Assembly: GCA_965113315.1 (NCBI GenBank) | Contig: OZ220364.1 | Length of the DNA: 64,000 bases | Source of the DNA: Podarcis vaucheri | Lineage: Eukaryota | Strand: one strand, 5' to 3' | Shown: positions 1 to 64,000 of the stretch, piece after piece | How the letters are laid out: every line of letters starts with the position of its first letter | Position numbering within the stretch: the first letter of the stretch is position 1 | Translations under genes and position numbers: made by a program | Notes under the pieces: model-generated | Told to the model about the DNA's origin: nothing | What the model saw: only the letters and a program-made list of their open reading frames with translations | The model's database searches: none

Positions 1-693
1 AAGCATAAGTGATAAGACTGAAAGGTCCCTGGGTCCTTTTCTGCAAGGACCTCGTTTATAGCTTAATTGAGGGGTTGTGTCTCTCTTGCTTAAGTGGCAA
101 TTCAGCCTTGAACAAGCAGATAAGGAAAGGAGTGGTTTAATGGGAATCCAATAGCCAGTAACCGGATAGGAGGAGGGGAAGAACAAAGCCTAAAGTCTGC
201 CTTGCTCTTGGCTCTAGCCATATTGCTATAGACATAAGACCTATCTGGTCCAGTGATCAGTTCTCACCGTGGCCAGCCAGGTGTCCAAGGGGAGCCCATA
301 AGCAGGGTCTGAGCACAAGAGCACTCTGCCCTACTGCACTTTCCAGCAACTGCTATTCAGAAGCATGCCGCATGCCACCTCTCACTGAGGAGGTAGAACA
401 TACCCATCAGGGTTAGTAGCCCCCAATAATCTTATCCTATGAGAATTTGACTCATCCTCTTGTGAAGCCATCCAAGCTGCTGGTGACCCTCCCCCCCCCA
501 CTGTCTTTGTGGGACAACGTTCCATAATTTAGCCAGGGGCTGTGTGAAGTATTTTCTTTCATCAGTCCTGAATTGTCCAACGTTCAACTTTATTAGACGT
601 CCAAAAATGAACAGCCTTATTTACTAATTTCACAGAATTTATACACTGCTTGATTGTACAAAAACAAACAAACTCAAATAGAATAATACGGAA

Positions 694-957
694 TGTTAAG
701 TTCTGGGTGAACATATCAGACAAAACAGCGATTCCTCAAACAGCTCGTGTTTATTCACAGGCCAGAACAGAACTGAACTGAAGGCTTCAGCCAGCCTGCT
801 TATATACAGCTCCACTAGAATGCAACAGTAACCACTTTCTGTAACTACCCAATCACTGAACATCACTTTCAATCCCTTATTTGCATATGTGGACCTGAGT
901 GAAAACTATCTACAGAATCCCCCTGCTGGCCCAGGGTGAGAACTTCAGTACATAACA
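694..957 (-). mobile_element. Solo LTR
   Basis: TGTTA..TAACA termini, 5-bp TSD CGGAA/CAGAA, TATA and AATAAA on -. Confidence 0.65.
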
Positions 958-1001
958 CAGAATATATGACTGTGACCATTTTTGCCCCAATGTGTACAGT
1001 A

Positions 1002-1243
1002 CACTGATACCTTGGAAGCCGAATGCCTTGGCTCCTGAACAAATTGGCTCCCGAACAATCGAAACCCGGAAGTGAGTGTTCTGGTTTTTGAATGATTTTC
1101 AAAAGCTGAACATCCAGTGTAGCTTCCAATAGGCTGCAGGATGCTCCTGCAGCCAATCAGAAGCCGCGCTTTGGTTTTCGAACGGTTCCGGGAGTCGAAC
1201 AGACTCCTGGAACGCATTCTGTTTGAGAACCAAAGTACGATTG
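1002..1243. mobile_element. Tc1/mariner-type MITE, older family
   Basis: Degenerate TIRs (CACTGATACCTTGG / CCAAAGTACGATTG) with TA flanks. Confidence 0.55.
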
Positions 1244-1455
1244 TACTTACATTTGCCATTTTCTGTTTCTCCATGCCATGCAAAACTATATAAACTTTAT
1301 CATGTTGCTGCTTTCTCACCTTTTCTCTGAACTAAGAAGTCCCAAATTCTTCACCCTTTTTTCACCAGGGAGTCACTTCATCCCCTTGGTCATTTCAGTT
1401 GACAGCAACCAAGTGCAGCAACCACATTTTGAGGTTGGTGAAGTGATATACACAT

Positions 1456-2168
1456 ATATGTTGCCATCATTCTAAAGATGACCCCACACCCATAAGACCA
1501 CTAAGTCCACATAACAGTATTGCCGCATGGCCTGCTGAAAAGTCCTGTGATTGTTCTCATTGGCTTGACTGCATCACATTTGGGTCTTGAATCTGCGAGC
1601 CAGGCTTCATTGCTGTTATTTCATTCATTTCCCCCATAATCATCTAAAAATAGTAAGGTGGCATACTGGTCATGATTCAAAGGGTTTAAGAAGACACAAA
1701 AACAAAACCCACTGCTGTCCTACACCTGATCTTGTTATCAAGGTCATGGAGTACACAAAGGATTGAATTGCCATCTGCGATCTATAATTTCATAAGAAGA
1801 TAAGGAAGGTGATTGGGGCCTTCCATGTGTGTAACTCATAATAGCATGGGCCACGATTCCACAGAAAAGAGCACACCATGTTCTCCAGGGTTTGGCAAAC
1901 ACCAGCACTTGCCAGTGGATGCTGATTGTAGAACACATCAGCCAGGAGAATTTGCACTTCCAATGTGAGTTTCCTCAGATGCAATAACATGTCAGCCAGA
2001 CAATAGCACTCAAAGAAGACATGGAGCAGAGTTTGTGTAGGGTGTGTCCTCTGATGTCATCCCAGTCTCCAGGTGGTGCAAGACTCAAGGGGTTCCAGAT
2101 GCTTTCCCCTTTGGGTTTGCATTTCCTTTTGGAAATGAGGCACAGTGGAGACTGGTATCTTTATGATA
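1456..2168 (+). repeat. Copy 1 of a local direct duplication (copy 2 at ~4125-4850)
   Basis: Long colinear similarity, e.g. TGATCTTGTTATCAAGGTCATGGAGTAC..GGGCCACGATTCCACAGAAAAGAGCACACCATG. Confidence 0.9.
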
Positions 2169-3095
2169 GAATAGAATCATAGAATCATAGAATCATAGAG
2201 TTGGAATAGACCACAAGGGCCATCGAGTCCAACCCCCTGCCAAGCAGGAAACACCATCAGAGCACTCCTGACATATGGTTGTCAAGCCTCTGCTTAAAGA
2301 CCTCCAAAGTCGGAGACTCCACCACACTCCTTGGCAGCAAATTCCACTGTCGAACAGCTCTTACTGTCAGGAAGTTCTTCCTAATGTTTAGGTGGAATCT
2401 TCTTTCTTGTAGTTTGGATCCATTGCTCCGTGTCCGCTTCTCTGGAGCAGCAGAAAACAACCTTTCTCCCTCCTCTATATGACATCCTTTTATATATTTG
2501 AACATGGCTATTATATCACCCCTTAACCTCCTCTTCTCCAGGCTAAACATGCCCAGCTCCCTTAGCCGTTCCTCATAAGGCATCGTTTCCAGGCCTTTGA
2601 CCATTTTGGTTGCCCTCCTCTGGACACGTTCCACTTTGTCAGTGTCCTTCTTGAACTGTGGTGCCCAGAACTGGACACAGTACTCCAGGTGAGGTCTGAC
2701 CAGAGCAGAATACAGTGGCACTATTACTTCCCTTGATCTAGATGCTATACTCCTATTGATGCAGCCCAGAATTGCATTGGCTTTTTTAGCTGCCGCATCA
2801 CACTGCTGGCTCATGTCAAGTTTGTGGTCAACCAAGACTCCTAGATCCTTTTCACATGTACTGCTCTCAAGCCAGGTGTCCCCCATCTTGTATTTGTGCC
2901 TCTCATTTTTTTTGCCCAAGTGCAATACTTTACATTTCTCCCTGTTAAAGTTCATCTTGTTTGTTTTGGCCCAGTTCTCTAATCTGTCAAGGTCGTTTTG
3001 AAGTGTGATCCTGTCCTCTGGGGTGTTAGCCACCCCTCCCAGTTTGGTGTCATCTGCAAATTTGATCAGGATGCCCTTGAGTCCATCATCCAAGT
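2168..3095 (-). mobile_element. CR1 LINE, 5'-truncated, young
   Basis: ORF 2257-3150 with KFADDTKLGG..LVRPHLEYCVQFW..; (ATTCTATG)n tail. Confidence 0.95.
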
Positions 3096-4124
3096 CTACA
3101 ATGGAGGGGTTCACAGTGTTAACACCCCAAAAAGATCCTGCTTCTCTCATAGCTGCAGCCTCGGATTCAAACAGATATCAAGCATCGCTCTCTAACCCTC
3201 TGCTTGCTGCTTTTCCCATAGCTTCTTAACATCACACAAAGTTTTGCCCTAAAAACTCAGGCTTTGTCTTTCTAACCATCTAAGAGCTGGAGGAGGGGCC
3301 CCACCCATTTGTCACCTGGCACAGAGCCCCTTTCCCTCTTTTGTTTTAATGGCCCTGGCAATCACCTCATGAGGAAGCTAGCCTGACGTATATTTGAACA
3401 CTCATTTTTATTTATTTGTTTGTTAAATTTGTATCCTGCCCTTCATCCAAAAATCCCAGGGCGGTTCACTACATAAAAATACAAGATGAAAAACACAAAA
3501 TACATAATAAAAGCAAGAGCAAAAGCAAAACAAACCACGGTTAGCCACTGTGAGAGCAGAGTGATGGAATAGATGAGCCTTTGGCTTGATCCTACAAGTC
3601 TATTACATTTTTAATGGTTGTGCACTAGATAAAAACTGCTTAGTAATGGAATTATGGAGATAAACAGAATTTTGGGAGACTGGTAGTTGGCTGGAGGCTG
3701 TGGAATAATTCTTTTGATACCTTAAACAGAATAACTGCAAGCAAAGCTAACTATATAAAGCAGGGATGAGGGTCCTAGGATGCAAAAACCATTGGCTCTG
3801 GCCAGCACTGCCAAAGGTCAGGAATGATGGGAGTTGTATCTGGAGGGCCATAGGTTTTGTGGTGTAAGAGGAGAGGCCAAAAAGAGGAAAGAGAATGGAC
3901 CAGAATTGTGGCACACAGAGACAAATAAAAACAGATGTTTTAATGACAGTGCCAAAACAGATATGAACAACATTCTCAACTCCCTGAGGAAAGCATGGCT
4001 CAGATTAGAAAAGCGTAGCACACAAGCTACTATCACTGCAATAAGACTTAAAACCAGTAGTTACAGAAGCAGCAGAAGCTAGATTTATAGGGATTAGAAG
4101 CCTGGCACCCACAAATTCATAACA

Positions 4125-4850
4125 ATATGTTGTCATCATTCTAAAGATGACTCCACCCCCATAAGACCATTAAGTTCACAATCTGAAATTTCCTAATGGC
4201 ATTGCTGCATGGGCTATATGAAGCACTGGAAAATCCCGTGATCGCTCTCATTGGCTTGGCTGTATCACATTTGCATCTTGAGTGTGTGACCCAAGCTTTA
4301 TTGTTGTCATTTAATTCATTTCCTACTGTAATAATCTAAAAATAACAAGGTGGCATGGCATGCTGTCCTCTGGTCATGATTCAGCAACAGAGAACTTAAC
4401 GAGACAAAAAACAAAAACAAAACCCCACCAGAGTCCAACATCTGATCTTGTTATCAAGGTCATGGAGTACATAAAGGATTGAATTGCCATCTGCGATCTA
4501 CAATTTCATAACAAGATAAGGAAGGTGATTGGGGCCTTCCATGTGTGTAACTCGTAATAGCATGGGCCACGATTCCACAGAAAAGAGCACACCATGTTCC
4601 CCAGGGTTTGGCAAACACCAGCACTTGCCAATGGTTGCTGATTGTAGGACACATCTGCCATGAGCATTTGCATTTCCAATGTGAGTCTCCTCAGATTCAA
4701 TAACAGATTCGGTAATGGATACTAGAACAGAGACTGGTATCTTTATATTATATGGTTTATTTATACACAGATGAGTTCAGATGCAAAAACATTTCAGCCA
4801 GACAACAGTACTAGAAGAGGACATGGAGCAGAATGTGTGAGGTGTGTTGT
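4125..4850 (+). repeat. Copy 2 of the local direct duplication
   Basis: See copy 1. Confidence 0.9.
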
Positions 4851-5333
4851 CTGGGGAGTGGCTGTGGCCTGAGGGGAGTCCTGAAGGAGAGTTAGAGATG
4901 CCTAAAGATCAGCTTTGGCCCCATGAGGCTGCCCACCTCTACCCTAGGCCTCTGAACCCAAAGAAGAAGCCTTCAGATTCTAGCATGTTCTACTGCACTC
5001 AAGTCCTGCTTGTGAGCTTCCCATTGACCTATGATTGGCCACTGTGAGATCAATATGCTGGACTAGATGGGCCTTTGGCCTGATCCAGCAGGGCTCTACT
5101 CATGAGGAGGAAAAGGGACAGAGAAGGAAGATGAGACTAATACAATTAAGGCACTCTGCTTCTGAATTCTCACTGGCTGATGTGAACATGCCCACACTGA
5201 TGGAGCAGAGACGGTGGTAGTCACCCAGTTACTGACTTTATGCTAATATTTCCAGTCACAATGATTTGTGGGGAGGAAGCACCTAGTCTTGCCATTCACT
5301 GCCTGATACCTGTGTCTAGAAGTGTGTTCCTCA

Positions 5334-5364
5334 ATAAATAAATAAATAAATAAATAAATAAATA
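5334..5364. repeat. (AATA)n microsatellite
   Basis: Direct reading. Confidence 0.9.
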
Positions 5365-5709
5365 GGGTACAGTTTATATCCTCAGTTCATAGTTCGTTTA
5401 TTTCCCACGGGTTATCCCAAGGAGACTTGGAAACAAAATGTTTTTAAAAGTATTTTTATTAAATGTTACCCATATAGCCCATATAACAAAATAGAATTTC
5501 CTGGAATAAACACATGAAACTAAACCAAATCAAACCAAGGCTGGCATTGGCTGTTATATTCATTCACAAGAAAAAAATGATAAAACTGGTTACACAGATA
5601 TTTGCAATGAGATACAGGCAGGTAAGTGCAGAGTAGCGTCATAAGAAAGGGGAGAACAGGTGTGTGGTGCCCATGACTTTCAGGATATACAAAAACTTAT
5701 ACCTATAGC

Positions 5710-5849
5710 CGGTGCTTTTTTTTTCTTCTTAAAAAAGGTTTCAGGGTACTCTCAATTTCCTACTTATATTGAAATACTTCCCCTCAATGAGGCCAAACTT
5801 AGACTCACAAAATGTTTAGGGGTATGCGTAGCCCCAGAAAAAAGCACTG
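5710..5849. mobile_element. hAT-type MITE, same family as 19062-19228
   Basis: TIR C.GTGCTTTTTT/AAAAAAGCACTG, degenerate 8-bp TSD CCTATAGC/CTCATAGC. Confidence 0.7.
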
Positions 5850-6947
5850 CTCATAGCTGAAACCATCAGAGGCACAAGGTGTACCAGAAATAAAAGGCTC
5901 CATATTACACCAAGGGGGAAAAAATCAACCTATTCAATGTTACTTATCCCACATTTCTTGAGAAACTTCTAGAAGGGCAAATGTACTGGTAAATTTTCTT
6001 TTTTTATTTATTCAATAACATCCCACAATTTAAAAAAACTACAATAAAATATTTAATTTAAAATGCAGCAGCTGTGTTTTCGTGGTTTTTTTTAAATGAG
6101 AACCAAAGAAAACAAAAAAAAAGTCTCCTTAAGGGGAGCGTCTATTTAGCTTTTCTGGAATTGCTAAGAATGGCAACAGAACACAGCACCAATCCATCTC
6201 TTAACAAGGAACAGAAAATACCTTATTTTATAAAGGTAGGCTGTAGTATAGGCAAATGAGAATGGTCATGCAGGATGGCCAAGTCTTTGGAGATGTAAAT
6301 AAGCAAAGAATAGTGATTGCTTTAAGGGGGGGACGCAAAGACAAAGCCAGTTCATAATGAATTCTGGGTAGCATAAAATCCACAAGGGGCTTTGGGTACA
6401 AAAAAGAAAGAGTATTGAGTTAAATCCCCGTTGCTAAGGGTCAAAGGGTTATTTGAGGAATTTTAATGATCAAGGCCAGAGTTTATCTGAAGTTTGTTGG
6501 ATGGTCAATCTATAATTGAAGGTCAAAAGCGTACCTGAAGTTTGGCTTATCAATTACTAGTCTAGAAATAATGGAATACATTTTGTGTAGGGAGTAAGCA
6601 AACATGACAAAATTGAGAGTCATAAAAGTTGAAACAAAACTCATCCCACCACCTGATATCCCCACCTCTGCAGGTGAGCTTTCATACAGAACTGGGTAAC
6701 ATTTTGGACTTAAACAAAAGCTCTCCTTTTAAAATTTGTAACAATAAATGTTTAAGAACTATTACTGTGTTAGATGCTTTAGATTTTAAGATTTATGTGT
6801 TATTAGAAGATGGATGTGTTCAACAATTCTAACTTGTTAGGACAAAACCTAAACGGAGTCTTGCTTTATGGCAAACAGGCAATGATCTGGATCAGAAATG
6901 GCCACCATTTTATTGATTACAGATATAGATGGATGTTTAGTGGTTTA

Positions 6948-7181
6948 GAGCCAGCGTGGTGTAGTGGTTAAGAGCAGTGGACTCGTAATCTGGGGAACCG
7001 GGTTATGTCCCCGCTCCTCCACATGCAGCTGCTGGGTGACCTTGGGCCAGTCACACCTCTCTGAAGTCTCAGCCTCACTCACCTCACAGAGTGTTTGTTA
7101 TGGGGGAGGAAGGGAAAGGAGAATGTTAGCCGCTTTGAGACTCCTTAGGGTTGTGATAAAGCGGGATATAAAATCCAAACT
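6948..7181 (+). mobile_element. tRNA-derived squamate SINE (Squam3-like) ending in (CTT)n
   Basis: TGGTGTAGTGGTTAAGAGC A box, GGGTGACCTTGGGCCAGTCAC core. Confidence 0.75.
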
Positions 7182-7182
7182 A

Positions 7183-7237
7183 CTCCTCCTCCTCTTCTTC
7201 TTCTTCTTCTTCTTCTTCTTCTTCTTCTTCTTCTTCT
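7183..7237. repeat. (CTC)/(CTT)n microsatellite
   Basis: Direct reading. Confidence 0.95.
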
Positions 7238-7697
7238 CCTCCTTCTTTAGGATCAGAGTTTTCCATCTCCTAGATGGGTTACATTCCCATGTCAATGAGC
7301 CCCACCTGCCCCTCAGTTCCTTCTACAGCATGTTCATGTGTCCATTATATCTAGGTTCTCTTCTCGGGTCAATGAGTCCATCAGCTTGCTCACCCCATGG
7401 CTCAGATCCAGGAAGCCTAACAGCCGTGCTTATGGCGAACGGAAACCCAGTGACCCAAGACGTAGTGCAGTCAACTTAACTGCAAGGGAGCCAAGGAGGG
7501 AGTGGTGTCTCAAAGATCACCGTCAGGTATTAATAGTGAGCAAAGGGGAGCACACAGTTAGAGAGCCGTCCGGCCACAGCACACATTGCCAATCCTGCTG
7601 CCTTTTATCACACATCAGGTAAGAGGGTGATTCTTGGGATTCCCTTTCTAGCATTCCCCAGGGAAGGGAAGGAGGAGCTACTGGTACAGACAGAATG

Positions 7698-7699
<2 letters not shown>

Positions 7700-7757
<58 letters not shown>
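7700..7757. repeat. Compound (GT)n(GA)n microsatellite
   Basis: Direct reading. Confidence 0.95.
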
Positions 7758-7760
<3 letters not shown>

Positions 7761-10644
7761 GCTGCCATCTGAATGCCACAGCTATGCTGTCCTCCTCACT
7801 ATACACATAAAATGCAAATTGTGAATATAACTAGTGTGGAAATTTGAAAACCTAGCTTTGGTTGCATACATGATATCTCTAAATTATATTTGGAGCACAT
7901 TTCCCCCCTCAAAGTATTCTGGACACTGTAGTTTACTGTTCACTGTAGTTTCCAATTCCTAGCAACCCTGAACAAACTACAATGCCCAGGATTCTTTGAA
8001 GGAGGTGGAAAATGTGCTTCAAATGCGCTTTATAGGTGCAGTGCTTATATAGCCTTATAGAGGTACGCTCAACAGGAAACTGGGATTGGCTGAAGCTGAA
8101 CACTTGGTGTAAAATCCAGTGAGCATGTTTAGTCCTGCTCATCGATCTGTTGGAGAGGGTTTGCCCCCTTAGTTCTCCCTCTCCTATCTCCTTTTTTTTT
8201 GGGGGGGGTTGTATTTCTTCAACCCAACTGCTTGAAGTTGCCCATCAGCAGTAAGTGCCTGCAAAGCAGACTGAGCAGGTGCACAGATCAGTCTTTATTC
8301 TGGGGTGAGGTGCATTGGGTTATTATTTAAATTATAATTCATCTATGTGTGTGTAGTGTTATAGGATGGGGCATGTGGTTTGAATGATATGTTTTGGTCC
8401 CTCCAGACCTGGGATTCTATATCTGTAAGATGGGAGTGTGTCATAGAAGGAACTGCTGAAAATGGCCAGACTAGTTTTTTTGTTACATTAATGGCCCTAA
8501 CCAAGCATGTTGAGCATCCTTTTTGCAAGAGTTGGTCCTTCCCACAGGCATCTGGCTGGCCACCGTGAGACCAAGATGCGGGACTAGATGAGCCTTTGGC
8601 TTGATCCATCAGGCTCTTCTTAGGTACCTAAGGCTAAGTACAGATGTGTTGCCATAGAAACAACTATCTAGTGATGCTTCCATAAGGAGGGGCTAGGTCT
8701 TCTTCCTCCCCTATCCCCCACCCTCACTTGGCTGGAGGCCAGGTCCAGGACAATAGGCCAGGGCAGGTTTCTCTTGTCTCAGCTAGGAAGGCACAGAGAC
8801 CTGACTTGCTCTCTGTGCTGAAACCAAAGCTATAGCTTTGGGACCCTCCCTGGAAACTTAATGGGGGAGCAAGATCTGTTGGAGAGTTAATGCTGTGAGC
8901 TCTTCCATCTTATGCGCAGCCTGCATAGATGTGTAAATAAAACCAATATACCAGTTTTCACTGACCTTCATTCCAAGGAAAGTGCGGGCACCCCGATGTC
9001 TCTCACCACTTAGAGATTTGGGTGCACATAACAATATTACCATATATAAATTTTATGCAAATTTGTGTCCTTTTATGGAGATGTCTAGGTGGACTCCTAA
9101 AATAATGACTGAATGTGCTCCCTTTCAGCACCCTACTCCCCCCAAAAAATATTATTTTCCCCAATAGCACCATGTCAGTATTTGTAGACTAGTAAAAAAA
9201 TTCTATGGTATAAATAAACTTGCCAGATGAATTGTCACGGCTGACCACAAGTACTTCTGTGAATTGTGATTTGATCCAGATGGCTGAGAATTCTATTACA
9301 TTTGGTGACCAAAAGACCTGCAGGCTTAAGAGCAATGTAAGGCTATCTCATGTTGGCTTAAGCTTGGGGAATTGGAAGCTAAGGATGATGCCATAAAAGA
9401 CGAGCAATGGTGTTGTGCACTGTCACAAATTGTGCTTGCTTACAGCTTACCTTCCACGCACCCACAAGTTCCTGTGGTCTTTGGGGTACAAATCCAAATA
9501 GGGAAGATGGGGTGCCTGGGACCACCAAAGATTCCCCACATTGTCCTGGTTCTATATTGCATTTTGTGGTATCAGAACCTTTCTCTGTTGTCAGAGAAAT
9601 CCTCCAGTGTAATTTTTTTGCTACATTTATCAGGGCCAAACTAGATATGGGGTCAAATACTCCTTTGCGTCAGAGGGCTTGTCCACACTTCTGCTTGTCC
9701 CATGCCTTAAAAGCACAGGGATGAGCGGTTTTCCCCTTTCCCCACTCTTTTCCCAGGGAAAACCTGCTCTTTAGCAATAAATTAAGAACAATCATCAATC
9801 TGAAGGAAACCCAAATTGCCATTTTTTTTTCTGACTGAGCACTGAAGAGCAGTTTCCCCAGGGGAACGCAACATGACAAGAGGAAGTGTGGATAAGGCCT
9901 AATCTGCATGTTTTTAAAAAGGGACTATCTTCCTTTGAGGGTGCTAATAATTAACAGGCTCAGAGCAGACACAAGGAGGGGATTTAGCCCCTTTCTCCAC
10001 TGCAGGGCTCTTAAGAAACCCCCTCTTCTGAAGCTGATATTTGCAATGGGAGTAAATCACCAAATCTCATTCATTACCAGTCTCCTCCCTCCCACTCTAG
10101 CTGGTGCTTTTTTCATTATTCAGACCCAGCGCATTGGATGGAAAATGCATTTAACGTGCCCTGCAGTTTCTCCTTGTAATAGTACCTAGTGGGGAGTCAT
10201 TACACATATCCTTGCGTGCCTGCCTTTATGTAGTGCAGTTCCACTTGCCTGTGTCCTCAAGTGCCCAGGGAGGTTTCCAAAATGGCTAATGCCTGCAGTC
10301 CAGAGTCTAACTTTAGGGCATTTCAAGTTATACCTTTTCACTTGCTCCTTCAGTCAACACCTAGACTTGTCCTTAAATGGCATCTAGTTGGCCAGGGAGG
10401 CATGTCCTTAATTGCATCCTCTTGAGGAGGAAATAAAATCTTAGTTAATGCCACCTTTATACCCAATTATAGAGCTCAGCTTGGAGGGACAAGGAGTTGT
10501 TAGAGAGAGGGGGCAGGGGCTAGCTAGGGCATTAACTGAGATAATTTTCTCATGAGTTTCTCTGCAAGGTAGTACAATGGCTATATGGCTGACTTGGTTT
10601 AAGTTTTAGTTTTGCTTTGTTTACTCCCAATGAAACAGATAGGC

Positions 10645-10840
10645 TGCAGGGCCTTCTCGGTAGTGGCACCCACCCTCCCTTCAGATGTGAAGGAAATAAG
10701 CAGCTATCCTATCTTTAAAAGACATCTGAAGGCAACCCTGTTTAGGGAAGTTTTTAATATTTAATGCTGTATTGTTTTTAACACTCGATTGGGAGTCACC
10801 CAGAGTGGCTGGGGAAACTCAGCCAGAAGGGCGGGGATAA

Positions 10841-10893
<53 letters not shown>

Positions 10894-11078
10894 CTGAAGG
10901 CAGCCCTTCTTAGGGAAGTTTTTAATGTTTGATGTTTTTAATATTCTATATACATATAATATTTAATATATTAATATTAAACATTAATATTTTAATGTTT
11001 CGTGTTTTTAATATTCTGTTGGGAGCCACCCAGAGTGGCTGGGGAAACCCAGCCAGATGGGCAGGGTATAAATATGTT

Positions 11079-11109
<31 letters not shown>

Positions 11110-11113
11110 TTGT
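10645..11113 (+). mobile_element. Two tandem 3' ends of an L2-like LINE with (ATT)n and (GTT)n tails; further copies at 17043-17220 and 41380-41530
   Basis: Shared AGGGAAGTTTTTAAT..CCCAGAGTGGCTGGGGAAAC.CAGCCAGA followed by microsatellite tails. Confidence 0.7.
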
Positions 11114-12638
11114 CATTCACACCATACATCTAAAGCACATTTCCTCTTGAAAAAGAGTTCCCATGACTCTTAGGGAGAGGTGCTTTAAATGTATGGTGTG
11201 TACACAGCCCTAGGATCACTACTAAGACTCATTACAAACAATCATTTCACAACACTTTTACGAGCAATAAAAATTTCGGCATAACAAGTCATATATGCTA
11301 TCAGAGTCTTCTTAAGTTATAACATTGTTAAATCATAAAACTAGCCCATAGGCTGCAAGATGAAGGTGTTAGCTTCTGTGCACCAATCTGAGTACCACAA
11401 TTAACAGAATACCCTTATGAATTCTCCATCGTGCGAGGAAAAAGCAGTCTCTTAAAAAGACAACTCTAGTGTCAAATCTTCCACTCTTTAGAGAGCCTGA
11501 TTCCTTTGTAAATATAAACAATGCTTTAAAAATATGCATTCAATTTCATATTGGAAATGTGCATCATCATTTTATAGTTCCCATAAAGTAAACCTCAGGT
11601 GGTTATAGATACTCAGCAGGGCAGGCCGTTCCAAGTCAGCCTATGCATGAAATGATAAAGGCATATAACGAGTTACTGAACTTTGTGCTGTTAATTAAAA
11701 ACATTATAAAAAATGTGCACGGCAGGGAATACTACTTGTACTCGCAAACTGCAGAGCAATAAATATGTTCTTAGCTGTGCTGCACCTAAAGGACTGCACA
11801 ACAGTTCTGAAGAGAAAACAACACTGCAGCCTCTTACATAGAAGCACATAAGAAACTACCCTATACTGAGGCAGACCTTTCATCCATCTAGGTCAGTATT
11901 GTCTGCTCTGACTGGTAGCAGGTCTCTGGGTTTCTGACCCTAACTCTACCTGGAGATGCCAGGCTTTGAACGTGGGACCTGATCTTCTGCCATTGAGCTA
12001 CAGCCCTTCTCCTACAGCAGCACCATCTTCATCTTCTGAAGATACTTGAATTTATATATGTACTGGATTTAAAACTGTTTCCATATATGTAATTGGTTGT
12101 ATATGTTTTATTCCTTCGAGATGTTTTGTACAATATGGTTAAAACAAGGGTAGGCTTTGCTGCCACAGACTTACCATTCAAACACTGAGTGCCCACACAG
12201 CAATTGTATATGAATGAATTAATATAATTGATATAACAGTAGGCAAGTAGGCATTCTAGATGCCTGATGTTTGGCCATTGCTGCCAGCCTATGATCTTTC
12301 TGGAGGCCGGGGGCCTTAAATCTGCCCAGAGGAAGACTTCCACTTTGTTCTGGCATGGGGAACCTCTTTGACTACAGCTCCAATAAGTCCAAGCCAGCAT
12401 GGCCAATGAGCTGGATGATGAAAGTTGTGGTTCAGCAACATCTGGAGGGCCACAATTTCCCCAATCCTTTCCCTTCCCTCCTCAAACTTCAGTTGCTGCT
12501 TTCTCCCTTAACACTTGTGCTGAACTATATGGGGTCATGCACCTGCTCTGTTTCGCAAGCATGCCAGCTCAGGAAATGGTCAGGCCTTCAGTAGCCTTCA
12601 GACATCCGATAACTGGTTATCAAATCGAATCAAATACC

Positions 12639-12975
12639 CCCCTTTTTTTTAGATGATCTTTATTGAATTTTTAGTTACATACTATACATACACATACATT
12701 ATGTTTCACATTTGTTCTTGGTCTCCCAAGCGAACTTTCCTCCTTCCTCCTTCCGGCTTTTTTATGTCATCTTTAACTTTTCGCATTGCCTTTGTCCATT
12801 TTATATATAATTGTTCTTCTTCAATTTTTTCCATAAAATGTCTGTAAACAAATAAATCTTTCTCTATATATGCAATTATTGTTGTCTGTCTATATTCATT
12901 TACAAATATTATTGGATAATAATATCAAAATGAATTATAAATGTATATTAGGACTATTGTTTAACAATATTTGCA
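12639..12975 (-). mobile_element. L1-type 3' UTR insertion
   Basis: AATAAA plus poly(A) on -, TSD AATCAAATACC at 12628-12638 and 12976-12986. Confidence 0.65.
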
Positions 12976-13728
12976 AATCAAATACCTTTATGGACATCGC
13001 AGTATAAAGCATTTCAGGTCACTGGGATAATTAAAAGGACAAGGGTGAAGCTGTCAAGGGTCATAAGGTCACATTGTGATCATGTGCACTTAGATATTCT
13101 GCTTCATCCTGTCTGTTCCCCAAAAGGATGGTTCATCGGGAACCCTTTCAGGTAAAATTGTGACTAAAAAGGAAGCCACTAAAACAGTTTGTCCCGATCT
13201 GCCAGGGGAAACCTCATTTGACTTCTCAGAGTTATAGGCCAGAGGTCCAACATTTTGCTCAGCATCAGATAACTGGTTATTAGCTTTATTTTAAAGAGGT
13301 TGTGTTATTTCATTCTTGTATGACAAGAGTTGCCCACAATTTCATATAACAGGAACCTCTATATTCCGTTTATGTTGTTCCTGGACTAGATGACCCTTGG
13401 GTCCCTTCCACACTTTACAATTCTATAATTCTACAATTCCTATTGTCCTGACCATTGACCATGTTGGCTGGAGTCTTTGGGTATTAAAGGCCCAAGTGTT
13501 GCGGCACTTAGGTGAAACAGCCCAGTGCTGTCACCACCACAGACGGGCCACAGGTTCCACATCCTTGGCCTATACTGTATTTATTTTAAATGCTCTATTC
13601 CCAGGCCCATTTAAAAGGAAATGTGTGGCAGAATCCAAGGTTGCAAAGTTCTCAGAGTGGCAGGTGGTCTTAATGGCCCTCTTGCTTCCTTCCCCTCTTC
13701 CTAGCCTCAGAGTGAGTCCATAAAGCAG

Positions 13729-13879
13729 GTGGCATTATTGCCAAGGAGATGAAAGAAAACGAAGATTCATGCCGCTCCAGGGCCAAGCATCATACATTGA
13801 CTGAGGCTGAACTAGAGACGATTGGCCTGAGAAATGAGGCTCCTTCAACCTCTCTCTCTACCAAGATCCAGAAGATAAG
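13729..13879 (+). CDS. SLC26A6: SLC26A6 first recognisable coding exon (ATG 13749; [26 protein letters not shown]...)
   Basis: CAG acceptor at 13728, AG|gtatga donor, phase matches next exon; [10 protein letters not shown] resembles the SLC26 N-terminal motif. Confidence 0.75.
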
Positions 13880-16800
13880 GTATGATGTTTCTATAGCTCA
13901 CTAAAGGGACTTTTTGGGAAGGCTGTAGAGCACCTTGTGGAACTTGCAAGCCCTGAATTTGTATACATACCAATACATTTAAAGCACATGACTTCCCCCA
14001 AAGAATTATGGGAACAGTAGTTCAGCCTAACAGCCACAACTCCAAACACTATAGTTCCCAGGATTCTTTGGGGTAAGTTGTATGCTTTAAATGTATGGGA
14101 TCTACACAGCCTGAAAAGAAGAATGACTTGATTAGAAACCAGGAGGACCATAGACCAGTGCTCCAGTCACTTCCATTGGTTTATCCTTCTTTCTCTTTCT
14201 ACTTCTGATGCTTGTATAACAAAATGTGACAAAAATAAAATGAAATGTGTGCTGTTGCTTATAGAGCCAAAAATGCCACCATCACACAAAAATGAGTTAT
14301 TTGGGGATTACCCAAGGTTTACTAAAAGCTTTTCAAAAGAAAAAGCCTTAAGGGGCAGGAAACCACCCAAAGGGCTAATGACAGCTAAGTATGGTAGTTA
14401 CAGAACGCTGACTGTTGGGTGGGGGAAATAGATTGAAAACTCGGTGGAGGGGGTCTGGTATGGAGCATCATGGAGGAGGGTGTGACTGGCTGGCTGGCTA
14501 GCTGGCTGACACAATGAACAACAGCACTCCATGCTGCAACATTTTGTCATGGATCCCACTAGTCTCCCTTAAAAGAAAAAAAACCCTCAATGCATGTTCT
14601 TGTCACAGAGAACACGCATCAGACAAGATATTTCCCTTCTAATGTCATTCTACTTAGGGTTGCAGCGAATGTGTGGTGCTGGTAGTGGAGGGCATTGCAT
14701 GTTCCCTTTGTAACAAAACCTTCTTTCCCTTGGAATACTGGCATTAAAGGGGCTTTAGATGAACCCTGTCCTTGATATGCAAGCTTTCCTTAGGCAAGGA
14801 CTTTTTCCATGGACAAAGATGTGAGACTCCCTTCTGCAGTCACAAGTGAATCAGACCTCAAAGGACTATATTATGTGCATATGAACTGTACCTTTGAAGT
14901 GGCTCACAGTCATGTACACCAACCCTGAAAATGGAGGGTGCTGTGCGCTTTTGCTTCTACCACTTTAGAGATTTTAATCTTTGGGTTTTAGCCAGTTCCT
15001 TCCACCAATTATGTCAGAAGGCCTGTGGGAGGGCTTCAAGTCTGCAGCCTCCCCTCCCAAGCCCTGCTGAACTCCTGGCCTGAACCGAAAGGGGCAGGAA
15101 GAGCTAGAGGTTGTGCTTTGCACATGAGTAGTTTAGCGGTAGGTAGGGCAGTCCCACCTCCTTCATTGCCTCCTTTAGCCTCCACATCTGCCCAAATGTT
15201 ACAGATGTGGAATTTGGTCCCTTCTGTCTCTGAAGGAGACACCTGCTGGCTAACAGTCATGTTCTTGCAAGAAGAGGCATGCCCAAGATAGGACGGGGTA
15301 TTTTTGACCTCCCAGTTCTTCCATTGCTGGGCCACAGTGCAATTTGAAGACCAAACTTCCCTCTCAGACATGCCTTTTTCCACTTTTCCCTCACAGATGC
15401 TCAAGTTCGACTGCAAAGTCCTTGCTGTTGAAGTTCTTCCCCATCCTGAAATGGCTACCCCGGTACCCAGTCAAGGATTGGCTGCTAGGGGACATCATCT
15501 CAGGATTCAGTGTAGGAATCATGCATCTCCCTCAGGGTAAGCTTTCAGGGAGCCAGTTGTCAACCTTGTACTCCACAAGGCCATTAATGACAGCCCTGAC
15601 TGTCATCCATTTCTTCCCCTGTTCTTGGAGAGCAAAGAGCCTCCTTGAGGTTTTGTGGCCCTTCTGTGTTTCAGTCTTAAGTGGACAGGTCCTTGTCTGT
15701 GTACCTGGCATAGGTGTGCCATTGACACCAGATTAACTGCTATATTGTGCTGAACTTTCACAAACATTGGAGGAGCTGCCAGATACCAAAACACTACTGG
15801 ACAGGGAACCCAAATGAAAACATGCTTCCGATTTAAGTTACTGTTGGAAATACGGCCTTGAGGACCTTGGGGAAAACAAAGCTTTGGCTAAAAAAGCTAG
15901 ATGAGGAGAAGGGGATGTAGGTGAAGGGTGCAGTCTGGAATTTAGTGAGACAGACTCGTATTTATCAACCTTGTTGCATTTCTATCCCACCTTTTTCTCC
16001 AAGGTGGCGTGTATGGGTCCCACCCCTCATTTAAACCCCACCACAATCTTGTGAGGTAGGTGCGGGTGAGGGTCAGCGACCGGCCCAAGGCCCCCCAGTG
16101 AGCTTTGTGGCTGAATGGGGGATTTGAACCCTGCTTCTCCCAGACTCCTAGTCTGACACTGTAACCACTAAGCCATGCTGGGAAATAGCAGGAGGCCATG
16201 TAAGTTGCCTGCATACACAGGCTTGGTGGGTGGATAAAACTACAGCACGCCTGAGTGGGACGCCTGGGATACAATGGAGCCTGCATTCTAAGCAAAGGTA
16301 CCAAGCATTGGCTGCGTATTAACACCCGCCTTTATTTTGCCCAGGTTTGGCCTATGCGCTTCTAGCAGGGCTGCCTCCCGTCATCGGCTTGTATTCAGCC
16401 TTCTATCCCGTCCTGCTGTATTTCTTCTTTGGGACCTCCAGGCACATCTCTGTGGGTGAGCAGGGGATGCTGGGGGAAGAGGCCTTCTGGGATCTGCGTA
16501 GGAGTTCAGTTTTTATTGAAAGACTACAGTAAAAGCAAAGCAGAGAGGAAAAATAGAAAAGGGAAAGCGTGGGGGGGAAGGTGTAAGAAGAAGAAGATGG
16601 AAGAGAAGAGGAAAATATAGGAAAATACAAAACCCTCTATCTAGGTTATAGCTTTATTCTTCATCCACACCAAGGGAGGCAAGACATCCCAACATCTCAC
16701 CTGGGGGCTTCCCTCTCTCCCCCAGCCTCCTAATCTGGGAAATCCTCTCTGCCCTGCCTCTCATCTTCCATCCACCACAGAACATAAATATAGATAAGAG

Positions 16801-17183
16801 TTAACGAAAAAGAACAGTGTTTAAAAATCATAGAGAGAAAAAAGATTTTTAAAAGAGATAAGAAGAGAAATTTTAAAAAAGGAAATAATGACTTTTGATT
16901 TTCCACTTGGCACTTTTGTATACACATCTTCAAATTAATTTAAGTTGGCTCAATTGCCTCTTGCCCTGCTTCACAAGACTCATTTGCTATCTCGAACCAG
17001 GTGACTGGTGAGGTGTAAGGGGACAAGCCCTCTTTGTTCAAAAAGGGCCTTCTCGGTAGTGGCACCTGCCCTGTGGAACACCCTCCCATCAGATGTCAAA
17101 GAAATAAACAAGTATCTGACTTTTAAAAGACATCTGAAGTCAGCCCTGTTTTGGGAAGTTTTTAATGTTTGATGGTTTATCGC

Positions 17184-17216
<33 letters not shown>

Positions 17217-20200
17217 TGTTATCATCATCATCAAAATACTCTTAAAGGCAGGAAGCTGGGATCTTCTTCCTCTGGCCCTAAATTGTGATCCTTTGGCACC
17301 CAATGCAAATCCTGCCATCTTGGTGATGTGGATGGATAAGCAAAGCCAACTGAGCTTGTGACAAAAGAGGACTGGATTCTTGTGGGGATGCAAGGTTGGA
17401 CAGGTAGCTGATCTCTTGGCCCAAGCCTCTATCTCCTCCTCACAGGCCCATTTGCTATCATCTCTGTGATGATCGGGAGTGTGACAGATTCACTGGAACC
17501 AAGCGGAAAGTACATGGAGACGGTTAATGGTTCGAATGTCACCATTGTCAATGAGACTCTGAGGGATGCTGCCAGAGTGGAACTGGTGGGTGCACTCGCC
17601 TTCTTGGTCGGCATATTTCAGGTGAGTGATGGGACCCAAAAGTGTGCATGTTCTCTCTCAACAATAACAAAGGAGGCAGGAATGAATGAATCTGTCAATT
17701 ATGTCTCAGTTCATCATTTTTACAGCCTTAAGCTCAGTCCAGCCCATTTCCCCATTAGATTGTGATTATTGTTAAGTACTTAAGTACTTAAGTACTTAAG
17801 TACTTAATTCGTTCCGGAGGTCCGTTCTTAACCTGAAAATGTTCTTAACCTGAAGCACCACTTTAGCTAATGGGGCCTCCTGCTGCTGCCGTGCCGCCGG
17901 AGCACAATTTCTGTTCTCATCCTGAAGCAAAGTTCTTAACCCGAGGTAATATTTCTGGGTTAGTGGAGTCTGTAACCTGAAGCGTATTTAACCTGAAGCG
18001 TATGTAACCCAAGGTACCACTGTAAATATATTTTATAAGTTCACACACAAGGTTGTGTACATTTCCATGCATATTTCTTCTAATATGTTTGGTTTTGTTT
18101 GTAATTTTCCCTAATATAATGCACTTTTTCTAGTCTAGCAACATTGTCTAGCTCATTGTCTACCCCTGTTCTAAAGTCTCAGGTTTTTCTCCTGCAACCT
18201 GACAGGCTTTTAAATAAGCCTATATGTTTGGCCCCATCTCACAGGGACAGAATTGGTTGATCTTATGTTCTGTTTTCTGTTCTGGGTCTCTGGCAAGTCC
18301 TAGCAGGCTTCATAGCAAGATACCTCTGCGATACACCCCCAGATCTACTTTGTCCCACAGGGAGATTTCTGGATGGGAGTTGTGTGTGAGAGACAACATG
18401 AGGATCTTATTCCCCCTGCTTTCTGTTTTTTAGATTGCCCTTGGTCTGCTTCAGTTTGGGTTTGTGGCCACCTACCTTTCTGAGCCCTTGGTGCGGGGCT
18501 ACACCACAGCGGCCTCTATCCAAGTGCTAATCTCCCAGCTGAAGTACGTCTTTGGGGTGACTGTGGAGGAGTATGCAGGGCCCTTGTCAATAATCTATGT
18601 AAGTACAGTTGGGCCCGGGAAAGGGCAGGTTTAGGCTAGAGAGGAGTTGGTGGAGGAGTTTGAAATCTTTTGGAGCTGGAAGCTATCTTAGCAACATGCT
18701 AGATGTAAAGTCAACATTAAAGTAAAGGTAAAGGGACCCCTGACCAGTAGGTCCAGTCGTGGCCGACTCTGGGGTTGTGGTGCTCATCTCGCTTTACTGG
18801 CCGAGAGAGCCGGATTACAGCTTCCGGGTCATGTGGCCAGCATGACTAAGCCGCTTCTGGCGAACCAGAGCACCGCACGGAAATGCTGTTTACCTTCCCG
18901 CCGGAGCGGTACCTATTTATCTACGGAGGCTATTAATATGCATGTTTGTTTGTTGTTGTTTGTTGGGCAGGTTTACCAAACAGCAGCCAGACTGTAGCAT
19001 TAGAAAAGGAGAGTTAAACCCTCCTCCCCACTTGCTGTGAGGTCCAAACAATAATAGTCTCCAGTGCTTTTTTCTGGGGGGATACAAGGGTACGCATACA
19101 CCCCTAAACGTTTTGTGGATCTTTGTACTTTTGTTCATTTACTATATTTATTTTAAACTATAAAATGGTGATTTTCTTGAGTCAAAATGGGAGTACCCTT
19201 AAACATTTTTTTAGAAAAAAAAGCACTGATCGTCTCCCTGAGGCTGCTACTTGCATTGGGAGGGAAACCCCCAAGGGTGCCAATGACTCCTGCCCTTTCT
19301 TAACCATGTTCCACATGACATTTTTATACATGCTTGTTCCTCTAGCTTGTGTGAATGAACTCATCCTCTCATGCCACAGAGAGGTTCAGAAAACACAATC
19401 TAAACCCCCGGAAGCCACATGAGGGAAGACAGTGGCCTCCTCCTGATGTTGCAGGGCTGCATTTGCTGGGACAAGGACGGAGCAGGGCGAGGGAGGGTGA
19501 GGTCAGGAGAGCAGCAGGTTGGCCTCCACTGCCCTGGAGCTGCCCCACCCTCAGAGCCACCTTGCTCTGCCCACCCCATCATGGCAAGTGCAGTGCCACA
19601 GCTTCCAGGAGGATGCCAGTGCCTTCCCTTGTGTGGCTTCCAGGGATTCAGATTGTGTTTTCTGAATCACTAGGTATGTCTGGCAGGTGTAATAAATCCC
19701 AATATAAAGATTCCATGCTATTTTAAGCGCACACAAATTCATACATGCCAAATGCACCTGTTTCCCATTTTCTGGTATGCAGCTTTGGTAAATCACTACC
19801 CCAGTTATATCGCCGCTTTGCCTCTTTTAGGGGGATTTTGGATGCTTGATTTTATTTTACTTTTTGAAAACGTTATTGGTGTGAGCATACATACTGAGGA
19901 AGAGCTCCCCTCACCCCACCATCACCACCAGCTCCCCTAAAAAGACTGTAAATGTTTCTGAAAACGTTTGTGGCGCAGTGGTTCTATAAAAGGCACACTT
20001 AGATTCACTGTGAGATTAAAAATTCTTAAGCCTTGAAGGAAGGAAGCTGTTGTGGTCTGTTTGCTAATAAATAGCTTTGCTTCCATAGTCATGGCAGGAC
20101 AGCCTATTTCTGAGAAAATGAATTTGCTGCCAAGGAGTGTGGTGGAGTCTCCTACTTTGGAGGTCTTTAAGCAGAGGCTTGACAACCATATGTCAGGAGT

Positions 20201-23200
20201 GCTCTGATGGTGTTTCCTGCTTGGCAGGGGGTTGGACTCGATGGCCCTTGTGGTCTCTTCCAACTCTATGATTCTATGATTCTATGATTCTATAATACAA
20301 CAGTCAGAGAAGAACCAAGGAAGTCCAGAGAGGGGTGAGGCAGAGAGGGCTCCTCCACAATTCTGCTTGTCCAGCACCCAGAAAGTTCAGGTCCAAGCAA
20401 TTTTCTGCTTGTCCTGAGCTTCCTTGGCACGGGTCTGAGCAGTTTTGCTTTGTCCCACAGCTTTCCCCTGAGAAACATGATCTTTACTGCTGAATCGAAA
20501 CAAATGGCAATCTATGGATTGGTCTGATTCAGCAGTAAACCGCAGGTTTTCGTGGGGGGAAGTGGCAGTAGGGAGGTGAGGTGTGGACAAGGCCTTGGTA
20601 TCGGAATGGAGGTAAAACGTGAAACATCCCTATTTTCACCTCCGGAATGTTGCCGCTGTCAGCAGATTGCCACTGACAATGGTTTCAAAGTGTGCCCACA
20701 ACAGAGAAAGTCTCATGGAAACGTAATTTACAGCAAAGATCAAGTGAGGGTTGAGGAGAATCGCTTCACTTTAAGGGACAAGTGTCGGCTCCTTTGTTTT
20801 CTTTTGTCTGCAGTCCTTTAATACTCCTCCTTTCTGCCCCAATGGACCCACAGGAAGGCATATAAAAGATTTTAGAATACTAAAACCGTTCCTCTGTTGG
20901 CTTTTATGCATGCCACGCTACGAAGAACAACCGCCATTGAGCGTGGCTCTTTTTATTGTTGTTGCTTAGTGTTTTTCCTTGCAAATATACCGTATATTTT
21001 TATTCTTTAAAGATGGGATCTAAACAACAAACAATCATTCAAATCAATTGAAATATAAGGACAAACCAAGAAAGCAGCATTAAAAATGGAAACCCGCCAC
21101 AATAAAAGAGATCAGCATGTCTGTATCAAAGGAGAGTCATTCACAAACCATAGTGTTACCAGCCACCCCAATCGCTGCTGAGCATTAGCAAAATTACAGG
21201 GGTCTTGACACTAAGCCATGGTTTTTGGCACAGCAGAAATGGTGGTATCTTTAAGAAATATGGTTTGTTTACACATATTTATCCCCGAGTTAAGGTGAAG
21301 GGGGCGCAGAACATTACACTGCATTGGGGTCTCTGGTTGCTCCTCTCACGTTTCCTCCGTGCTCACACTTTCACAATTACTTCCCCTGCTTTGTGCCTCC
21401 CCTACAGACCTTTTTGGAAGTTTGCTCAAAATTGCCAAATACCAATGTGGGCACCTTGGTCACTTCTCTGGTCGCCATGGTTTCGATCCTGCTTGTGAAG
21501 CTGCTCAATGACAAAATTGGCAAGAAGCTTCCGATCCCAATCCCCATCGAGCTTCTCACGGTAATTTATTCTCTGTATTTCTAGGATTTCTACCCTGTCC
21601 CTCTATTTAAAAAAATAAATAAATAGCATGGTGGGCTCACAAACAGTAAATTAGCAAGAAACAACAATGTAGTAGCCATTAAATCATCCTTAGACCTCTC
21701 CCCGCAAAATGAATGGGATTTATTTAATCATATTTAACAATTATAAGGAAGACTAACAAACTAAAATAATAAAGTGGCAGGAGCTAAGTTCTTATTAAAA
21801 AGCAGTATTTTAATAAGGACCACTGAAATGAAAGCACTTTTTGCTGCTTAGCCAGAAGTGAGTAACAAAAGGGCCAGGCATATCTCGCTTCAGAGGTGGC
21901 TCTAGGTTTGGGGGCTGCAACCGAAAAGACTGTGTCTGAAGTAGCTGCGCCTAACCTGGTACCCTCCAGATGTTTTGGACTACAACTCCCAACAGCCTCA
22001 GCCTGCTGATGAGAGTGGGAGTCCAAAACATCTGGAGGGTACCAGGTTTTAGGGGGGGTCCAAAACGCCTACCTGCTCTGCATCCAGCGGTTGAGCAACC
22101 CAGGGAATCTTCTGTAATGGAAGATGACAACCTGAAGCCATGCTACTGAACCTTTAACATGGAGTTCTTCTCTGGAATTGACTCTGCAGTGCTTTCTCTG
22201 CACAGTCCAGGTTAGTTAAATGGGCAAAATTGTCTTGATCTCCCCCATAATTTGGGAGGCTCTACTCAGTAGTTTTGATTGTGTTTGCATAGACAGCAAT
22301 TATCCATTATGGAAAGTCAAGGCAGACTAGTCTAGTGTAGATCAGCTTCATTCTACAAACATAGGTGTAGCTGGAGGGGGCAGGGGGGCAGCTGCCCCCC
22401 TTGATCAAGTAAAACAATAGAAATGCTTAACTAACTGACCAACCAACTAATCTGACCCCCCTAACAAAAGTCCTGCCTCCCCTAACAAATATGCTACAAA
22501 CATTTAGCTTTCACTAGACAGGAGCATCCCATCTACCTCTGGGTGGGAATTGCTCATATTTACTCATGGGTCTGCCAATAGGAGTTGACTTGTGACCTTT
22601 GGAAATCAGAAACGAGAAGCAGAAGAGGTGACAGTTCTTAAGATCATTCATATTTGTACAAAATCAGAATACTGCACAGGCAAATCACACTGGTCTTATA
22701 TATACAGTATATACATATATTTCTTCTGGATTCCTCACGTTTGCACAAACTCAGAAAAATGCACAGGCAGATTTACCACTGCCTGACGGTGATTTTGCAC
22801 ACTTATTGGGTGGGGATTTTTTTTTTTAAAGGCATGCACACAGCTACCTGCACAAATGTCCTGTTGGTTTCTACTAGGCATAATAGAATCAACAAATTAG
22901 AAGGCAAGGACAAACACAAAAGGGAATGGCTACAGGCATGAATGAGAAAGATCAAAGTTGATCCTTTGAATCCTTTGATTTGAATTTGAATTCAAATGCA
23001 TGTGAGTGTGGACTACTCTGGTCGAATTTGAATGGGGGGAAAGTGGATGAACATATAAACAATGCTCAGATGTGGCCAAGTCCTTCCTCTCACCCTGCCA
23101 CCTGTTTTCAGATTATTATATCCACAGTGATCTCCTACTTTGCCAAGCTGAATGACAATTTTGGGATTAGCATCGTGGGTGAAATCCCCAGCGGGTGAGT

Positions 23201-26200
23201 CACTCTGGCTGCTTCCCATAACCACCTTAGGACATGCAATTTTTCTCTTCCTGGGTGTTGATGGGGAGATGAAGCTCTCTTGCTAGCTCTGCTGTTTTCA
23301 GAAGTTTAGGTGGTAGTGTCCTGGGAGAGGGAATTTGGAGTCTCTCCTGACAGAGAGATCCATCTTCACTTTATAGCTACAATTGATTGCTAAAGATGCA
23401 CCTGTTTTCCCTGGCCTTTGACAGCTGGAAAATATTTTTTAGACCTACTCCAATACTGTAATTTATGGTACTGTCGTTTTAAATATTTGTTGGTTTTCTT
23501 GTTTGTTTTAAGAGGATATTAATTTTGTAACCCACTCAGGGACCTCATGGTGAAAATGTATAATAAGGGTTCATCCACACTTTCACTTGATCATATTGTG
23601 CACTGGTTAATTTATCTGGGTCTGAGAGCTTGCAAAAAGCTGTTATTACCCATTTTGGCTCACATAGTTTGAAATCAAACCATGCAGGCACAGACATGGG
23701 CCTCAAAGTGCTTTGGAAGGGGCTTCACAAGAGGTGACAATTGGCGATGGCTTCAATCCACTGATCAGTGGCACCTGCAAAACACAATCTGGCTGAGCTA
23801 AACCTTTTCCTGCCCCACTCCTGACGCCAAATATATGACATTAGATGCAAGGCCAAAATGACCTCTCGGGCCAGATGGGGGAGGCCGGTTAGCCCATGAC
23901 CCAGAGGTTCCTCACCCCTGGGCCCAAGGAAACTAAACTGAGCTCCCTTTCCTGCCCCCTCAACCCACACGCATCTCCAGGTAGAGAAGAATTGCTCAGG
24001 GAGGCATTAAGCTCTTCCTCACTCGCCTTGCCTTGTGTTGTCTGTGGACCAGAAGTGCCTCACTGCGTCTGTGTTTCCTTATTGCAGGATGAGACCCCCT
24101 CAGGCCCCCAAAGTACACTATTTTGACAAGGTGGTAGGAAATGCCTTTGCCATCGCAATGGTTAGCTACGTTATTGCTATCTCGCTCGGCAAGATCTTTG
24201 CTCTCAAGCATGGCTACAAAGTGGACAGCAACCAGGTAAGGAGGCTCTGGCCGTTATCTGGCTCCCTGGTTTTCATTACTTTCACCTTTACCCTGTCGCT
24301 GCTTTGTGTTCTCTGCCTTTGCTTCTGTTATGTATTTCCTGGAGAGGGGTGGAGGAAGCGGGCACTGTAGAGCTGTGAAGAACGGTGGAGACTCGGTGGT
24401 GAGAGCGCTTCAGGAGAACCTTCTTCCTGAGGGTTTGCTGAGTACAGGTGTTGCTTCACATGTGTCTTATCTTGCATTTTCAGGATATGATTATCAGGAA
24501 TTCATGACTAAGGTAATAAGCTGAAACTGATTTATGACCAGCATTCTGCTGAGTCAGTATGAGTCAGTACAACTGATCAGTTCAGCCGGTGAAGTAATGC
24601 GGTTTTGAGCGATTGGATCATTGGACTTCCTTTGTGTTGGCTAGGATTATTGCATTACTTACTTGCATTGCTTACTTTACTTACTTCAGACTTACGCTGT
24701 TGCTTACATTACTTGCTTCAGACACAAAGTTTCATTTATTATGGACTGGCTTTTCTTTCTGTCTTGTCCTACACTGGTCTTCAACTGGCAGGTTAGGACC
24801 CGCTAATGGGTCGCAGCCTGATCCTAGGTGGGCTGCAGCAGGAGACATACCACCATGCAAATATATGGCAAATGATTAAGAAATGGGTCTCCTAATGTAT
24901 GTTTGGGTTGAAAGTGAGGCCTGAGTCTCGCTGAGCTTGAAAACTACTGTTGTGCTACAATATTGTTATTGCATTTGCATGACACATTTTCTTTGTGTCA
25001 GATTTGGATTGATCTGTAGGTGCTTCCTTCTGGATGAAGTTGGGCTCCCTGACCCATCTTATCATCTGTTTTAATTTACCGTTGGATAGTTGAGTACTTA
25101 TGATACAAGTGGGTCTTCAGTTTGGGGAAAATCCATATATTCTGCCTGTCAGTCCCAGGTTGGCCAGTTATACACCACCAAAGGTGAGGAAACCAAAGAA
25201 AAGACCAAACAGGCCGCAGGTGTGCATAAAATTTGCAGATCTTAAACTATATGCATAGATGCACACTTAGAAATGATTGTATTAATTTTGAACAGAAATG
25301 CAGCATATCCCATGACCTGTGTGCCTGCTCAGTCTCCGGTCCGGATGCTGTTGACGGGCATCTTCAAGGCCTGTGTTTGGTCCTTGATCTTTTTTCTTTT
25401 TTCTTTTTTTAAGTGTAATGCCTCATATATATTTTTTCCATATAAAATTTTTACAATTCTGTTTCATTTGTTGAGACATTAGGGGGAGAAGAAAAAGGGG
25501 GGGCAAAGAAAGGGGATGGAGGAAGGGAAGATGGATGGGGGTGGGGTCGGGTGGCGATGTTTCTATTATGCTTAATGTATGTAGGGTTTGGTGTCAGCGT
25601 TGCTTGTGTTGTTCACTTGTGTTCCTTTGGTGGTGAGAGAGGTTGGGGTTGGCCTAGGGTGTGATTGTTTGTTTGTGATTGGCTGTGGTGATCTTTGTTT
25701 TCGTGTGTGAGTGGGGTGGGTGGGTGTTTTGGATCAGGTTAGCCATATTGATTTGTATGCTGTTGGTGGATTATTGTCATTGTCTTGTTGAGCTGTGTAT
25801 GTGATAAAGGGGAACCATACCGGGGTGAAGGTGTCTTCTTCTGTTAGTCCCCGTGTCAGTTTCAGTTTATTGGTTAATTTTTCTAGTAGGGCTGTTTCCC
25901 ATACTATTTGGTACCATTGGTCCATGCTTACTCCTGACAGGTCTCTCCAGGGTCTGGTTATGGTGTTTCTGGCTGCTTAAAGTAGGTGGGTTATGAGTTC
26001 TTTGTGGTGTAAATGGGCATTGTTGTCTTGGAAGATGTTTAGTAGGGCCAATTCTGGGGTGATTGTTCCTTGATCTTTAAATTGGCTTTGGGCCAGGCAG
26101 CCCTTCAAAGAGCAGGCTGCACAATAGGAGCATCCTAGTTGATCCTTATGAGTGTCAAGCCCTGTGTAATGGGAAACTGGACCACAGAGCCACGCAGACT

Positions 26201-29200
26201 CTCAGCCCTTCTCCATGGTTTGTCTCTTGCAGGAGCTGATAGCCCTGGGGTTCAGTAACTTCGTGGGCAGTTTTTTCCAATGTTACAGCATCAGCTGCTC
26301 CATGTCCCGCTCCCTTGTGCAGGAGAGCACTGGAGGCAACAGCCAGGTACGTCCCCAATGTAAGATGTCATCTTTTTTTCTGGTAGGAGCAGGTAGCAGT
26401 TTCTAAATCTAGCTGTTGAGCATTGGAGCCAGGGTTGCAGAGAGAGCTCACTTGGAGCTAATGGAACTGCATCCTGGGCTAAGTTAGGTAACTAGGATTT
26501 GCCTTCCCTCTCTTGCATCAAATGCCTAGTTCAAATCTCCCTCTCCCTGCCATTATTTTCACAGAACATAGAGCACAAATGATGTGCTGAGGATGGTTTG
26601 GCTATCCATTCACAGGGAACCGTATCAAGTCTGAGGGCAAGGCATGAGCCTAGGGGTGCCTCCAGACCATGGGTAGGCAAACTAAGGCCCGGGGGCCAGA
26701 TGTGGCCCAATTGCCTTCTAAATCCAGCCCGCGCATGGTCAGCGTGTTTTTACATGAGCGGAATGTGTCCTTTTCTTTAAAATGTATCTCTGGGTTATTT
26801 GTGGGGCCTGCCTGGTGTTTTTACAGGAGCTGAATGTGTGCTTTTATTTAAAATGCATCTCTGGGTTATTTGTGGGGCATAGGAATTCGTTCATATTGTC
26901 CGGCCCCCTATAAGGTCTGAGGGACAGTGAACTGGCCCCCTGCTGAAAAAGTTTGCTGACCGCTGCAGAAGAGTGTCAAGTGTTTTTCAGGAGGGATTTG
27001 AGCACCTTCTGGGAAACATGGCTTTGCACAACTAAAGTGGGTTAAAGTGCTCTCTCACTCCAGTGCAACAAAGCCCCCCCTTTAAAAAAAAGAAGAAAAA
27101 AAGGAAGCAGTCTTTTTCCAAATTGGAAAAGCAAGGGGGAAATGCACTGGATGAATGATTCATGGGAACGGGGTATAAACACCCTGCAAGCAAATCAGGA
27201 TGAATGCTCAGTAAAGACCAGGAATAGTCTAACCTCCATGTCAGCCTTGTGCAATCCAATCAGGAGGAATGTTGGATAAGTCTGGAGGAGCTCTAGGCTT
27301 TTCACAAGGAAAATGAATGGAATGTCGTCAGTAGTTTAAGAAAGGGAGGGTGAATGTGTGTGCATCGGGGGGGGGGGGTTGCCCTTTTCTACTCCAACCA
27401 GGCTTGCACTTATTCATCTCTATGCTCTCCTCTGCAGGTGGCTTCCCTGGTCTCCTGTCTCATCCTCCTAGTGACCATCTTGAAGATTGGGGAACTTTTT
27501 GAACAGCTGCCCAAGGTACTTTAAACAAACTTGGTGCTCTCAGTCTTTGGCTACAATCCTAAACACGCGGGAGTAAGCTCAACAGGACTTACTTCTGTGT
27601 AAACATGCACAGGAGTATACTGTTTGTTTCATTTTACCTGTTGGTGGGATTAACTATTGGGGCAGGGGGTGTCTTTATATGTGCCAGTGCCATATGTATC
27701 TAGCTTGTGAAAGACAGCAGCAGCAGAGAGGCACATAGAATATTGAAGAAAACTATCATTTAAGCACAAGACTAAACAGCCGCATCTCCCTTTGAAGACT
27801 TCACAACTATGCGATAAAAGTCTCTTTAAACTGAGACTTTTCTGTTGTTTTCTGTGTTGTGGGTGTTATGATACTGCCGATTCTCTATAATATCTTTGCA
27901 ATTTCCTTGTTCCTCAGGCCATTTTAGCTTCCATCATTATTGTCAACCTGAAGGGCATGTTCAAGCAGTTTAGAGATATCCGTATGCTTTGGAGATCCAA
28001 CGTTACTGACCTGGTAAGGAAGAAAAGAGGAGCTCTATAGAAATAAGAGGAAGCCTGGTTCAACTGCTAGCCTGCTGTGGCCCTGCTTTGACGCTGCTGC
28101 GCCACACAATCAGCACAATCGCACAGTGCAGTTCTTGCTAAACTCCAGAACAGCAAACCAGATGTCTCTCTAGCAGACACCTGGAAAAATATGTGAAACC
28201 AAACTGGTCCTCCCTAACTAAAATGCACAGGGTTGCATGTTTGAATGCTTCCCCTAAGGAGTGGGGGTTTGGGGAATCTCTGCACATAGAACCCTTGAGT
28301 CATGAAGGAATCTCAGTGCTAGAATTTTTATCCCCAACATTCTAGTTTTCTATGTGCCAGAATGTTGCTGTTGTTGTTGTTTTACCCAAAAATGAAAAGT
28401 AGGGGCAGCATTCAAATATGTATTTCCTGCAGATCTCGCTAGCAAATAATTTGTATTTATTGAAGTATTTTCCAGACCCCTGCTGTGTGTCTGGCTTCGT
28501 TACCCCAGTGACTGTTTTGCCTGCTGCTCCTGGCACATGGCAGTGGCATAAATGTTGGCAACTGCAGCCGAGAGGCTTGGGCTTGTTGCAAACTTTGCAG
28601 TGAAGTGCAGAAAGCTCAGCTTACATGATCAAAGCGACAGCCTTCACGAAGGCTACCATGCGTCCCACGGTGCATCCAGGATCCACGCTTCCTTGCACCT
28701 TCTGGTACATGCAGGAACAACGCATCCCTGGATGATTCCATGCATGCTCTTTAAAGTTGCTGGCTTAAAGCTATTGTTTTAGCTCTGCTTTAGTTTTTAG
28801 GCTATCTTTCATATTTTGTTTGCATTGCACTATTTTATGCTGCCTTGTGTACTTCAGTAAAGAGACAGGGGTATAAATATAACAATAATGCCTAGGAGCA
28901 TCCAGGGGCTCCACAGTAGCCTGCACAATGTATATTAGCCACCCTCCGCCACCCACTGGATAACTCTGCAGTTGCCATGGAGGCAATAGACCTCTGTGTC
29001 ATTGCCTTGAAGCTTCTGAACAGTCCCAATGGCTTGGTGCAACAGGGAACAGTTGTAGATCAGGACAGACAGTTGCATAATTCAGCAAGTTTTCCTTAAG
29101 TCTTCTGTTGATATTTGGGGGCAATTGTACTTACACTTTCTCTATTGTTTCTCTCTCTCCCCCTCCCATGCTCTGCAGCTGATCTGGGTTGTAACCTTTA

Positions 29201-32200
29201 TAGCTACTATTGTGTTGAATCTTGACATGGGGCTGGGGGTTGCTGTGGCCTTTTCACTTCTCACCGTAATCTTCCGGACCCAGATGTGAGTATTCCTTGG
29301 TCTGTGGAGGAGAGGGGGAGGTGGGCTTGGGAACGGCCCTTTGCCAGGTAGCAGGAAAATGGTAGCATTCTGGTACCACCTCCTGGTGCCACTCAGTTAA
29401 AATGTCAGCGTTGAGCCAGGAACCCAGAAGATCAAGCCAGGAATCAGAGCCAAAGCAAAGAGCAAGCCATAGCCAGGAAAGATGTATCATTACCAGTAGT
29501 TTTAGCCTGAACAGAAGCACTTCGTAGCCCTTACTCTTAAGGACAGCCAGTGGCCAGACATTTGGGAAGAAATAAATATTAAAGGAACTGTGTTAGGTCT
29601 TTGGCATTCATCAATGCAGCAGTCTGTAATGATGAAAGTGTGGTGATGTCCGACCAATGTGTTCACCTCCCAGGAGATACTTCTCGCCAGAACTGACATA
29701 ATCTCAGACTGGTGTATTGAACAAGTTCCAACTTTCACCCATATGAATTTGGCAACTTCTCCATCAACATAAAACTCCAGGTGTCATGAAGTTGTTGCTA
29801 AGTAGACTGAGCAGAGTCTTTGCTAATCCCTCTTTTTCCATCTTCTCTAAGGCCCCATTATTCCATTTTAGGACAAGTGCCCACAACTGATGTTTACAGA
29901 GATGTAGCTGAATATCAAAAGGTAAAGTACATTTGGAAAATGACTTGGGGAGATGACTATGGAGGGGCTATGTAGAAAATGGCGTGTGTGCTTTGAAAAA
30001 CAAAGCACTGTGCTTCCTCTTGGACCAAAGCAAACATGAGCGGAAAGAGTTCAAGAAGGTGTGCATGTCTAATGGAGGGCTGGGTTGAGACAATCCCAAG
30101 ATGCAGAAGGGTTTATCCTTCTCAAGCCCTTTTGCCCACATCTTACTAGGAGCAACCTCTGTTCAACCACAAAGCATTTCACCAAGTGCTAGCTCAAATC
30201 CAGATTTCTAGCCACAGAAATTACATGCCCTATACTAAAGCCTAGTCTTTGTTTGTTCATTTGTTTATCAAATACTTATCCCACCTGTTAGGAGGTCCTA
30301 CACATGAGTAGGCATCCAGCAGAGACACATGCCCGACTGGCATGTTCTCTCCCTCCTGGTCGGTCGTTCTGGAGCTTCAAAAGCTTTCTCCAGCCCTAAC
30401 ATCACAGCAATTGATGCCTTGCAGGCATCAGCACACTTCAGGATCAGCAGAGTCTTGGCAGTCAGCGTAACAGACTCAGGAGCACAGCATTTTGGCTAAA
30501 CTACTTTATTTACATATAATACACTTGGAGCATTCTAACTCAGCTCCTTTCTCATCATCATCAAACAGCAAAGAGAAAGAGACAAAGGAACAAACGTCCT
30601 ACTTCACGGAAACACAGTAATACAAACATCCTGTCTCCATCACTTCTCACTATGTGGAATAAAAACACACACCGTCATGTGAAAAAAACAATCCCATGAC
30701 TGCAACACGGGGCAAGAATCCTAACAAGAAGCACAGGAGATCAACCATGGACTTACTTTCTGCTTTATTTTCACAACACCACTTTGAGGGATATTAGATT
30801 GTAATTTGTCCACAGCGAGCTGGTGAGCTTTGTGCCTAGTGGGGATCTGAACAAAAGTCTCCTTGGGTTCAAGCTACTGTGACACTGTACTAACTCCTTG
30901 TTTTGTTCTGTTTCTAGGCTGAGGAGATCCCAGGCATGAAGATTTTCCGCTCCTCCGCTACGATCTATTTTGCTAATGCTGACTTGTATGCAGAAGCCCT
31001 AAAGAAGAAGGTGAGGAGGGTTCAGAAGATGTCCCTCATATTTCAGGGGGGGAGGGTTTCCATGCTGACCAATGCATTAAATAAAATGACTTTGGACTTT
31101 ATTCCGCTTAGAGGGAAAAGACAAACAAATGCAACAGAGTCTCTATTCCCACAGTACTCTTAGTCCTCTCTGCTCACATTTGATATAGAAAGGAAAGGGA
31201 CTGAGGTGTAGACTGAAGCCCTGTTTAGTCATTCTTCAGTCCCACCATAATCAGCATGCAAAGGCCATCAGGATGGGTGGGTGGGTGGGTGGGTGTGAAT
31301 GGGTCTTATTGAAGGGTTGCTGCTGGGTTGGGACAGCTGTAAGATTTTTGTTTTGGAGAACAGGGTGTGGTTTTTTTTTCATTTTGTTTTGTTGCTGTTT
31401 GAATTATGTTCTTCTATTCCTGTTGTTGGGCCTTTGTATTAACTATTTGCGGGTTCTTTAATCTTAATATATATTCACTAGCATGAGCCATTTTGTTTAG
31501 CCTATTAATATTTGTGTGACAGTTTAATTTTTTTTAGACATTGTAGTTGCTCGAGCAACATTTCAGGATAATTCACTGCTTTATTATGTACGCTTTTCCA
31601 ATATCGTGATCTGCTTTGAGCATCGTTTGCCATGGAAAAGGGGCATACAATTAAACTCACAGTGATAGTGCCTAAAAGATATTAGCATAGTTAGCAGACA
31701 AACTATCCTGGGGAGGGAATTCCACAAGTGAGATGCCTGAGCCAAATAGACCCCCTCTGACAATAGCTGATGGAGGGCACTGGAGGAAGATCTTAGTGTT
31801 TGGGGATGTTGATACAGGAGAAAAGAAGTTCTCTCAGACATCTAAATCCTAAACCAGGATGGGCTTTAAAAGTAAGCACCAGTGCTTTGAATTGTGCTTG
31901 GAAACAGATTGGAAGCCAGTGGAGTCCTCTAAGAACTGGCAAGACATGTTTCCCAAAGTTTTGGTCCCAACCAGAGTGTAAATAGCTGTAGTCTGCTTCT
32001 CTCTATCTTGGAAAGGGCACTACAGTTGCACTGGTTTTAGCAATATTCTTCATGCCACTGTCAATGCTTGGTCCTCTAACAATAGAGCAGGATGAATTGG
32101 CAGCACCTAAATTACTCACCTGATCCATTACCTGAGGCCACTTGGGCCTCATTTGCAGAAGCCAAACAGAATTCATAGTATGAAAGAGGCTCATAGACCA

Positions 32201-35200
32201 TGGCTATATAACACGTACAAGGAGACATAGGAAGCAAGCAAACAGGCTAGAGTGATCTATACCTTGCTAAAACCAATAGCTGCTGGTACATAAATATATG
32301 TCTCTTTTTCAGTGTGGCTTTGATGTGGACCGTCTTGTTGAAAAGAAGAAAAAAGCCCTAAAGAAGAAGCAGAAGAAAGACAAGAAGGAAGCCAAGAAGG
32401 CAAAGGTGGATCATTTTCTTCTAAATTACTAATTAGTGTGTTTCCATGAAGTTTATTGTGTGTGTAGTTAATTCATAAATAATTTGAGGCAAGAAGGAAA
32501 GGCGGCTAAATCATTGTTTTCATGTGGGGACCTGTTCACACATGACACTAAGCGCACTTTTGCTAAAAGGACCTTTGGTGTTTTGTAAATACTTGCAGAT
32601 TTTGTTAATACGGTCCTAAGCCAGCCATGTTTTAACTTGGAGATAGTTACCTGTAGCCCTTCTGATGCTGTTGGACTACAACTCCCATCATTCCCAACCA
32701 CTGTCCATGCTGGTTGGAGCTGATGGGGATTGGAGTCCTCCAGCATCTGGAGGTTTACAGGATAGTTACCCCATTTTTAACCTGAAGTGAAATCCATTTA
32801 GGTGGGGAATCTTTTTCAGCACAAGGGCCAAATTCCATTTTGTCAACCTTACAGTGGCCACAAACTAGAGGTCAGCAGGGCCAGAGGCAAAAGTGGCCAG
32901 ATCAATGAACAGTAGAGTGGGTCTAGTTTCTACACATGCTCACACACCTTGCTCTATCGTGTATGTCATAGTTCAAGGACATCTTCCAGCCACAAGGGCA
33001 CAGGGTTTGAAGCTTTTTATAGAAGATGTAACTTCTCTGTTCCTTCTGCCTTCTGTTCTTTGTCCCAGAAGTAATTTATGGAGGTTCTCAAAATGTCACA
33101 TGGAGACACAATTGCTTTGAGTTTACTCGGACTTCTGTTCTGCTCTTGTTTTGGTAACAGAAAATGGCTTCTCAGATCAAAACAGTGTGTGACTCTGGGA
33201 GCAACAACCTGGCATTTGTGAATATAGATATGGAGCCAAGGGCACAGGTATTTATCAATCTGGGCACGAAAGAAAGTTGTGGTCAACATTTCCGGGAGCA
33301 GGCATTTAACATGATCATATGAGTAAAACCCATATGATGATGATGATGTTTGGTACTGTGGGGAACAATCTGGATTTGTTGTCTCAGGCACCAAAATGTG
33401 TTGGTCTGTCTCTGAGTAGACTTGCCGCAGACCTTTCATACTGTTGATAAAGTGGCTCTCCACCAGAGCTGCTAGAAAAGCTGTGGCACAAAGCCATTTC
33501 CGACCTTGGGAGGAGGTGGTGTTGTGGACCTCATGCCCCCAACACGCGTACGGAGGCTGGCTCCCAGCCCCCGCGCGATCTGGGGAATCCTCGGCCGCAT
33601 CATCCCCTGGACAGCCAATTGGCTGGCCCAGGGGGTGTGCCTTGCCTCATTTAAGGCAAGTACAGCTGAGAATCTCCCTCTTTGGCCGCTCAGCTCCTTC
33701 GGTTTCCTGCCCGCCCTTCAAGGTTTCCCTTCTGACCTTGCTATGAACCTCAGTTGGTCGCCATTAAGGGGCCTGGTAGGAATTTATTCCACTTGGCAAA
33801 TTGGCACCAGCCATTTGGTTTTTTGCCTACCTCGTAGCAAACCGTCACAACTTTCTCAGTTTTGGCGGTTAGGCATTGGTATGGGTATTGTTATGGAGAT
33901 GTATGGGGGGGGGAGCGCCATCACCTCCCCCAGATATTGAAGGGTATTCCGGTAAAGGATTCCGGGGGGGCATGGCCCCATCCAAAGCCTATGGAGGTCA
34001 GAGCCTAAGGCACGCCCTTAAGCAGTGACCCCAGGTGAGTTCCTAGTTGATGTGCATCAGCAGGGCTCACCCTGCTGGTGTTAACCCTTCCCGGTCTTCA
34101 TGCAAACAGGCTGAAGATTAGCAAAGTCCACCCCTGCTCCTTTTCCAAAAGGCCTGTGCCTGCAGCTGCAGCTCTCTGTACATCTTCTGAAAAGAGATGG
34201 GTGAATCTGCCAGTTTTGGTTTCTCTTAGTTCCTCATTTTCCCAATCTTAACTTCAATTCTCCACATTTCCACATCAGTTTGTGATTATTTTTAAAATCC
34301 TTATGAAAATTCAGCAGCATTTCAGTTTGAACTTCTAATATACGCATTTTGTATGCAATTTTGCCATATATGCAGATTTTGTGCAAAGCATATTTTCCCT
34401 AATTTTTATATTTCCCTTAATATGAATCACGTTTGTCATATTAATATAAGTGCGCTAGCATATGCATTTTTAGGCACGCTTTACTGTGGTATGTGCATTC
34501 TTGTGCATGTTGCTTGACTAAAGAACTGCACTGCGAAATTTGCAGAAGTGTGAATTTCCAAGGGTGGTTGTGTTTTGTTCCATGTAGTGTTTTGGAATGT
34601 GCAAATTAAATGTGAAATGAATTGAATTTCTCACCCACCCTTAGTGTTGCTGAGACACATTATGAGCAGAACCAACCTGAGAAAACCCAATGGCCAGAAC
34701 ACTGTTTCATGTTGGGGGGAAATACTGTGATTTTTCTTTCCTCACAGGAGCAGGGAGATGACACAGCAGCCACTGCTGCTAATGGAAGTGTGACTGACTT
34801 GGCCCCCCAAAACCAGAGCCAACCACAACCTTCTGGCAAACCCACTTTGCATTCCCTGGGACTGAAGAAGCCTCCTCTTCACTCGCTCATCCTGGACCTC
34901 ACCCCTGTCAACTTTGTGGACACCGTCTGCATAAAGACCTTTAAAAACGTAAGGAGAGGACAACAACCAGGAGAGGGACACCTGTCATGAGAGAGTTGTT
35001 CTGTGTGCAGCCAAATCTAAAAGGCAAATCTGCCTCATGAGGAAGACTCCTGGAAAGGGAGGGGTTTCAGATGGCTTGAGCTGCTTGACTTCCAGCTAGA
35101 TGACTGAGAGCCAAACTCCATGTGAGGTTAAATGCAGCTTTGCATCTAAACCTGTAGGTTTCTTAAAATGCAGACGGCACCAGCTGAAGGTGCTGTGAAG

Positions 35201-38200
35201 AGAGGATTGATATGTAGCAGGATTAGAGAAGGAATTAAGTCCTTTCCTCCCCTGCTGGAGTCCTGAGGAAAATCCCTCCTCTGAAGCTGGTGTTTGTTTT
35301 GGGTTTTTGTTTTTTGCATTCCCCACTGGTGCTGATACTAACTTTAAAGGAGAGATTCAACATCATGTCTCATTGGCCCTTCAAAAGGGGTCTCCAACAA
35401 ACTGTGGCTTCGATTGCATTGTGATGTCTAATCTGTGCTTCTGAACCTCGCTTTCATCTGTTAATTGCTTCTCTCTCTTGGCCAATCACATCTGTCACAG
35501 ACATTACTGGCATTTAAGACACCAAATAATCCAAATCATTCAAATGTGAGGAAGGCATTTTATTTTCTCAGTTTTTCTTTGGCAGACATCTTAACCACTG
35601 CCCAATGGCCATTACTACCCACATAAAATTCATTGATTTCAGCAGAAGATTGCACAGGGAGGTCCGTGCTGATAGCATGTGGGCTTTGTGGAATAACTTC
35701 CTAGTATCTGAAGCTGCCCTGCCGTGGCAGGATAGGCAAATGCAACCCCTCAGGTTCCTGCGAAGTATCTTGTCTCAGTTGTTTATGCTTGTTGTCCTTG
35801 GCAGATATTTAGAGATTTCCAAGAGATTGAAGTGGACGTGTTTCTCGTCGGTTGCCATGGTAAGGAGTTCTAGGAAGTCACGGGTCAGCCATACTGCAAT
35901 AAGCAAGTCATAGCCTGTCAGGGGCTGGACTGGGAAGGAATGGTGGGAGCCGCTGCCCCCCTTCTCCTGAACCTTCCCAAGGGCAGGAGGACAGTATTGA
36001 TTTAGAACAGTGGTTTGCAGAGGGGCATAGTCCAGAGGGGGAAAGCTGGGAAATACTGGGTGAGGAACAGCTAGAAGAGAAAACACCAGGAGAGAGACGG
36101 CTAGCAGGTTCAGTATCTTTGGACAGCATTCCTGACACACACACACCCCTTTTGCCTAAGACCAGGTGGGCTCTGAGAGTGATAGAACACATAAAGCAGA
36201 GGCAACAAGCTCAGATTACCTGACGTAGGAGTGACGTAGATTAATGGGGGAGGAGAGGGTGAGCCTGTACAGTGGTACCTCGGGTTACATACGCTTCAGG
36301 TTACATACGCTTCAGGTTACAGACTCCGCTAACGCAGAAATAGTATCTCGGGTTAAGAACTTTGCTTCAGGATGAGAACAGAAATTGTGCTCCGGCAGCG
36401 CGGCGGCAGCAGGAGGCCCCATTAGCTAAAGTGGTGCTCCAGGTTAAGAACAGTTTCAGGTTAAGAACGGACCTCCGGAATAAATTAAGTACTTAACCTG
36501 AGGTACCACTGTACTGGGAACAATGCCATTTCTATAAGAGATATGCATTCCTTTGTCGCTCACTGTGATTATTAAAGAAACTAACTGGTAAGAAGGCTCC
36601 TTTCGTTTGGTCTGCTTATTCACTGCCACTGGGGGAGGGATCCTATTCCCCAAAGCCTAACATAACCTGAGAGTGTGTGCATCTTCTATCGCTGGTGATT
36701 CCTCCATTCTCGGCCTTGTCCTGGATGCGCACTTCCTCCTGCCCTTTGGACTTCTTCTGTTTCATAGTCACATTATTCCACCAAGCCTTTGAATTGGTTA
36801 AAAATGTGCTACTGAAGGGCAGAAGGAGCCAGTGATTCAGATGCTGTGGCAGAGGGTCCAGGACATAAGCATAGGCGCCAACTCCATGGGGCTTGAGGGG
36901 GCCCGAGCCCCCTCAAAAATTCGTTTGGGGGGGCTCCGCCCCCCCCAATAATCTCCGGCGCCCCTCCAGCAGAGCGCCATCGCCGCCCCTCCCCCAGCCC
37001 AAAATGCACAGGGTCGGGCTGCCTGCATGCCTCCTGCCCTCCCTCCCGAGCAAAAGCTCCACCCAATTTCCTTTGGAGCTGATTAATAGGCGCAGCACGC
37101 TCTCCCCTATTCGCTCACGAGGAGGCGGCGCCACTTTATTTGCATATTCATGAGCTTATTTATTATTCATGAGCTTTCCCGGGGGGCCCCCCCCAATATT
37201 TTTTATAAGTCCGCGTCCCTGGACATAAGTGACTATAATTTGTGTTAAATGACAGTGGGGAGCACAGTTGCTCATGCTAAAGTTTGAACCTGACTCTTGT
37301 TAACGATTCAGGATATGTGGCACAAAAGTCCTTGTATAACACTGAGAATTCACTACATTTGCTTCAGCTGCTACCGGTTGGGGTCCCACAACATCTGGAA
37401 GGCATCACAGCAGCCGACCTTTGCCCAGTCTAAATCTTCCTCTGCCCCCCCCCATTAGATCAGCAACTTCAAGGGCAAAAGAGTCTCCCATCTCCCCTGT
37501 GGTGATAATAGCATCCGGGAATGATTTAGATCAGGGAAAGGGATGAAAAGGTGAAAGACTCTTTTCCAGAGCACCAGTTCCCAGAGCAACTGCAGGGGGC
37601 TGCTGGTTAGCTAAGCAGACACACTCCTCACACTCAGTGGGAGGTCCTAATCGTAGATCTCCCACATCAGCATTATGCCAGGTTTGGCCCTAAGTGAAGA
37701 AACTGCTCTGTGCCTTGGCTCTTACGTCATGCCCAACTTGTGAGCTCCCAGGGGTATCTGGGTGGCCACCATTGGAGACAAACCCGTAGTCTGATCCAGC
37801 CAGCAAATCCCTATGTTTTTAGCTTAGAGGGAAAAACAGGTGATAGGTAGATTCAAGCATTCATGGTTAGTGTGGCTGGCATCAGTTGGCGGAAGTGGGC
37901 TGAAATGGCACCCTCACGTGGCTTTTCCTTGTCTTTCCCCCTGTAGCTTCCGTCATCACCCAGCTGGAAAGAGGCAATTTCTTCAGCCAGACCATCACCA
38001 AGCAGCACCTTTTCCCTTCTGTACATGATGCTGTTACCTATGTTACCAGGAACCGCGGAGAGAGCTTGCCACAAACTGTCACAGTACGTAGTTAGCCTTT
38101 TCCTTTTCCTTTTCCTTTTCCTTTTCCTTTTCCTTTTCTTTTCTTTTTTTTTTTCTAGCTGGAAACTTTAGCCCTAGAAATCTCACAGGGCAATATCGCA

Positions 38201-39394
38201 TTGCTACTTCCAAGCCAGGCATTCGGACCACAGTAGTGGACCTCTTCATCTTCCTTGCTCAGCCCAGGGTTTGATCATAGATGTCATTAGGCCTCCCTAC
38301 ATTGAAAGGCCAGTGCACACTCCACAGCCAGATCTGTAGAATGGGTGCACCATATCTCAAGCGTGCTAAGGAGACTGCCCCCATCCATTGTGTGCTCTGC
38401 CCATCAAATGTACAGTGGTACCTCGGGTTACAGATGCTTCAGGTTACAGACTCCACTAACCCAGAAATAGTACCTCGGTTTAAGAACTTTGCTTCAGGAT
38501 GAGAACAGAAATCGTGCGGCGGCGGCACAGCGGCAGCGGGAGGCCCCATTAGCTAAAGTGGTACCTCAGGCTAAGAACAGTTTCAGGTTAAGAACAGACC
38601 TCCAGAACAAATTAAGTTCTTAACCCGAGGTACCACTATACATTGGTTTAACTAAGACACAGCCAATATACTAACCAGGAAGTTGCTTGATCAAATGCCT
38701 TCTTTGCCTTGGACTACTGGTTTGCCTGAGGCAAGTCATTACTTCTTCGCCTTGACCTTGCTTCCACAACTGTAACATGGGACTTATCTTGTAGGAATTT
38801 CCATACCTGAGCAGTCATGCAAACCCCCAACATATGTGTTTTAATTGCAGGCAAGTCTGTTTGCACAAATGTTGGTTGTTGATCCGCATGTTCTGGTAAA
38901 ATTATCCCATCACTTTTCTTGTTGCAAAAAGTCTGACAAGAAAAGTGATGGGAAATTGCAGTAGAAATTGTAGGATAACAGCCTCTAACTGGCAGTGTTG
39001 TGTAACATTCGTGCAGACATGTCAGGATGATCGCTCAATAAGCCAGTGACATTGTATAACATCTGTGCAAGTTACTTGTAAATGCTCAGTAAACTGCTGG
39101 CCTGGAAGCTCCCTTAGAGGGGATGTTGTGAAAACAAGAAGCTATTTTCCATCCAGTTTGTACAAGAGTTATTCCTTAGGCAGATCTTGACAGCTTCTTC
39201 GATGGACATGTAAAGTCTATGACTGAACAGGCGCTAGAGGAATCTATATACATCTCTATCAGAGATATGGATACCTCAGATAGTGAACAAGTAAACGGAA
39301 GAGAAATGTTGAGTTAATTTGAGGTTCTCTCAGAAATCAATGCTAGCAACTTTATTCTTCATCTTCACAGGATAACAACGCCACTAAAATGTAA
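13749..39394 (+). CDS. SLC26A6: SLC26 family anion exchanger, SLC26A6 (or SLC26A6-like paralog); 19 coding exons, ~724 aa
   Basis: Manually spliced GT-AG exons with consistent phase: 13749-13879, 15397-15536, 16345-16455, 17446-17621, 18434-18598, 21408-21560, 23112-23194, 24088-24235, 26233-26346, 27438-27515, 27918-28013, 29179-29285, 29852-29921, 30918-31010, 32313-32405, 34748-34948, 35805-35859, 37947-38083, 39371-39394. Total is 2175 nt. SLC26 signatures: [58 protein letters not shown] domain ([32 protein letters not shown]). It lies directly upstream of UQCRC1, as in mammals. The true start may be in an upstream exon. Confidence 0.92.
15397..15536 (+). CDS. SLC26A6: SLC26A6 exon ([36 protein letters not shown]...LPQG)
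   Basis: cacag/gtaag boundaries, conserved SLC26 motif. Confidence 0.93.
15960..16178 (-). mobile_element. tRNA-derived CORE-type SINE
   Basis: GGGATTTGAACC B box and CORE-like CACAATCTTGTGAGGTAGG; related to 48760-48980. Confidence 0.7.
16345..16455 (+). CDS. SLC26A6: SLC26A6 exon ([21 protein letters not shown]...GTSRHISVG)
   Basis: ccag/gtgag boundaries; sulfate transporter signature. Confidence 0.95.
17446..17621 (+). CDS. SLC26A6: SLC26A6 exon ([13 protein letters not shown]...LAFLVGIFQ)
   Basis: cacag/gtgagt boundaries; includes N-glycosylation sequons NGS, NVT, NET in the extracellular loop. Confidence 0.93.
17771..18022 (-). mobile_element. Tc1/mariner-type MITE, same family, one TIR lost
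   Basis: Reverse complement of 36270-36511; left end replaced by (TTAAGTAC)-type tandem copies. Confidence 0.85.
18434..18598 (+). CDS. SLC26A6: SLC26A6 exon ([28 protein letters not shown]...GPLSIIY)
   Basis: tttag/gtaagt boundaries, conserved motif. Confidence 0.94.
18718..18924 (-). mobile_element. Sauria SINE, 5'-truncated
   Basis: Reverse complement of the 61140-61338 copy. Confidence 0.88.
19062..19228. mobile_element. hAT-type MITE
   Basis: TIR CAGTGCTTTTT, 8-bp TSD ATAGTCTC/ATCGTCTC; related copy at 5710-5849. Confidence 0.8.
20119..20293 (+). mobile_element. CR1 3' fragment, same subfamily
   Basis: Near-identical 3' end and octamer tail. Confidence 0.92.
21408..21560 (+). CDS. 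SLC26A6: SLC26A6 exon ([15 protein letters not shown]...PIPIELLT)
   Basis: tacag/gtaatt boundaries. Confidence 0.93.
23112..23194 (+). CDS. SLC26A6: SLC26A6 exon (IIISTVISY...VGEIPSG)
   Basis: ttcag/gtgagt boundaries. Confidence 0.92.
24088..24235 (+). CDS. SLC26A6: SLC26A6 exon (MRPPQAP...[19 protein letters not shown])
   Basis: tgcag/gtaagg boundaries. Confidence 0.94.
24366..24773 (+). mobile_element. Probable solo LTR
   Basis: TGTAG..CTACA termini, internal (TTACT)-rich repeats; no clear TSD. Confidence 0.45.
25393..26066 (-). mobile_element. L1-clade LINE 3' fragment
   Basis: ORF2 C-terminal-like peptide (..[25 protein letters not shown]), poly(A) tail on -, TSD TCCTTGATCTTT at 25381-25392 and 26067-26078. 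Confidence 0.8.
26233..26346 (+). CDS. SLC26A6: SLC26A6 exon ([17 protein letters not shown]...ESTGGNSQ)
   Basis: tgcag/gtacgt boundaries. Confidence 0.95.
26668..26965. mobile_element. hAT-type MITE with internal duplication
   Basis: CATGGGTAGGCAAACT..AGTTTGCTGACCGCTG ends; repeated AAAATG.ATCTCTGGGTTATTTGTGGGGC. Confidence 0.65.
27438..27515 (+). CDS. SLC26A6: SLC26A6 exon ([26 protein letters not shown])
   Basis: tgcag/gtactt boundaries. Confidence 0.92.
27918..28013 (+). CDS. SLC26A6: SLC26A6 exon ([18 protein letters not shown]...DL)
   Basis: ctcag/gtaagg boundaries. Confidence 0.94.
29179..29285 (+). CDS. SLC26A6: SLC26A6 exon ([19 protein letters not shown]...IFRTQ)
   Basis: tgcag/gtgagt boundaries. 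Confidence 0.94.
29852..29921 (+). CDS. SLC26A6: SLC26A6 exon ([23 protein letters not shown])
   Basis: taag/gtaaag boundaries. Confidence 0.93.
30286..30726 (-). mobile_element. Probable solo LTR
   Basis: TGTTAGGA..TCCTAACA termini, AATAAA on -; no TSD seen. Confidence 0.5.
30918..31010 (+). CDS. SLC26A6: SLC26A6 exon ([31 protein letters not shown]), start of STAS
   Basis: tctag/gtgagg boundaries. Confidence 0.94.
32313..32405 (+). CDS. SLC26A6: SLC26A6 exon ([19 protein letters not shown]...), lysine-rich STAS insert
   Basis: ttcag acceptor; weak gtggat donor, so the 3' boundary is less certain. Confidence 0.85.
33482..34096 (+). mobile_element. Non-coding relative (ends-only or solo unit) of the Ngaro-like family in an SLC26A6 intron
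   Basis: Start CAAAGCCATTTCCGAC.. matches the reverse complement of ~55655-55670. TGGCGGTTAGGCATTGG..CGCCATCACCT..GTGTTAACCCTTCCCGG matches the reverse complement of ~49609-49843. Confidence 0.85.
34748..34948 (+). CDS. SLC26A6: SLC26A6 exon (EQGDD...[35 protein letters not shown])
   Basis: cacag/gtaagg boundaries; STAS core. Confidence 0.92.
35805..35859 (+). CDS. SLC26A6: SLC26A6 exon ([18 protein letters not shown])
   Basis: ggcag/gtaagg boundaries. Confidence 0.93.
36270..36511 (+). mobile_element. Tc1/mariner-type MITE
   Basis: TIR CAGTGGTACCTC.GGTT, TA flanks; further copies at 38413-38638 and 17771-18022. Confidence 0.88.
36870..37221. mobile_element. GC-rich hAT-type non-autonomous element
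   Basis: Perfect 8-bp TSD GACATAAG (36862-36869, 37222-37229), imperfect TIR CATAGGCGCCAACT/AGTCCGCGTCCCTG. Confidence 0.8.
37947..38083 (+). CDS. SLC26A6: SLC26A6 exon ([29 protein letters not shown]...)
   Basis: tgtag/gtacgt boundaries. Confidence 0.93.
38096..38155. repeat. (CCTTTT)n pyrimidine repeat
   Basis: Direct reading. Confidence 0.9.
38413..38638 (+). mobile_element. Tc1/mariner-type MITE, same family
   Basis: Same TIRs and TA flanks. Confidence 0.88.
39371..39394 (+). CDS. SLC26A6: SLC26A6 terminal coding exon (DNNATKM*)
   Basis: cttcacag acceptor, phase 0, ends in a class I PDZ-type motif T-K-M. Confidence 0.8.
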   Translation, partial: DNNATKM

Positions 39395-40086
39395 CCAGCG
39401 GAATCATCTGCTCCTCCAGTTCTCACAGAGGAGCCAGCGCCTTTTCAGATGACTGTATGAATTGCCCTTTTCAAAATAGTTATGTGGGATTCTCCACCAC
39501 CGGGTGGTGGGAACCTGTGTTGGCTTTTTTTGGAGAGAGACTTATTGGGACCTTCAAGAAACTGAGACTCGGTTGAGGGCCTACCTGCCCACCTACTTCA
39601 AAACTCCAGAGTTGGGTGGGGGAGACCCCTTTCAGACACTGGAAGTGCCTCACTTGTTGCTATGGCTACTTTTGGATTTTTCCACTGAATCCTGCCAACT
39701 AATTTGGTGAAGCACAGGGGCATCTGCAGCATTCTCTACCTGTTCTAAGTGCCTATCAAGCTGGAGAGGCAGAACACTAACATATTCCCTCTGGGGGCCT
39801 TGGGTCCCTACTTATTCCTTCTCTCCTGGATTGCAGTTTTAAAACCATGTCTGTGGCATCTCCAGTTACAAGGATCAAGTAATCAGTGATAAAAAGGACC
39901 TGTTGGAGAGCCGCCATCATCCAGAGCAGAAAAGGTGGATCTACACGGACTCTGTATAAAGCAGCTTTATATTTTTGAAGTTGCCCCATTTCAATAGACC
40001 CTAACTACAGCTTGCTGAGACAACATACAGGAGGCAAGGTCAAGAGGAATATTACTGCTTCTGGGAAATTATATATGTATTGAAAT

Positions 40087-40092
40087 AATAAA
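40087..40092 (+). terminator. Candidate polyadenylation signal for SLC26A6 (second AATAAA at 40515-40520)
   Basis: AATAAA hexamers ~0.7 and ~1.1 kb downstream of the stop. Confidence 0.45.
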
Positions 40093-42774
40093 TGAATGGA
40101 AGTCTGACCTGAGAAAGATTTCATGTGAAAGAGCCCCACTGGAATGGGTGGAATGTGCTGGCGCCCACCTCTTAATTTGTTTTAGATATGTGGAATCTTA
40201 TATATCAAATGTCCTTGCCCATTTTGTGTGAGGTATACATTTAGCAGAGTGCGACTAACAACTGATGTAATTGCAGAAAATATTCCGGACATACATTTTT
40301 GTTCTGCCTGAGTGCTGTTCCGGTTTTTTTAAGCTTTGCTAAACTACATTCACTTCAGAAGAAATCAATGAATGCAAAACCCGAACCCCAAGGTCAAGAA
40401 AAATGTAAATATGTACAGATTTTACTTAGGAAAACTCTTTTAAGAAATGATATACTATGTCCTTTATTATTGTTGTTATAAATTTGTGGGGGACCCCCCA
40501 AAACCCTAAAAATTAATAAATGGTAGGTTTTTTATTAATGGATGAAAGTACAAGCTGCAAGACTGTGCCAAACCAGGAATCCCTGGGCTGGTTTATGCAA
40601 ACCAGCCTGGCTGGCCTAGTGAAGAGTAAATCTGTTAAAAGGGGTTAATGGGCCATCTGAGAGGAATCCATTGACTTGGGGAGACAGACGCTGCCAAGGC
40701 GTGGGTGTCTGAGGTGACAGGAAAAGGGAGTCTGGTAGCAAGGGGTTCTGGGAAAGAAAAAGAGGAAGAAAGGCTGGGATCCATCTTTGGGGAGGCTGCC
40801 TGCAGGCTGGATGGGAGAGATGCCTTAGACTCCAGGGCTGCACTTCTGCAGGATACAAGCCTCTCTTGAAATGACCATGCTTGAAATGACCAAAATCTGG
40901 ACTCCTGCCATGCAGACTGAAGGTGTAAATAGGTGAATAAACTGTATTTCGTAAAGCTATGATTGTTTCTGCCGTGTCTCAATTCTCCAGAGGACCACAG
41001 ACTCTGGGTGACTGCCTGGAACCCCATGGACTCTTGCCACCAACTGACACACACATAGAGAGAGGCACATAACTTTTGTAACATTATTTATCACTTATGC
41101 AATTTATGGTTCCCATCATACCAAATTGTTTCCAGAATAATCTGCCCAAGTATTAGGGCAGAATGGAACAGCAGTTCATTCTCAGATGCATTCAGAGCAT
41201 GGTCAACAACTAATGAGAATTTTAGACATCGCGTGTAAAATAAGTTAACATTTCAAATCTAAATAATGAAATGAATTATTATCCAAAAGCTGCTAATTAC
41301 CATAATGGCCAAGTCACACATGAGTCTCTATGGTTTAGGCACAGATTGGTCCAATGCACAGCCCAAAGGCCACATGTAGCCCTGTGTAGGGAAGTTTTTA
41401 ATGACTGATGTTTTAATGTATTTTTTATCTTTTGTTGGAAGCCGCCCAGAGTGGCTGGGGAAACCCAGCCAGATGGGTGGTAGAAATAATACATCATCAT
41501 CATCATCATCATCATTTATTATTATTATTATTATCTGCAGCCCTCAATGCCTTTTTTGTGGCCCTCAGTAACATTTGACACACATACACCCTTGTGCTTC
41601 CTTTCCAAAGCCGGGTATGGAGGCACTGGGCTTTGGGAAGGCGGCATGAGGGCTCTGACAGAGTCCTAGAGTTCTCCTGCCTGTTTCCCAATGCCTAGTT
41701 AGCAGTTTCCCAGCTTTGGAGAGGAGCTGGGAGGGCTCTGGGACTCTGCCTGAGCCTAGAGCCTCCTTCCCAAAGCCCAGAACTTCACTTAGCCAGCTTT
41801 GGGAAGACAGCATGAGGGTTGGGTGCGGGGGCGTCAAACTTTGGGCTTGCTTCCCCCCACCCCCGCCACCACCTCCACGTGACAAGGCTATGAGCAGCCT
41901 GCAGGTTCCATGTTGAAGTACCCTTGCGGCCATCTTGGTATGAAAAGCTGGGTTTACACATCACCCCCAAAAAGGACTAAACAAGACAGGGATTTGCACA
42001 AAATGCTAATGAATATGTATATATGCAAATTTAGAATGACTATAACTCAAATAACAATAAATCCATCTCAGCATAATGGGGAAGGCTGTGAGCTGTGTGG
42101 CAGCTCAATCTGCTGTCCATGAGCTTGCTGTCAATGGGCAACTTCAAGGCCCCTCCTGTCCCCCTTCTTATGGCAGAGCAAAACATTTGGCACCAGCTTG
42201 TCTGCAGGAGTTGGCAGAACGAGGTGTACGAGGCGCCATCCCACCAGATTCATGTAGGGTTTACTCTTTAGCATTTTCTTCTCCTGAAGATATCCCGCAA
42301 GGCAGTGGGGATTTAGGATCAGAGTTTTCCTTCTGGTTGTATCATGGCCATGGAAGGGGAAGCGAGGCTGCTTCATGGCTCACCATTAAAGGGTACCTTC
42401 TGGTACAGAATAACATGCCTTGTATCTCACAGCTTGAAGGATAACCCTTGGTTGCCCTGGATGGAAGACAGAGAGGGGCGTGCGAAGGTGTACACACAAC
42501 AGGCAAGTAAAAACTAGCTGACTGGACAATGGTAACGTTCACACCCATTGCTCCGCCCACTTTTGCTTCTTGCCCCGCCCACAACTTACAAGTGGCCCCA
42601 AGCAGTTGCCAACAAGGGAATGTGGACCTCAGGCTAAAAAAGGCTCCATGCTTCTGCTGTGCACAAGAGAGCCTGATTTAGTTCAATATAACTTTCGTGG
42701 CTATATGGGATTGCAGATAAACAATGTAACTGTACTATTAATGTTTCAGTGTTAGCAGTTGCTAATGCAGAAAT

Positions 42775-45700
42775 CATGGATCACTGCCTTGCCGTGGCGA
42801 AGGGGCTTGAATAACTCAGAGAAGCTATGAACTATGCCGAGCAGGGCACCCAAGATGAACAGGTCATAGTGGAGAGTTTTGACCAAACGTGATCCACCTG
42901 GAGCAGGAACCGGCAAGCCACTCCAGTATCCCTGCCAAGAAAACTCCATGGACAAAGACAACAGGCATATAAAAGTTATGACGCTGGAAGATGAGCCCCT
43001 CAGGTCGGAAGGTGTCCAACATGCTACTGGGGAAGAGCGGAGGACAAGTACAAGTAGATCCAGAGCTGATGAAGCGGCTGGGCCAAAGCCGAAAGGACGC
43101 TCAGTTGTGGATATGCATGGAAGCGAAAGGAAAGTCCAATGCTGTAAAGAAAAATATTGCATAGGAACCTGGAATGTAAGAACCATGAACCTAGGTAAGT
43201 TGGATGTGGTCAAAAATGAGATGGCAAGAATAAATATTGACATCCTGGGCATCAGTGAGCTAAAATGGACGGGAATGGGCGAATTCAGTTCGGATTACTA
43301 TCATATCTACTACTGTGGGCAAGAAACCCGTAAAAGAAATGGAGTGGCCCTCATAGTCAACAAAAGAGTGGCGAAAGCTGTACTGGGATGCAGTCTCAAA
43401 AATGATAGAATGATCTCGATACGAATCCAAGGCAGACCTTTTAACATCACAGTAATCCAAGTTTATGCACCAACTACTGGTGCTGAAGAAACTGAAATTG
43501 ACCAATTCTATGAAGACTTACAAGACCTTATAGAAGTGACACCAAAGAAGGATGTTCTGCTCATTATAGGGGATTGGAATGCTAAAGTAGGGAATCAAGA
43601 GATAAAAGGAACAACTGGCAAGTTTGGCCTTGGAGATCAAAATGAAGCAGGGCAAAGGCTAATAGAGTTCTGTCAAGAGAACAAGCTGGTCATCACAAAC
43701 ACGCTTTTCCAACAACACAAGAGACGGCTCTACACATGGACATCCCCAGATGGGCAACATCGAAATCAGATTGATTATATTCTCTGCAGCCAAAGATGGA
43801 GAAGCTCTATACAGTCAGCAAAAACAAGACCTGGAGCTGACTGTGGCTCAGATCATCAGCTTCTTATAGCAAAATTCAAGCTTAAACTGAAGAAAGTAGG
43901 AAAAACCACTGGACAGGTAAGATACAATCTAAACCAAATCCCTTATGAATACACAGTGGAAGTGAGGAACAGGTTTAAGGATTTAGATTTGCTGGACAGA
44001 GTGCCTGAAGAACTATGGGTGGAGGCTCGCAACATTATACAGGAGGCAGCAACTAAAACCATCCCAATGAAAAAGAAATGCAAGAAAGCAAAGTGGCTGT
44101 CCAACGAGGCCTTACAAATAGCGGGGGAGAGAAGGCAAGCAAAATGCGAGGGAGATAGTGAAAGATACAGGAAATTGAATGCAGATTTCCAAAGAATAGC
44201 AAGGAGAGACAAGAAGGCCTTCTTAAACGAGCAAAGAAATAGAGGAAAGCAACAGAATGGGAAGAACCAGAGATCTGTTCAAGAAAATCAGAAATATGAA
44301 AGGAACATTTCGTACAAAGATTACCATAATAAAGGACAAAAGTGGTAAAGACCTAACTGAAGCAGAAGACATCAAGAAGAGGTGGCAAGAATACACAGAG
44401 GAATTATACCAGGTAGTGTGGTTGCTGACCTTGAGCCAGACATCCTGGAGAGTGAAGTCAAATGGGCCTTAGAAAGCACTGCAAATAACAAGGCCAGTGG
44501 AAGTGATGGTATTCCAGCTGAACTGTTTAAAATTTTAAAAGATGATGCTGTTAAGGTGCTACACTCAATATGCCAGCAAGTTTGGAAAACTCAGCAGTGG
44601 CCAGAGGATTGGAGAAGATCAGTCTACATCCCAATCCCAAAGAAAGGCAGTGCCAAAGAATGCTCCAACTACCGCACAATTTCACTCATTTCACATGCTA
44701 GCAAGGTTATGCTTAAAATTCTACAAGGAAGGCTCAAGCAGTATGTGGACCGAGAACTCCCAGAAGTGCAAGCTGGATTTAGAAGAGGCAGAGGAACCAG
44801 AGACCAAATTGCAAACATGCGCTGGATTATGGAGAAAGCTAGAGAGTTCCAGAAAGACATCTACTTCTGCTTCATTGACTATGCAAAAGCCTTTGACTGT
44901 GTTGACCACAGCAAACTATGGCAAGCTCTTAAAGAAATGGGAGTGCCTGATCACCTCATCTGTCTCCTGAGAAATCTCTATGTGGGGCAAGAAGCTACAG
45001 TTAGAACTGGATATGGAACAACTGATTGGTTCAAAATTGGGAAAGGAGTACGGCAAGGCTGTATATTGTCTCCCTGCTTATTTAACTTATATGCAGAATT
45101 CATCATGCAAAAGGCTGGGCTGGGTGAATCCCAAGCCGGAATTAAGATTGCCGGAAGAAATATCAACAACCTCAGATATGCAGATGACACAACCTTGATG
45201 GCAGAAAGTGAAGAGGAATTAAAGAACCTTTTAATGAGGGTGAAAGAGGAGAGCGCAAAATATGGTCTGAAGCTCAACATCAAAAAAACGAAGATCATGG
45301 CCACTGGGCCCATCACCTCCTGGCAAATAGAAGGGGAAGAAATGGAGGCAGTGAGAGATTTTACTTTCTTGGGCTCCATGATCAGTGCAGATGGTGACAG
45401 CAGTCACGAAATTAAAAGATGCCTGCTCCTTGGGAGAAAGGCGATGGCAAACCTAGACAACATCTTAAAAAGCAGAGACATCACCTTGCCAACAAAGGTC
45501 CGTATAGTAAAAGCCATGGTTTTCCCAGTAGTGATGTATGGAAGTGAGAGCTGGACCATAAAGAAGGCTGATCGCCGAAGAATTGATGCTTTTGAATTAT
45601 GGTGCTGGAGGAGACTCTTGAGAGTCCCATGGACTGCAAGGAGATCAAACCTCTCCATTCTGAAGGAAATCAGCCCTGAGCGCTCACTGGAAGGACAGAT

Positions 45701-45958
45701 CGTGAAGCTGAGGCTCCAATACTTTGGCCACCTCATGAGAAGAGAAGACTCCCTGGAAAAGACCCTGATGTTGGGAAAGATGGAGGGCACAAGGAGAAGG
45801 GGACGACAGAGAATGAGATGGTTGGATGGTGTTCTTGAAGCTACCAGCATGAGTTTGATCAAACTGCGGGAGGCAGTGGAGGACAGGAGTGCCTGGCGTG
45901 CTCTGGTCCATGGGGTCACGAAGAGTCGGACACGACTAAACGACTAAACAACAACAAC
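42775..45958 (+). mobile_element. BovB (RTE clade) LINE, full length, frameshifted
   Basis: APE endonuclease (GTWNVRT, GISELKW, GDWNAKVG, NQIDY, SDH) at 42879-44348 and RT (QGCILSP, YADD) at 44382-45947; 3' end ..GAGTCGGACACGACTAAACGACTAAA(CAA)n; TSD AATGCAGAAAT at 42764-42774 and 45959-45969; frame breaks near 44232 and 44410. Confidence 0.96.
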
Positions 45959-47451
45959 AATGCAGAAATAATAATAATCTCTATACATTCTGGCAAGCGA
46001 CCTTTGCATTTCGGCCTCAAAGCTGCCAGAACATAACTTATTTTCAGATAAATCAGGGATGGTAAATTGCTATAAATCTAATCCTGGGTTTTATTCAACA
46101 TTGTCCTGCTTTGTTTTTACTAGCTCACCCCATCTTTTCTTAAACAAGCCTTACATGGTTTTAATTTGGATGATTGATGTGCTCCTTTGAGAATCCTCCC
46201 ACCTCCATTTAAGTCCCCTCCAGTGACTCAGAATTTTACCCAAAGCCCAAAGGCCCAAATGATATTACATTTGACTGCTGAGACAAAAAAATTGAATACA
46301 ACCTAAATAATACATAAAAGGCCTTCATAATTAATTCACCAGGAATTTTCGGCTTCATTGCTCAATTGAGTGGTGGTGCTGGGGGTGGGGAGGCTAAAAT
46401 ATAATTTATTTATTTAGAAGATTTCTAACCTGCTCTTTATTTTTTAAAAAATAAAATATATCCCAGAGTAGGGCACAAAATAACTGACAAAGCACATAAT
46501 AAAATGTAAGTTATGCAAAATAATATAACATTTTAAAACATTGACAGCAGCAAAACACATTGATGCAGCAGAGATATGAGAAGGTTGCTCGGGAGGAAAT
46601 GTGGCCCTAAGCAGTCGTGAACTTTGGGCTCGTGCTCTTTGCTATGCTAAAATTCACACACACACACACCCCCACCTCTCGAGCTCTGTTCTACAGTATT
46701 CTTGTGGCATCCCCTGCAGTGCAGCACCCAGTACAACCACATTGGTTGTGCTACCCTAAAACTTCCTCTGCCCTCAGGTTGAAAAAGGTTCCTCTCCCCT
46801 GGCCCAGCCACAGTGTTCTGCAATAACTGAAACATCCAAACCAAGCCCCAAAGCAGCCCCACTTAGAGCACATTGCAGTAATGCAAACACGAGGCTACCA
46901 GCACATGAAACACTGTGGGCAAGGTATCCCTGCCAATGATTAGTTGTAGCAGATCACCCTTGGCCACTGTGACTGCACTAAGCTGTGTCTCAGGCCTGCC
47001 CAGTCAAGTTTCTTGGGTGCGCACATGCACTACAAACTGGTTCTTACAGCAAGGGTCATTGTCTGAGTCCTCGATCCCATACCCCGCAAGTGTCCCAGAA
47101 AAACCAGGACATCCTGTTTTTTTCTCGTGAGAGAATGGCTGACATTTTGGAAGCAGTGATCTTGAGCATTTTCTCACCATGATATTTCCTGGGGCAATGA
47201 TCTCACTCAGCACCCCAAAGCGTGCAATTTTGGGCACCGTGCCTGAGAAAAGCGTTTTTTGGGGGGAGAAATCAGGGTGTGAAATTGTGCGAGATCATTA
47301 TGTCCAAAACGGCTGCCATCCTCTCATGAGAAGAAAACAGGAAGATGGTGTCAAGAAAGATTGTGTCCCAGGATTTTGCTGCTGAGGTGTTGGAAGGTAT
47401 GCTAATATCCCACTTTACACATTGGCAGTAGCAGCACTGATGATGGGGAAG

Positions 47452-47820
47452 AAAGGTAAAAGGTAAAGGACCTCTGGACGGTTAAGTGCAGTCAAAGGCG
47501 ACTATGGGGTTGTGGGGCTCATCTTGCTTGCAGGCTGAGGGAGCTGGCATTTGTCCACAGACAGCTTTCCGGGTCATGTGGCCAGCATGACTAAACCGCT
47601 TCTGGCACAACGCAACAACGTGACGGAAACCAGAGTGCACGGAAAAGCCATTTAGCTTCCCACCACAGCGGTACCTATTTATCTACTTGCACTGGCGTAC
47701 TTGCACACTGGCAGAAGCTGAGACAGAGGAACGGGAGCTCACCCCGTCATGGGGATTTGAACAGCCAACTTTCCGATCGGCATACCCAAGAGGCTCAGTG
47801 GTTTAGACCACAGTGCCATC
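47452..47820 (-). mobile_element. Sauria SINE
   Basis: (AAAGGT)n tail, GGTACCTATTTATCTACTTGCAC core. Confidence 0.88.
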
Positions 47821-48759
47821 CCCCTGACACGAGTGACACTGATGCTAACTTGGTGGTGAGGTTCAGGCTACAGAGGTGCCCCACTGGGACCAATTTGGCT
47901 CTCTTGCTGGTGCCACCCATGCAGTCTTGATCTCCCCAGCACCTATCCTACCCTGTCCAAATAAGCAGCAACACCACCAGTGTCAAGGGGGTGGGTCTAT
48001 AGCTTCACCCCCTGTGCAAAGTGCAACGGCAGAGATCATTCCATGAGCAGTCTAACGGTAAGTGTTAAAGTCAACTAGCCAAGAGGTGGACAGTTGGAGG
48101 TATTGCTTAGTAACCGTGCACAGTGGTGTGATATTTGATGAGGTATTACGTGCCATAATTGGTTGGATAGTTCTGAGGGAGTTTTCCTCTGCATGTTTAG
48201 CTGAATGTCTCCCTGCTCTGTACAAGGTCTGAAGTAAAGCAAGGCAAAACCTCTCTGTTTCTTTCTCAATTATCCTGTTTTTTCCTCAGTAAAGTGATAT
48301 CAATATTTCTTTTCTCTCTGGACTCCATCTGCTTTAAGTGACTTTGCTAACACCCCCCCCCCCCAACTGCTGCAACACTGGTGAAGGCTATTTCCCGTCT
48401 ACTGTAAACTCTATAGGTTTTCCGAGAAATCGCCTGTCCAGTTTTTGTTTTATTTTTTTACCGAAACAGCTTCTGAAGCAAAGCATAAACCACCACTGTT
48501 TCCTTTAAAAAAAAAGTTTGAGAATGTTTAGTCTTACTCTGAATTTGTGCTTATTATAGAGCAGTTGCAACTCATCTCAATAAGCAGTTGTAGCGGTGGC
48601 TGAAAGGAAGATAGTGGCCTCTAGTGCACAGTGGCACACATGACAACCATTTTCAAAGTGGTGTCTCCAAAACTGCCCTAAGAGGCAAAGTAAGGTCAAG
48701 GGTTTGCTGATGATGGATACTGGAAATAGGGGCTCTCCCCTGGTAAATAGTTTTGCAAG

Positions 48760-48980
48760 CTAGTATGGTATGGTGGTTAGAGTGTTGGACAAGGATTTGA
48801 GGCCAGAGTTCAAATCCTCACTTGGCCATGAAGCTCTCTGGCCGACCTTGGGCCAGTCACTGCTACTCAGCCTAACCTACCTCACAAGGTTGTTGTGGGG
48901 ATTAAATGAGGAAGAGGAGAATCACATATGCCACCTTCAGCTCCTTGGAGAAAAAGGTAAGCTATAAATGCTATAAATAA
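48760..48980 (+). mobile_element. tRNA-derived CORE-type SINE
   Basis: TGGTATGGTGGTTAGAG A box, GTTCAAATCC B box, CCTACCTCACAAGGTTGTTGTG core. Confidence 0.7.
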
Positions 48981-49919
48981 GAAAAATGTTTAAAATGGAC
49001 AAAAACAGATTTCTTGTCTCCAAATAACCCTGCTCACATAGTAAAAAGAGGTTTCCAGACTTCTGTAACAATAAGCAGCCCAAAGAGGACCCAAAGTGCT
49101 CAGCAACCACAGAATGTGGCCTGGCTGTTGTGGGAGGGAACGGAAAATCAGGAGAGGGGCCAGATGGAATGGAATGGAATACCCTGGTAGAGGGCATAAA
49201 ACACTGAGAGGGCAGCACATATGTTGGGATGGACACTTTTTTTTGAACAGGCCTTGGGCAAGGTGGCAGTGAGATCAGGGCTGTGTGGTTAAACCGGCAG
49301 AAGAGCCGTATTGCCCCAACCTCACCATTGCCCTGCCCCCAGCCCCATCCAGGAAAGCAGGAGCAGCACAAGTGTCAGGATGGTGGCTTCATAGCTCCAT
49401 CTCACTAAACACAGCCACCACCAAATCCTGAACATCAATGCTCCACGCTGAAACATCATGTTGCGTGTCAAAACCCCTCCCCCAGAAAGAAAGACACAGG
49501 ACACAATGTTTAAGTTTAATGGGCATGAAATGGCCACAACTTTATTGATTAGAGAATTGAAGGTATTGGCCCTAGGCATTGGCTCCTATCCGCTACCCGG
49601 CATGATGTCCGGGAAGGGTTAACACTAACCGTGGGAGGCCCCCGTTGGAGTACGCCAACTAGGATCCCACGGGTGTCACCGCTTGGGGCGTGCCGGGGGC
49701 CCTTACCTAGGTAGGTTTCGGACAAGACAACGCCCCTCGGAGTCCTGTACCGGACTACCCCATTTCCTGGGGGAAGGTGATGGCGTTCCTTCCCCCCCAT
49801 CCATTTGCATAACAATTGTACCCCAGCCAATGCCTAACCGCCATTCGAGCAAAGCTCGCCGCCAATACCTTCAAACCTGTAACCAACTCCTATGCCCTGC
49901 TATGGAAACCCCTGAACCC

Positions 49920-50452
49920 AGGACCTAATCCCCGTTCTGATATCACCCAACCATAGGTCGTTCCCTGCATCTGACAGATGCACGCCATCCCTTCTGTAGA
50001 GGGCCTCGTTGCTGAACTGGATGCCCGGGTGTCTGATGACAAACCCGCCCCAGAGCTGCCACTCTACGTTCCACCGCTCGTTCCGAAACCTTTCTCGCCT
50101 TGTTGACTCCTACTGGGCTCACGCCATCTCTCCATGTCCTTCTCGCAAACAACGAGGACCAAATTATTGTGATAAGTGGGTTTGCTATTACCACCTCAGA
50201 TCGATCGCCTTGCGATAAGCGAGATCGTTTTCCCCAATTGAATCACTAGGGCGTCAGGCGGACCCTCGGCCGCAGCCCTGGCCATCACAGCCGGTTTGCT
50301 TTCACTCCAGCGCATCCCTCTACGCGCTATTCAAACCAGCTCCACCCTGGGATGTAAACTCAGGTTGCCGCCCAGACCGCTTCTCAAGGCATGAAACTTG
50401 GCCCAGTGCACGATGCTGTGGCCCACCAACCAAATGCGCAATCTCGTGGGTT
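49920..50452 (-). pseudogene. Decayed SGNH/GDSL hydrolase ORF4 of the Ngaro-like element
   Basis: Manual translation: RIWLVGHSIVHWA (block I), RGMRW (II), PDALVIQLG/NDL (III), IIWSSL..R, RDGVHLSDAGN (V, DxxH). Interrupted by TGA at 50331-50333, TAA at 50188-50190 and frameshifts near 50232 and 50050. Confidence 0.85.
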
Positions 50453-50501
50453 CTGAAAGGCAAATAGAAAAGTGGGCGGAGGTCAGGGGTGTAGCACGCA
50501 G

Positions 50502-51392
50502 TCACAAGTTGCTTCTCACATAGGCCTTGTACGCGTTAGATTTCCACCTCCCCAAGTCTTTAATCCTCTCCGTGGGGAGCCCCATATGTACTGCAGTGGT
50601 GGCTGCGCCAATACGGAAGGAGTGAGCAGCAAATTCTGATGCCGGGAAACCACAAGCCGACAATGCCGACCGCATAACCCTAGTGAACTGGTGTCTAGTA
50701 AGGCGGGATCCGTCCGCATGTATCAGAAGCGGACCGGGTCCGCTAGGCCTTAGGTAAAGAAAACGCCTCGTGTCCCGAACCGGACAAGGGCCCTTCCCGA
50801 GAGCTGCCGGCAGCCGGAGCAGGGCCCCCTTGCCCTGCTGATCTGTCTTTGAGCTCCGCACCCGCACTATGAGATCGGTTCTAGAAAGGGTCAGGTCGCT
50901 CATCAAGATTCCCCTCTGAGACTGGGTGGCATCTCCTTCACATACTACCTCGCCTACACGTAGGGCGCCGAAGAAAGCTATGGAAAACGCTGTTGAGAAT
51001 AAACGCGCTTCGTGCTTTGACCAGCAAATTTCACGAAGAACTTTGTGAATCTTAAACAGAATTTCATAAGTTACGGGCCGCCTCCTGTCCGCACATGGGG
51101 GTTGCTGTCTGCGCCATCCCTCCAGAGTTTTGCGCACAATGAAGGCTGCGCAGGGGTCTTTCTCGAAAAATGTTTTACAAAAATACGAGATCCCTGCTGA
51201 GTGAATATTGAGTGTCTTAGGAGCCCGGCCTAACTCCCTCATGTGTGCCAAGTAGTGGAGGACCTCCCTGGTTGAGGGAGTGGTGTGACTACTAGAGCCA
51301 GGGATGCGTGCGCGAAATCTTAAAAAATCGACCCAAGCCTTCTTATACGATCTCATTGTGGACGGGGCCACTGCACCGAATACTCCCTTCAT
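50502..51392 (-). CDS. Tyrosine recombinase ORF3 (296 aa)
   Basis: N-terminal SAM-like region (STMRSYKKAW); catalytic set FFGALR(R), SKTDQ(K), HSFR(H,R), GRW(W), AYKAY(Y). Confidence 0.92.
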   Translation of the reverse strand: MKGVFGAVAPSTMRSYKKAWVDFLRFRARIPGSSSHTTPSTREVLHYLAHMRELGRAPKTLNIHSAGISYFCKTFFEKDPCAAFIVRKTLEGWRRQQPPCADRRRPVTYEILFKIHKVLREICWSKHEARLFSTAFSIAFFGALRVGEVVCEGDATQSQRGILMSDLTLSRTDLIVRVRSSKTDQQGKGALLRLPAALGKGPCPVRDTRRFLYLRPSGPGPLLIHADGSRLTRHQFTRVMRSALSACGFPASEFAAHSFRIGAATTAVHMGLPTERIKDLGRWKSNAYKAYVRSNL

Positions 51393-52552
51393 TATGTCTC
51401 GCTCCCAATCCTCCAGAGATGCTCCGGGAAAGGCATCGATGATTGGTCCGCTTCTGGCGCTAACGAGCGGAAGCGCTCCATCTGAAAACGAGATAGAGCG
51501 TCCGCGATGTCATTATTAATGCCAGGCACGAATTTGGCTGAAAAGTAAATATTCTGTTCTAAACACAGAAGGACAAAAGCGCGCAATAGATTACCCACTC
51601 TGGTGGACCGTGCAGATTGCCTAGCAAGGACCGCTACCACTGCTTGATTGTCGGTGTTAAAACAAACCCTGCGATTACGAAATAGACCCGCCCACAAATG
51701 CACCGCTACGACAATCGGGCTGAAAGATTCAAAGGCTGCACATGCAACGGAGCAGCCCATGGGCATAGCCTTGTCAATGAAATACGCGCCGTCAAATTTA
51801 AAGCCCAGCCATTTAAAGTCGTCTGGGTGAACTGGGAGAAGACGGAAGGCGGACTCGATGTCGCATTTTGCTAGGAACGCCCCCTGACCGAATCGACGGA
51901 TCATTTTTACAGCCCGATCGAAGGAGGCGTATTTCACTGTACAAAGCTCCTGAGGAATCGCATCATTAACAGAACCCCCTCTCGGGTAAGAGAGGTTGTG
52001 AATCATGCGGAATTCCCCCGATGCCTTCTTTGGCACGATGCCCAGCGGGGAAAGGTGAAGCCCCTGAAAAGGCGGTTCAAGAAAGGGACCTGCAACCCTG
52101 CCTGCCCTGATTTCCTTCTCTATTTTCTTTCTGACTATGTCGGGCCGTTCCCTAACAGATTTTTGGTTATCCGCCTCCCTGGAGTTGGGTGGGGTGGCCA
52201 CCGGGATCCTAAATCCCGTAGAAAACCCCTCCCAGAGGTATTTACCCGCGGTTTTATCTGGGTATTGTTCTAATAGGACTTTGAGGGGCTGCAGGCGAAT
52301 AGGGGAGAATGCCAAACCTAGGTCAGTGTTACTGGCGATTGCCGGGACCTTGACGGGATGCACCGGGGGCACCTCTGGGATTGTTAAGGAAGTACCCCCT
52401 GCCCCCCCGAAAGGGCTGAGGCTTATTTTTGAAGCACGCGGAAGCGGGGTGATTACCCCAGCATTGCTCGCATTCATGTAGATACTTACAAGAGGGGCGA
52501 GAGCACACGCCCCTGTTGAACTCCCAGCATTGTCGACGCTTCTTTGGCTCAA
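51392..52552 (-). pseudogene. RT/RNase H ORF2 with in-frame internal deletion of the YxDD core
   Basis: SPLGIVPKK..FRMIHNLS, KCDIESAFRLLPVHP, MPMGCS followed directly by late RNaseH (PIVVAV..TDNQAVV..PGINNDIADALSR); no YxDD anywhere. Confidence 0.85.
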
Positions 52553-53897
52553 TCTTACCCACTTTTTCTGCCTCCTGACTCTTCTTCTCGATGTAAGGGT
52601 TTACATCCTCGCCCCAGTAGTTAGGATCTGTGAGGTCCCATCGAGTGGTGGGGTGGAGAGAGGCATTCCTCCGGAAGTTCTCGTCGTACGTCAAAGCAGC
52701 GTTTTCACCTGCCAGGGCCCGAGCTCGCCTCACATGAGCCTGGTAAGCTACTAAATCCATGGCGCGGTGGGGGTAAGCTGCGCAAACTACACCCATGAAA
52801 ACCTGGTACCCGTCTAACCAGTTCTCAAATGTGCGCTCCGCCCTGGGCGATCTATATTTCCTTCTACCATAAGAGCGTCTTTTTTCACCTTTTCCTGTTA
52901 TTTTTGTTGGGGGGAGCAGGGTAAACATATCCACGTAATCCCCGTTGAGGATCTTATTCCTCTTCCTATGTGACAAGTGGTTTCCCAGAATGAAGTCTGT
53001 GGGCTGATTGGTAGCAACCTTAACGTCCTCTACCAATGTCCCATCCTTCCAATACAAAACCCCGTTAAAAACCTTTCGGTGGGAATTGGCCCTCCTTTCA
53101 TGAGCCCAAAGGGGGATCCCATGGTTGGACTCCCCAATACCCCAATAGCCATCCATTGGCCCTTCAGAATCAGAATCTGAAGAGGACGTACCTGATTCCT
53201 CCTCCTCGGTGTCCGAATGCCTGCTCCTCTTCTTTTTTGCCGACGTGTGCTTCTTTTTGGACTTCCTCTTACCCCCTTGTGGCACGCCGGGAGTGGCGTC
53301 GGCCAATGGCTGAGATGGCTGATTCTCCCCCAGTTCCCCTTCGGAACCAGAACCCGCGCTGTCCTCAGTGGAACTGCGCGCCTGCTGCTCCTGAAAGGCA
53401 CTTGGTATACCTATAGCTTGAGAGATGGTGTTACTGCCGCTCCCTTTTCTGGGTGCCTTCCCCTTACCTTTGCCCTTTGCTGGGGCCTTGGCTTTACTGG
53501 TAGCTTGTGTTGCTTTTTTAGAGCGGGCGGACTGCGCCCGCGTACCGGGTCGGCCACTAGCTACGGCAACGGGCTGAGCACCGGCTGTCGATGCAGCCGC
53601 CTGGGCACCGGCTGCTGGTGGGACCGATTGTGCCCCAGCCGTCACTGTAGCCGAGGGCCCTGACAGCCCCTGGTTGGAGGGGGGAGTATCAGGTATTACG
53701 TCCTGCGAAGGCTCTAGAGCGGGCAGCGCCGAGGACCCTGGTCTACATTGCCTATAAAGAGTTTCGAACATCCTGAAAAACTGTTGTAAAGATTGAGGAT
53801 CATAAGGTAAGGCTGAAGCCTGCGCGCCCCCATTACTTGTGGAGGGGACCGGCTGGTCGCCGCCAGTGGTGGACTGCTGATTTTCTCCGGAATCCAT
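52329..53897 (-). CDS. Gag-like ORF1 of the Ngaro-like element (522 aa)
   Basis: Low-complexity basic/acidic N-half, YDENFR..RWD motif, C-terminal CCCH+CCHC fingers (CWEFNRGVCSRPSCKYLHECEQCWGNHPASAC). Confidence 0.85.
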   Translation of the reverse strand: MDSGENQQSTTGGDQPVPSTSNGGAQASALPYDPQSLQQFFRMFETLYRQCRPGSSALPALEPSQDVIPDTPPSNQGLSGPSATVTAGAQSVPPAAGAQAAASTAGAQPVAVASGRPGTRAQSARSKKATQATSKAKAPAKGKGKGKAPRKGSGSNTISQAIGIPSAFQEQQARSSTEDSAGSGSEGELGENQPSQPLADATPGVPQGGKRKSKKKHTSAKKKRSRHSDTEEEESGTSSSDSDSEGPMDGYWGIGESNHGIPLWAHERRANSHRKVFNGVLYWKDGTLVEDVKVATNQPTDFILGNHLSHRKRNKILNGDYVDMFTLLPPTKITGKGEKRRSYGRRKYRSPRAERTFENWLDGYQVFMGVVCAAYPHRAMDLVAYQAHVRRARALAGENAALTYDENFRRNASLHPTTRWDLTDPNYWGEDVNPYIEKKSQEAEKVGKIEPKKRRQCWEFNRGVCSRPSCKYLHECEQCWGNHPASACFKNKPQPFRGGRGYFLNNPRGAPGASRQGPGNRQ

Positions 53898-54125
53898 GAC
53901 TGCTGAGCAAATTTAGAATGTGTAAGCAAATCAGATACTATCCGCAAAACCTGAGGGTGTATGTGGCTGCAGGGATATTATTAGCTAACTGCCTCCCGCA
54001 GATGGGAGTCTGTCAAGTTCAGTACGTTCTACACTGGCAGGAGCTTGGGAGAAGGGATCCGCCTTCTAAACAATTTCAACTTGTTTGTTTATTTATTTAT
54101 TTATTTATTTATTTTTATTTTATTT

Positions 54126-54158
<33 letters not shown>

Positions 54159-54161
<3 letters not shown>

Positions 54162-54395
54162 AGGTTTTGGTGTCTTCGGGTGTCTTCCCGTGTAAGAGTC
54201 GGGGTGTCTGTGCGACGTTTCGACGAGGTCTCACTCGTCATCTTCAGGCTGGTGCTTTCGGCTTCTTGTTACTGGAACAGAGCAGAATCTGGTGTTTGAG
54301 TTCCTATAAATACTGTTGAGGGGTGTGGTGTATAGCCTCCAACGTTCTGGGCAGAGATTTGCAATCTACGAACGTAGATTTGCAATCTACGAAAG
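54159..54395 (-). mobile_element. Penelope-like element fragment nested in (TA)n inside the Ngaro-like leader
   Basis: Contains a PLE-type minimal hammerhead motif; (TA)n/(TATG) runs on both sides. Confidence 0.65.
54212..54249 (-). ncRNA. Minimal type I hammerhead ribozyme motif (Penelope type)
   Basis: Minus strand reads GC-CUGAAGA-U-GACGAG-ugagac-CUCGUC-GAAAC-GUC-GC: conserved core, 6-bp stem II, but only ~2 bp of stem I. Confidence 0.65.
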
Positions 54396-54701
54396 CAAAT
54401 ATATATATATGTATATATGTATATATATATACCTATATATTATCTAATTATTTGTTGTGTATATATATATATGTAGTCAGATTATCGTAGTATATTAACC
54501 CTAAATGTTATAACTTATAAATCCCACTTATAAATGTAAATCACAGAAATAACTATGTGTTCTACTTGCCTGAGCTACTCCTCCTACCAGTCAATCTCAA
54601 TATATGAGACTAAAAGTGCAGATATTAACTTTGCAGTAAAACAGTAAAATGAAATATATTCCACCTTCTTCTAGCAATCTGATGTTTAACTTTTTAACAC
54701 C

Positions 54702-54746
54702 TGGTCTCCCATCCAATTTGAGACCACGTTGGACCCTGCTTAGCTT
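54702..54746 (-). promoter_or_regulatory. 5S rRNA-derived internal control region (A box and C box), not a full 5S gene
   Basis: AAGCTAAGCAGGGTC-N15-TTGGATGGGAGACC: both blocks and the 15-nt spacing match vertebrate 5S rRNA; spacer and flanks are diverged. Confidence 0.8.
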
Positions 54747-54884
54747 TGCAAATGTGCTAGCAGTTTTATTGCTGCACCACCAGGGGGACTCTCCAATCTT
54801 GAGGGAAACAGGAGCTTAACTTCCAAGAGCTAACAAAAGCTTAGCTAGTATTTAAGCCGCTAAAGCCAATATACTATCTAACAC

Positions 54885-55170
54885 TACTAGGCAAATAAGC
54901 CAACCTGATAGGTACACAACCACAGAATAAAATAACTAGGAATTAAATCACAGGCTGCTGCCAAATTACAGGAATAAAATAACTAGAATTAAGTAATTAA
55001 AGGAACAAAATAACTAGGCAAATAAGCAACCTGATGAGCACACAACCACAGGCTGCTGCTGAATTAAAGGAATAAATTAACTAGGAATTAAGTAATATAA
55101 GGAACAAAATAACTTGGCAAATAAGCTACCTGATAAGCACACCATTACGGGCTGCTGCCAAATTAAAGGG
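54885..55170. repeat. Imperfect tandem repeat, ~3 units of ~110-130 bp
   Basis: GGCAAATAAGC..ACCTGAT..CACA..GGCTGCTGC..AATTA recurring at ~54888, ~55016, ~55125. Confidence 0.8.
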
Positions 55171-56169
55171 CTAAAGGAGCGGGAGAAGGACGCACGGAGC
55201 GACAGCAGGCGAGGGGAGGAATCGGCTCCAAAGAGCAAGGAGGTTTAAACGAACCCCACAGAGAAGGGAGACCTGGCAAGCGTGTGTTACCCTTTCCAAG
55301 CGCAGGATCGAGATTCCAGCTCCAGCAAAGACAGAGGTCCCGCTAGTGATTTCAGCTCCGGCTGAAGGTGAGGGCAGCTGAACGCAGTTGAAAAAAAACA
55401 AATCCCACGACGCTTGAACAGGCTTGAGGAAGACCGGGTAAGAGATCAAAACCTCTCAGCTGGTCGGGAGTGAAGAGGGCGGACCCTGGGCGTGCCCGGC
55501 TTAAAATACCTTAAGCCACGCCTCCCCCCGGCCCGCCGATAGGCGGGCGGGGTCGCGAGCACGCCCAGGGATTCCCCCAACTCTCGCGGGGGCCAAGGTT
55601 AGCCCCCGCGCTTGGGGAGGAGGGGCTAGACCGCAACACCCTCTCCTCCCTATAGTCGGAAATGGCTTTGCAGGTCCCACTGCCTTGAAGAAACTTTTGT
55701 GCAACAGGTGGATGGGGGGGCATTTTAATAATCGTTTTAATATTTTCCCGTTTAGATTAAAATGAGGATAGATGACTTTTTAGAAGTTTGATTCTATAAA
55801 ACGATCGCTTTCCCCGTTTTTAGCTGCTTTTATTTTAGCAGTAAGCCGCTTTGAGTCCCTGTCAGGGGAAAAAGCAGAGACGAAATTAGGCTTTCTTTCA
55901 CCCTGTTCAAAGACCCAATTTGGAACCCCCTCGTTATAAATTCTCTCTCCCGGGACGGCGGAAGATTTTACCAATGGCCTGTCCATTTAATGAGGTGGGT
56001 TCTTTTTTTCTTCAGCCTCCCTTTCTCTGACTTTTTATGTTTAAGAGAAAGAATTAAATCTTAGGAAACACACAAGCAGGCGGTCAGATTCTGGGCTAAC
56101 TTTGAAAGAAACTGCATGGGCTTCTGCCCTCATAGAGGTAGAAGATTCGCCAAAAGCACTGCTAGTTCC

Positions 56170-56830
56170 TCTTGACACACTTCCGGTCTAAAATGGAACA
56201 AGTTCTCCACTCAGGCTTCCCATGCAAGGTATAGGCCTCTTCCCTCAAATGACGCAAGCGAGCGACGCCCATGGAGAAGCCCCTGACCAACGGCGGCCTT
56301 CAATCTTTTACCGTAAGTTTAGCCTGTGTGTGTGACTCTTAACTCTTTCTTATCTCTCTCTGGTGACTCCCCCTTTACGACGTCTACGGGTCCTACCATC
56401 TTTCTCCTGCGCATGCGGATGTCTTGCCTCATCTCTGATTCCCCCCCCTTCCTCCTCCCGCGCATGCGCTCTTCCCTCTCCTCCTGCCGAGCTGCCGGGG
56501 TTAAGGCGGCAAGATGGCGGCGTCCTCTGTGTGCCGGGCCGCGGGTTGTGTGGCCAGCCGGGCCCTTCTTCGGGGTCCTCACGCTCCGGTGAGTGCCTGA
56601 CCGGGTGGGCCGCTGACGGGGTGGAAGAGGAGGAGGAGGAAGGGGCGGCGGTGGTGGGCAGAGGGGGAGCGGACGAAGCGGGGAGTGTGTGCGGAGCCCG
56701 GGGGGAAGCCGCTCGCGAAGGTCACGGCGCCCGTCCAGGCCGCCCATTTCACCAGCCGGGCGAGGCCTAGTGGCTGAGAGCTGCCGGCGATGGAAGCGCA
56801 AATCGTGACATTCTACAGATACCGTGGGTT
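56170..56830 (+). promoter_or_regulatory. UQCRC1 CpG-island promoter with NRF1, ETS/GABP, CRE-like and YY1 motifs
   Basis: GC/CpG-rich. GCGCATGCG twice (~56409, ~56460; NRF1), CACTTCCGG at ~56178 (ETS/GABPA), TGACGCAA at ~56250, CAAGATGGCGGC over the ATG (YY1). Typical of nuclear respiratory-chain genes. Confidence 0.8.
56514..56588 (+). CDS. UQCRC1: UQCRC1 exon 1
   Basis: aagATGgcg start in CpG island, gtgagt donor. Confidence 0.92.
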
Positions 56831-59800
56831 GCAGCCCCCCCCACCAGCCTTCACGCCCCCCCCCCCGCTGCTGCTGCTGCTGTTGCTGGGGCGGTGCTCA
56901 TTTTGACAGCATCGCCACTTACCCTCCCATATCCCCACATTGGCCGTGTCCTTTGGAGCAAAAATAAAACGTGCCTCTGAGCACCTGCAGAGTGTTTTTC
57001 CTGCGCCCCGAGCAGCCTTTCTAAGACTTCATATGAGGGGGCAGGGTTTCTTTCTGAAGTCAAGCGGTCCAGTTCATTTTAGGCGTGTAGTACTGACCAC
57101 ATCTTGCTGGGTAGCGTTGTGGGAACACAGTCCAAAAAAAGAGGAAGAAACATGTTTTCCGAAACATTTGTGGCGGTAGTCCCAGAGCTCTTAAATTCAT
57201 TGTTGAGCTAAAGTGAGATTGGGCAGAAGTTGCCAACTTGCCACCGTTATGCGGATATAAAAATCTCTCCTTTTTTGTTTTTGTGTTGCAAAATAAGCTT
57301 CTGATGTGCGCACGTCAGATTTGATTCATGGGATAATGGAATTAGGAGTTCAGTTCTTTTAATGAAATTTGGGGTTGCTTTAATTGTTAGAGACGTTTTT
57401 CAAATGATTACATTGAATTTAAATAATGAGCTGTTTCTGTCATCAATCTATGTAGAAAGATAAGCATTATTTTGACTTAATATTTGGGGCAGGTTTAATA
57501 CCTTTAAGTTTAATGTTCTGCTACAGGTAATTTATATGCCTTGTGGTGTTCATTTGTGTATTTCCCCAAGTGCATTTGCAAAGATTTAATGTAGGAATTC
57601 ACAAGTTTATTTGGGGAAACCTCATTTTTCACTTTAAAAGATGTAGTTTTCAGTACTGGAAGGAAGATTTCATAAGGCATTCTTTTTAGTTAATAGTACA
57701 ACGATTGTAAAGCTTTTTTCTGCAAATCCTCCTGAACAGGTAATTTTGGAGTTGATGTATTTGGCACCCCTCTGTGGATGGGTGGCATTGGGGTCTACGA
57801 AATGCCTGCTTCCGTTTGCAATTTCAGTGGCTAGGGAGGCATGACATAGAATTGCTCATCATTACACTTTGACGATGCACATGCTAAGCTGGTGGGCAGT
57901 AATCTGAGGCAGTCCTATTTATGAAAGATGTAGGTTATAGTGAGATTTATACATTAGAACCAAAATGGTCAAAGGCCTGGAAACGATGCCTTATGAGGAA
58001 CGGCTAAGGGAGCTGGGCATGTTTAGCCTGGAGAAGAGGAGGTTAAGGGGTGATATGATAGCCATGTTCAAATATATAAAAGGATGTCACATAGAGGAGG
58101 GAGAAAGGTTGTTTTCTGCTGCTCCAGAGAAGCGGACACGGAGCAATGGATCCAAACTACAAGAAAGAAGATTCCACCTAAACATTAGGAAGAACTTCCT
58201 GACAGTAAGAGCTGTTCGCCAGTGGAATTTGCTGCCAAGGAGTGTGGTGGAGTCTCCTACTTTGGAGGTCTTTAAGCAGAGGCTTGACAACCATATGTCA
58301 GGAGTGCTCTGATGGTGTTTCCTGCTTGGCAGGGGGTTGGACTCGATGGCCCTTGTGGTCTCTTCCAACTCTATGATTCTATGATTCTATGAAATGGGAC
58401 TGGATGGAGAATTTGTCATTTTCAGTTTTGTAATTTAGATACCACTTACCTGCTACTGCCAAATGGCAATATCTTTAATAGCAGCACCTTTTATAGTGAC
58501 TATTTATAGACCATTGACTTTGAGTGCTTTGGGCTCTCCTTTATTGCCGGGGCAAATAACTGGGTTTTTGCAGAAAGCTAAATTTTAAATAGTTGTTTAT
58601 AAATGTTTATTGCAATGTTGTAGATGGGATGTTTCAGATCTTAGAGACAAAATACAATAAAAGTGTGCTACATTCAGCTCAGTCAATGGAAAGTTGTAAA
58701 GCCATCTCTCTGTAGTGCTTCTTTATATTTAAAATTGAGGTTGATTGAACAAAAATTGATTTTCTGCTGTGTTGGACCCTTATAGAAAGGAATTGGTTAG
58801 GTCAGTTAGATACCGGTGATGTAATACAGTGGACGCTCGGGTTGTGAATGTGAAAACGTGTAACCTGAAGCGTCTGTAACTCGAGGTGTGACTGTATTGA
58901 AAACTCCATTCAGGTATATGATGTATGCATATACCATGGTGTCCTCTTTCTGATCAGAAGTTATTTTTTGTATTAATGCTGGGATATTTTTTTTGGTGGT
59001 GGTCACATTTCATCAGGTGGTTTCTGTAACAACTTAAAATTGCATACAAGTAATTTTTCACATGTATCTGATGTCTTTATATGACTCTTCGTGTATATAT
59101 CTTGTTATATGAATTGTGCTTTTGACAATAAACTTTTCTTTAGCCAGCTTTATGGAGTTTGACAAGAAGAGGAAGCACTGCATCTTATGCTCAGGTGCTG
59201 CATAATATTCCTGAGACACATGTCACCACTCTAGACAATGGCTTACATGTGGCTTCTGAACAATCTGGCCAGCCTACTTGTACGGTAAGCATAATATGGG
59301 GTTCTGAAAATTATTAGAGTCTCTGTTGTTTCAGTTGGGCCTATCTTCAGTTAAAGTTTGCTATTTTTTATTTAAGTGTATAACCTGCCATCTTTCTGAG
59401 TTTCAAGTTAAAAAGTACTATTTTTGAAAAACAGAAAATAAAATTCTAAAAGATAAATATCAAACTAAATGAGGAGCAAACACTAAATAATTCCTCTCAC
59501 TGATTCAAAAAAATGTTCTGACTTCAGTGACTCTCCAGGAAAAGGAATTCACAGCTATGAAGTAGCAACTGACAGTGCATCTTTGGATTTTGCTTGCTTG
59601 TTCTTTGCTTGTTGCTGATCAATGGCAGTGATTCTCAGATTTTATTCTGAAGAACCCTAAGGTTCCTGTGGAAGCTTATCTGGGGCTTCTCCGTGAGAAG
59701 GCCAGAATGACAGGCAAATGTTCCTGAAACATGCCCAGCGCAACTGATCTACTCTTCAGCGTATAGCCGTTGAGTATTTTCTTGGGTTCAGTTTCAGTTC

Positions 59801-62576
59801 AGGCAGGGCAACAGTGAGGACCAGCTGGCCGAGCCATTCCCTAAAATATGCTTCAGAATCTTCTACAAGGCACACAGGACCTCTGACCTCAGTAGACAAG
59901 TCAACGTGGAAAGATTTCTCTCAAGGTTAATGTCTATAAACAACTCACCTAGAGTGGTGATAGACATTGTAAGAAGATACAGGAAGAACGTATCTTGGTC
60001 ATATGAGGTTTAAATGGCTCTGAAAAGTGTATGAAAGGCTAGTGAAATTCTGGAGCGTATTACGCTTTTGACATCCCATTGGCATATTTACTGGTTTCTG
60101 CCCATTATAGGCTTCAAATATTCTTAAACAGCAGCCCTGTTTTTAGGACTTACTATAATGGCCACTTCATAGTTTTAAAAACAGTTTGCTGCTAAAGGAA
60201 AGAATTGCTCTTCTTACTAAAACACTCTTCTATAATGTAACTGGCTCACTTGGAGTACCTTAAGGCCATGGAGTAGAATAAATAACTTCAGCCAGATTGC
60301 TAGAAATAGAGACACCTTTATTGTTCTAATAAGCTGTACCTACACTCAAGCCATTCCTAGGCATAAAATAATAAAAGGCAATATATGACAATATTTTAAA
60401 AGGCATTGCTGCATATAATCAGTGGGATAAAAATTAAGATTTTAAGAGCCTAAAATAATGAAAAGGTCTTAATCTGGCATGAAAACAGCCATAAGAAAGG
60501 TGCCAGGCAAGCATCTTTGTGGTGGCTATTCCACACCAGGGGTCCCACCACTGAGGAGGCTTTAGAACCAAACCCCTGTTGTACTTTCAGCTCCAATTAT
60601 GCTTTGAACAAATTCAATTAGTAGAAAGGCTGTGCCTCAGTAAGAAAAGCCTTTGTGAACTACAAAATACAGGGAGAAATAGGGATTTAAGAGTGTAATT
60701 ATTCTTTGTGTAGTGGAAATTGTAGGTAAACTGCTTTCTGTGCACTCTGTCTTAATAGCAGACAAATGTCTGGAAAATTGGTCTAATATGTAATGTATTT
60801 ACTCATTGTTTCATTTTTGTCAGGTTGGGGTGTGGATCAGAGTGGGAAGCCGCTATGAAACTGAGAAGAACAATGGAGTTGGCAACTTTGTGGAACACCT
60901 GGCTTTCAAGGTGAGGTGACAAGTTATTCTCTTCTCAATATCCTCTATATATTTTTGGAGAGGTGTTTGTCTGTTCACTATGTATTTGAAGACCTCTGGC
61001 GCTGTGGGTTAAACCACAGAGCCTAGGACTTTCCGATCAGAAGATTGGTGGTTCGAATCCCTGCGACGGAGTGAGCTCCCAGTGTATGGTCCCTGCTCCT
61101 GCCAACCTAGCAGTTCGAAAGCACACCAAAGTGCAAGTAGATAAATAGGTACCGCTCCAGTGGGAAGGTAAATGGCATTTCTGTGTGCTGCTGTGGTTCG
61201 CCAGAAGCGGCTTAGTCATGCTGGCCACATGACCCGGAAGCTGTACGCCGGCTCCCTCGGCCAATAAAGCAAGAGTAGTGCCGCAACCCTAGAGTCGGCC
61301 ACGACTGGAACTAATGGTCAGGGGTCCCTTTACCTTTTTAAGGCTATTGTAACCAAATTTTGCATGATGTTTCCTTAGATCATGGAGCAGGCTTTTGTCT
61401 TGTTTGGATACAGTTGATTGGCATTTTGAATCCTGCTAGCCCCGTCAGCTAGAGTTCTGTTAAGCAAGGATCTTTCAGTCAGAATCCTTAGGATCTTAGC
61501 AGCCTGCTCTCCTTCCTCCTTCCCTAAGCATGATATTACCTCTGATCCTAGAATCATAGAGTTGGAAGAGACCACAAGGGCCATCCTTTATATCCCAGTC
61601 CACAAACAAACCAACATCAAAGATACATACTTTTGCTTTAATGCCTTTTACAGACCAGTATAACTGGAATTCACACTTTACCTCGTTTGTTTTTTAGTAT
61701 CTCATGAAATATTTATCAGCCAGCCAAGGTTAGCTCTGGGAAGCACATTAAGCGCATATTCCCTCCCAATTTCTTTTACACAGTCTTATTTCTTGACAAC
61801 CCACATAAAGATAATCAGGACAATACAAGTTAATAGGAAAAAGAAAGACCAACATTGGCAATGAGTGCATGACTTTGCTGTGATCTCTGGCAAGGACTTC
61901 TAGAAAAATCAGATTGATTGGATCATACCTATCTGATAGTTTCAGTATATTTGAGAAGAGCATGAATAACCTTTATAACGCTGCACTGATTCTTCTCTGA
62001 TCCACCATGATGTGTGCCTGTAAATTTAATCAGCCTGTTTTTAATTAATGTTTCTCCCATTCTCTGTGGCTGAAATCAAATTCTCATATTCCACTTCGTT
62101 GAGGAGAAAGAATAAAAATGTAATAAAGTGAATACCATGTCCTTTGTGTGGTGAATATTATTTGTACATATCCTCATGCAGGGAGAACTTGTGCCTACCA
62201 CATCAGAGTGAATTCTTTAAATGCTTAGCATTTTTAAGGCATTCTGAAAGAGACTACTTTTTAAAGATTTTTTTTAATGGACTTAAATGCTCTGTGGCAG
62301 TATTTTGTGACTGTTGAGTTGAATTTGTGTTCTGTTGTGCAATTTGAGAGTTTCCACATATGTTAAAAATTCTGGTGCTTCAGCTACTGTTACGTACTCA
62401 TTATGCCCCCAGATATCCAATTGTTTGTCTATCTGTATTTCTTTAGGGTACAAAGAAACGCCCTGGTCTTGAATTTGAAAAGGAAGTTGAGAGCATGGGT
62501 GCACATCTCAATAGTTACACCTCTCGTGAGCAGACTGCCTTCTTCATGAAAGCGTTAGCCAAAGATTTGCCCAAAG
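56514..62576 (+). CDS. UQCRC1: Cytochrome b-c1 complex subunit 1 (core protein 1), exons 1-4; gene continues past the window
   Basis: Exons 56514-56588 ([25 protein letters not shown], mitochondrial presequence), 59144-59284 (..[25 protein letters not shown]), 60824-60910 ([29 protein letters not shown]), 62447-62576 ([34 protein letters not shown]). All GT-AG with consistent phase; M16 peptidase-like. Confidence 0.95.
57958..58392 (+). mobile_element. CR1 LINE 3' fragment in UQCRC1 intron 1, same subfamily as 2168-3095
   Basis: Near-identical ORF2 C-terminus and (ATTCTATG)n tail. Confidence 0.95.
58827..58894. mobile_element. Small Tc1/mariner-type MITE remnant
   Basis: TA-CAGT..CTCGGGTT / AACTCGAG..ACTG-TA. 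Confidence 0.6.
59144..59284 (+). CDS. UQCRC1: UQCRC1 exon 2
   Basis: tttag/gtaagc; LDNGL.VASE motif. Confidence 0.94.
60824..60910 (+). CDS. UQCRC1: UQCRC1 exon 3
   Basis: tcag/gtgagg; GSRYE..NNG...EHLAFK. Confidence 0.95.
60990..61338 (+). mobile_element. Sauria SINE (BovB-dependent)
   Basis: tRNA-like head (GGTTCGAATCC B box), GTGCAAGTAGATAAATAGGTACC core, (ACCTTT)n tail. Confidence 0.9.
61549..61585 (-). mobile_element. Very short CR1 3' tip
   Basis: TAGAATCATAGAGTTGGAAGAGACCACAAGGGCCATC. Confidence 0.75.
62447..62576 (+). CDS. UQCRC1: UQCRC1 exon 4
   Basis: tttag/gtagtg; [10 protein letters not shown]. Confidence 0.95.
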
Positions 62577-64000
62577 GTAGTGCCATTGGGTTGTGTTATT
62601 TTACACTTGAGAATTTGGCAGGCGGGGATATTGCTTTCTTTGCATTTGTGTTTAATTAGCTTTCAAAGGACAAAACAAATCCACAGGGTTTTTGTAGAAG
62701 GCTATATTTTAATTGCACTTCCACACAAAATAATGGCTTTTGATTTAAGCCAATTTCAGTCAGCAGGAAGCAATTTTCCACATTATAACAGTGTATTAAC
62801 CACTTGGCAGCCTGTGTGTTGTGGTTTCCTAAAGGAAGTTGCCCAGGGCTGGACAAATGGTTACGTTATTGCTGTCAAGAAGCAATTGCTTTCAGATGGC
62901 CAAAATTGGCCACAGTAATCCCAGCAATTATCAAAAGATGTAAAATTGTGCTGCCTTTGCAGAAATTTCACTCTTTGATTATTTCACGAAATGCTAGTTG
63001 CATGGACCACCTACCCTATATGCTATCAAAAGCTTTGTAGTTTAAGCACTTGAACTGTTCATTCAGGTCCATATAACAGCAACTGAGATGTAAACCCAAA
63101 TGAGATGTTAGATTTTGGGAGGTGTAGGGATGGAGAATAATAGAAGCAGGGGAAGTATAAAACCAGCAGAATGGAGAAGAATGACAGGCAGGAAATAAGA
63201 TGATGTGTTCTATTTGTCATCATTGGGGGTTTGGCTGTGTGGTAGCTTTATGATGCCATAAATGCTATATGCTGGTAGCAGTGTTAGAAACTGAGATATG
63301 AAATCTAGGAGCTAAATGGCACCTTAAACATAGGTTATGGGCACAAAAACAGAATGTCTAGGCATGCTTTTTAATAACAAAAATACAAAGCTGAAAATGA
63401 ATGAACTGCAGCTAAAATATTATGTTCATTTTTCACATAGTCTAGTCCTTCCCCTGCCCACCCCCCTAATACTCTTAAGAGGGTTTTTTCTCCAGTCTTA
63501 AGAGAGTAGCTGGAAGTGGGGAGGCAGAAAAAAGGTACTCCTTTCCTTCCATTCTGCAGTTTTAATCTGAAACTTTGGCACAGTACTGTGCCCAGAGCTC
63601 AGAAACTGCTTGGTCTAATGAAATTTCCTGTCGCAAAATGCTCCTAGAACAATGGGAGTTCCGAACATTGGCCCGTGGTTCCCACTTGGTGGTCTGTGGA
63701 TCCCAGGGTGCCTTTGGCACACACCCGTCAAATGTCCAGAACATCCCATTTTGGGGGGCCGTGCTCTTGTGAAGAGCACAGCACCCGAAAACATGTGAGA
63801 TTGCAGTGCCCCAAAACACGTTTGGGGCACCATGCTCTCGCACAGGTCGTGTGACTCATGCAGGAGCGCAGCCCAGAAGATGCACACCCGTTTTGCACTG
63901 GGAGATGTTGGCGGGGGGAGGGGTATGGTGGCACCATTCACATACCAGAAACTACAGCAGAGATATCCACATTTTCAAAAATAAGGTCTATGGCTTGGCT

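Follow-up and report, generated by a model that had tools for sequence, protein, structure and literature searches.

Structure of the element

The window, that is the whole stretch of 64,000 nucleotides from Podarcis vaucheri (contig OZ220364.1) that was analysed, carries on its minus strand a Ngaro-like tyrosine recombinase (YR) retrotransposon, a name based on gene content and not on RT or YR phylogeny. The SGNH hydrolase frame forms the 3′ end of this element, behind the recombinase (Table 1), in the position of the SGNH ORF of the amphibian Ngaro type. The closest named relatives of the element proteins were from Podarcis and Zootoca. The gag-like ORF comes first and encodes a basic, disordered N-half, a conserved C-half and a Cys/His zinc-finger region, followed by an RGG tail. 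RT/RNase H comes next and is internally deleted; this copy is dead, because the RT codons missing at 51721 include YLDD. No methyltransferase match was found after RNase H, and the frame ended right after RNase H in the window copy and in P0055, P0062, and P0064. The YR frame matched the Pfam profiles Phage_integrase (E = 2.5e-4) and SAM-like (E = 1e-3), neither of which reached the curated cut-off, and a tyrosine recombinase thus stands in place of a DDE integrase.

Table 1. Features of the element and of a related remnant (window positions).
Feature	Position	Strand	Remark
5′ terminal A-like region	55473..55670	-	66% match (134/204) to 33489-33682 of the related remnant; exact end uncertain
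gag ORF, 522 aa	52329..53897	-	85% identical to Podarcis muralis model P0022
Predicted fusion coding exon 1	53192..53897	-	Alignment of P0001 aa 1-238 with 53897-53184, 76%
5′ splice donor CAG/GTACGT, 53192/53191, phase 1	53186..53194	-	Third of 320 GTs; of 41 called Gag models, 6 break exactly at this site
Predicted intron, 2739 nt in the deleted copy	50453..53191	-	Spans the C-half of Gag together with RT/RH and YR
RT/RNase H frame, +1 relative to gag	51392..52600	-	~224 codons gone at 51721, YLDD motif among them
CCC_TTT_CGG, candidate +1 frameshift site, Gag into RT	52407..52415	-	Only in-frame TTT-CGN in gag
Tyrosine recombinase (YR) frame	50502..51509	-	First ATG 51392
Candidate second acceptor 51482/51481, phase 1 in YR frame	51481..51505	-	Rank 7 of 434 AGs
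3′ splice acceptor 50453/50452 with CTGAC branch point and pyrimidine tract	50453..50486	-	Highest-scoring acceptor of the element
Decayed SGNH/GDSL hydrolase exon with one stop and three frame breaks	49900..50452	-	Motifs; profile and fold of relatives
3′ B-like repeat region	49600..49843, on to ~49460	-	75% match (186/249) to 33863-34103; AATAAA at 49546
Related remnant, A-like part then B-like part	33489..34103	+	Resembles the A2-B2 end of split direct repeats

The window copy has one A-like and one B-like end, and a second copy of either was not found inside the element. Loss of split direct repeats is common in the Ngaro copies of Xenopus, according to the text available (PMC9210276). The remnant on the plus strand belongs to a related family and has no ORF-sized interior. 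Short inverted termini were considered for the element and dropped, as the similarity to the remnant runs further upstream, to 55670.

Several other features were observed around these genes. The 5′ leader of the element contains three imperfect repeats of ~99 nt (54886-55183) and, at ~54160-54400 on the minus strand, an insert flanked by (TA)n runs, which we take to resemble a Penelope-type end with a hammerhead-like core. A search of 49300-57000 against Rfam gave three matches, all below the gathering score and taken as chance, and no hammerhead match for this insert. A GC-rich, CpG-island-like stretch recognised by eye at ~56300-56900, ~700 nt upstream of the 5′ end of the element, is possibly a host promoter. 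The endonuclease and RT frames of a LINE, presumably RTE/BovB-like, were located at 42870-45947 on the plus strand.

The SGNH frame and its start

The first-pass annotation had reported an SGNH frame with blocks I, II, III, and V, interrupted by stops and frameshifts. Such a frame is present at this locus; however, its coding span is 50452-49900 and not 50501-49920, and block I reads GHS instead of GDS. Block I (G-H-S) begins at 50423, block II (R-R-G) lies at 50324-50316, block III (G-E-N-D) at ~50234-50224, where a frameshift splits the motif, and block V (D-G-V-H) at 49989-49978, with the terminal stop at 49902-49900 (all on the minus strand). The Ser, Gly, Asn and Asp-x-x-His of these four blocks are all in place. 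The breaks comprise an in-frame stop at 50333-50331, a frameshift at ~50230, a short deletion with a change of frame at ~50190-50180 and a frameshift at ~50048, the last three positions being read by eye from translations and tblastn.

The first SGNH segment of the window retrieved 2 relatives among 61 candidates, and an intact SGNH domain retrieved 21 among 1127. A profile of nine sequences gave 2677 matches at E ≤ 0.001, the best 150 of which were examined. None of the three broken window fragments matched Pfam in the HMM searches, and the intact relatives P0001 and P0002 reached E = 0.003 and 0.001 against Lipase_GDSL_2, short of the curated cut-off. A family profile built from 63 sequences had the ZfL2-1 ORF1 esterase (4c1b) as its best match in the PDB (E = 3.8e-11; next match, 5.9e-5). 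A profile was needed for this, as phmmer of P0001 alone against the PDB returned weak matches only (3p94, E = 1.5). The residues S248, G281, N311, D400, and H403 were each conserved in at least 90% of the 63 sequences, and they are also found in the window copy.

The AlphaFold model of P0001 contained one confident domain at approximately aa 240-425, with pLDDT of 94-99 over aa 241-420. It matched SGNH hydrolases in Foldseek (E = 2.8e-8) and aligned to 3p94 with a Z score of 20.0 and an rmsd of 2.4 over 174 residues. Judging from motifs, profiles and this model, window positions 50452-49900 (minus strand) encode a decayed SGNH hydrolase, for which esterase activity is predicted. The N-half of the model was of low confidence, with one helix at ~aa 34-51; in Gag, this segment (~53800-53745) is the only predicted helix of the N-half, is conserved across Gag relatives and is a candidate self-association or membrane element.

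Block I shares the frame of the YR and lies 26 codons past its stop (TGA at 50504-50502, followed by CTG). That no ATG intervenes, as the first-pass annotation had stated, was confirmed, and the earliest in-frame ATG (50315) lies downstream of blocks I and II. Block I was recognisable in 147 of 167 SGNH matches, and no Met was fixed before it, since at no single offset between 2 and 40 did more than 11 of these 147 proteins have Met. Residues with T-rich codons just before the SGNH domain had a frequency of 0.29 in 22 proteins with short N-termini and 0.19 in 79 with long N-termini (p = 5e-6), the other 46 proteins falling in neither group. This enrichment is explained if a pyrimidine tract was translated in the short forms, which would give such residues.

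One explanation of these data is that the SGNH protein is made alone, from its own promoter, from a non-AUG start or with a leader exon that has a different donor, like the env-like ORF3s. In LTR elements, an ORF3 typically forms a spliced unit of its own, according to the text available (PMC5408684), the SGNH ORF of Xenopus was seen with an ORF finder that accepts ATG only (PMC9210276, available in part), and several short matches among the best 150 start with Met right at block I. However, this explanation conflicts with the scattered Met positions, the leader lacks a strong donor (best score 2.7 vs. 5.7), and the annotated forms of the family of the window element begin with Gag. We consider it very improbable.

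Read-through of the TGA-CTG stop, which would yield a YR-SGNH fusion, had been proposed as another route. The common frame of YR and block I in the window copy would allow this, and TGA followed by C is a leaky stop context. The 26-codon spacer, however, consists mostly of branch point and pyrimidine tract. Furthermore, a C-terminal YR motif scored above all 30 shuffles in 6 of 124 relatives (only the top 16 were shuffled), and five of these six were out of frame, three in the +1 and two in the +2 frame; the single in-frame case was a model without the spacer. In-frame cases are invisible to this test, since the stop ends the called ORF, and the result indicates from sequence that other frame offsets occur but says nothing on how rare the in-frame arrangement is. 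Because the YR lies in other frames in relatives, read-through was excluded as a family-wide route and rejected as the general mechanism of expression, and we regard it as extremely improbable.

Splice signals and Gag-SGNH gene models

Splice sites were scored over the element (55640-49455) with approximate weight matrices. The acceptor at 50453/50452 ranked first among 434 AGs, and only 26 of the 8997 AGs on both strands of the window scored as high. Its CTGAC (50486-50482) lies ~30 nt upstream, and a stretch of 57 nt contains no AG. The donor at 53192/53191 was equalled or exceeded by few sites, 32 of 6520 GTs in the window scoring as high. Both sites are in phase 1, as is a further donor at 53468/53467, and the donor, branch point, pyrimidine tract, AG and phase of a GT-AG intron are thus all present in the sequence. 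The predicted exon 1 of 706 nt would consist of Gag codons 1-235 plus one base, with the helix at ~aa 34-51, the Lys/Arg tract and an acidic run.

The first-pass annotation had named this acceptor and two phase-1 donors in gag. The acceptor with its branch point and tract held up, and so did the donor at 53192/53191, where two lacertid pairs of Gag and Gag-N+SGNH models diverge. The second donor at ~53467 found no support: it ranked first of the 320 GTs, its residues are not conserved in relatives (Gly in 13 of 29, the next Lys in 18 of 29), and P0001 runs through it without splicing there.

The position homologous to the donor could be called in 41 of 46 Gag relatives, and Ser or Thr preceded it in all 41. 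Thirty-five of them continue with Gly-Thr/Lys/Ser, all compatible with G/GTA, while six break at the donor and resume with Val, Asp or Gly, which have G-initial codons as phase 1 requires; this pattern was written down after the alignment had been viewed. The donor codons were Gly in 38/38 and Thr in 36/38 Gag relatives. Since Ser238-240 and Asp243 vary no more than Gly236 does, the conservation of residues at the donor may be protein-driven.

The predicted fusion was found among annotated genes. P0001, an NCBI model of 428 aa from Podarcis muralis (LOC144328932), joins Gag 1-235 to SGNH exactly as predicted and continues with E-P-S-R-L-R-I-W-L-V-G-H-S, the SGNH exon beginning at residue 236. 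It was 92% identical to the full Gag P0022 over aa 1-238 and divergent beyond. In Zootoca, a full Gag (P0035) and a Gag-N+SGNH form (P0004) occur under one gene id (LOC118082278); they are identical at 205 of 207 residues and then part at the homologous donor. As a rule, NCBI issues isoforms only where transcripts support them. P0004 and P0035 are both labelled isoform X2, and they probably come from different annotation releases.

The 21 SGNH matches were sorted into 2 fusions with confirmed Gag, 10 Podarcis models in which a basic tract and a Ser run precede SGNH, 4 read-in models that reach SGNH through what lies upstream of the acceptor, 3 joins of YR to SGNH and 2 others. Four of the 10 Podarcis models were similar to Gag P0065 in its N-half (E = 1.7e-9 to 7e-5). 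When 82 SGNH N-termini were compared with 35 Gag N-halves, 6 matched, all of them lacertid, as was the whole Gag set. The sequences therefore support a fusion that is seen as annotated gene models, with the Gag identity of the N-half limited to lacertids. Gene predictors also joined SGNH to other pieces: apart from the three YR joins, a YR piece precedes the read-in stretch of P0012, the SGNH region seems to be entered in a wrong frame in P0046, further YR-SGNH joins occur among the best 150 SGNH matches, and there are attachments to host genes as well. Because of these other joins, a model alone is not proof. In P0005, P0020, and P0081 the YR is joined to SGNH at the YR motif S-K-T-D-Q, which is possibly an internal phase-1 donor or a prediction artefact.

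The varied joins would also fit the view that the Gag-N+SGNH forms are no regular product, and are either prediction artefacts or non-autonomous DNA copies, processed or deleted at shared sequence. Both splice sites end in TCAG; with this microhomology, an identical junction would result from DNA deletion or in a processed copy. However, one gene id carries both the Gag and the Gag-N+SGNH form, and the junction occupies a single, fixed position of Gag in two families with ~49% identity between their Gag proteins, whereas the YR joins vary. The read-in relatives, moreover, show an acceptor-like tract in their genomic context, and a processed copy would itself imply splicing. This view was thus judged improbable.

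Here, we propose, with a probability of about 80%, that in intact copies SGNH would be the last exon of a spliced mRNA that fuses the Gag N-half to the esterase. What was observed comprises the splice signals, the match in phase, the absence of an ATG for the SGNH frame, the matching gene models and the SGNH fold. The in-frame Gag-SGNH fusion by splicing, as suggested in the first pass, is supported by gene models at the exact donor and acceptor named there, and we infer that the RNA is very probably spliced in vivo. Translation would start at the gag ATG, and the phase-1 GT donor just past the Lys/Arg tract of Gag would be joined to the acceptor ~50 nt behind the YR stop. The splice would skip the Gag C-half, RT/RH and YR and give a subgenomic mRNA, while the unspliced RNA would serve for full Gag and as genome. 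The product would be a protein of ~428 aa with a basic, disordered Gag N-half and an esterase that keeps all catalytic residues.

By analogy with ZfL2-1 ORF1p, the shared N-half might bring the esterase into the element RNP, where it would position the particle or set it free by binding or hydrolysing membrane lipid. We offer this role tentatively, at slightly less than even chances. Since the catalytic residues are retained, a non-catalytic role in RNA binding, as in Oskar, seems less likely.

Related systems and further candidate signals

The closest counterparts in architecture were the Xenopus Ngaro-like elements DIRS-53_XT and DIRS-54_XT, which, in the text available, also carry gag, RT/RH, YR and then an SGNH ORF, have no methyltransferase and have often lost split direct repeats (PMC9210276). 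The earlier statement that some Ngaro elements carry an SGNH domain is borne out by them. In Xenopus, SGNH was treated as a fourth ORF of unproven function, whereas in the window element it would be the last exon, fused to the Gag N-half; the available text contained no occurrence of "splic" or "intron" (PMC9210276).

The best solved relative, ORF1p of ZfL2-1 in the CR1 clade (4c1b; PMC3905857), has the same catalytic set and a basic Arg/Lys motif N-terminal to the esterase. That protein, which has a coiled coil, is encoded by a non-LTR element in a single uninterrupted ORF, whereas the window element would reach the same layout by splicing from gag, as judged from sequence alone. In the part of the source available, its authors favoured membrane targeting with regulated phospholipase activity, and ORF1p, with its arginine-rich motif ahead of an active esterase, was dispensable in HeLa assays (PMC3905857). 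The GDSL ORF3 of bdelloid Vesta and the env-like ORF3s are likewise extra 3′ ORFs, in Vesta for an esterase, and are typically made from spliced messages; they belong to integrase elements and form a separate unit, and a half-Gag fusion was not found in the text examined (PMC5408684). The OSK domain of Oskar (5a4a, 5cd9) also has the SGNH fold and aligned to the P0001 model with a Z score of 17.2 and an rmsd of 2.7-2.8 over 171 residues. Oskar is non-catalytic, whereas the SGNH family of the window element keeps S, G, N, D, and H.

That Ngaro elements can carry an SGNH ORF was thus already known, as were the spliced ORF3s of LTR elements. [quoted passage not shown] The splicing passages seen in PMC7192593 concern a reporter intron. 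In the available literature, the expression of the stacked, ATG-poor ORFs of DIRS and Ngaro elements and the role of the hydrolase were described as open. Our analysis names a likely protein, the Gag N-half plus esterase, with base-exact junctions. If it is correct, assays of the Ngaro SGNH as a free ORF would address the wrong protein. The analysis further suggests that the layout of a basic RNA-binding arm plus esterase was reached by different routes in a YR element and in LINE-type elements.

Two further signals may belong to the expression of this element. The candidate second acceptor at 51482/51481 sits nine codons into the open YR frame. A single gecko model, P0020, enters the YR at the corresponding Asp, which precedes the same Trp by 25 residues, and has a basic and acidic N-terminus that is putatively Gag. 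Reinitiation is a rival to splicing here, as the RT stop overlaps the first YR ATG in TAATG (51394-51390, minus strand). The TTT-CGN site in gag lies just past the zinc-finger region, and its Phe (33/35) and Arg (29/34) are conserved in relatives. In amalgaviruses and influenza A, UUU_CGN has been described as a motif for +1 frameshifting (PMC6356274, available in part). The conservation of Phe-Arg could derive from the RGG box instead, and RT could start at an ATG in its own frame (52477).

Taking both signals together, vertebrate Ngaro elements could follow a retrovirus-like programme based on a single transcript, in which unspliced RNA would yield Gag and, with a +1 shift at UUU_CGN, Gag-RT/RH, and the mid-gag donor would be spliced to the acceptor at 51482/51481 for Gag-N+recombinase or to that at 50453/50452 for Gag-N+esterase. 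We consider this extended scheme rather unlikely. Were it true, all proteins of the element would share the basic Gag N-half as a targeting module, and the esterase form would represent a spliced counterpart of CR1/L2 ORF1p.

The SGNH domain was also seen in proteins of other layouts. In 5 of 17 long matches scanned (P0150, P0178, P0186, P0192, and P0084), cold-shock (CSD/CSDE1-like) domains were combined with SGNH, and several of these shared a similar junction. From their sequences, they may represent a host gene with a domesticated esterase, and their RNA-binding-plus-SGNH layout is reminiscent of Oskar. P0068, P0069, P0074, and P0077 were 1300-3100 aa long with four to six matches to the SGNH profile, and block I was changed in some of the repeats.

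Follow-up and report, generated by a model that had tools for sequence, protein, structure and literature searches.

The window, by which we mean the whole 64,000-nucleotide stretch of Podarcis vaucheri DNA analyzed here, is animal DNA that contains repeats of CR1-, L1- and Sauria-like type, and it includes LINE endonuclease and reverse transcriptase (RT) frames split by one stop region (42870-45947, plus strand; Exo_endo_phos, RVT_1). A coding tyrosine recombinase (YR) retrotransposon of 6.2 kb occupies the minus strand from ~55667 to ~49460, ~850 bp upstream of a first exon that is CpG-rich (plus strand; ATG near 56516). Its gag, RT/RNase H and YR frames follow one another in this order, with all Pfam scores below the curated cut-offs: a gag-like frame with a CCCH finger (52329-53897, ATG at 53897; zf-CCCH_10, E = 0.006), an RT/RNase H frame with an internal deletion (51392-52600; RVT_1 positions 2-132 of 205, E = 0.0008; RVT_3, E = 0.014) and a tyrosine recombinase frame (50502-51509; PF00589, E = 0.00025). 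The Atlas neighbours of the YR frame lay at 0.97, with PF00589 on 29-33% of the members, and its protein found one distant locus in viral contigs (29% identity). Downstream of it, a broken SGNH-hydrolase-like frame (49903-50460, minus strand) was recognized from motifs by eye; the first 99 residues of the SGNH-like frames gave no Pfam match and another of these frames no PDB match. The RT/RNase H frame (~51710) continues in frame across the large deletion, and gag and YR are open. Judging from these frames, the copy would be non-autonomous, yet it may make two proteins.

The element begins with a 5' repeat, A1 (55430-55667, minus strand), which aligns to 33489-33720, shows multi-copy depth and sets the element edge at 55667/55668. 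The 3' repeat B1 lies with the probable element end at 49460-49886 (minus strand), and its part 49600-49843 corresponds to 33863-34103 at 75%. A second, solo A-B piece of a related element (33489-34103, plus strand) aligns to 55670-55430 and then to 49843-49600, and was probably left by recombination between A repeats. A1 and B1 are thus present here and adjacent as A-B in the second copy, and A2-B2 is missing; PAT-like elements share this layout. A 26-nt inverted repeat (85%) brackets most of repeat B (49545-49570 and 49861-49886), and a short inverted match, TGTTGCG/CGCAACA, is found near both element ends (55638 and 49460).

Between A1 and gag, the leader contains a low-copy segment adjoining A1 (55164-55478, minus strand; contig records 6, 15 and 20 among those listed) and a tandem array with a unit of ~99 bp (54886-55175, minus strand). 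Organism F has a different number of these units (go-back joint from 55169 to 54931). Nearer to gag, a hammerhead-like piece (54160-54400, minus strand; minimal core ~54237-54213) lies between two TA arrays. We take this piece to be a probable Penelope-type insertion, as it resembles a Penelope pseudo-LTR. Rfam reported no hammerhead in the whole window at gathering thresholds or in 54200-55700 at E ≤ 10; a hammerhead-bearing Penelope element with AT-rich target sites has been described in an anole (available text of PMC11167929).

The feature under study lies in this leader in sense orientation, as the initial annotation had placed it, between A1 (~55667) and the gag ATG at 53897. On the minus strand, box A AAGCTAAGCAGGGTC (54746-54732) is followed by a 15-nt spacer and box C TTGGATGGGAGACC (54716-54703), and the 12- and 13-nt cores of boxes A and C are the sole exact matches in the whole window. 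With a chance expectation of ~3e-13 for both boxes at a fixed spacing in the window, coincidence is excluded as the source of the motif. For registration we used metagenome locus L013, a full 5S rRNA gene (Rfam RF00001). The window is identical to it at 15/15 positions of the box A region (+49 to +63; 54732-54746, ungapped), at 5/6 positions of the intermediate element (54723-54728), which we take to be +67 to +72, and at 14/14 positions of +79 to +92 in the box C region (+79 to +97; 54698-54716), with 15/18 over +80 to +97. All three promoter elements are therefore present in 5S order and spacing, and the implied 5S +1 is 54794. Outside them identity to 5S is at chance level (+1 to +48, 11/48; +64 to +66, 0/3; +73 to +78, 1/6; +98 to +119, 7/22). 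The match of the two boxes and their spacing to 5S rRNA, claimed before on the letters alone, was thus confirmed; that everything else differs holds for the flanks and linkers and not for the intermediate element, the core of which is retained. SINEBase assigns a SINE to the 5S-derived type at 60% identity or more to 5S over 60 nt (as given in the accessible part of PMC3531059), and here +38 to +97 agree at 41 of 60 positions (hand count, ungapped), 37 of them within +49 to +97.

Forty reference loci were retrieved with the two boxes as a pattern, so their identity in the boxes is by construction; independent support comes from Rfam, which identified 16 of 16 scanned loci as 5S rRNA. The boxes are 15 nt apart in 22 of the 40 loci and 16 nt apart in 18. 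These 18 metagenome loci (L001, L002, L009 and 15 others) also have a divergent 5' third, six of them scanned at 76-79 bits in Rfam, and seem to form a separate variant type of 5S gene. Rfam made no 5S call at our locus, either in the whole window at gathering thresholds or in 54200-55700 and 54630-54810 at E ≤ 10, and the box pattern had no match in viral contigs. The first T4 run on the minus strand after the boxes, a possible Pol III stop, is indeed at 54646-54649 (+146 to +149, i.e. 149 nt from the implied +1), ~750 nt before gag.

We compared the stretch 54440-55800 at 80% likeness with three contig runs from related organisms, X3 (organism A), X7 (organism D) and X10 (organism F), which together with the RNA run X23 are 4 of the 24 listed runs; 1,752 (X3), 1,891 (X7) and 1,884 (X10) contigs were placed. 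In all three contig runs a depth peak spans 54692-54784. The summed depth over 54716-54761 was 40,150 (X3), 94,621 (X7) and 53,892 (X10), against 0-382 over 54440-54669 and 54808-55451; relative to one low-copy contig of the same run the peak was 2,419-fold (X3), 3,571-fold (X7) and 3,306-fold (X10), values that describe depth and not copy number. The 5' edge is sharp, with depth falling from 15,000-35,000 to 22-106 in the adjacent bin. This drop delimits a head of ~40 nt (54747-54788, minus strand; 5' edge at 54779-54788) that is not 5S-like, the region before box A matching 5S at 11/48 positions. Past 54779, 54780 and 54784 the loose ends of the matches listed are heterogeneous and AT-rich (agreement 0.34-0.35, median 255 letters), and on the opposite, left side those of the matches listed share one common consensus (agreement 0.52-0.79) that is neither 5S nor window sequence. 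Interspersion, at least 100 copies and flanks of their own were found in all three contig runs.

A 14-mer of this downstream consensus agrees at 12/14 positions with three copies of a CR1-type tail in the window, just before the conserved tail stem (reference tail 58319-58392, plus strand); 4 of 100 shuffles reach four hits, the three matched tails belong to one CR1 subfamily and 30 letters of the continuation are visible. An 18-mer version had no match in the window with three mismatches allowed. The likeness is no more than suggestive of a CR1-like LINE tail as the shared 3' sequence of the family. The three CR1-type 3' ends (57958-58392, 2177-2611 and 20120-20293) are mutually 99-100% identical; they would represent a recently active subfamily and a candidate partner of the SINE, or a relative of that partner. 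From the dispersed repeat, its sharp 5' edge, the 5S promoter and the probable LINE tail, we identify the motif as head plus internal promoter of a dispersed, high-copy, 5S-derived SINE of the SINE3 type, which looks short and shows no evident central domain.

Genuine 5S genes do not explain the depth peak, which includes the non-5S head and has a different spacer. A tRNA or Sauria origin of the head found no support (1527 and 425 of 2000 shuffles scored equally well), and comparison of the head with the Sauria-like heads in the window gave no significant match. The family-type pattern had no match in genome contigs and a single match without box A in viral contigs, which we took as chance. 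Our literature search, which lay outside Repbase, Dfam and most subscription papers and supplements, returned no description of this SINE family, which may already be catalogued; the accessible portions of PMC10702118, PMC7983390, PMC13295347 and PMC9498476 treat tRNA-derived squamate SINEs or general repeat content and contain no such family. The initial annotation had seen in the motif a promoter captured by the retrotransposon, and had itself stated that likeness to a 5S-derived SINE that is dispersed and has flanks of its own would speak for a secondary insertion. Such a SINE is what the contigs contain, and we abandoned that account of the origin.

RNA was examined in X23, raw single-cell reads of organism D, of which 12% of one run was used and 209 reads were placed. 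Nearly all read depth falls within 54670-54807. In two groups of loose ends, one past 54777 (29 reads) and one past 54784 (46 reads), the template-switch oligo appears 10 and 7 letters on, respectively (oligo identity from the accessible text of 10.1101/2022.04.20.488964), which puts the RNA 5' ends, in minus-strand sense, at the equivalents of 54787 and 54791, 3-7 nt downstream of the implied +1 at 54794. The read groups behind these ends may be few molecules, and the X23 table of molecule ends contained no place where many molecules start or stop. The SINE family is thus transcribed, with its RNA starting at the head, and the position of the 5' ends fits Pol III initiation by the internal promoter. 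Since upstream of the head the letters are not those of the window, since at 54722 the family letter and not that of the window copy stands in 32 of 34 reads, and since the flanks are without reads, we assign these RNA reads to other loci. There were no reads on the flanks of the embedded copy (54440-54669 and 54808-55221), which in 12% of one run says little against a short Pol III RNA. The earlier proposal that this copy gives a ~150-nt RNA thus found no support. At a further loose end, before 54735, 13 RNA reads have a spacer nearer to 5S than that of the main family; by their letters they represent one more SINE subfamily that is transcribed.

The embedded copy is a variant of the family. 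Between 54702 and 54731 it differs from the main loose-end consensus of the matches listed at 7 of 30 positions, five of which are consecutive transitions right after box A, and its box C is identical to 5S at the one position where the family consensus departs. It probably derives from an older or minor subfamily. Likeness to the SINE ends at 54692-54697 (minus strand; listed records 10-12 end at 54692-54696), and the CR1-like tail is missing. The spacer region contains a 7-bp inverted repeat (54702-54726, minus strand), the arms of which, TGGTCTC (54702-54708) and GAGACCA (54720-54726), lie where they had been described. This hairpin is specific to the variant, and the fold of the region is no stronger than that of shuffled sequences (z -0.87 and -1.36). 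Among the matches listed, 96-98% of the contig depth at 54722 carries the family letter and not that of the window, so the perfect hairpin is not a family trait, and we rejected it as a conserved structure at the DNA level; with the family letters set in by hand, the arms can still pair with three G-U pairs.

The motif lies outside the terminal repeats, ~640 nt inward of A1, and the A and B alignments do not contain it; the solo A-B piece has no motif, but it contains no leader. Among the matches listed, X7 record 17 (54629-54727) carries the window-type variant with two differences and one gap in 98 positions, joined to 54440-54559, and X7 record 18 (54751-54983), X3 record 13 and X10 record 4 carry the head or edge together with the same upstream flank and the array at 96.5-98%. 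X10 record 3 is ambiguous, with 12 differences in 105 positions and unaligned ends. At the locus itself, 55668 is the exact start of flank contigs in X7 and X10, with 559 and 532 unlike letters beyond. If these represent an empty allele, the unlike letters would end at 48901 and 48928, both within a window repeat at which contigs are expected to break. Organisms D and F therefore contain the cassette, yet this locus is apparently empty in both, an empty site that we infer from these contigs; the YR insertion appears to be lineage-specific, beside a promoter and absent at this site in organisms D and F.

Among the matches listed, no single record links A1 or gag to the motif; on the gag side the comparison stretch ended at 54440. 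Three contigs adjoining A1 depart from the window sequence at 55164-55167 for 614, 906 and 241 letters, and the chain from A1 to the motif is pieced together for that reason. This suggests that the window copy lost a segment near 55164-55167 or that the cassette is joined differently elsewhere. The depth of the cassette is far below that of the A repeat (X7: ~36-140 outside the array versus 1,300-2,600, the latter inflated by solo A-B pieces). Since the same variant occurs in the same flanks elsewhere and the locus is apparently empty in two organisms, the tail-less variant probably travels within a low-copy Ngaro-like lineage. The motif had been called an integral part of the retrotransposon, and a fixed position in other copies and relatives had been proposed as the check. 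It lies inside the element and is probably carried by it, as a SINE insertion with co-option unproven; the same variant in the same flanks was found in X7, X3 and X10, with the span to A1 and gag unbridged.

We consider it likely that a SINE3-type head became nested in the leader of a Ngaro-like YR element and that, its tail lost, it has been replicated as a passenger of a low-copy lineage ever since. A 5S-type internal promoter works with TFIIIA, TFIIIC, TFIIIB and Pol III. In the SINE family, TFIIIA would bind box C, the intermediate element and box A, TFIIIC and TFIIIB would follow, and Pol III, the presumed enzyme, would start ~42-46 nt upstream of box A. The SINE RNA would then be reverse-transcribed by a CR1 LINE via the CR1-like 3' tail, and the rest of the SINE sequence would drift, as only the boxes and their spacing would be needed. 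One copy, probably of an older or minor subfamily, would have entered the AT-rich leader of a Ngaro-like ancestor in sense orientation, would next have lost its tail and would thereafter have been replicated with the low-copy YR lineage, presumably with no function in it. Conservation of the boxes alone points to past selection, most simply in the source genes of the SINE; the YR element need not have been its site. The retention of only the boxes, attributed before to promoter capture, was thus most likely shaped during the life of the SINE, and the same pattern is seen in SINE3, Ajax and Cassandra. Of the captured Pol III type-1 promoter proposed initially, the remnant of a 5S type-1 promoter stands; its donor is a SINE, and its use by the element is unproven.

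Co-option is the alternative that touches this reading most closely. Here the SINE-derived promoter would be useful to the YR lineage, through a 149-nt RNA or through TFIIIA/TFIIIC docking that serves as a leader insulator or silencing shield. The seven differences in 30 positions, five in a row, beside a 5S-identical box C are also expected under selection in the YR element: the boxes remained 5S while the five consecutive transitions after box A part the copy from the family. The LINE tail is lost exactly behind the promoter, the variant is retained at ~98% in organism D, a T4 run stands at +146 to +149, and the available text of PMC10886601 offers a precedent proposed for Cassandra and Ajax. 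However, the embedded promoter cannot drive genomic RNA, because it lies outside the terminal repeats and the T4 stop precedes gag by ~750 nt. The adjoining leader DNA is about equally conserved among the matches listed (96.5-98%), the flanks are without RNA reads in X23, the cassette depth in X7 falls far short of that of the A repeat, and an older SINE subfamily accounts for the pattern without a function in the YR element. We therefore regard co-option as improbable.

About as doubtful is the idea that 54440-55170 is not mobile at all, being genomic DNA joined to the element by a local rearrangement, or that the contigs of the other organisms are one orthologous locus. The unbridged stretch 55164-55169, in window order, among the matches listed in the three contig runs would agree with this, as would the X3 depth near single copy (16-23) and the rearrangements elsewhere in this copy (the RT deletion, the missing A2-B2, the TA arrays and the hammerhead-like insert). 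On the other hand, on its far side the X3 contig beside A1 also carries 50 nt of the array (joint 55056-55164), depth is 46-113 versus a flank of 16 in X10 and 103 versus 26.5 in X7, and organisms D and F carry the cassette though the window locus looks empty in both. A direct capture of a 5S gene fragment or 5S pseudogene, without a SINE stage, would account for a box C that equals 5S in this copy where the family consensus is off at one position. This origin is highly improbable, since the ~40 nt upstream of box A resemble 5S at chance level and yet lie under the high-copy peak, and so are a shared non-5S head.

Under the nested-passenger reading, the YR element shows an ordinary nesting of one repeat in another. 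The SINE family would be of use beyond this locus: an abundant lizard SINE with only the 5S boxes and an apparent CR1 tail provides thousands of natural variants for probing what a 5S-type promoter needs. Should a Ngaro-like lizard lineage have domesticated the SINE3 head, trimmed to its promoter, as a Pol III unit or a TFIIIA/TFIIIC docking site, which we think has only a slight chance of being true, Cassandra and Ajax would have in it their first counterpart among YR retrotransposons, with the donor SINE still abundant and transcribed in the same genomes. The literature searched, outside which lay Repbase, Dfam and most subscription papers, yielded no report of a YR element with a 5S promoter.

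The host shares with Ngaro-like YR elements the order gag, RT/RNase H, YR, and may also resemble them in a putative SGNH frame after YR and in repeats A and B, which would fit a split-repeat layout; it differs from them in the missing A2-B2, the deleted RT and a long leader with nested repeats. A-B split direct repeats are described for such elements, e.g. Xenopus DIRS-53_XT, in the accessible text of 10.1101/2021.08.05.455354. As for the SINE, 5S-derived families are already known, including 5S-Sauria in Anolis and CR1-partnered SINE3. 5S-Sauria reportedly has a Sauria/Bov-B-type body and tail. It is likewise a lizard SINE with a 5S promoter, from Anolis carolinensis (part of PMC10946416); unlike it, the present family has a downstream 14-mer that matched CR1 tails and not the Sauria-like copies of the window. 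With SINE3-type SINEs, such as zebrafish SINE3/AmnSINE1 with CR1 partner (sections of PMC3747384) and HaSE3 (sections of PMC3272025), the family has in common dispersal and boxes A and C and an intermediate element conserved above their surroundings, and its probable CR1-like tail would be a further likeness, whereas its likeness to 5S is limited to +49 to +97, its head of ~40 nt is not 5S-like and no central domain is evident.

Conserved boxes with variable stretches of fixed length before the intermediate element and box C are reported for Cassandra (in the part of 10.1101/2023.07.14.548913 available), and the same box-only pattern for Ajax and a lepidopteran SINE3 (PMC10886601) and for HaSE3 (PMC3272025), as far as these texts are accessible. 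Our locus shares with Cassandra and Ajax a promoter-only 5S remnant with variable stretches of fixed length at these two places. Those non-coding elements carry the promoter within the LTR, from where the entire unit can be transcribed, whereas here it lies outside the terminal repeat, in the internal leader of a 6.2-kb coding YR element, and a T4 stop is reached after 149 nt; the host is not a short element with LTR, PBS and PPT. For Cassandra and Ajax (TRIMp3), the accessible texts of PMC10886601 and 10.1101/2023.07.14.548913 propose an origin by insertion of a SINE3 into a retrotransposon. The locus described here puts this proposed first step on view: a SINE3 that landed in a retrotransposon and was probably carried on, with donor and carrier both at hand.

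Follow-up and report, generated by a model that had tools for sequence, protein, structure and literature searches.

Retrotransposons of the Ngaro type carry a tyrosine recombinase (YR) and are laid out as A1-ORFs-B1-A2-B2, according to the available text of PMC9210276. In DIRS-1 the cDNA is described, in the text available, as single-stranded, mostly linear, antisense and usable for integration; the same source records that YR specificity has not been investigated experimentally and that amplification of a circle junction failed (PMC7192593). The attC site of integrons, as set out in the accessible parts of PMC2727003 and PMC5027507, rebuilds a YR core by the folding of one strand, and only that strand is exchanged. 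The cores are inverted sites 6-8 bp apart (PMC2727003), and G.T pairs and a purine skew favour the recombining strand (PMC5027507). Our literature search, which did not take in the founding Ngaro paper and which an earlier mention may have escaped, found no description of a hairpin at a Ngaro junction and no paper in which attC, integrons, DIRS and retrotransposons occur together; nor was such a hairpin found in the available text of PMC3783388, PMC13465315, PMC3266345 and PMC4157794.

The window analysed here is the whole stretch of 64,000 nucleotides from the lizard Podarcis vaucheri. On its minus strand lies an element that we identify with high confidence as a defective derivative of a Ngaro-type YR retrotransposon. 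It reads gag, RT/RH, YR and then an SGNH hydrolase, and the best relatives of its recombinase are found in lacertid lizards, at 87% identity. The element and its relatives within the window comprise the following features.

55460..55677, minus strand: A repeat (A1), a predicted junction half-site plus putative structured promoter, homologous to 33482-33705 and upstream of gag
52329..53912, minus strand: gag-like ORF, 527 aa from stop to stop, its C-terminal part matching the ORF upstream of RT in related loci
51392..52600, minus strand: RT/RNase H ORF, RVT_1 at E 0.0031, RT catalytic motif missing
50502..51509, minus strand: tyrosine recombinase ORF, open, with the catalytic R, K, H-x-x-R, W and Y columns conserved
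49915..50438, minus strand: SGNH/GDSL hydrolase ORF, broken by a stop and frameshifts; tblastn with P0038 at E 2.8e-21, in three pieces
49861..49900, minus strand: pre-B segment that, by its pair probabilities, is predicted to base-pair over the poly(A) signal and mask it
49472..49843, minus strand: B repeat, with AATAAA at 49546-49541, a GU-rich tract at 49507-49486 and a predicted right end at 49483-49472
33482..34103, plus strand: diverged solo unit of A (33482-~33705), spacer (~33706-33862) and 3'-truncated B (33863-34103), with no ORFs
6895..6923, minus strand: remnant of the B poly(A) region, 26/29 nt identical to 49555-49527

The RT/RH and YR frames share 51392-51509, which leaves no space for a methyltransferase, and a Pfam scan of the element's ORFs found no methyltransferase family and no match for the gag-like ORF. 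The RT/RNase H ORF has undergone an in-frame internal loss of roughly 600 nt: the RT and RH blocks abut here and are ~640 nt apart in the related locus L001, and the absent catalytic motif is present in P0009. The hydrolase query P0038 carries a Lipase_GDSL_2 domain. The predicted structure of the recombinase (pLDDT 94.9) has a Cre-like fold, with IntI (2a3v) ranking 44th and Tn1549 Int also among the matches. Self-comparison of the window revealed neither an A2 or B2 belonging to the element nor a terminal inverted repeat joining its two ends. Membership of the DIRS1-like group was rejected, as there are no inverted terminal repeats joining the ends and no methyltransferase. Because the split repeats A1-B1-A2-B2 are missing from the element and present in its relatives, it is filed as a defective Ngaro derivative and not as a complete member. 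An Rfam scan of the 64 kb gave 0 matches at the gathering score, and a known structured RNA or ribozyme was rejected on this basis.

Several other features lie around the element. Roughly three 99-bp tandem units occupy 54886-55175 within its long 5' UTR. The first exon of a host gene (56514-56591, plus strand), with a CpG island and a mitochondrial-targeting-like start, stands head-to-head with the element, its first codon ~840 nt from the element 5' end. A young LINE at 42870-45947 (plus strand), its endonuclease and RT split over two frames, is presumably RTE/BovB-like, judging by its motifs. The tile that folds most strongly for its GC content in the window is 41601-41800 (residual z -5.4), which is probably a MITE-type inverted repeat.

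The initial annotation had proposed eight helices in the A repeat and the copy at 33482, one containing a TATA-like sequence. Seven of the eight are perfectly Watson-Crick paired (all five in the element, two of three in the copy), while 33604-17/33620-34 requires a bulge, its arms of 14 and 15 nt making only 9/14 pairs when ungapped. The TATA-like sequence, TATTTTAA at 55508-55501 on the minus strand, does lie inside hairpin 55518-55497. The downstream part of the fold contains the following elements.

55585..55610, minus strand: second hairpin domain, GC-rich, mean pair probability 0.97; copy counterpart 33547-33575, with 8/9 pairs kept
55484..55570, minus strand: three-way junction of a closing helix, hairpin 55548-55531 and the TATA-containing hairpin 55518-55497, with pair probabilities of 0.85-0.98
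55501..55508, minus strand: TATA-like TATTTTAA, 21 nt before the pyrimidine initiator-like CCCTCTT (55479-55473)

The counterpart of the three-way junction in the copy is 33590-33670, where CATTTAA at 33648-33654 (plus strand) likewise stands 21 nt before CCCTCTT, so that the spacing is the same in 2/2 copies. The left boundary of A1 at 55677 is predicted from the 7-nt spacer rule of related elements and is uncertain by several nt; the same rule places the start of the copy at 33482. The minimum free energy is -124.4 for the element A repeat (z -5.89) and -100.8 for that of the copy (z -5.35), with 0/200 dinucleotide shuffles as low in either case. The adjacent 5' UTR and two CpG-island tiles, used as controls, gave z between -1.4 and +1.1, and among 319 window tiles only 1 and 4 had a lower GC-corrected energy than the element and copy regions, respectively. 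As double-stranded DNA at the left end the A repeat would be a promoter, to judge from its TATA-like box and initiator-like tract. A palindrome, GCATGCGC, recurs in the A repeats of related loci L008, L010, L011, L013, L015, L018, L025, L029 and L041; we take it to resemble an NRF1 site, which would be consistent with A being a promoter.

How far is this structure conserved? The copy (plus strand) and the element (minus strand) agree at about 62-72% of aligned columns, the figure varying with the gap penalties. Our two-copy test kept the identical columns and shuffled the divergent positions of the copy, using global pairwise alignments at five gap settings; a MAFFT two-sequence fold, which avoids gaps there, missed the 5' domains. 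The copy folds at -100.5 compared with -75 +/- 4.5 after shuffling (0/200 as low in 5/5 alignments), and the consensus energy has a z of -3.9 to -5.4 (0/200 under all five gap settings). There are 9-11 double-sided changes, against 4.5-6.2 in the shuffles (matched or exceeded in 0, 0, 3, 1 and 8 of 200). Of the 9 listed, about 7 are robust to the alignment, one being discounted because it closes a 2-nt loop and another because it depends on register, and 6/9 fall in the three-way junction. The claim that structure is conserved where sequence is not thus holds up, and, as far as two sequences can tell, the A-repeat structure is co-adapted.

The hairpins proposed as common to both copies are kept beyond the matched null, the copy retaining 8/12, 6/7, 6/7, 8/9 and 5/8 pairs across the five element helices, with the exception that 55615-22/55643-50 is the least conserved of them (5/8). 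At the 5' end the two-copy consensus contains instead hairpin 55672-55658/55646-55632, which forms in both copies and is mutually exclusive with 55615-22/55643-50. The latter is an element-specific alternative hairpin and not the conserved terminal one. Including its spacers, the terminal hairpin has 11 Watson-Crick, 4 G.T and 1 A.C pairs in the element, and 12, 3 and 0 in the copy. The consensus favours the sense strand (RNA -80.3 compared with -64.3; DNA -37.2 compared with -27.3), with 10 G.T cells on that strand against 3-4 on the antisense; this preference is absent from the single-sequence minimum free energies of element and copy. A search of the window with nhmmer found only the two known copies of A and B, to which blast added the 29-nt remnant.

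A one-pass scan of a genome collection gave 53 related loci labelled as bacterial or archaeal MAGs, most of which carry gag/RT/YR elements; they are probably contaminants from hosts. Those in GTDB representative MAGs (L009-L048; e.g. CBDBCZ, OZ2200, CBDAUV and CBDBMG) lie on contigs that reach 2.8 Mb and contain satellites as well as retrotransposons of animal type. Loci L049-L051 (64-70% GC, without an RT match) were not treated as Ngaro. Ten relatives with both ends have the layout A1-ORFs-B1-A2-spacer-B2, with split direct repeats seen by self-comparison. At L010:925-1827 the repeats run in tandem as B-A-spacer-B-A-spacer-B, the A-spacer-B unit being exactly duplicated. Within the 53 loci 13 junctions were located, nine by repeat layout alone, three by B ends, and that of L015 after the motif was known.

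All 13 share one B1|A2 arrangement, box-7 nt-box-variable loop-box-6 nt-box. The boxes are TTAA, the outer and first inner boxes being inverted repeats 7 nt apart. The whole forms a two-stem hairpin with a 7x6 internal loop, in which the inner stems are mostly free of bulges and the outer stem is made by the B end pairing with an arm ~30 nt inside A. Pairing extends over 85.4% of 240 cells compared with 69.8 after shuffling (0/500 shuffles), a shuffle that ignores relatedness, though most branches are long; slid registers of the alignment are 23-45% paired. Double changes occur at 13/19 pairs, in 42 cells, and covariation is seen also in the spacers and as far as 5 bp beyond the boxes. A model of the junction recovered the held-out L028 (45 bits) and L031 (28 bits), both of which pair, together with several left ends. 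The sense strand folds lower in 11/13 junctions, and 82% of the unpaired spacer bases are purines. G.T outnumbers A.C by 19 to 5, or by 6 to 5 once the invariant T.G column is set aside.

Insertion breakpoints coincide exactly with the edge of the outer stem. At all 13 B2 ends the element terminates 0-3 nt past the outer TTAA, with 0-5 of the 7 spacer nucleotides and never the full spacer, and 9/10 A1 starts begin with the element's own 7-nt spacer. A 50:50 resolution of two strands would give at least 9 of 10 with p about 0.011 (binomial). No target duplication was found at the insertions of relatives examined. The exception is L029, where A1 lacks the spacer (4805-4830) and the right flank (11608-11650) matches it at 4/7; this is possibly the product of the reciprocal strand. 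In nine relatives the A repeat taken as a whole folds only weakly (sense z +0.3 to -3.4), and thus a long downstream array is not general. The junction hairpin, by contrast, is general in the clade of YRs with verified junctions, and as a structure in these relatives it is well supported.

Does the lizard element possess the same site? The parts of a half-junction can be assigned as follows.

55671..55677, minus strand: predicted 7-nt 5' spacer, facing a 6-nt 3' spacer at 55633-55628, the 7x6 geometry of the 13 related junctions
55634..55670, minus strand: conserved terminal hairpin (junction inner stem), 55670-55658 with 55646-55634, with G.T pairs on the sense strand, in 5/5 alignments
55616..55627, minus strand: outer-stem arm, complementary to the element's right end at 49483-49472

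In the copy both members of the pair 55671/55633 are changed. The arm makes 12 contiguous pairs (2 G.T) with 49483-49472, which lies 69 nt past AATAAA and at the predicted offset. A 12-pair match to the arm occurs at 3/127960 window positions, one of them the arm's own complement; a looser duplex-energy test in which the register was not fixed gave only 4.5%. When the two element ends are co-folded as separate strands the full stem-loop-stem forms, and the three lizard junction helices contain 9 G.T and 1 A.C. With A alone, hairpin 55615-22/55643-50 is preferred by about 1 kcal/mol (RNA), and helix probabilities place the arm, in the absence of B, back in pairing with 55650-55643 or 55578-55573. 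These alternative partners are a possible off-switch at the integrated left end, as modelled. The arm of the copy has a 10-bp partner inside its own B (33964-33975) and none at an end, the copy's B being truncated.

There is no contiguous B|A junction in the window, where the model built from relatives found nothing. In a YR tree of 46 sequences, unrooted and without named Ngaro, DIRS or PAT references, the window YR is separated from all verified-junction YRs by a 100/100 branch, at 30-34% identity. Within its own clade, two-stem hairpins precede the spacer start in L004, L006, L012, L023 and L026; there the junction position could not be fixed, and an alignment gave no common pattern. The boundaries of the lizard element rest on one element. 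On balance we consider it likely, with less assurance than for the relatives, that the junction hairpin applies to the window element.

The B repeat is also strongly folded (z -4.2), its homology to the copy beginning at 49843/33863. The AAT of the poly(A) signal has probabilities of being paired of 0.93/0.88/0.84 with the pre-B segment and 0.06/0.06/0.12 without it. The segment has an 11-bp partner at 49506, which 11/127978 window positions reach, self included; the richness of the GU-rich tract is matched in 131/18274 stretches. The long helix 49900-49486 (minus strand) is therefore, on modelled pairing, a candidate switch between B1 and B2 polyadenylation. Masking of the signal by a segment that only B1 has would be sensible if B2 once followed. 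B seems to start at a short TGGC-type motif (49843 and 33863 in the window; after the SGNH frame in L001-L006), which in SGNH-bearing elements is preceded by a B1-specific hairpin. A further hairpin, GTCATTTA...AAATGAC, recurs inside B of relatives (L022:6675-6745, L023:4545-4590, L026:6440-6480 and L012:4745).

The unit at 33482 looks like a solo A-spacer-B from a diverged subfamily. Its B stretch is 75% identical to 49843-49600 and starts abruptly, and its middle (~160 nt) resembles neither the 5' UTR of the element nor the pre-B region. A reading frame there is spurious and without homologs; sister copies sought through it gave 28 candidates, none of which scored. Searches for a B1 end preceding the copy (183/300), for an A2 downstream of the element's B and for similarity beyond the 29-nt remnant gave nothing significant, and in an empty-site test through window repeats neither flank pair shared a repeat across the insertion. 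A C-rich tract opens the spacer after A2 at L011:11485, L025:11599, L029:11246, L030:11829, L041:11685, L046:11200 and L004:2608, and a similar one follows A in the copy at 33707-33717. The A-ORFs-B and A-spacer-B of the window would be two deletion products of an A1-ORFs-B1-A2-spacer-B2 parent.

The explanation we place first, with confidence and doubt in equal measure, is that the A repeat is a promoter as duplex and, once folded, an attC-like sense-strand substrate of the YR. Here the junction structure is a computational one, and its role in recombination is what we infer from it. The first 60 nt of A would provide three quarters of the junction hairpin, the remainder being supplied only where a B end stands before A, as would arise at B1|A2 or where two cDNA ends meet. 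The B end would pair with arm 55627-55616 as the outer stem, followed by the 7x6 loop and then the inner stem 55670-58/55646-34, and the folded sense strand would thereby mimic a duplex YR core site. The YR would cut at the edge of the outer stem and exchange that single strand with a target that need share no homology, in the manner of IntI acting on attC. At an integrated left end, with B absent, the arm would fold back into the 55615-22/55643-50 hairpin and the site would be off. The outer stem may also join the two cDNA ends, the task of the ICR in DIRS-1. YRs cut at the 3' edge of the bound arm and hold a 3' phosphate; the break observed at the B end is the position of such a cut on the sense strand, which supports a sense-strand cut. 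The single-stranded cDNA of DIRS-1 and the precedent of attC likewise favour a folded sense-strand substrate, although this model requires the sense strand where the single strand of DIRS-1 is antisense.

The initial annotation had supposed that the hairpins, if they lie upstream of a TATA-defined start, would act on ssDNA or on read-through or circular RNA. For the 5'-most hairpin ssDNA is backed by the covariation, the 12-bp arm match and the position of the break. There is also an ordinary third case: in the Ngaro layout the stretch of A lying before the TATA box is transcribed in A2, and since A recurs as A2 inside the transcript of an intact Ngaro, read-through or circular RNA is not needed. 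The downstream hairpins, including that with the TATA-like box, would form in the A2 copy, whether RNA or cDNA; their most likely effect would be to hold the GC-rich promoter in a fold of its own, clear of the junction arms. The role of the second hairpin and the TATA three-way junction is the weakest part, these being probably a self-sequestering structure or an A2 RNA signal. For the full single-strand recombination mechanism our confidence falls at or a little short of the halfway mark. More tentative still is the general proposal that Ngaro integrates in the manner of integron cassettes, whereby the ends pair, a Cre-like YR exchanges the sense strand with an arbitrary chromosomal site and replication resolves the product, with split repeats rebuilding the site, a fold-back switch inactivating it at the integrated left end, and deletions at the junctions giving the A-ORFs-B and A-spacer-B forms.

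The junction might instead be an ordinary double-stranded YR site, its four inverted boxes co-evolving with the YR and integration proceeding without homology like that of Tn916/Tn1549, and the pairing might then be a by-product of symmetry, the other hairpins acting only in RNA. The 7-nt separation of the outer and first inner TTAA is within the canonical 6-8 bp spacing of YR cores (PMC2727003, available text), the standing model in the available text of PMC7192593 has a double-stranded circle, the recombinase has a Cre-like fold with Tn1549 Int among its structure matches, and L029 could be a reciprocal product. Yet the outcome is one-sided, in 9/10 left ends and 13/13 right ends, the covariation enters the spacers and passes up to 5 bp beyond the boxes, and the lizard helices accept G.T and not A.C, a distinction invisible to a duplex; we consider a duplex site, and equally a by-product of symmetry, unlikely. 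Slightly less probable again is that all the folding, the junction included, works in RNA at B1|A2, in packaging, RT pausing, template switching or suppression of B1 polyadenylation. The sense-strand helices are G.U-rich, A2 is in the transcript (PMC9210276, available text), and B is itself strongly folded with its poly(A) signal masked only in the B1 context. Such a role sits poorly with insertions that break exactly at the outer-stem edge, where YR chemistry predicts a sense-strand cut, and with a fixed 7x6 geometry and four conserved boxes that resemble protein-DNA spacing.

The ends of the lizard element could also be drawn differently, at an 8-bp direct repeat (55666-55659 and 49534-49527) through which it would integrate by homology, the arm match being due to chance and the hairpin having another role. 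In DIRS1-like elements recombination takes place at a short motif that is shared (PMC3266345, available text), of the 7 copies of the 8-mer in the window 4 stand at element ends, and the similarity of the remnant near 6900 stops right after it (p 0.45-0.92 downstream). But the 12-bp arm match, the 11-bp pre-B pairing and the GU-rich tract all lie beyond 49527, and four more upstream bases are common to both copies and pair inside A, making this boundary improbable. Least credible, to the point of near dismissal, are hairpins that are incidental palindromes of a GC-rich promoter (GC boxes, a CCAAT-like palindrome, TATA) with no single-strand role. The regions are indeed 68% (element) and 61% (copy) GC, only two copies were compared, and a palindromic site of CCAAT type forms the copy hairpin 33612-33625; that site and the GC boxes are presumed from their motifs. 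Against this, z is about -5.5 where GC-matched CpG-island tiles give -1.4 to +1.1, the matched covariation null gives 0/200, and a nested three-way junction is kept with changed sequence. The folded sense-strand substrate thus remains the reading we prefer. Were it wrong, there would still be a well-folded Ngaro terminal repeat, of modest interest. Were it true, this would be a eukaryotic and independently evolved structure-specific recombination in which ~6 kb is inserted without target homology. Folded single-strand recombination would then extend beyond bacterial integrons and similar phage systems, and would run in animal genomes with a Cre-like enzyme. With a substrate (55-70 nt), a strand and a cut position now named, the question of integration becomes one for an oligonucleotide assay.

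Among known elements the closest are the Ngaro-like DIRS-53_XT and DIRS-54_XT of Xenopus, which as described in the available text of PMC9210276 share the order gag, RT/RH, YR and SGNH and the lack of a methyltransferase. The A repeat is ~220 bp here and 236 bp in DIRS-53_XT, and loss of split repeats is common in the Xenopus copies, as in the window element. The window element differs in that A and B are its only repeats, its RT is deleted and its SGNH is broken; terminal secondary structure is not described for the Xenopus elements in that text. The unit at 33482-34103 resembles the solo AB repeats of Cafeteria Ngaro (PMC8547959) and SIRE of VIPER (PMC6681497), which in the text available are likewise A-short unique middle-B without ORFs, and differs in being 3'-truncated and from a diverged subfamily. 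As with the ICR of DIRS-1, an internal complement of the element end would bring the termini of ssDNA cDNA together. Unlike it, the complement in the window is an arm of 6-12 nt inside A, within direct repeats, where the accessible text of PMC7192593 and PMC3266345 describes a separate ICR of 40-90 nt and inverted terminal repeats.

The most instructive comparison is with attC, taken from the available text of the papers cited. Both have two antiparallel core sites around a variable loop, with an outer stem, an unpaired spacer and an inner stem (PMC2727003), and in both G.T pairs and a purine skew point towards one strand (PMC5027507). In both the sequence is free, the structure is kept and the crossover is on one arm only. 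The stem-spacer-stem arrangement is present in the relatives as a contiguous junction, and in the window only by the pairing of two separate ends. The junction lacks the R-box consensus and the extrahelical bases of the L arm, having TTAA or GC-rich boxes, and the lizard arms differ again; its single unpaired extra base is at the crossover, while that of attC is in the inner stem. Its two halves sit at opposite ends of the element, and it is a computational prediction. It belongs to a eukaryotic retrotransposon whose enzyme is a Cre-like YR and not IntI, with no attI, Pc or cassette array. By analogy the junction would work like attC, but it is not an integron.
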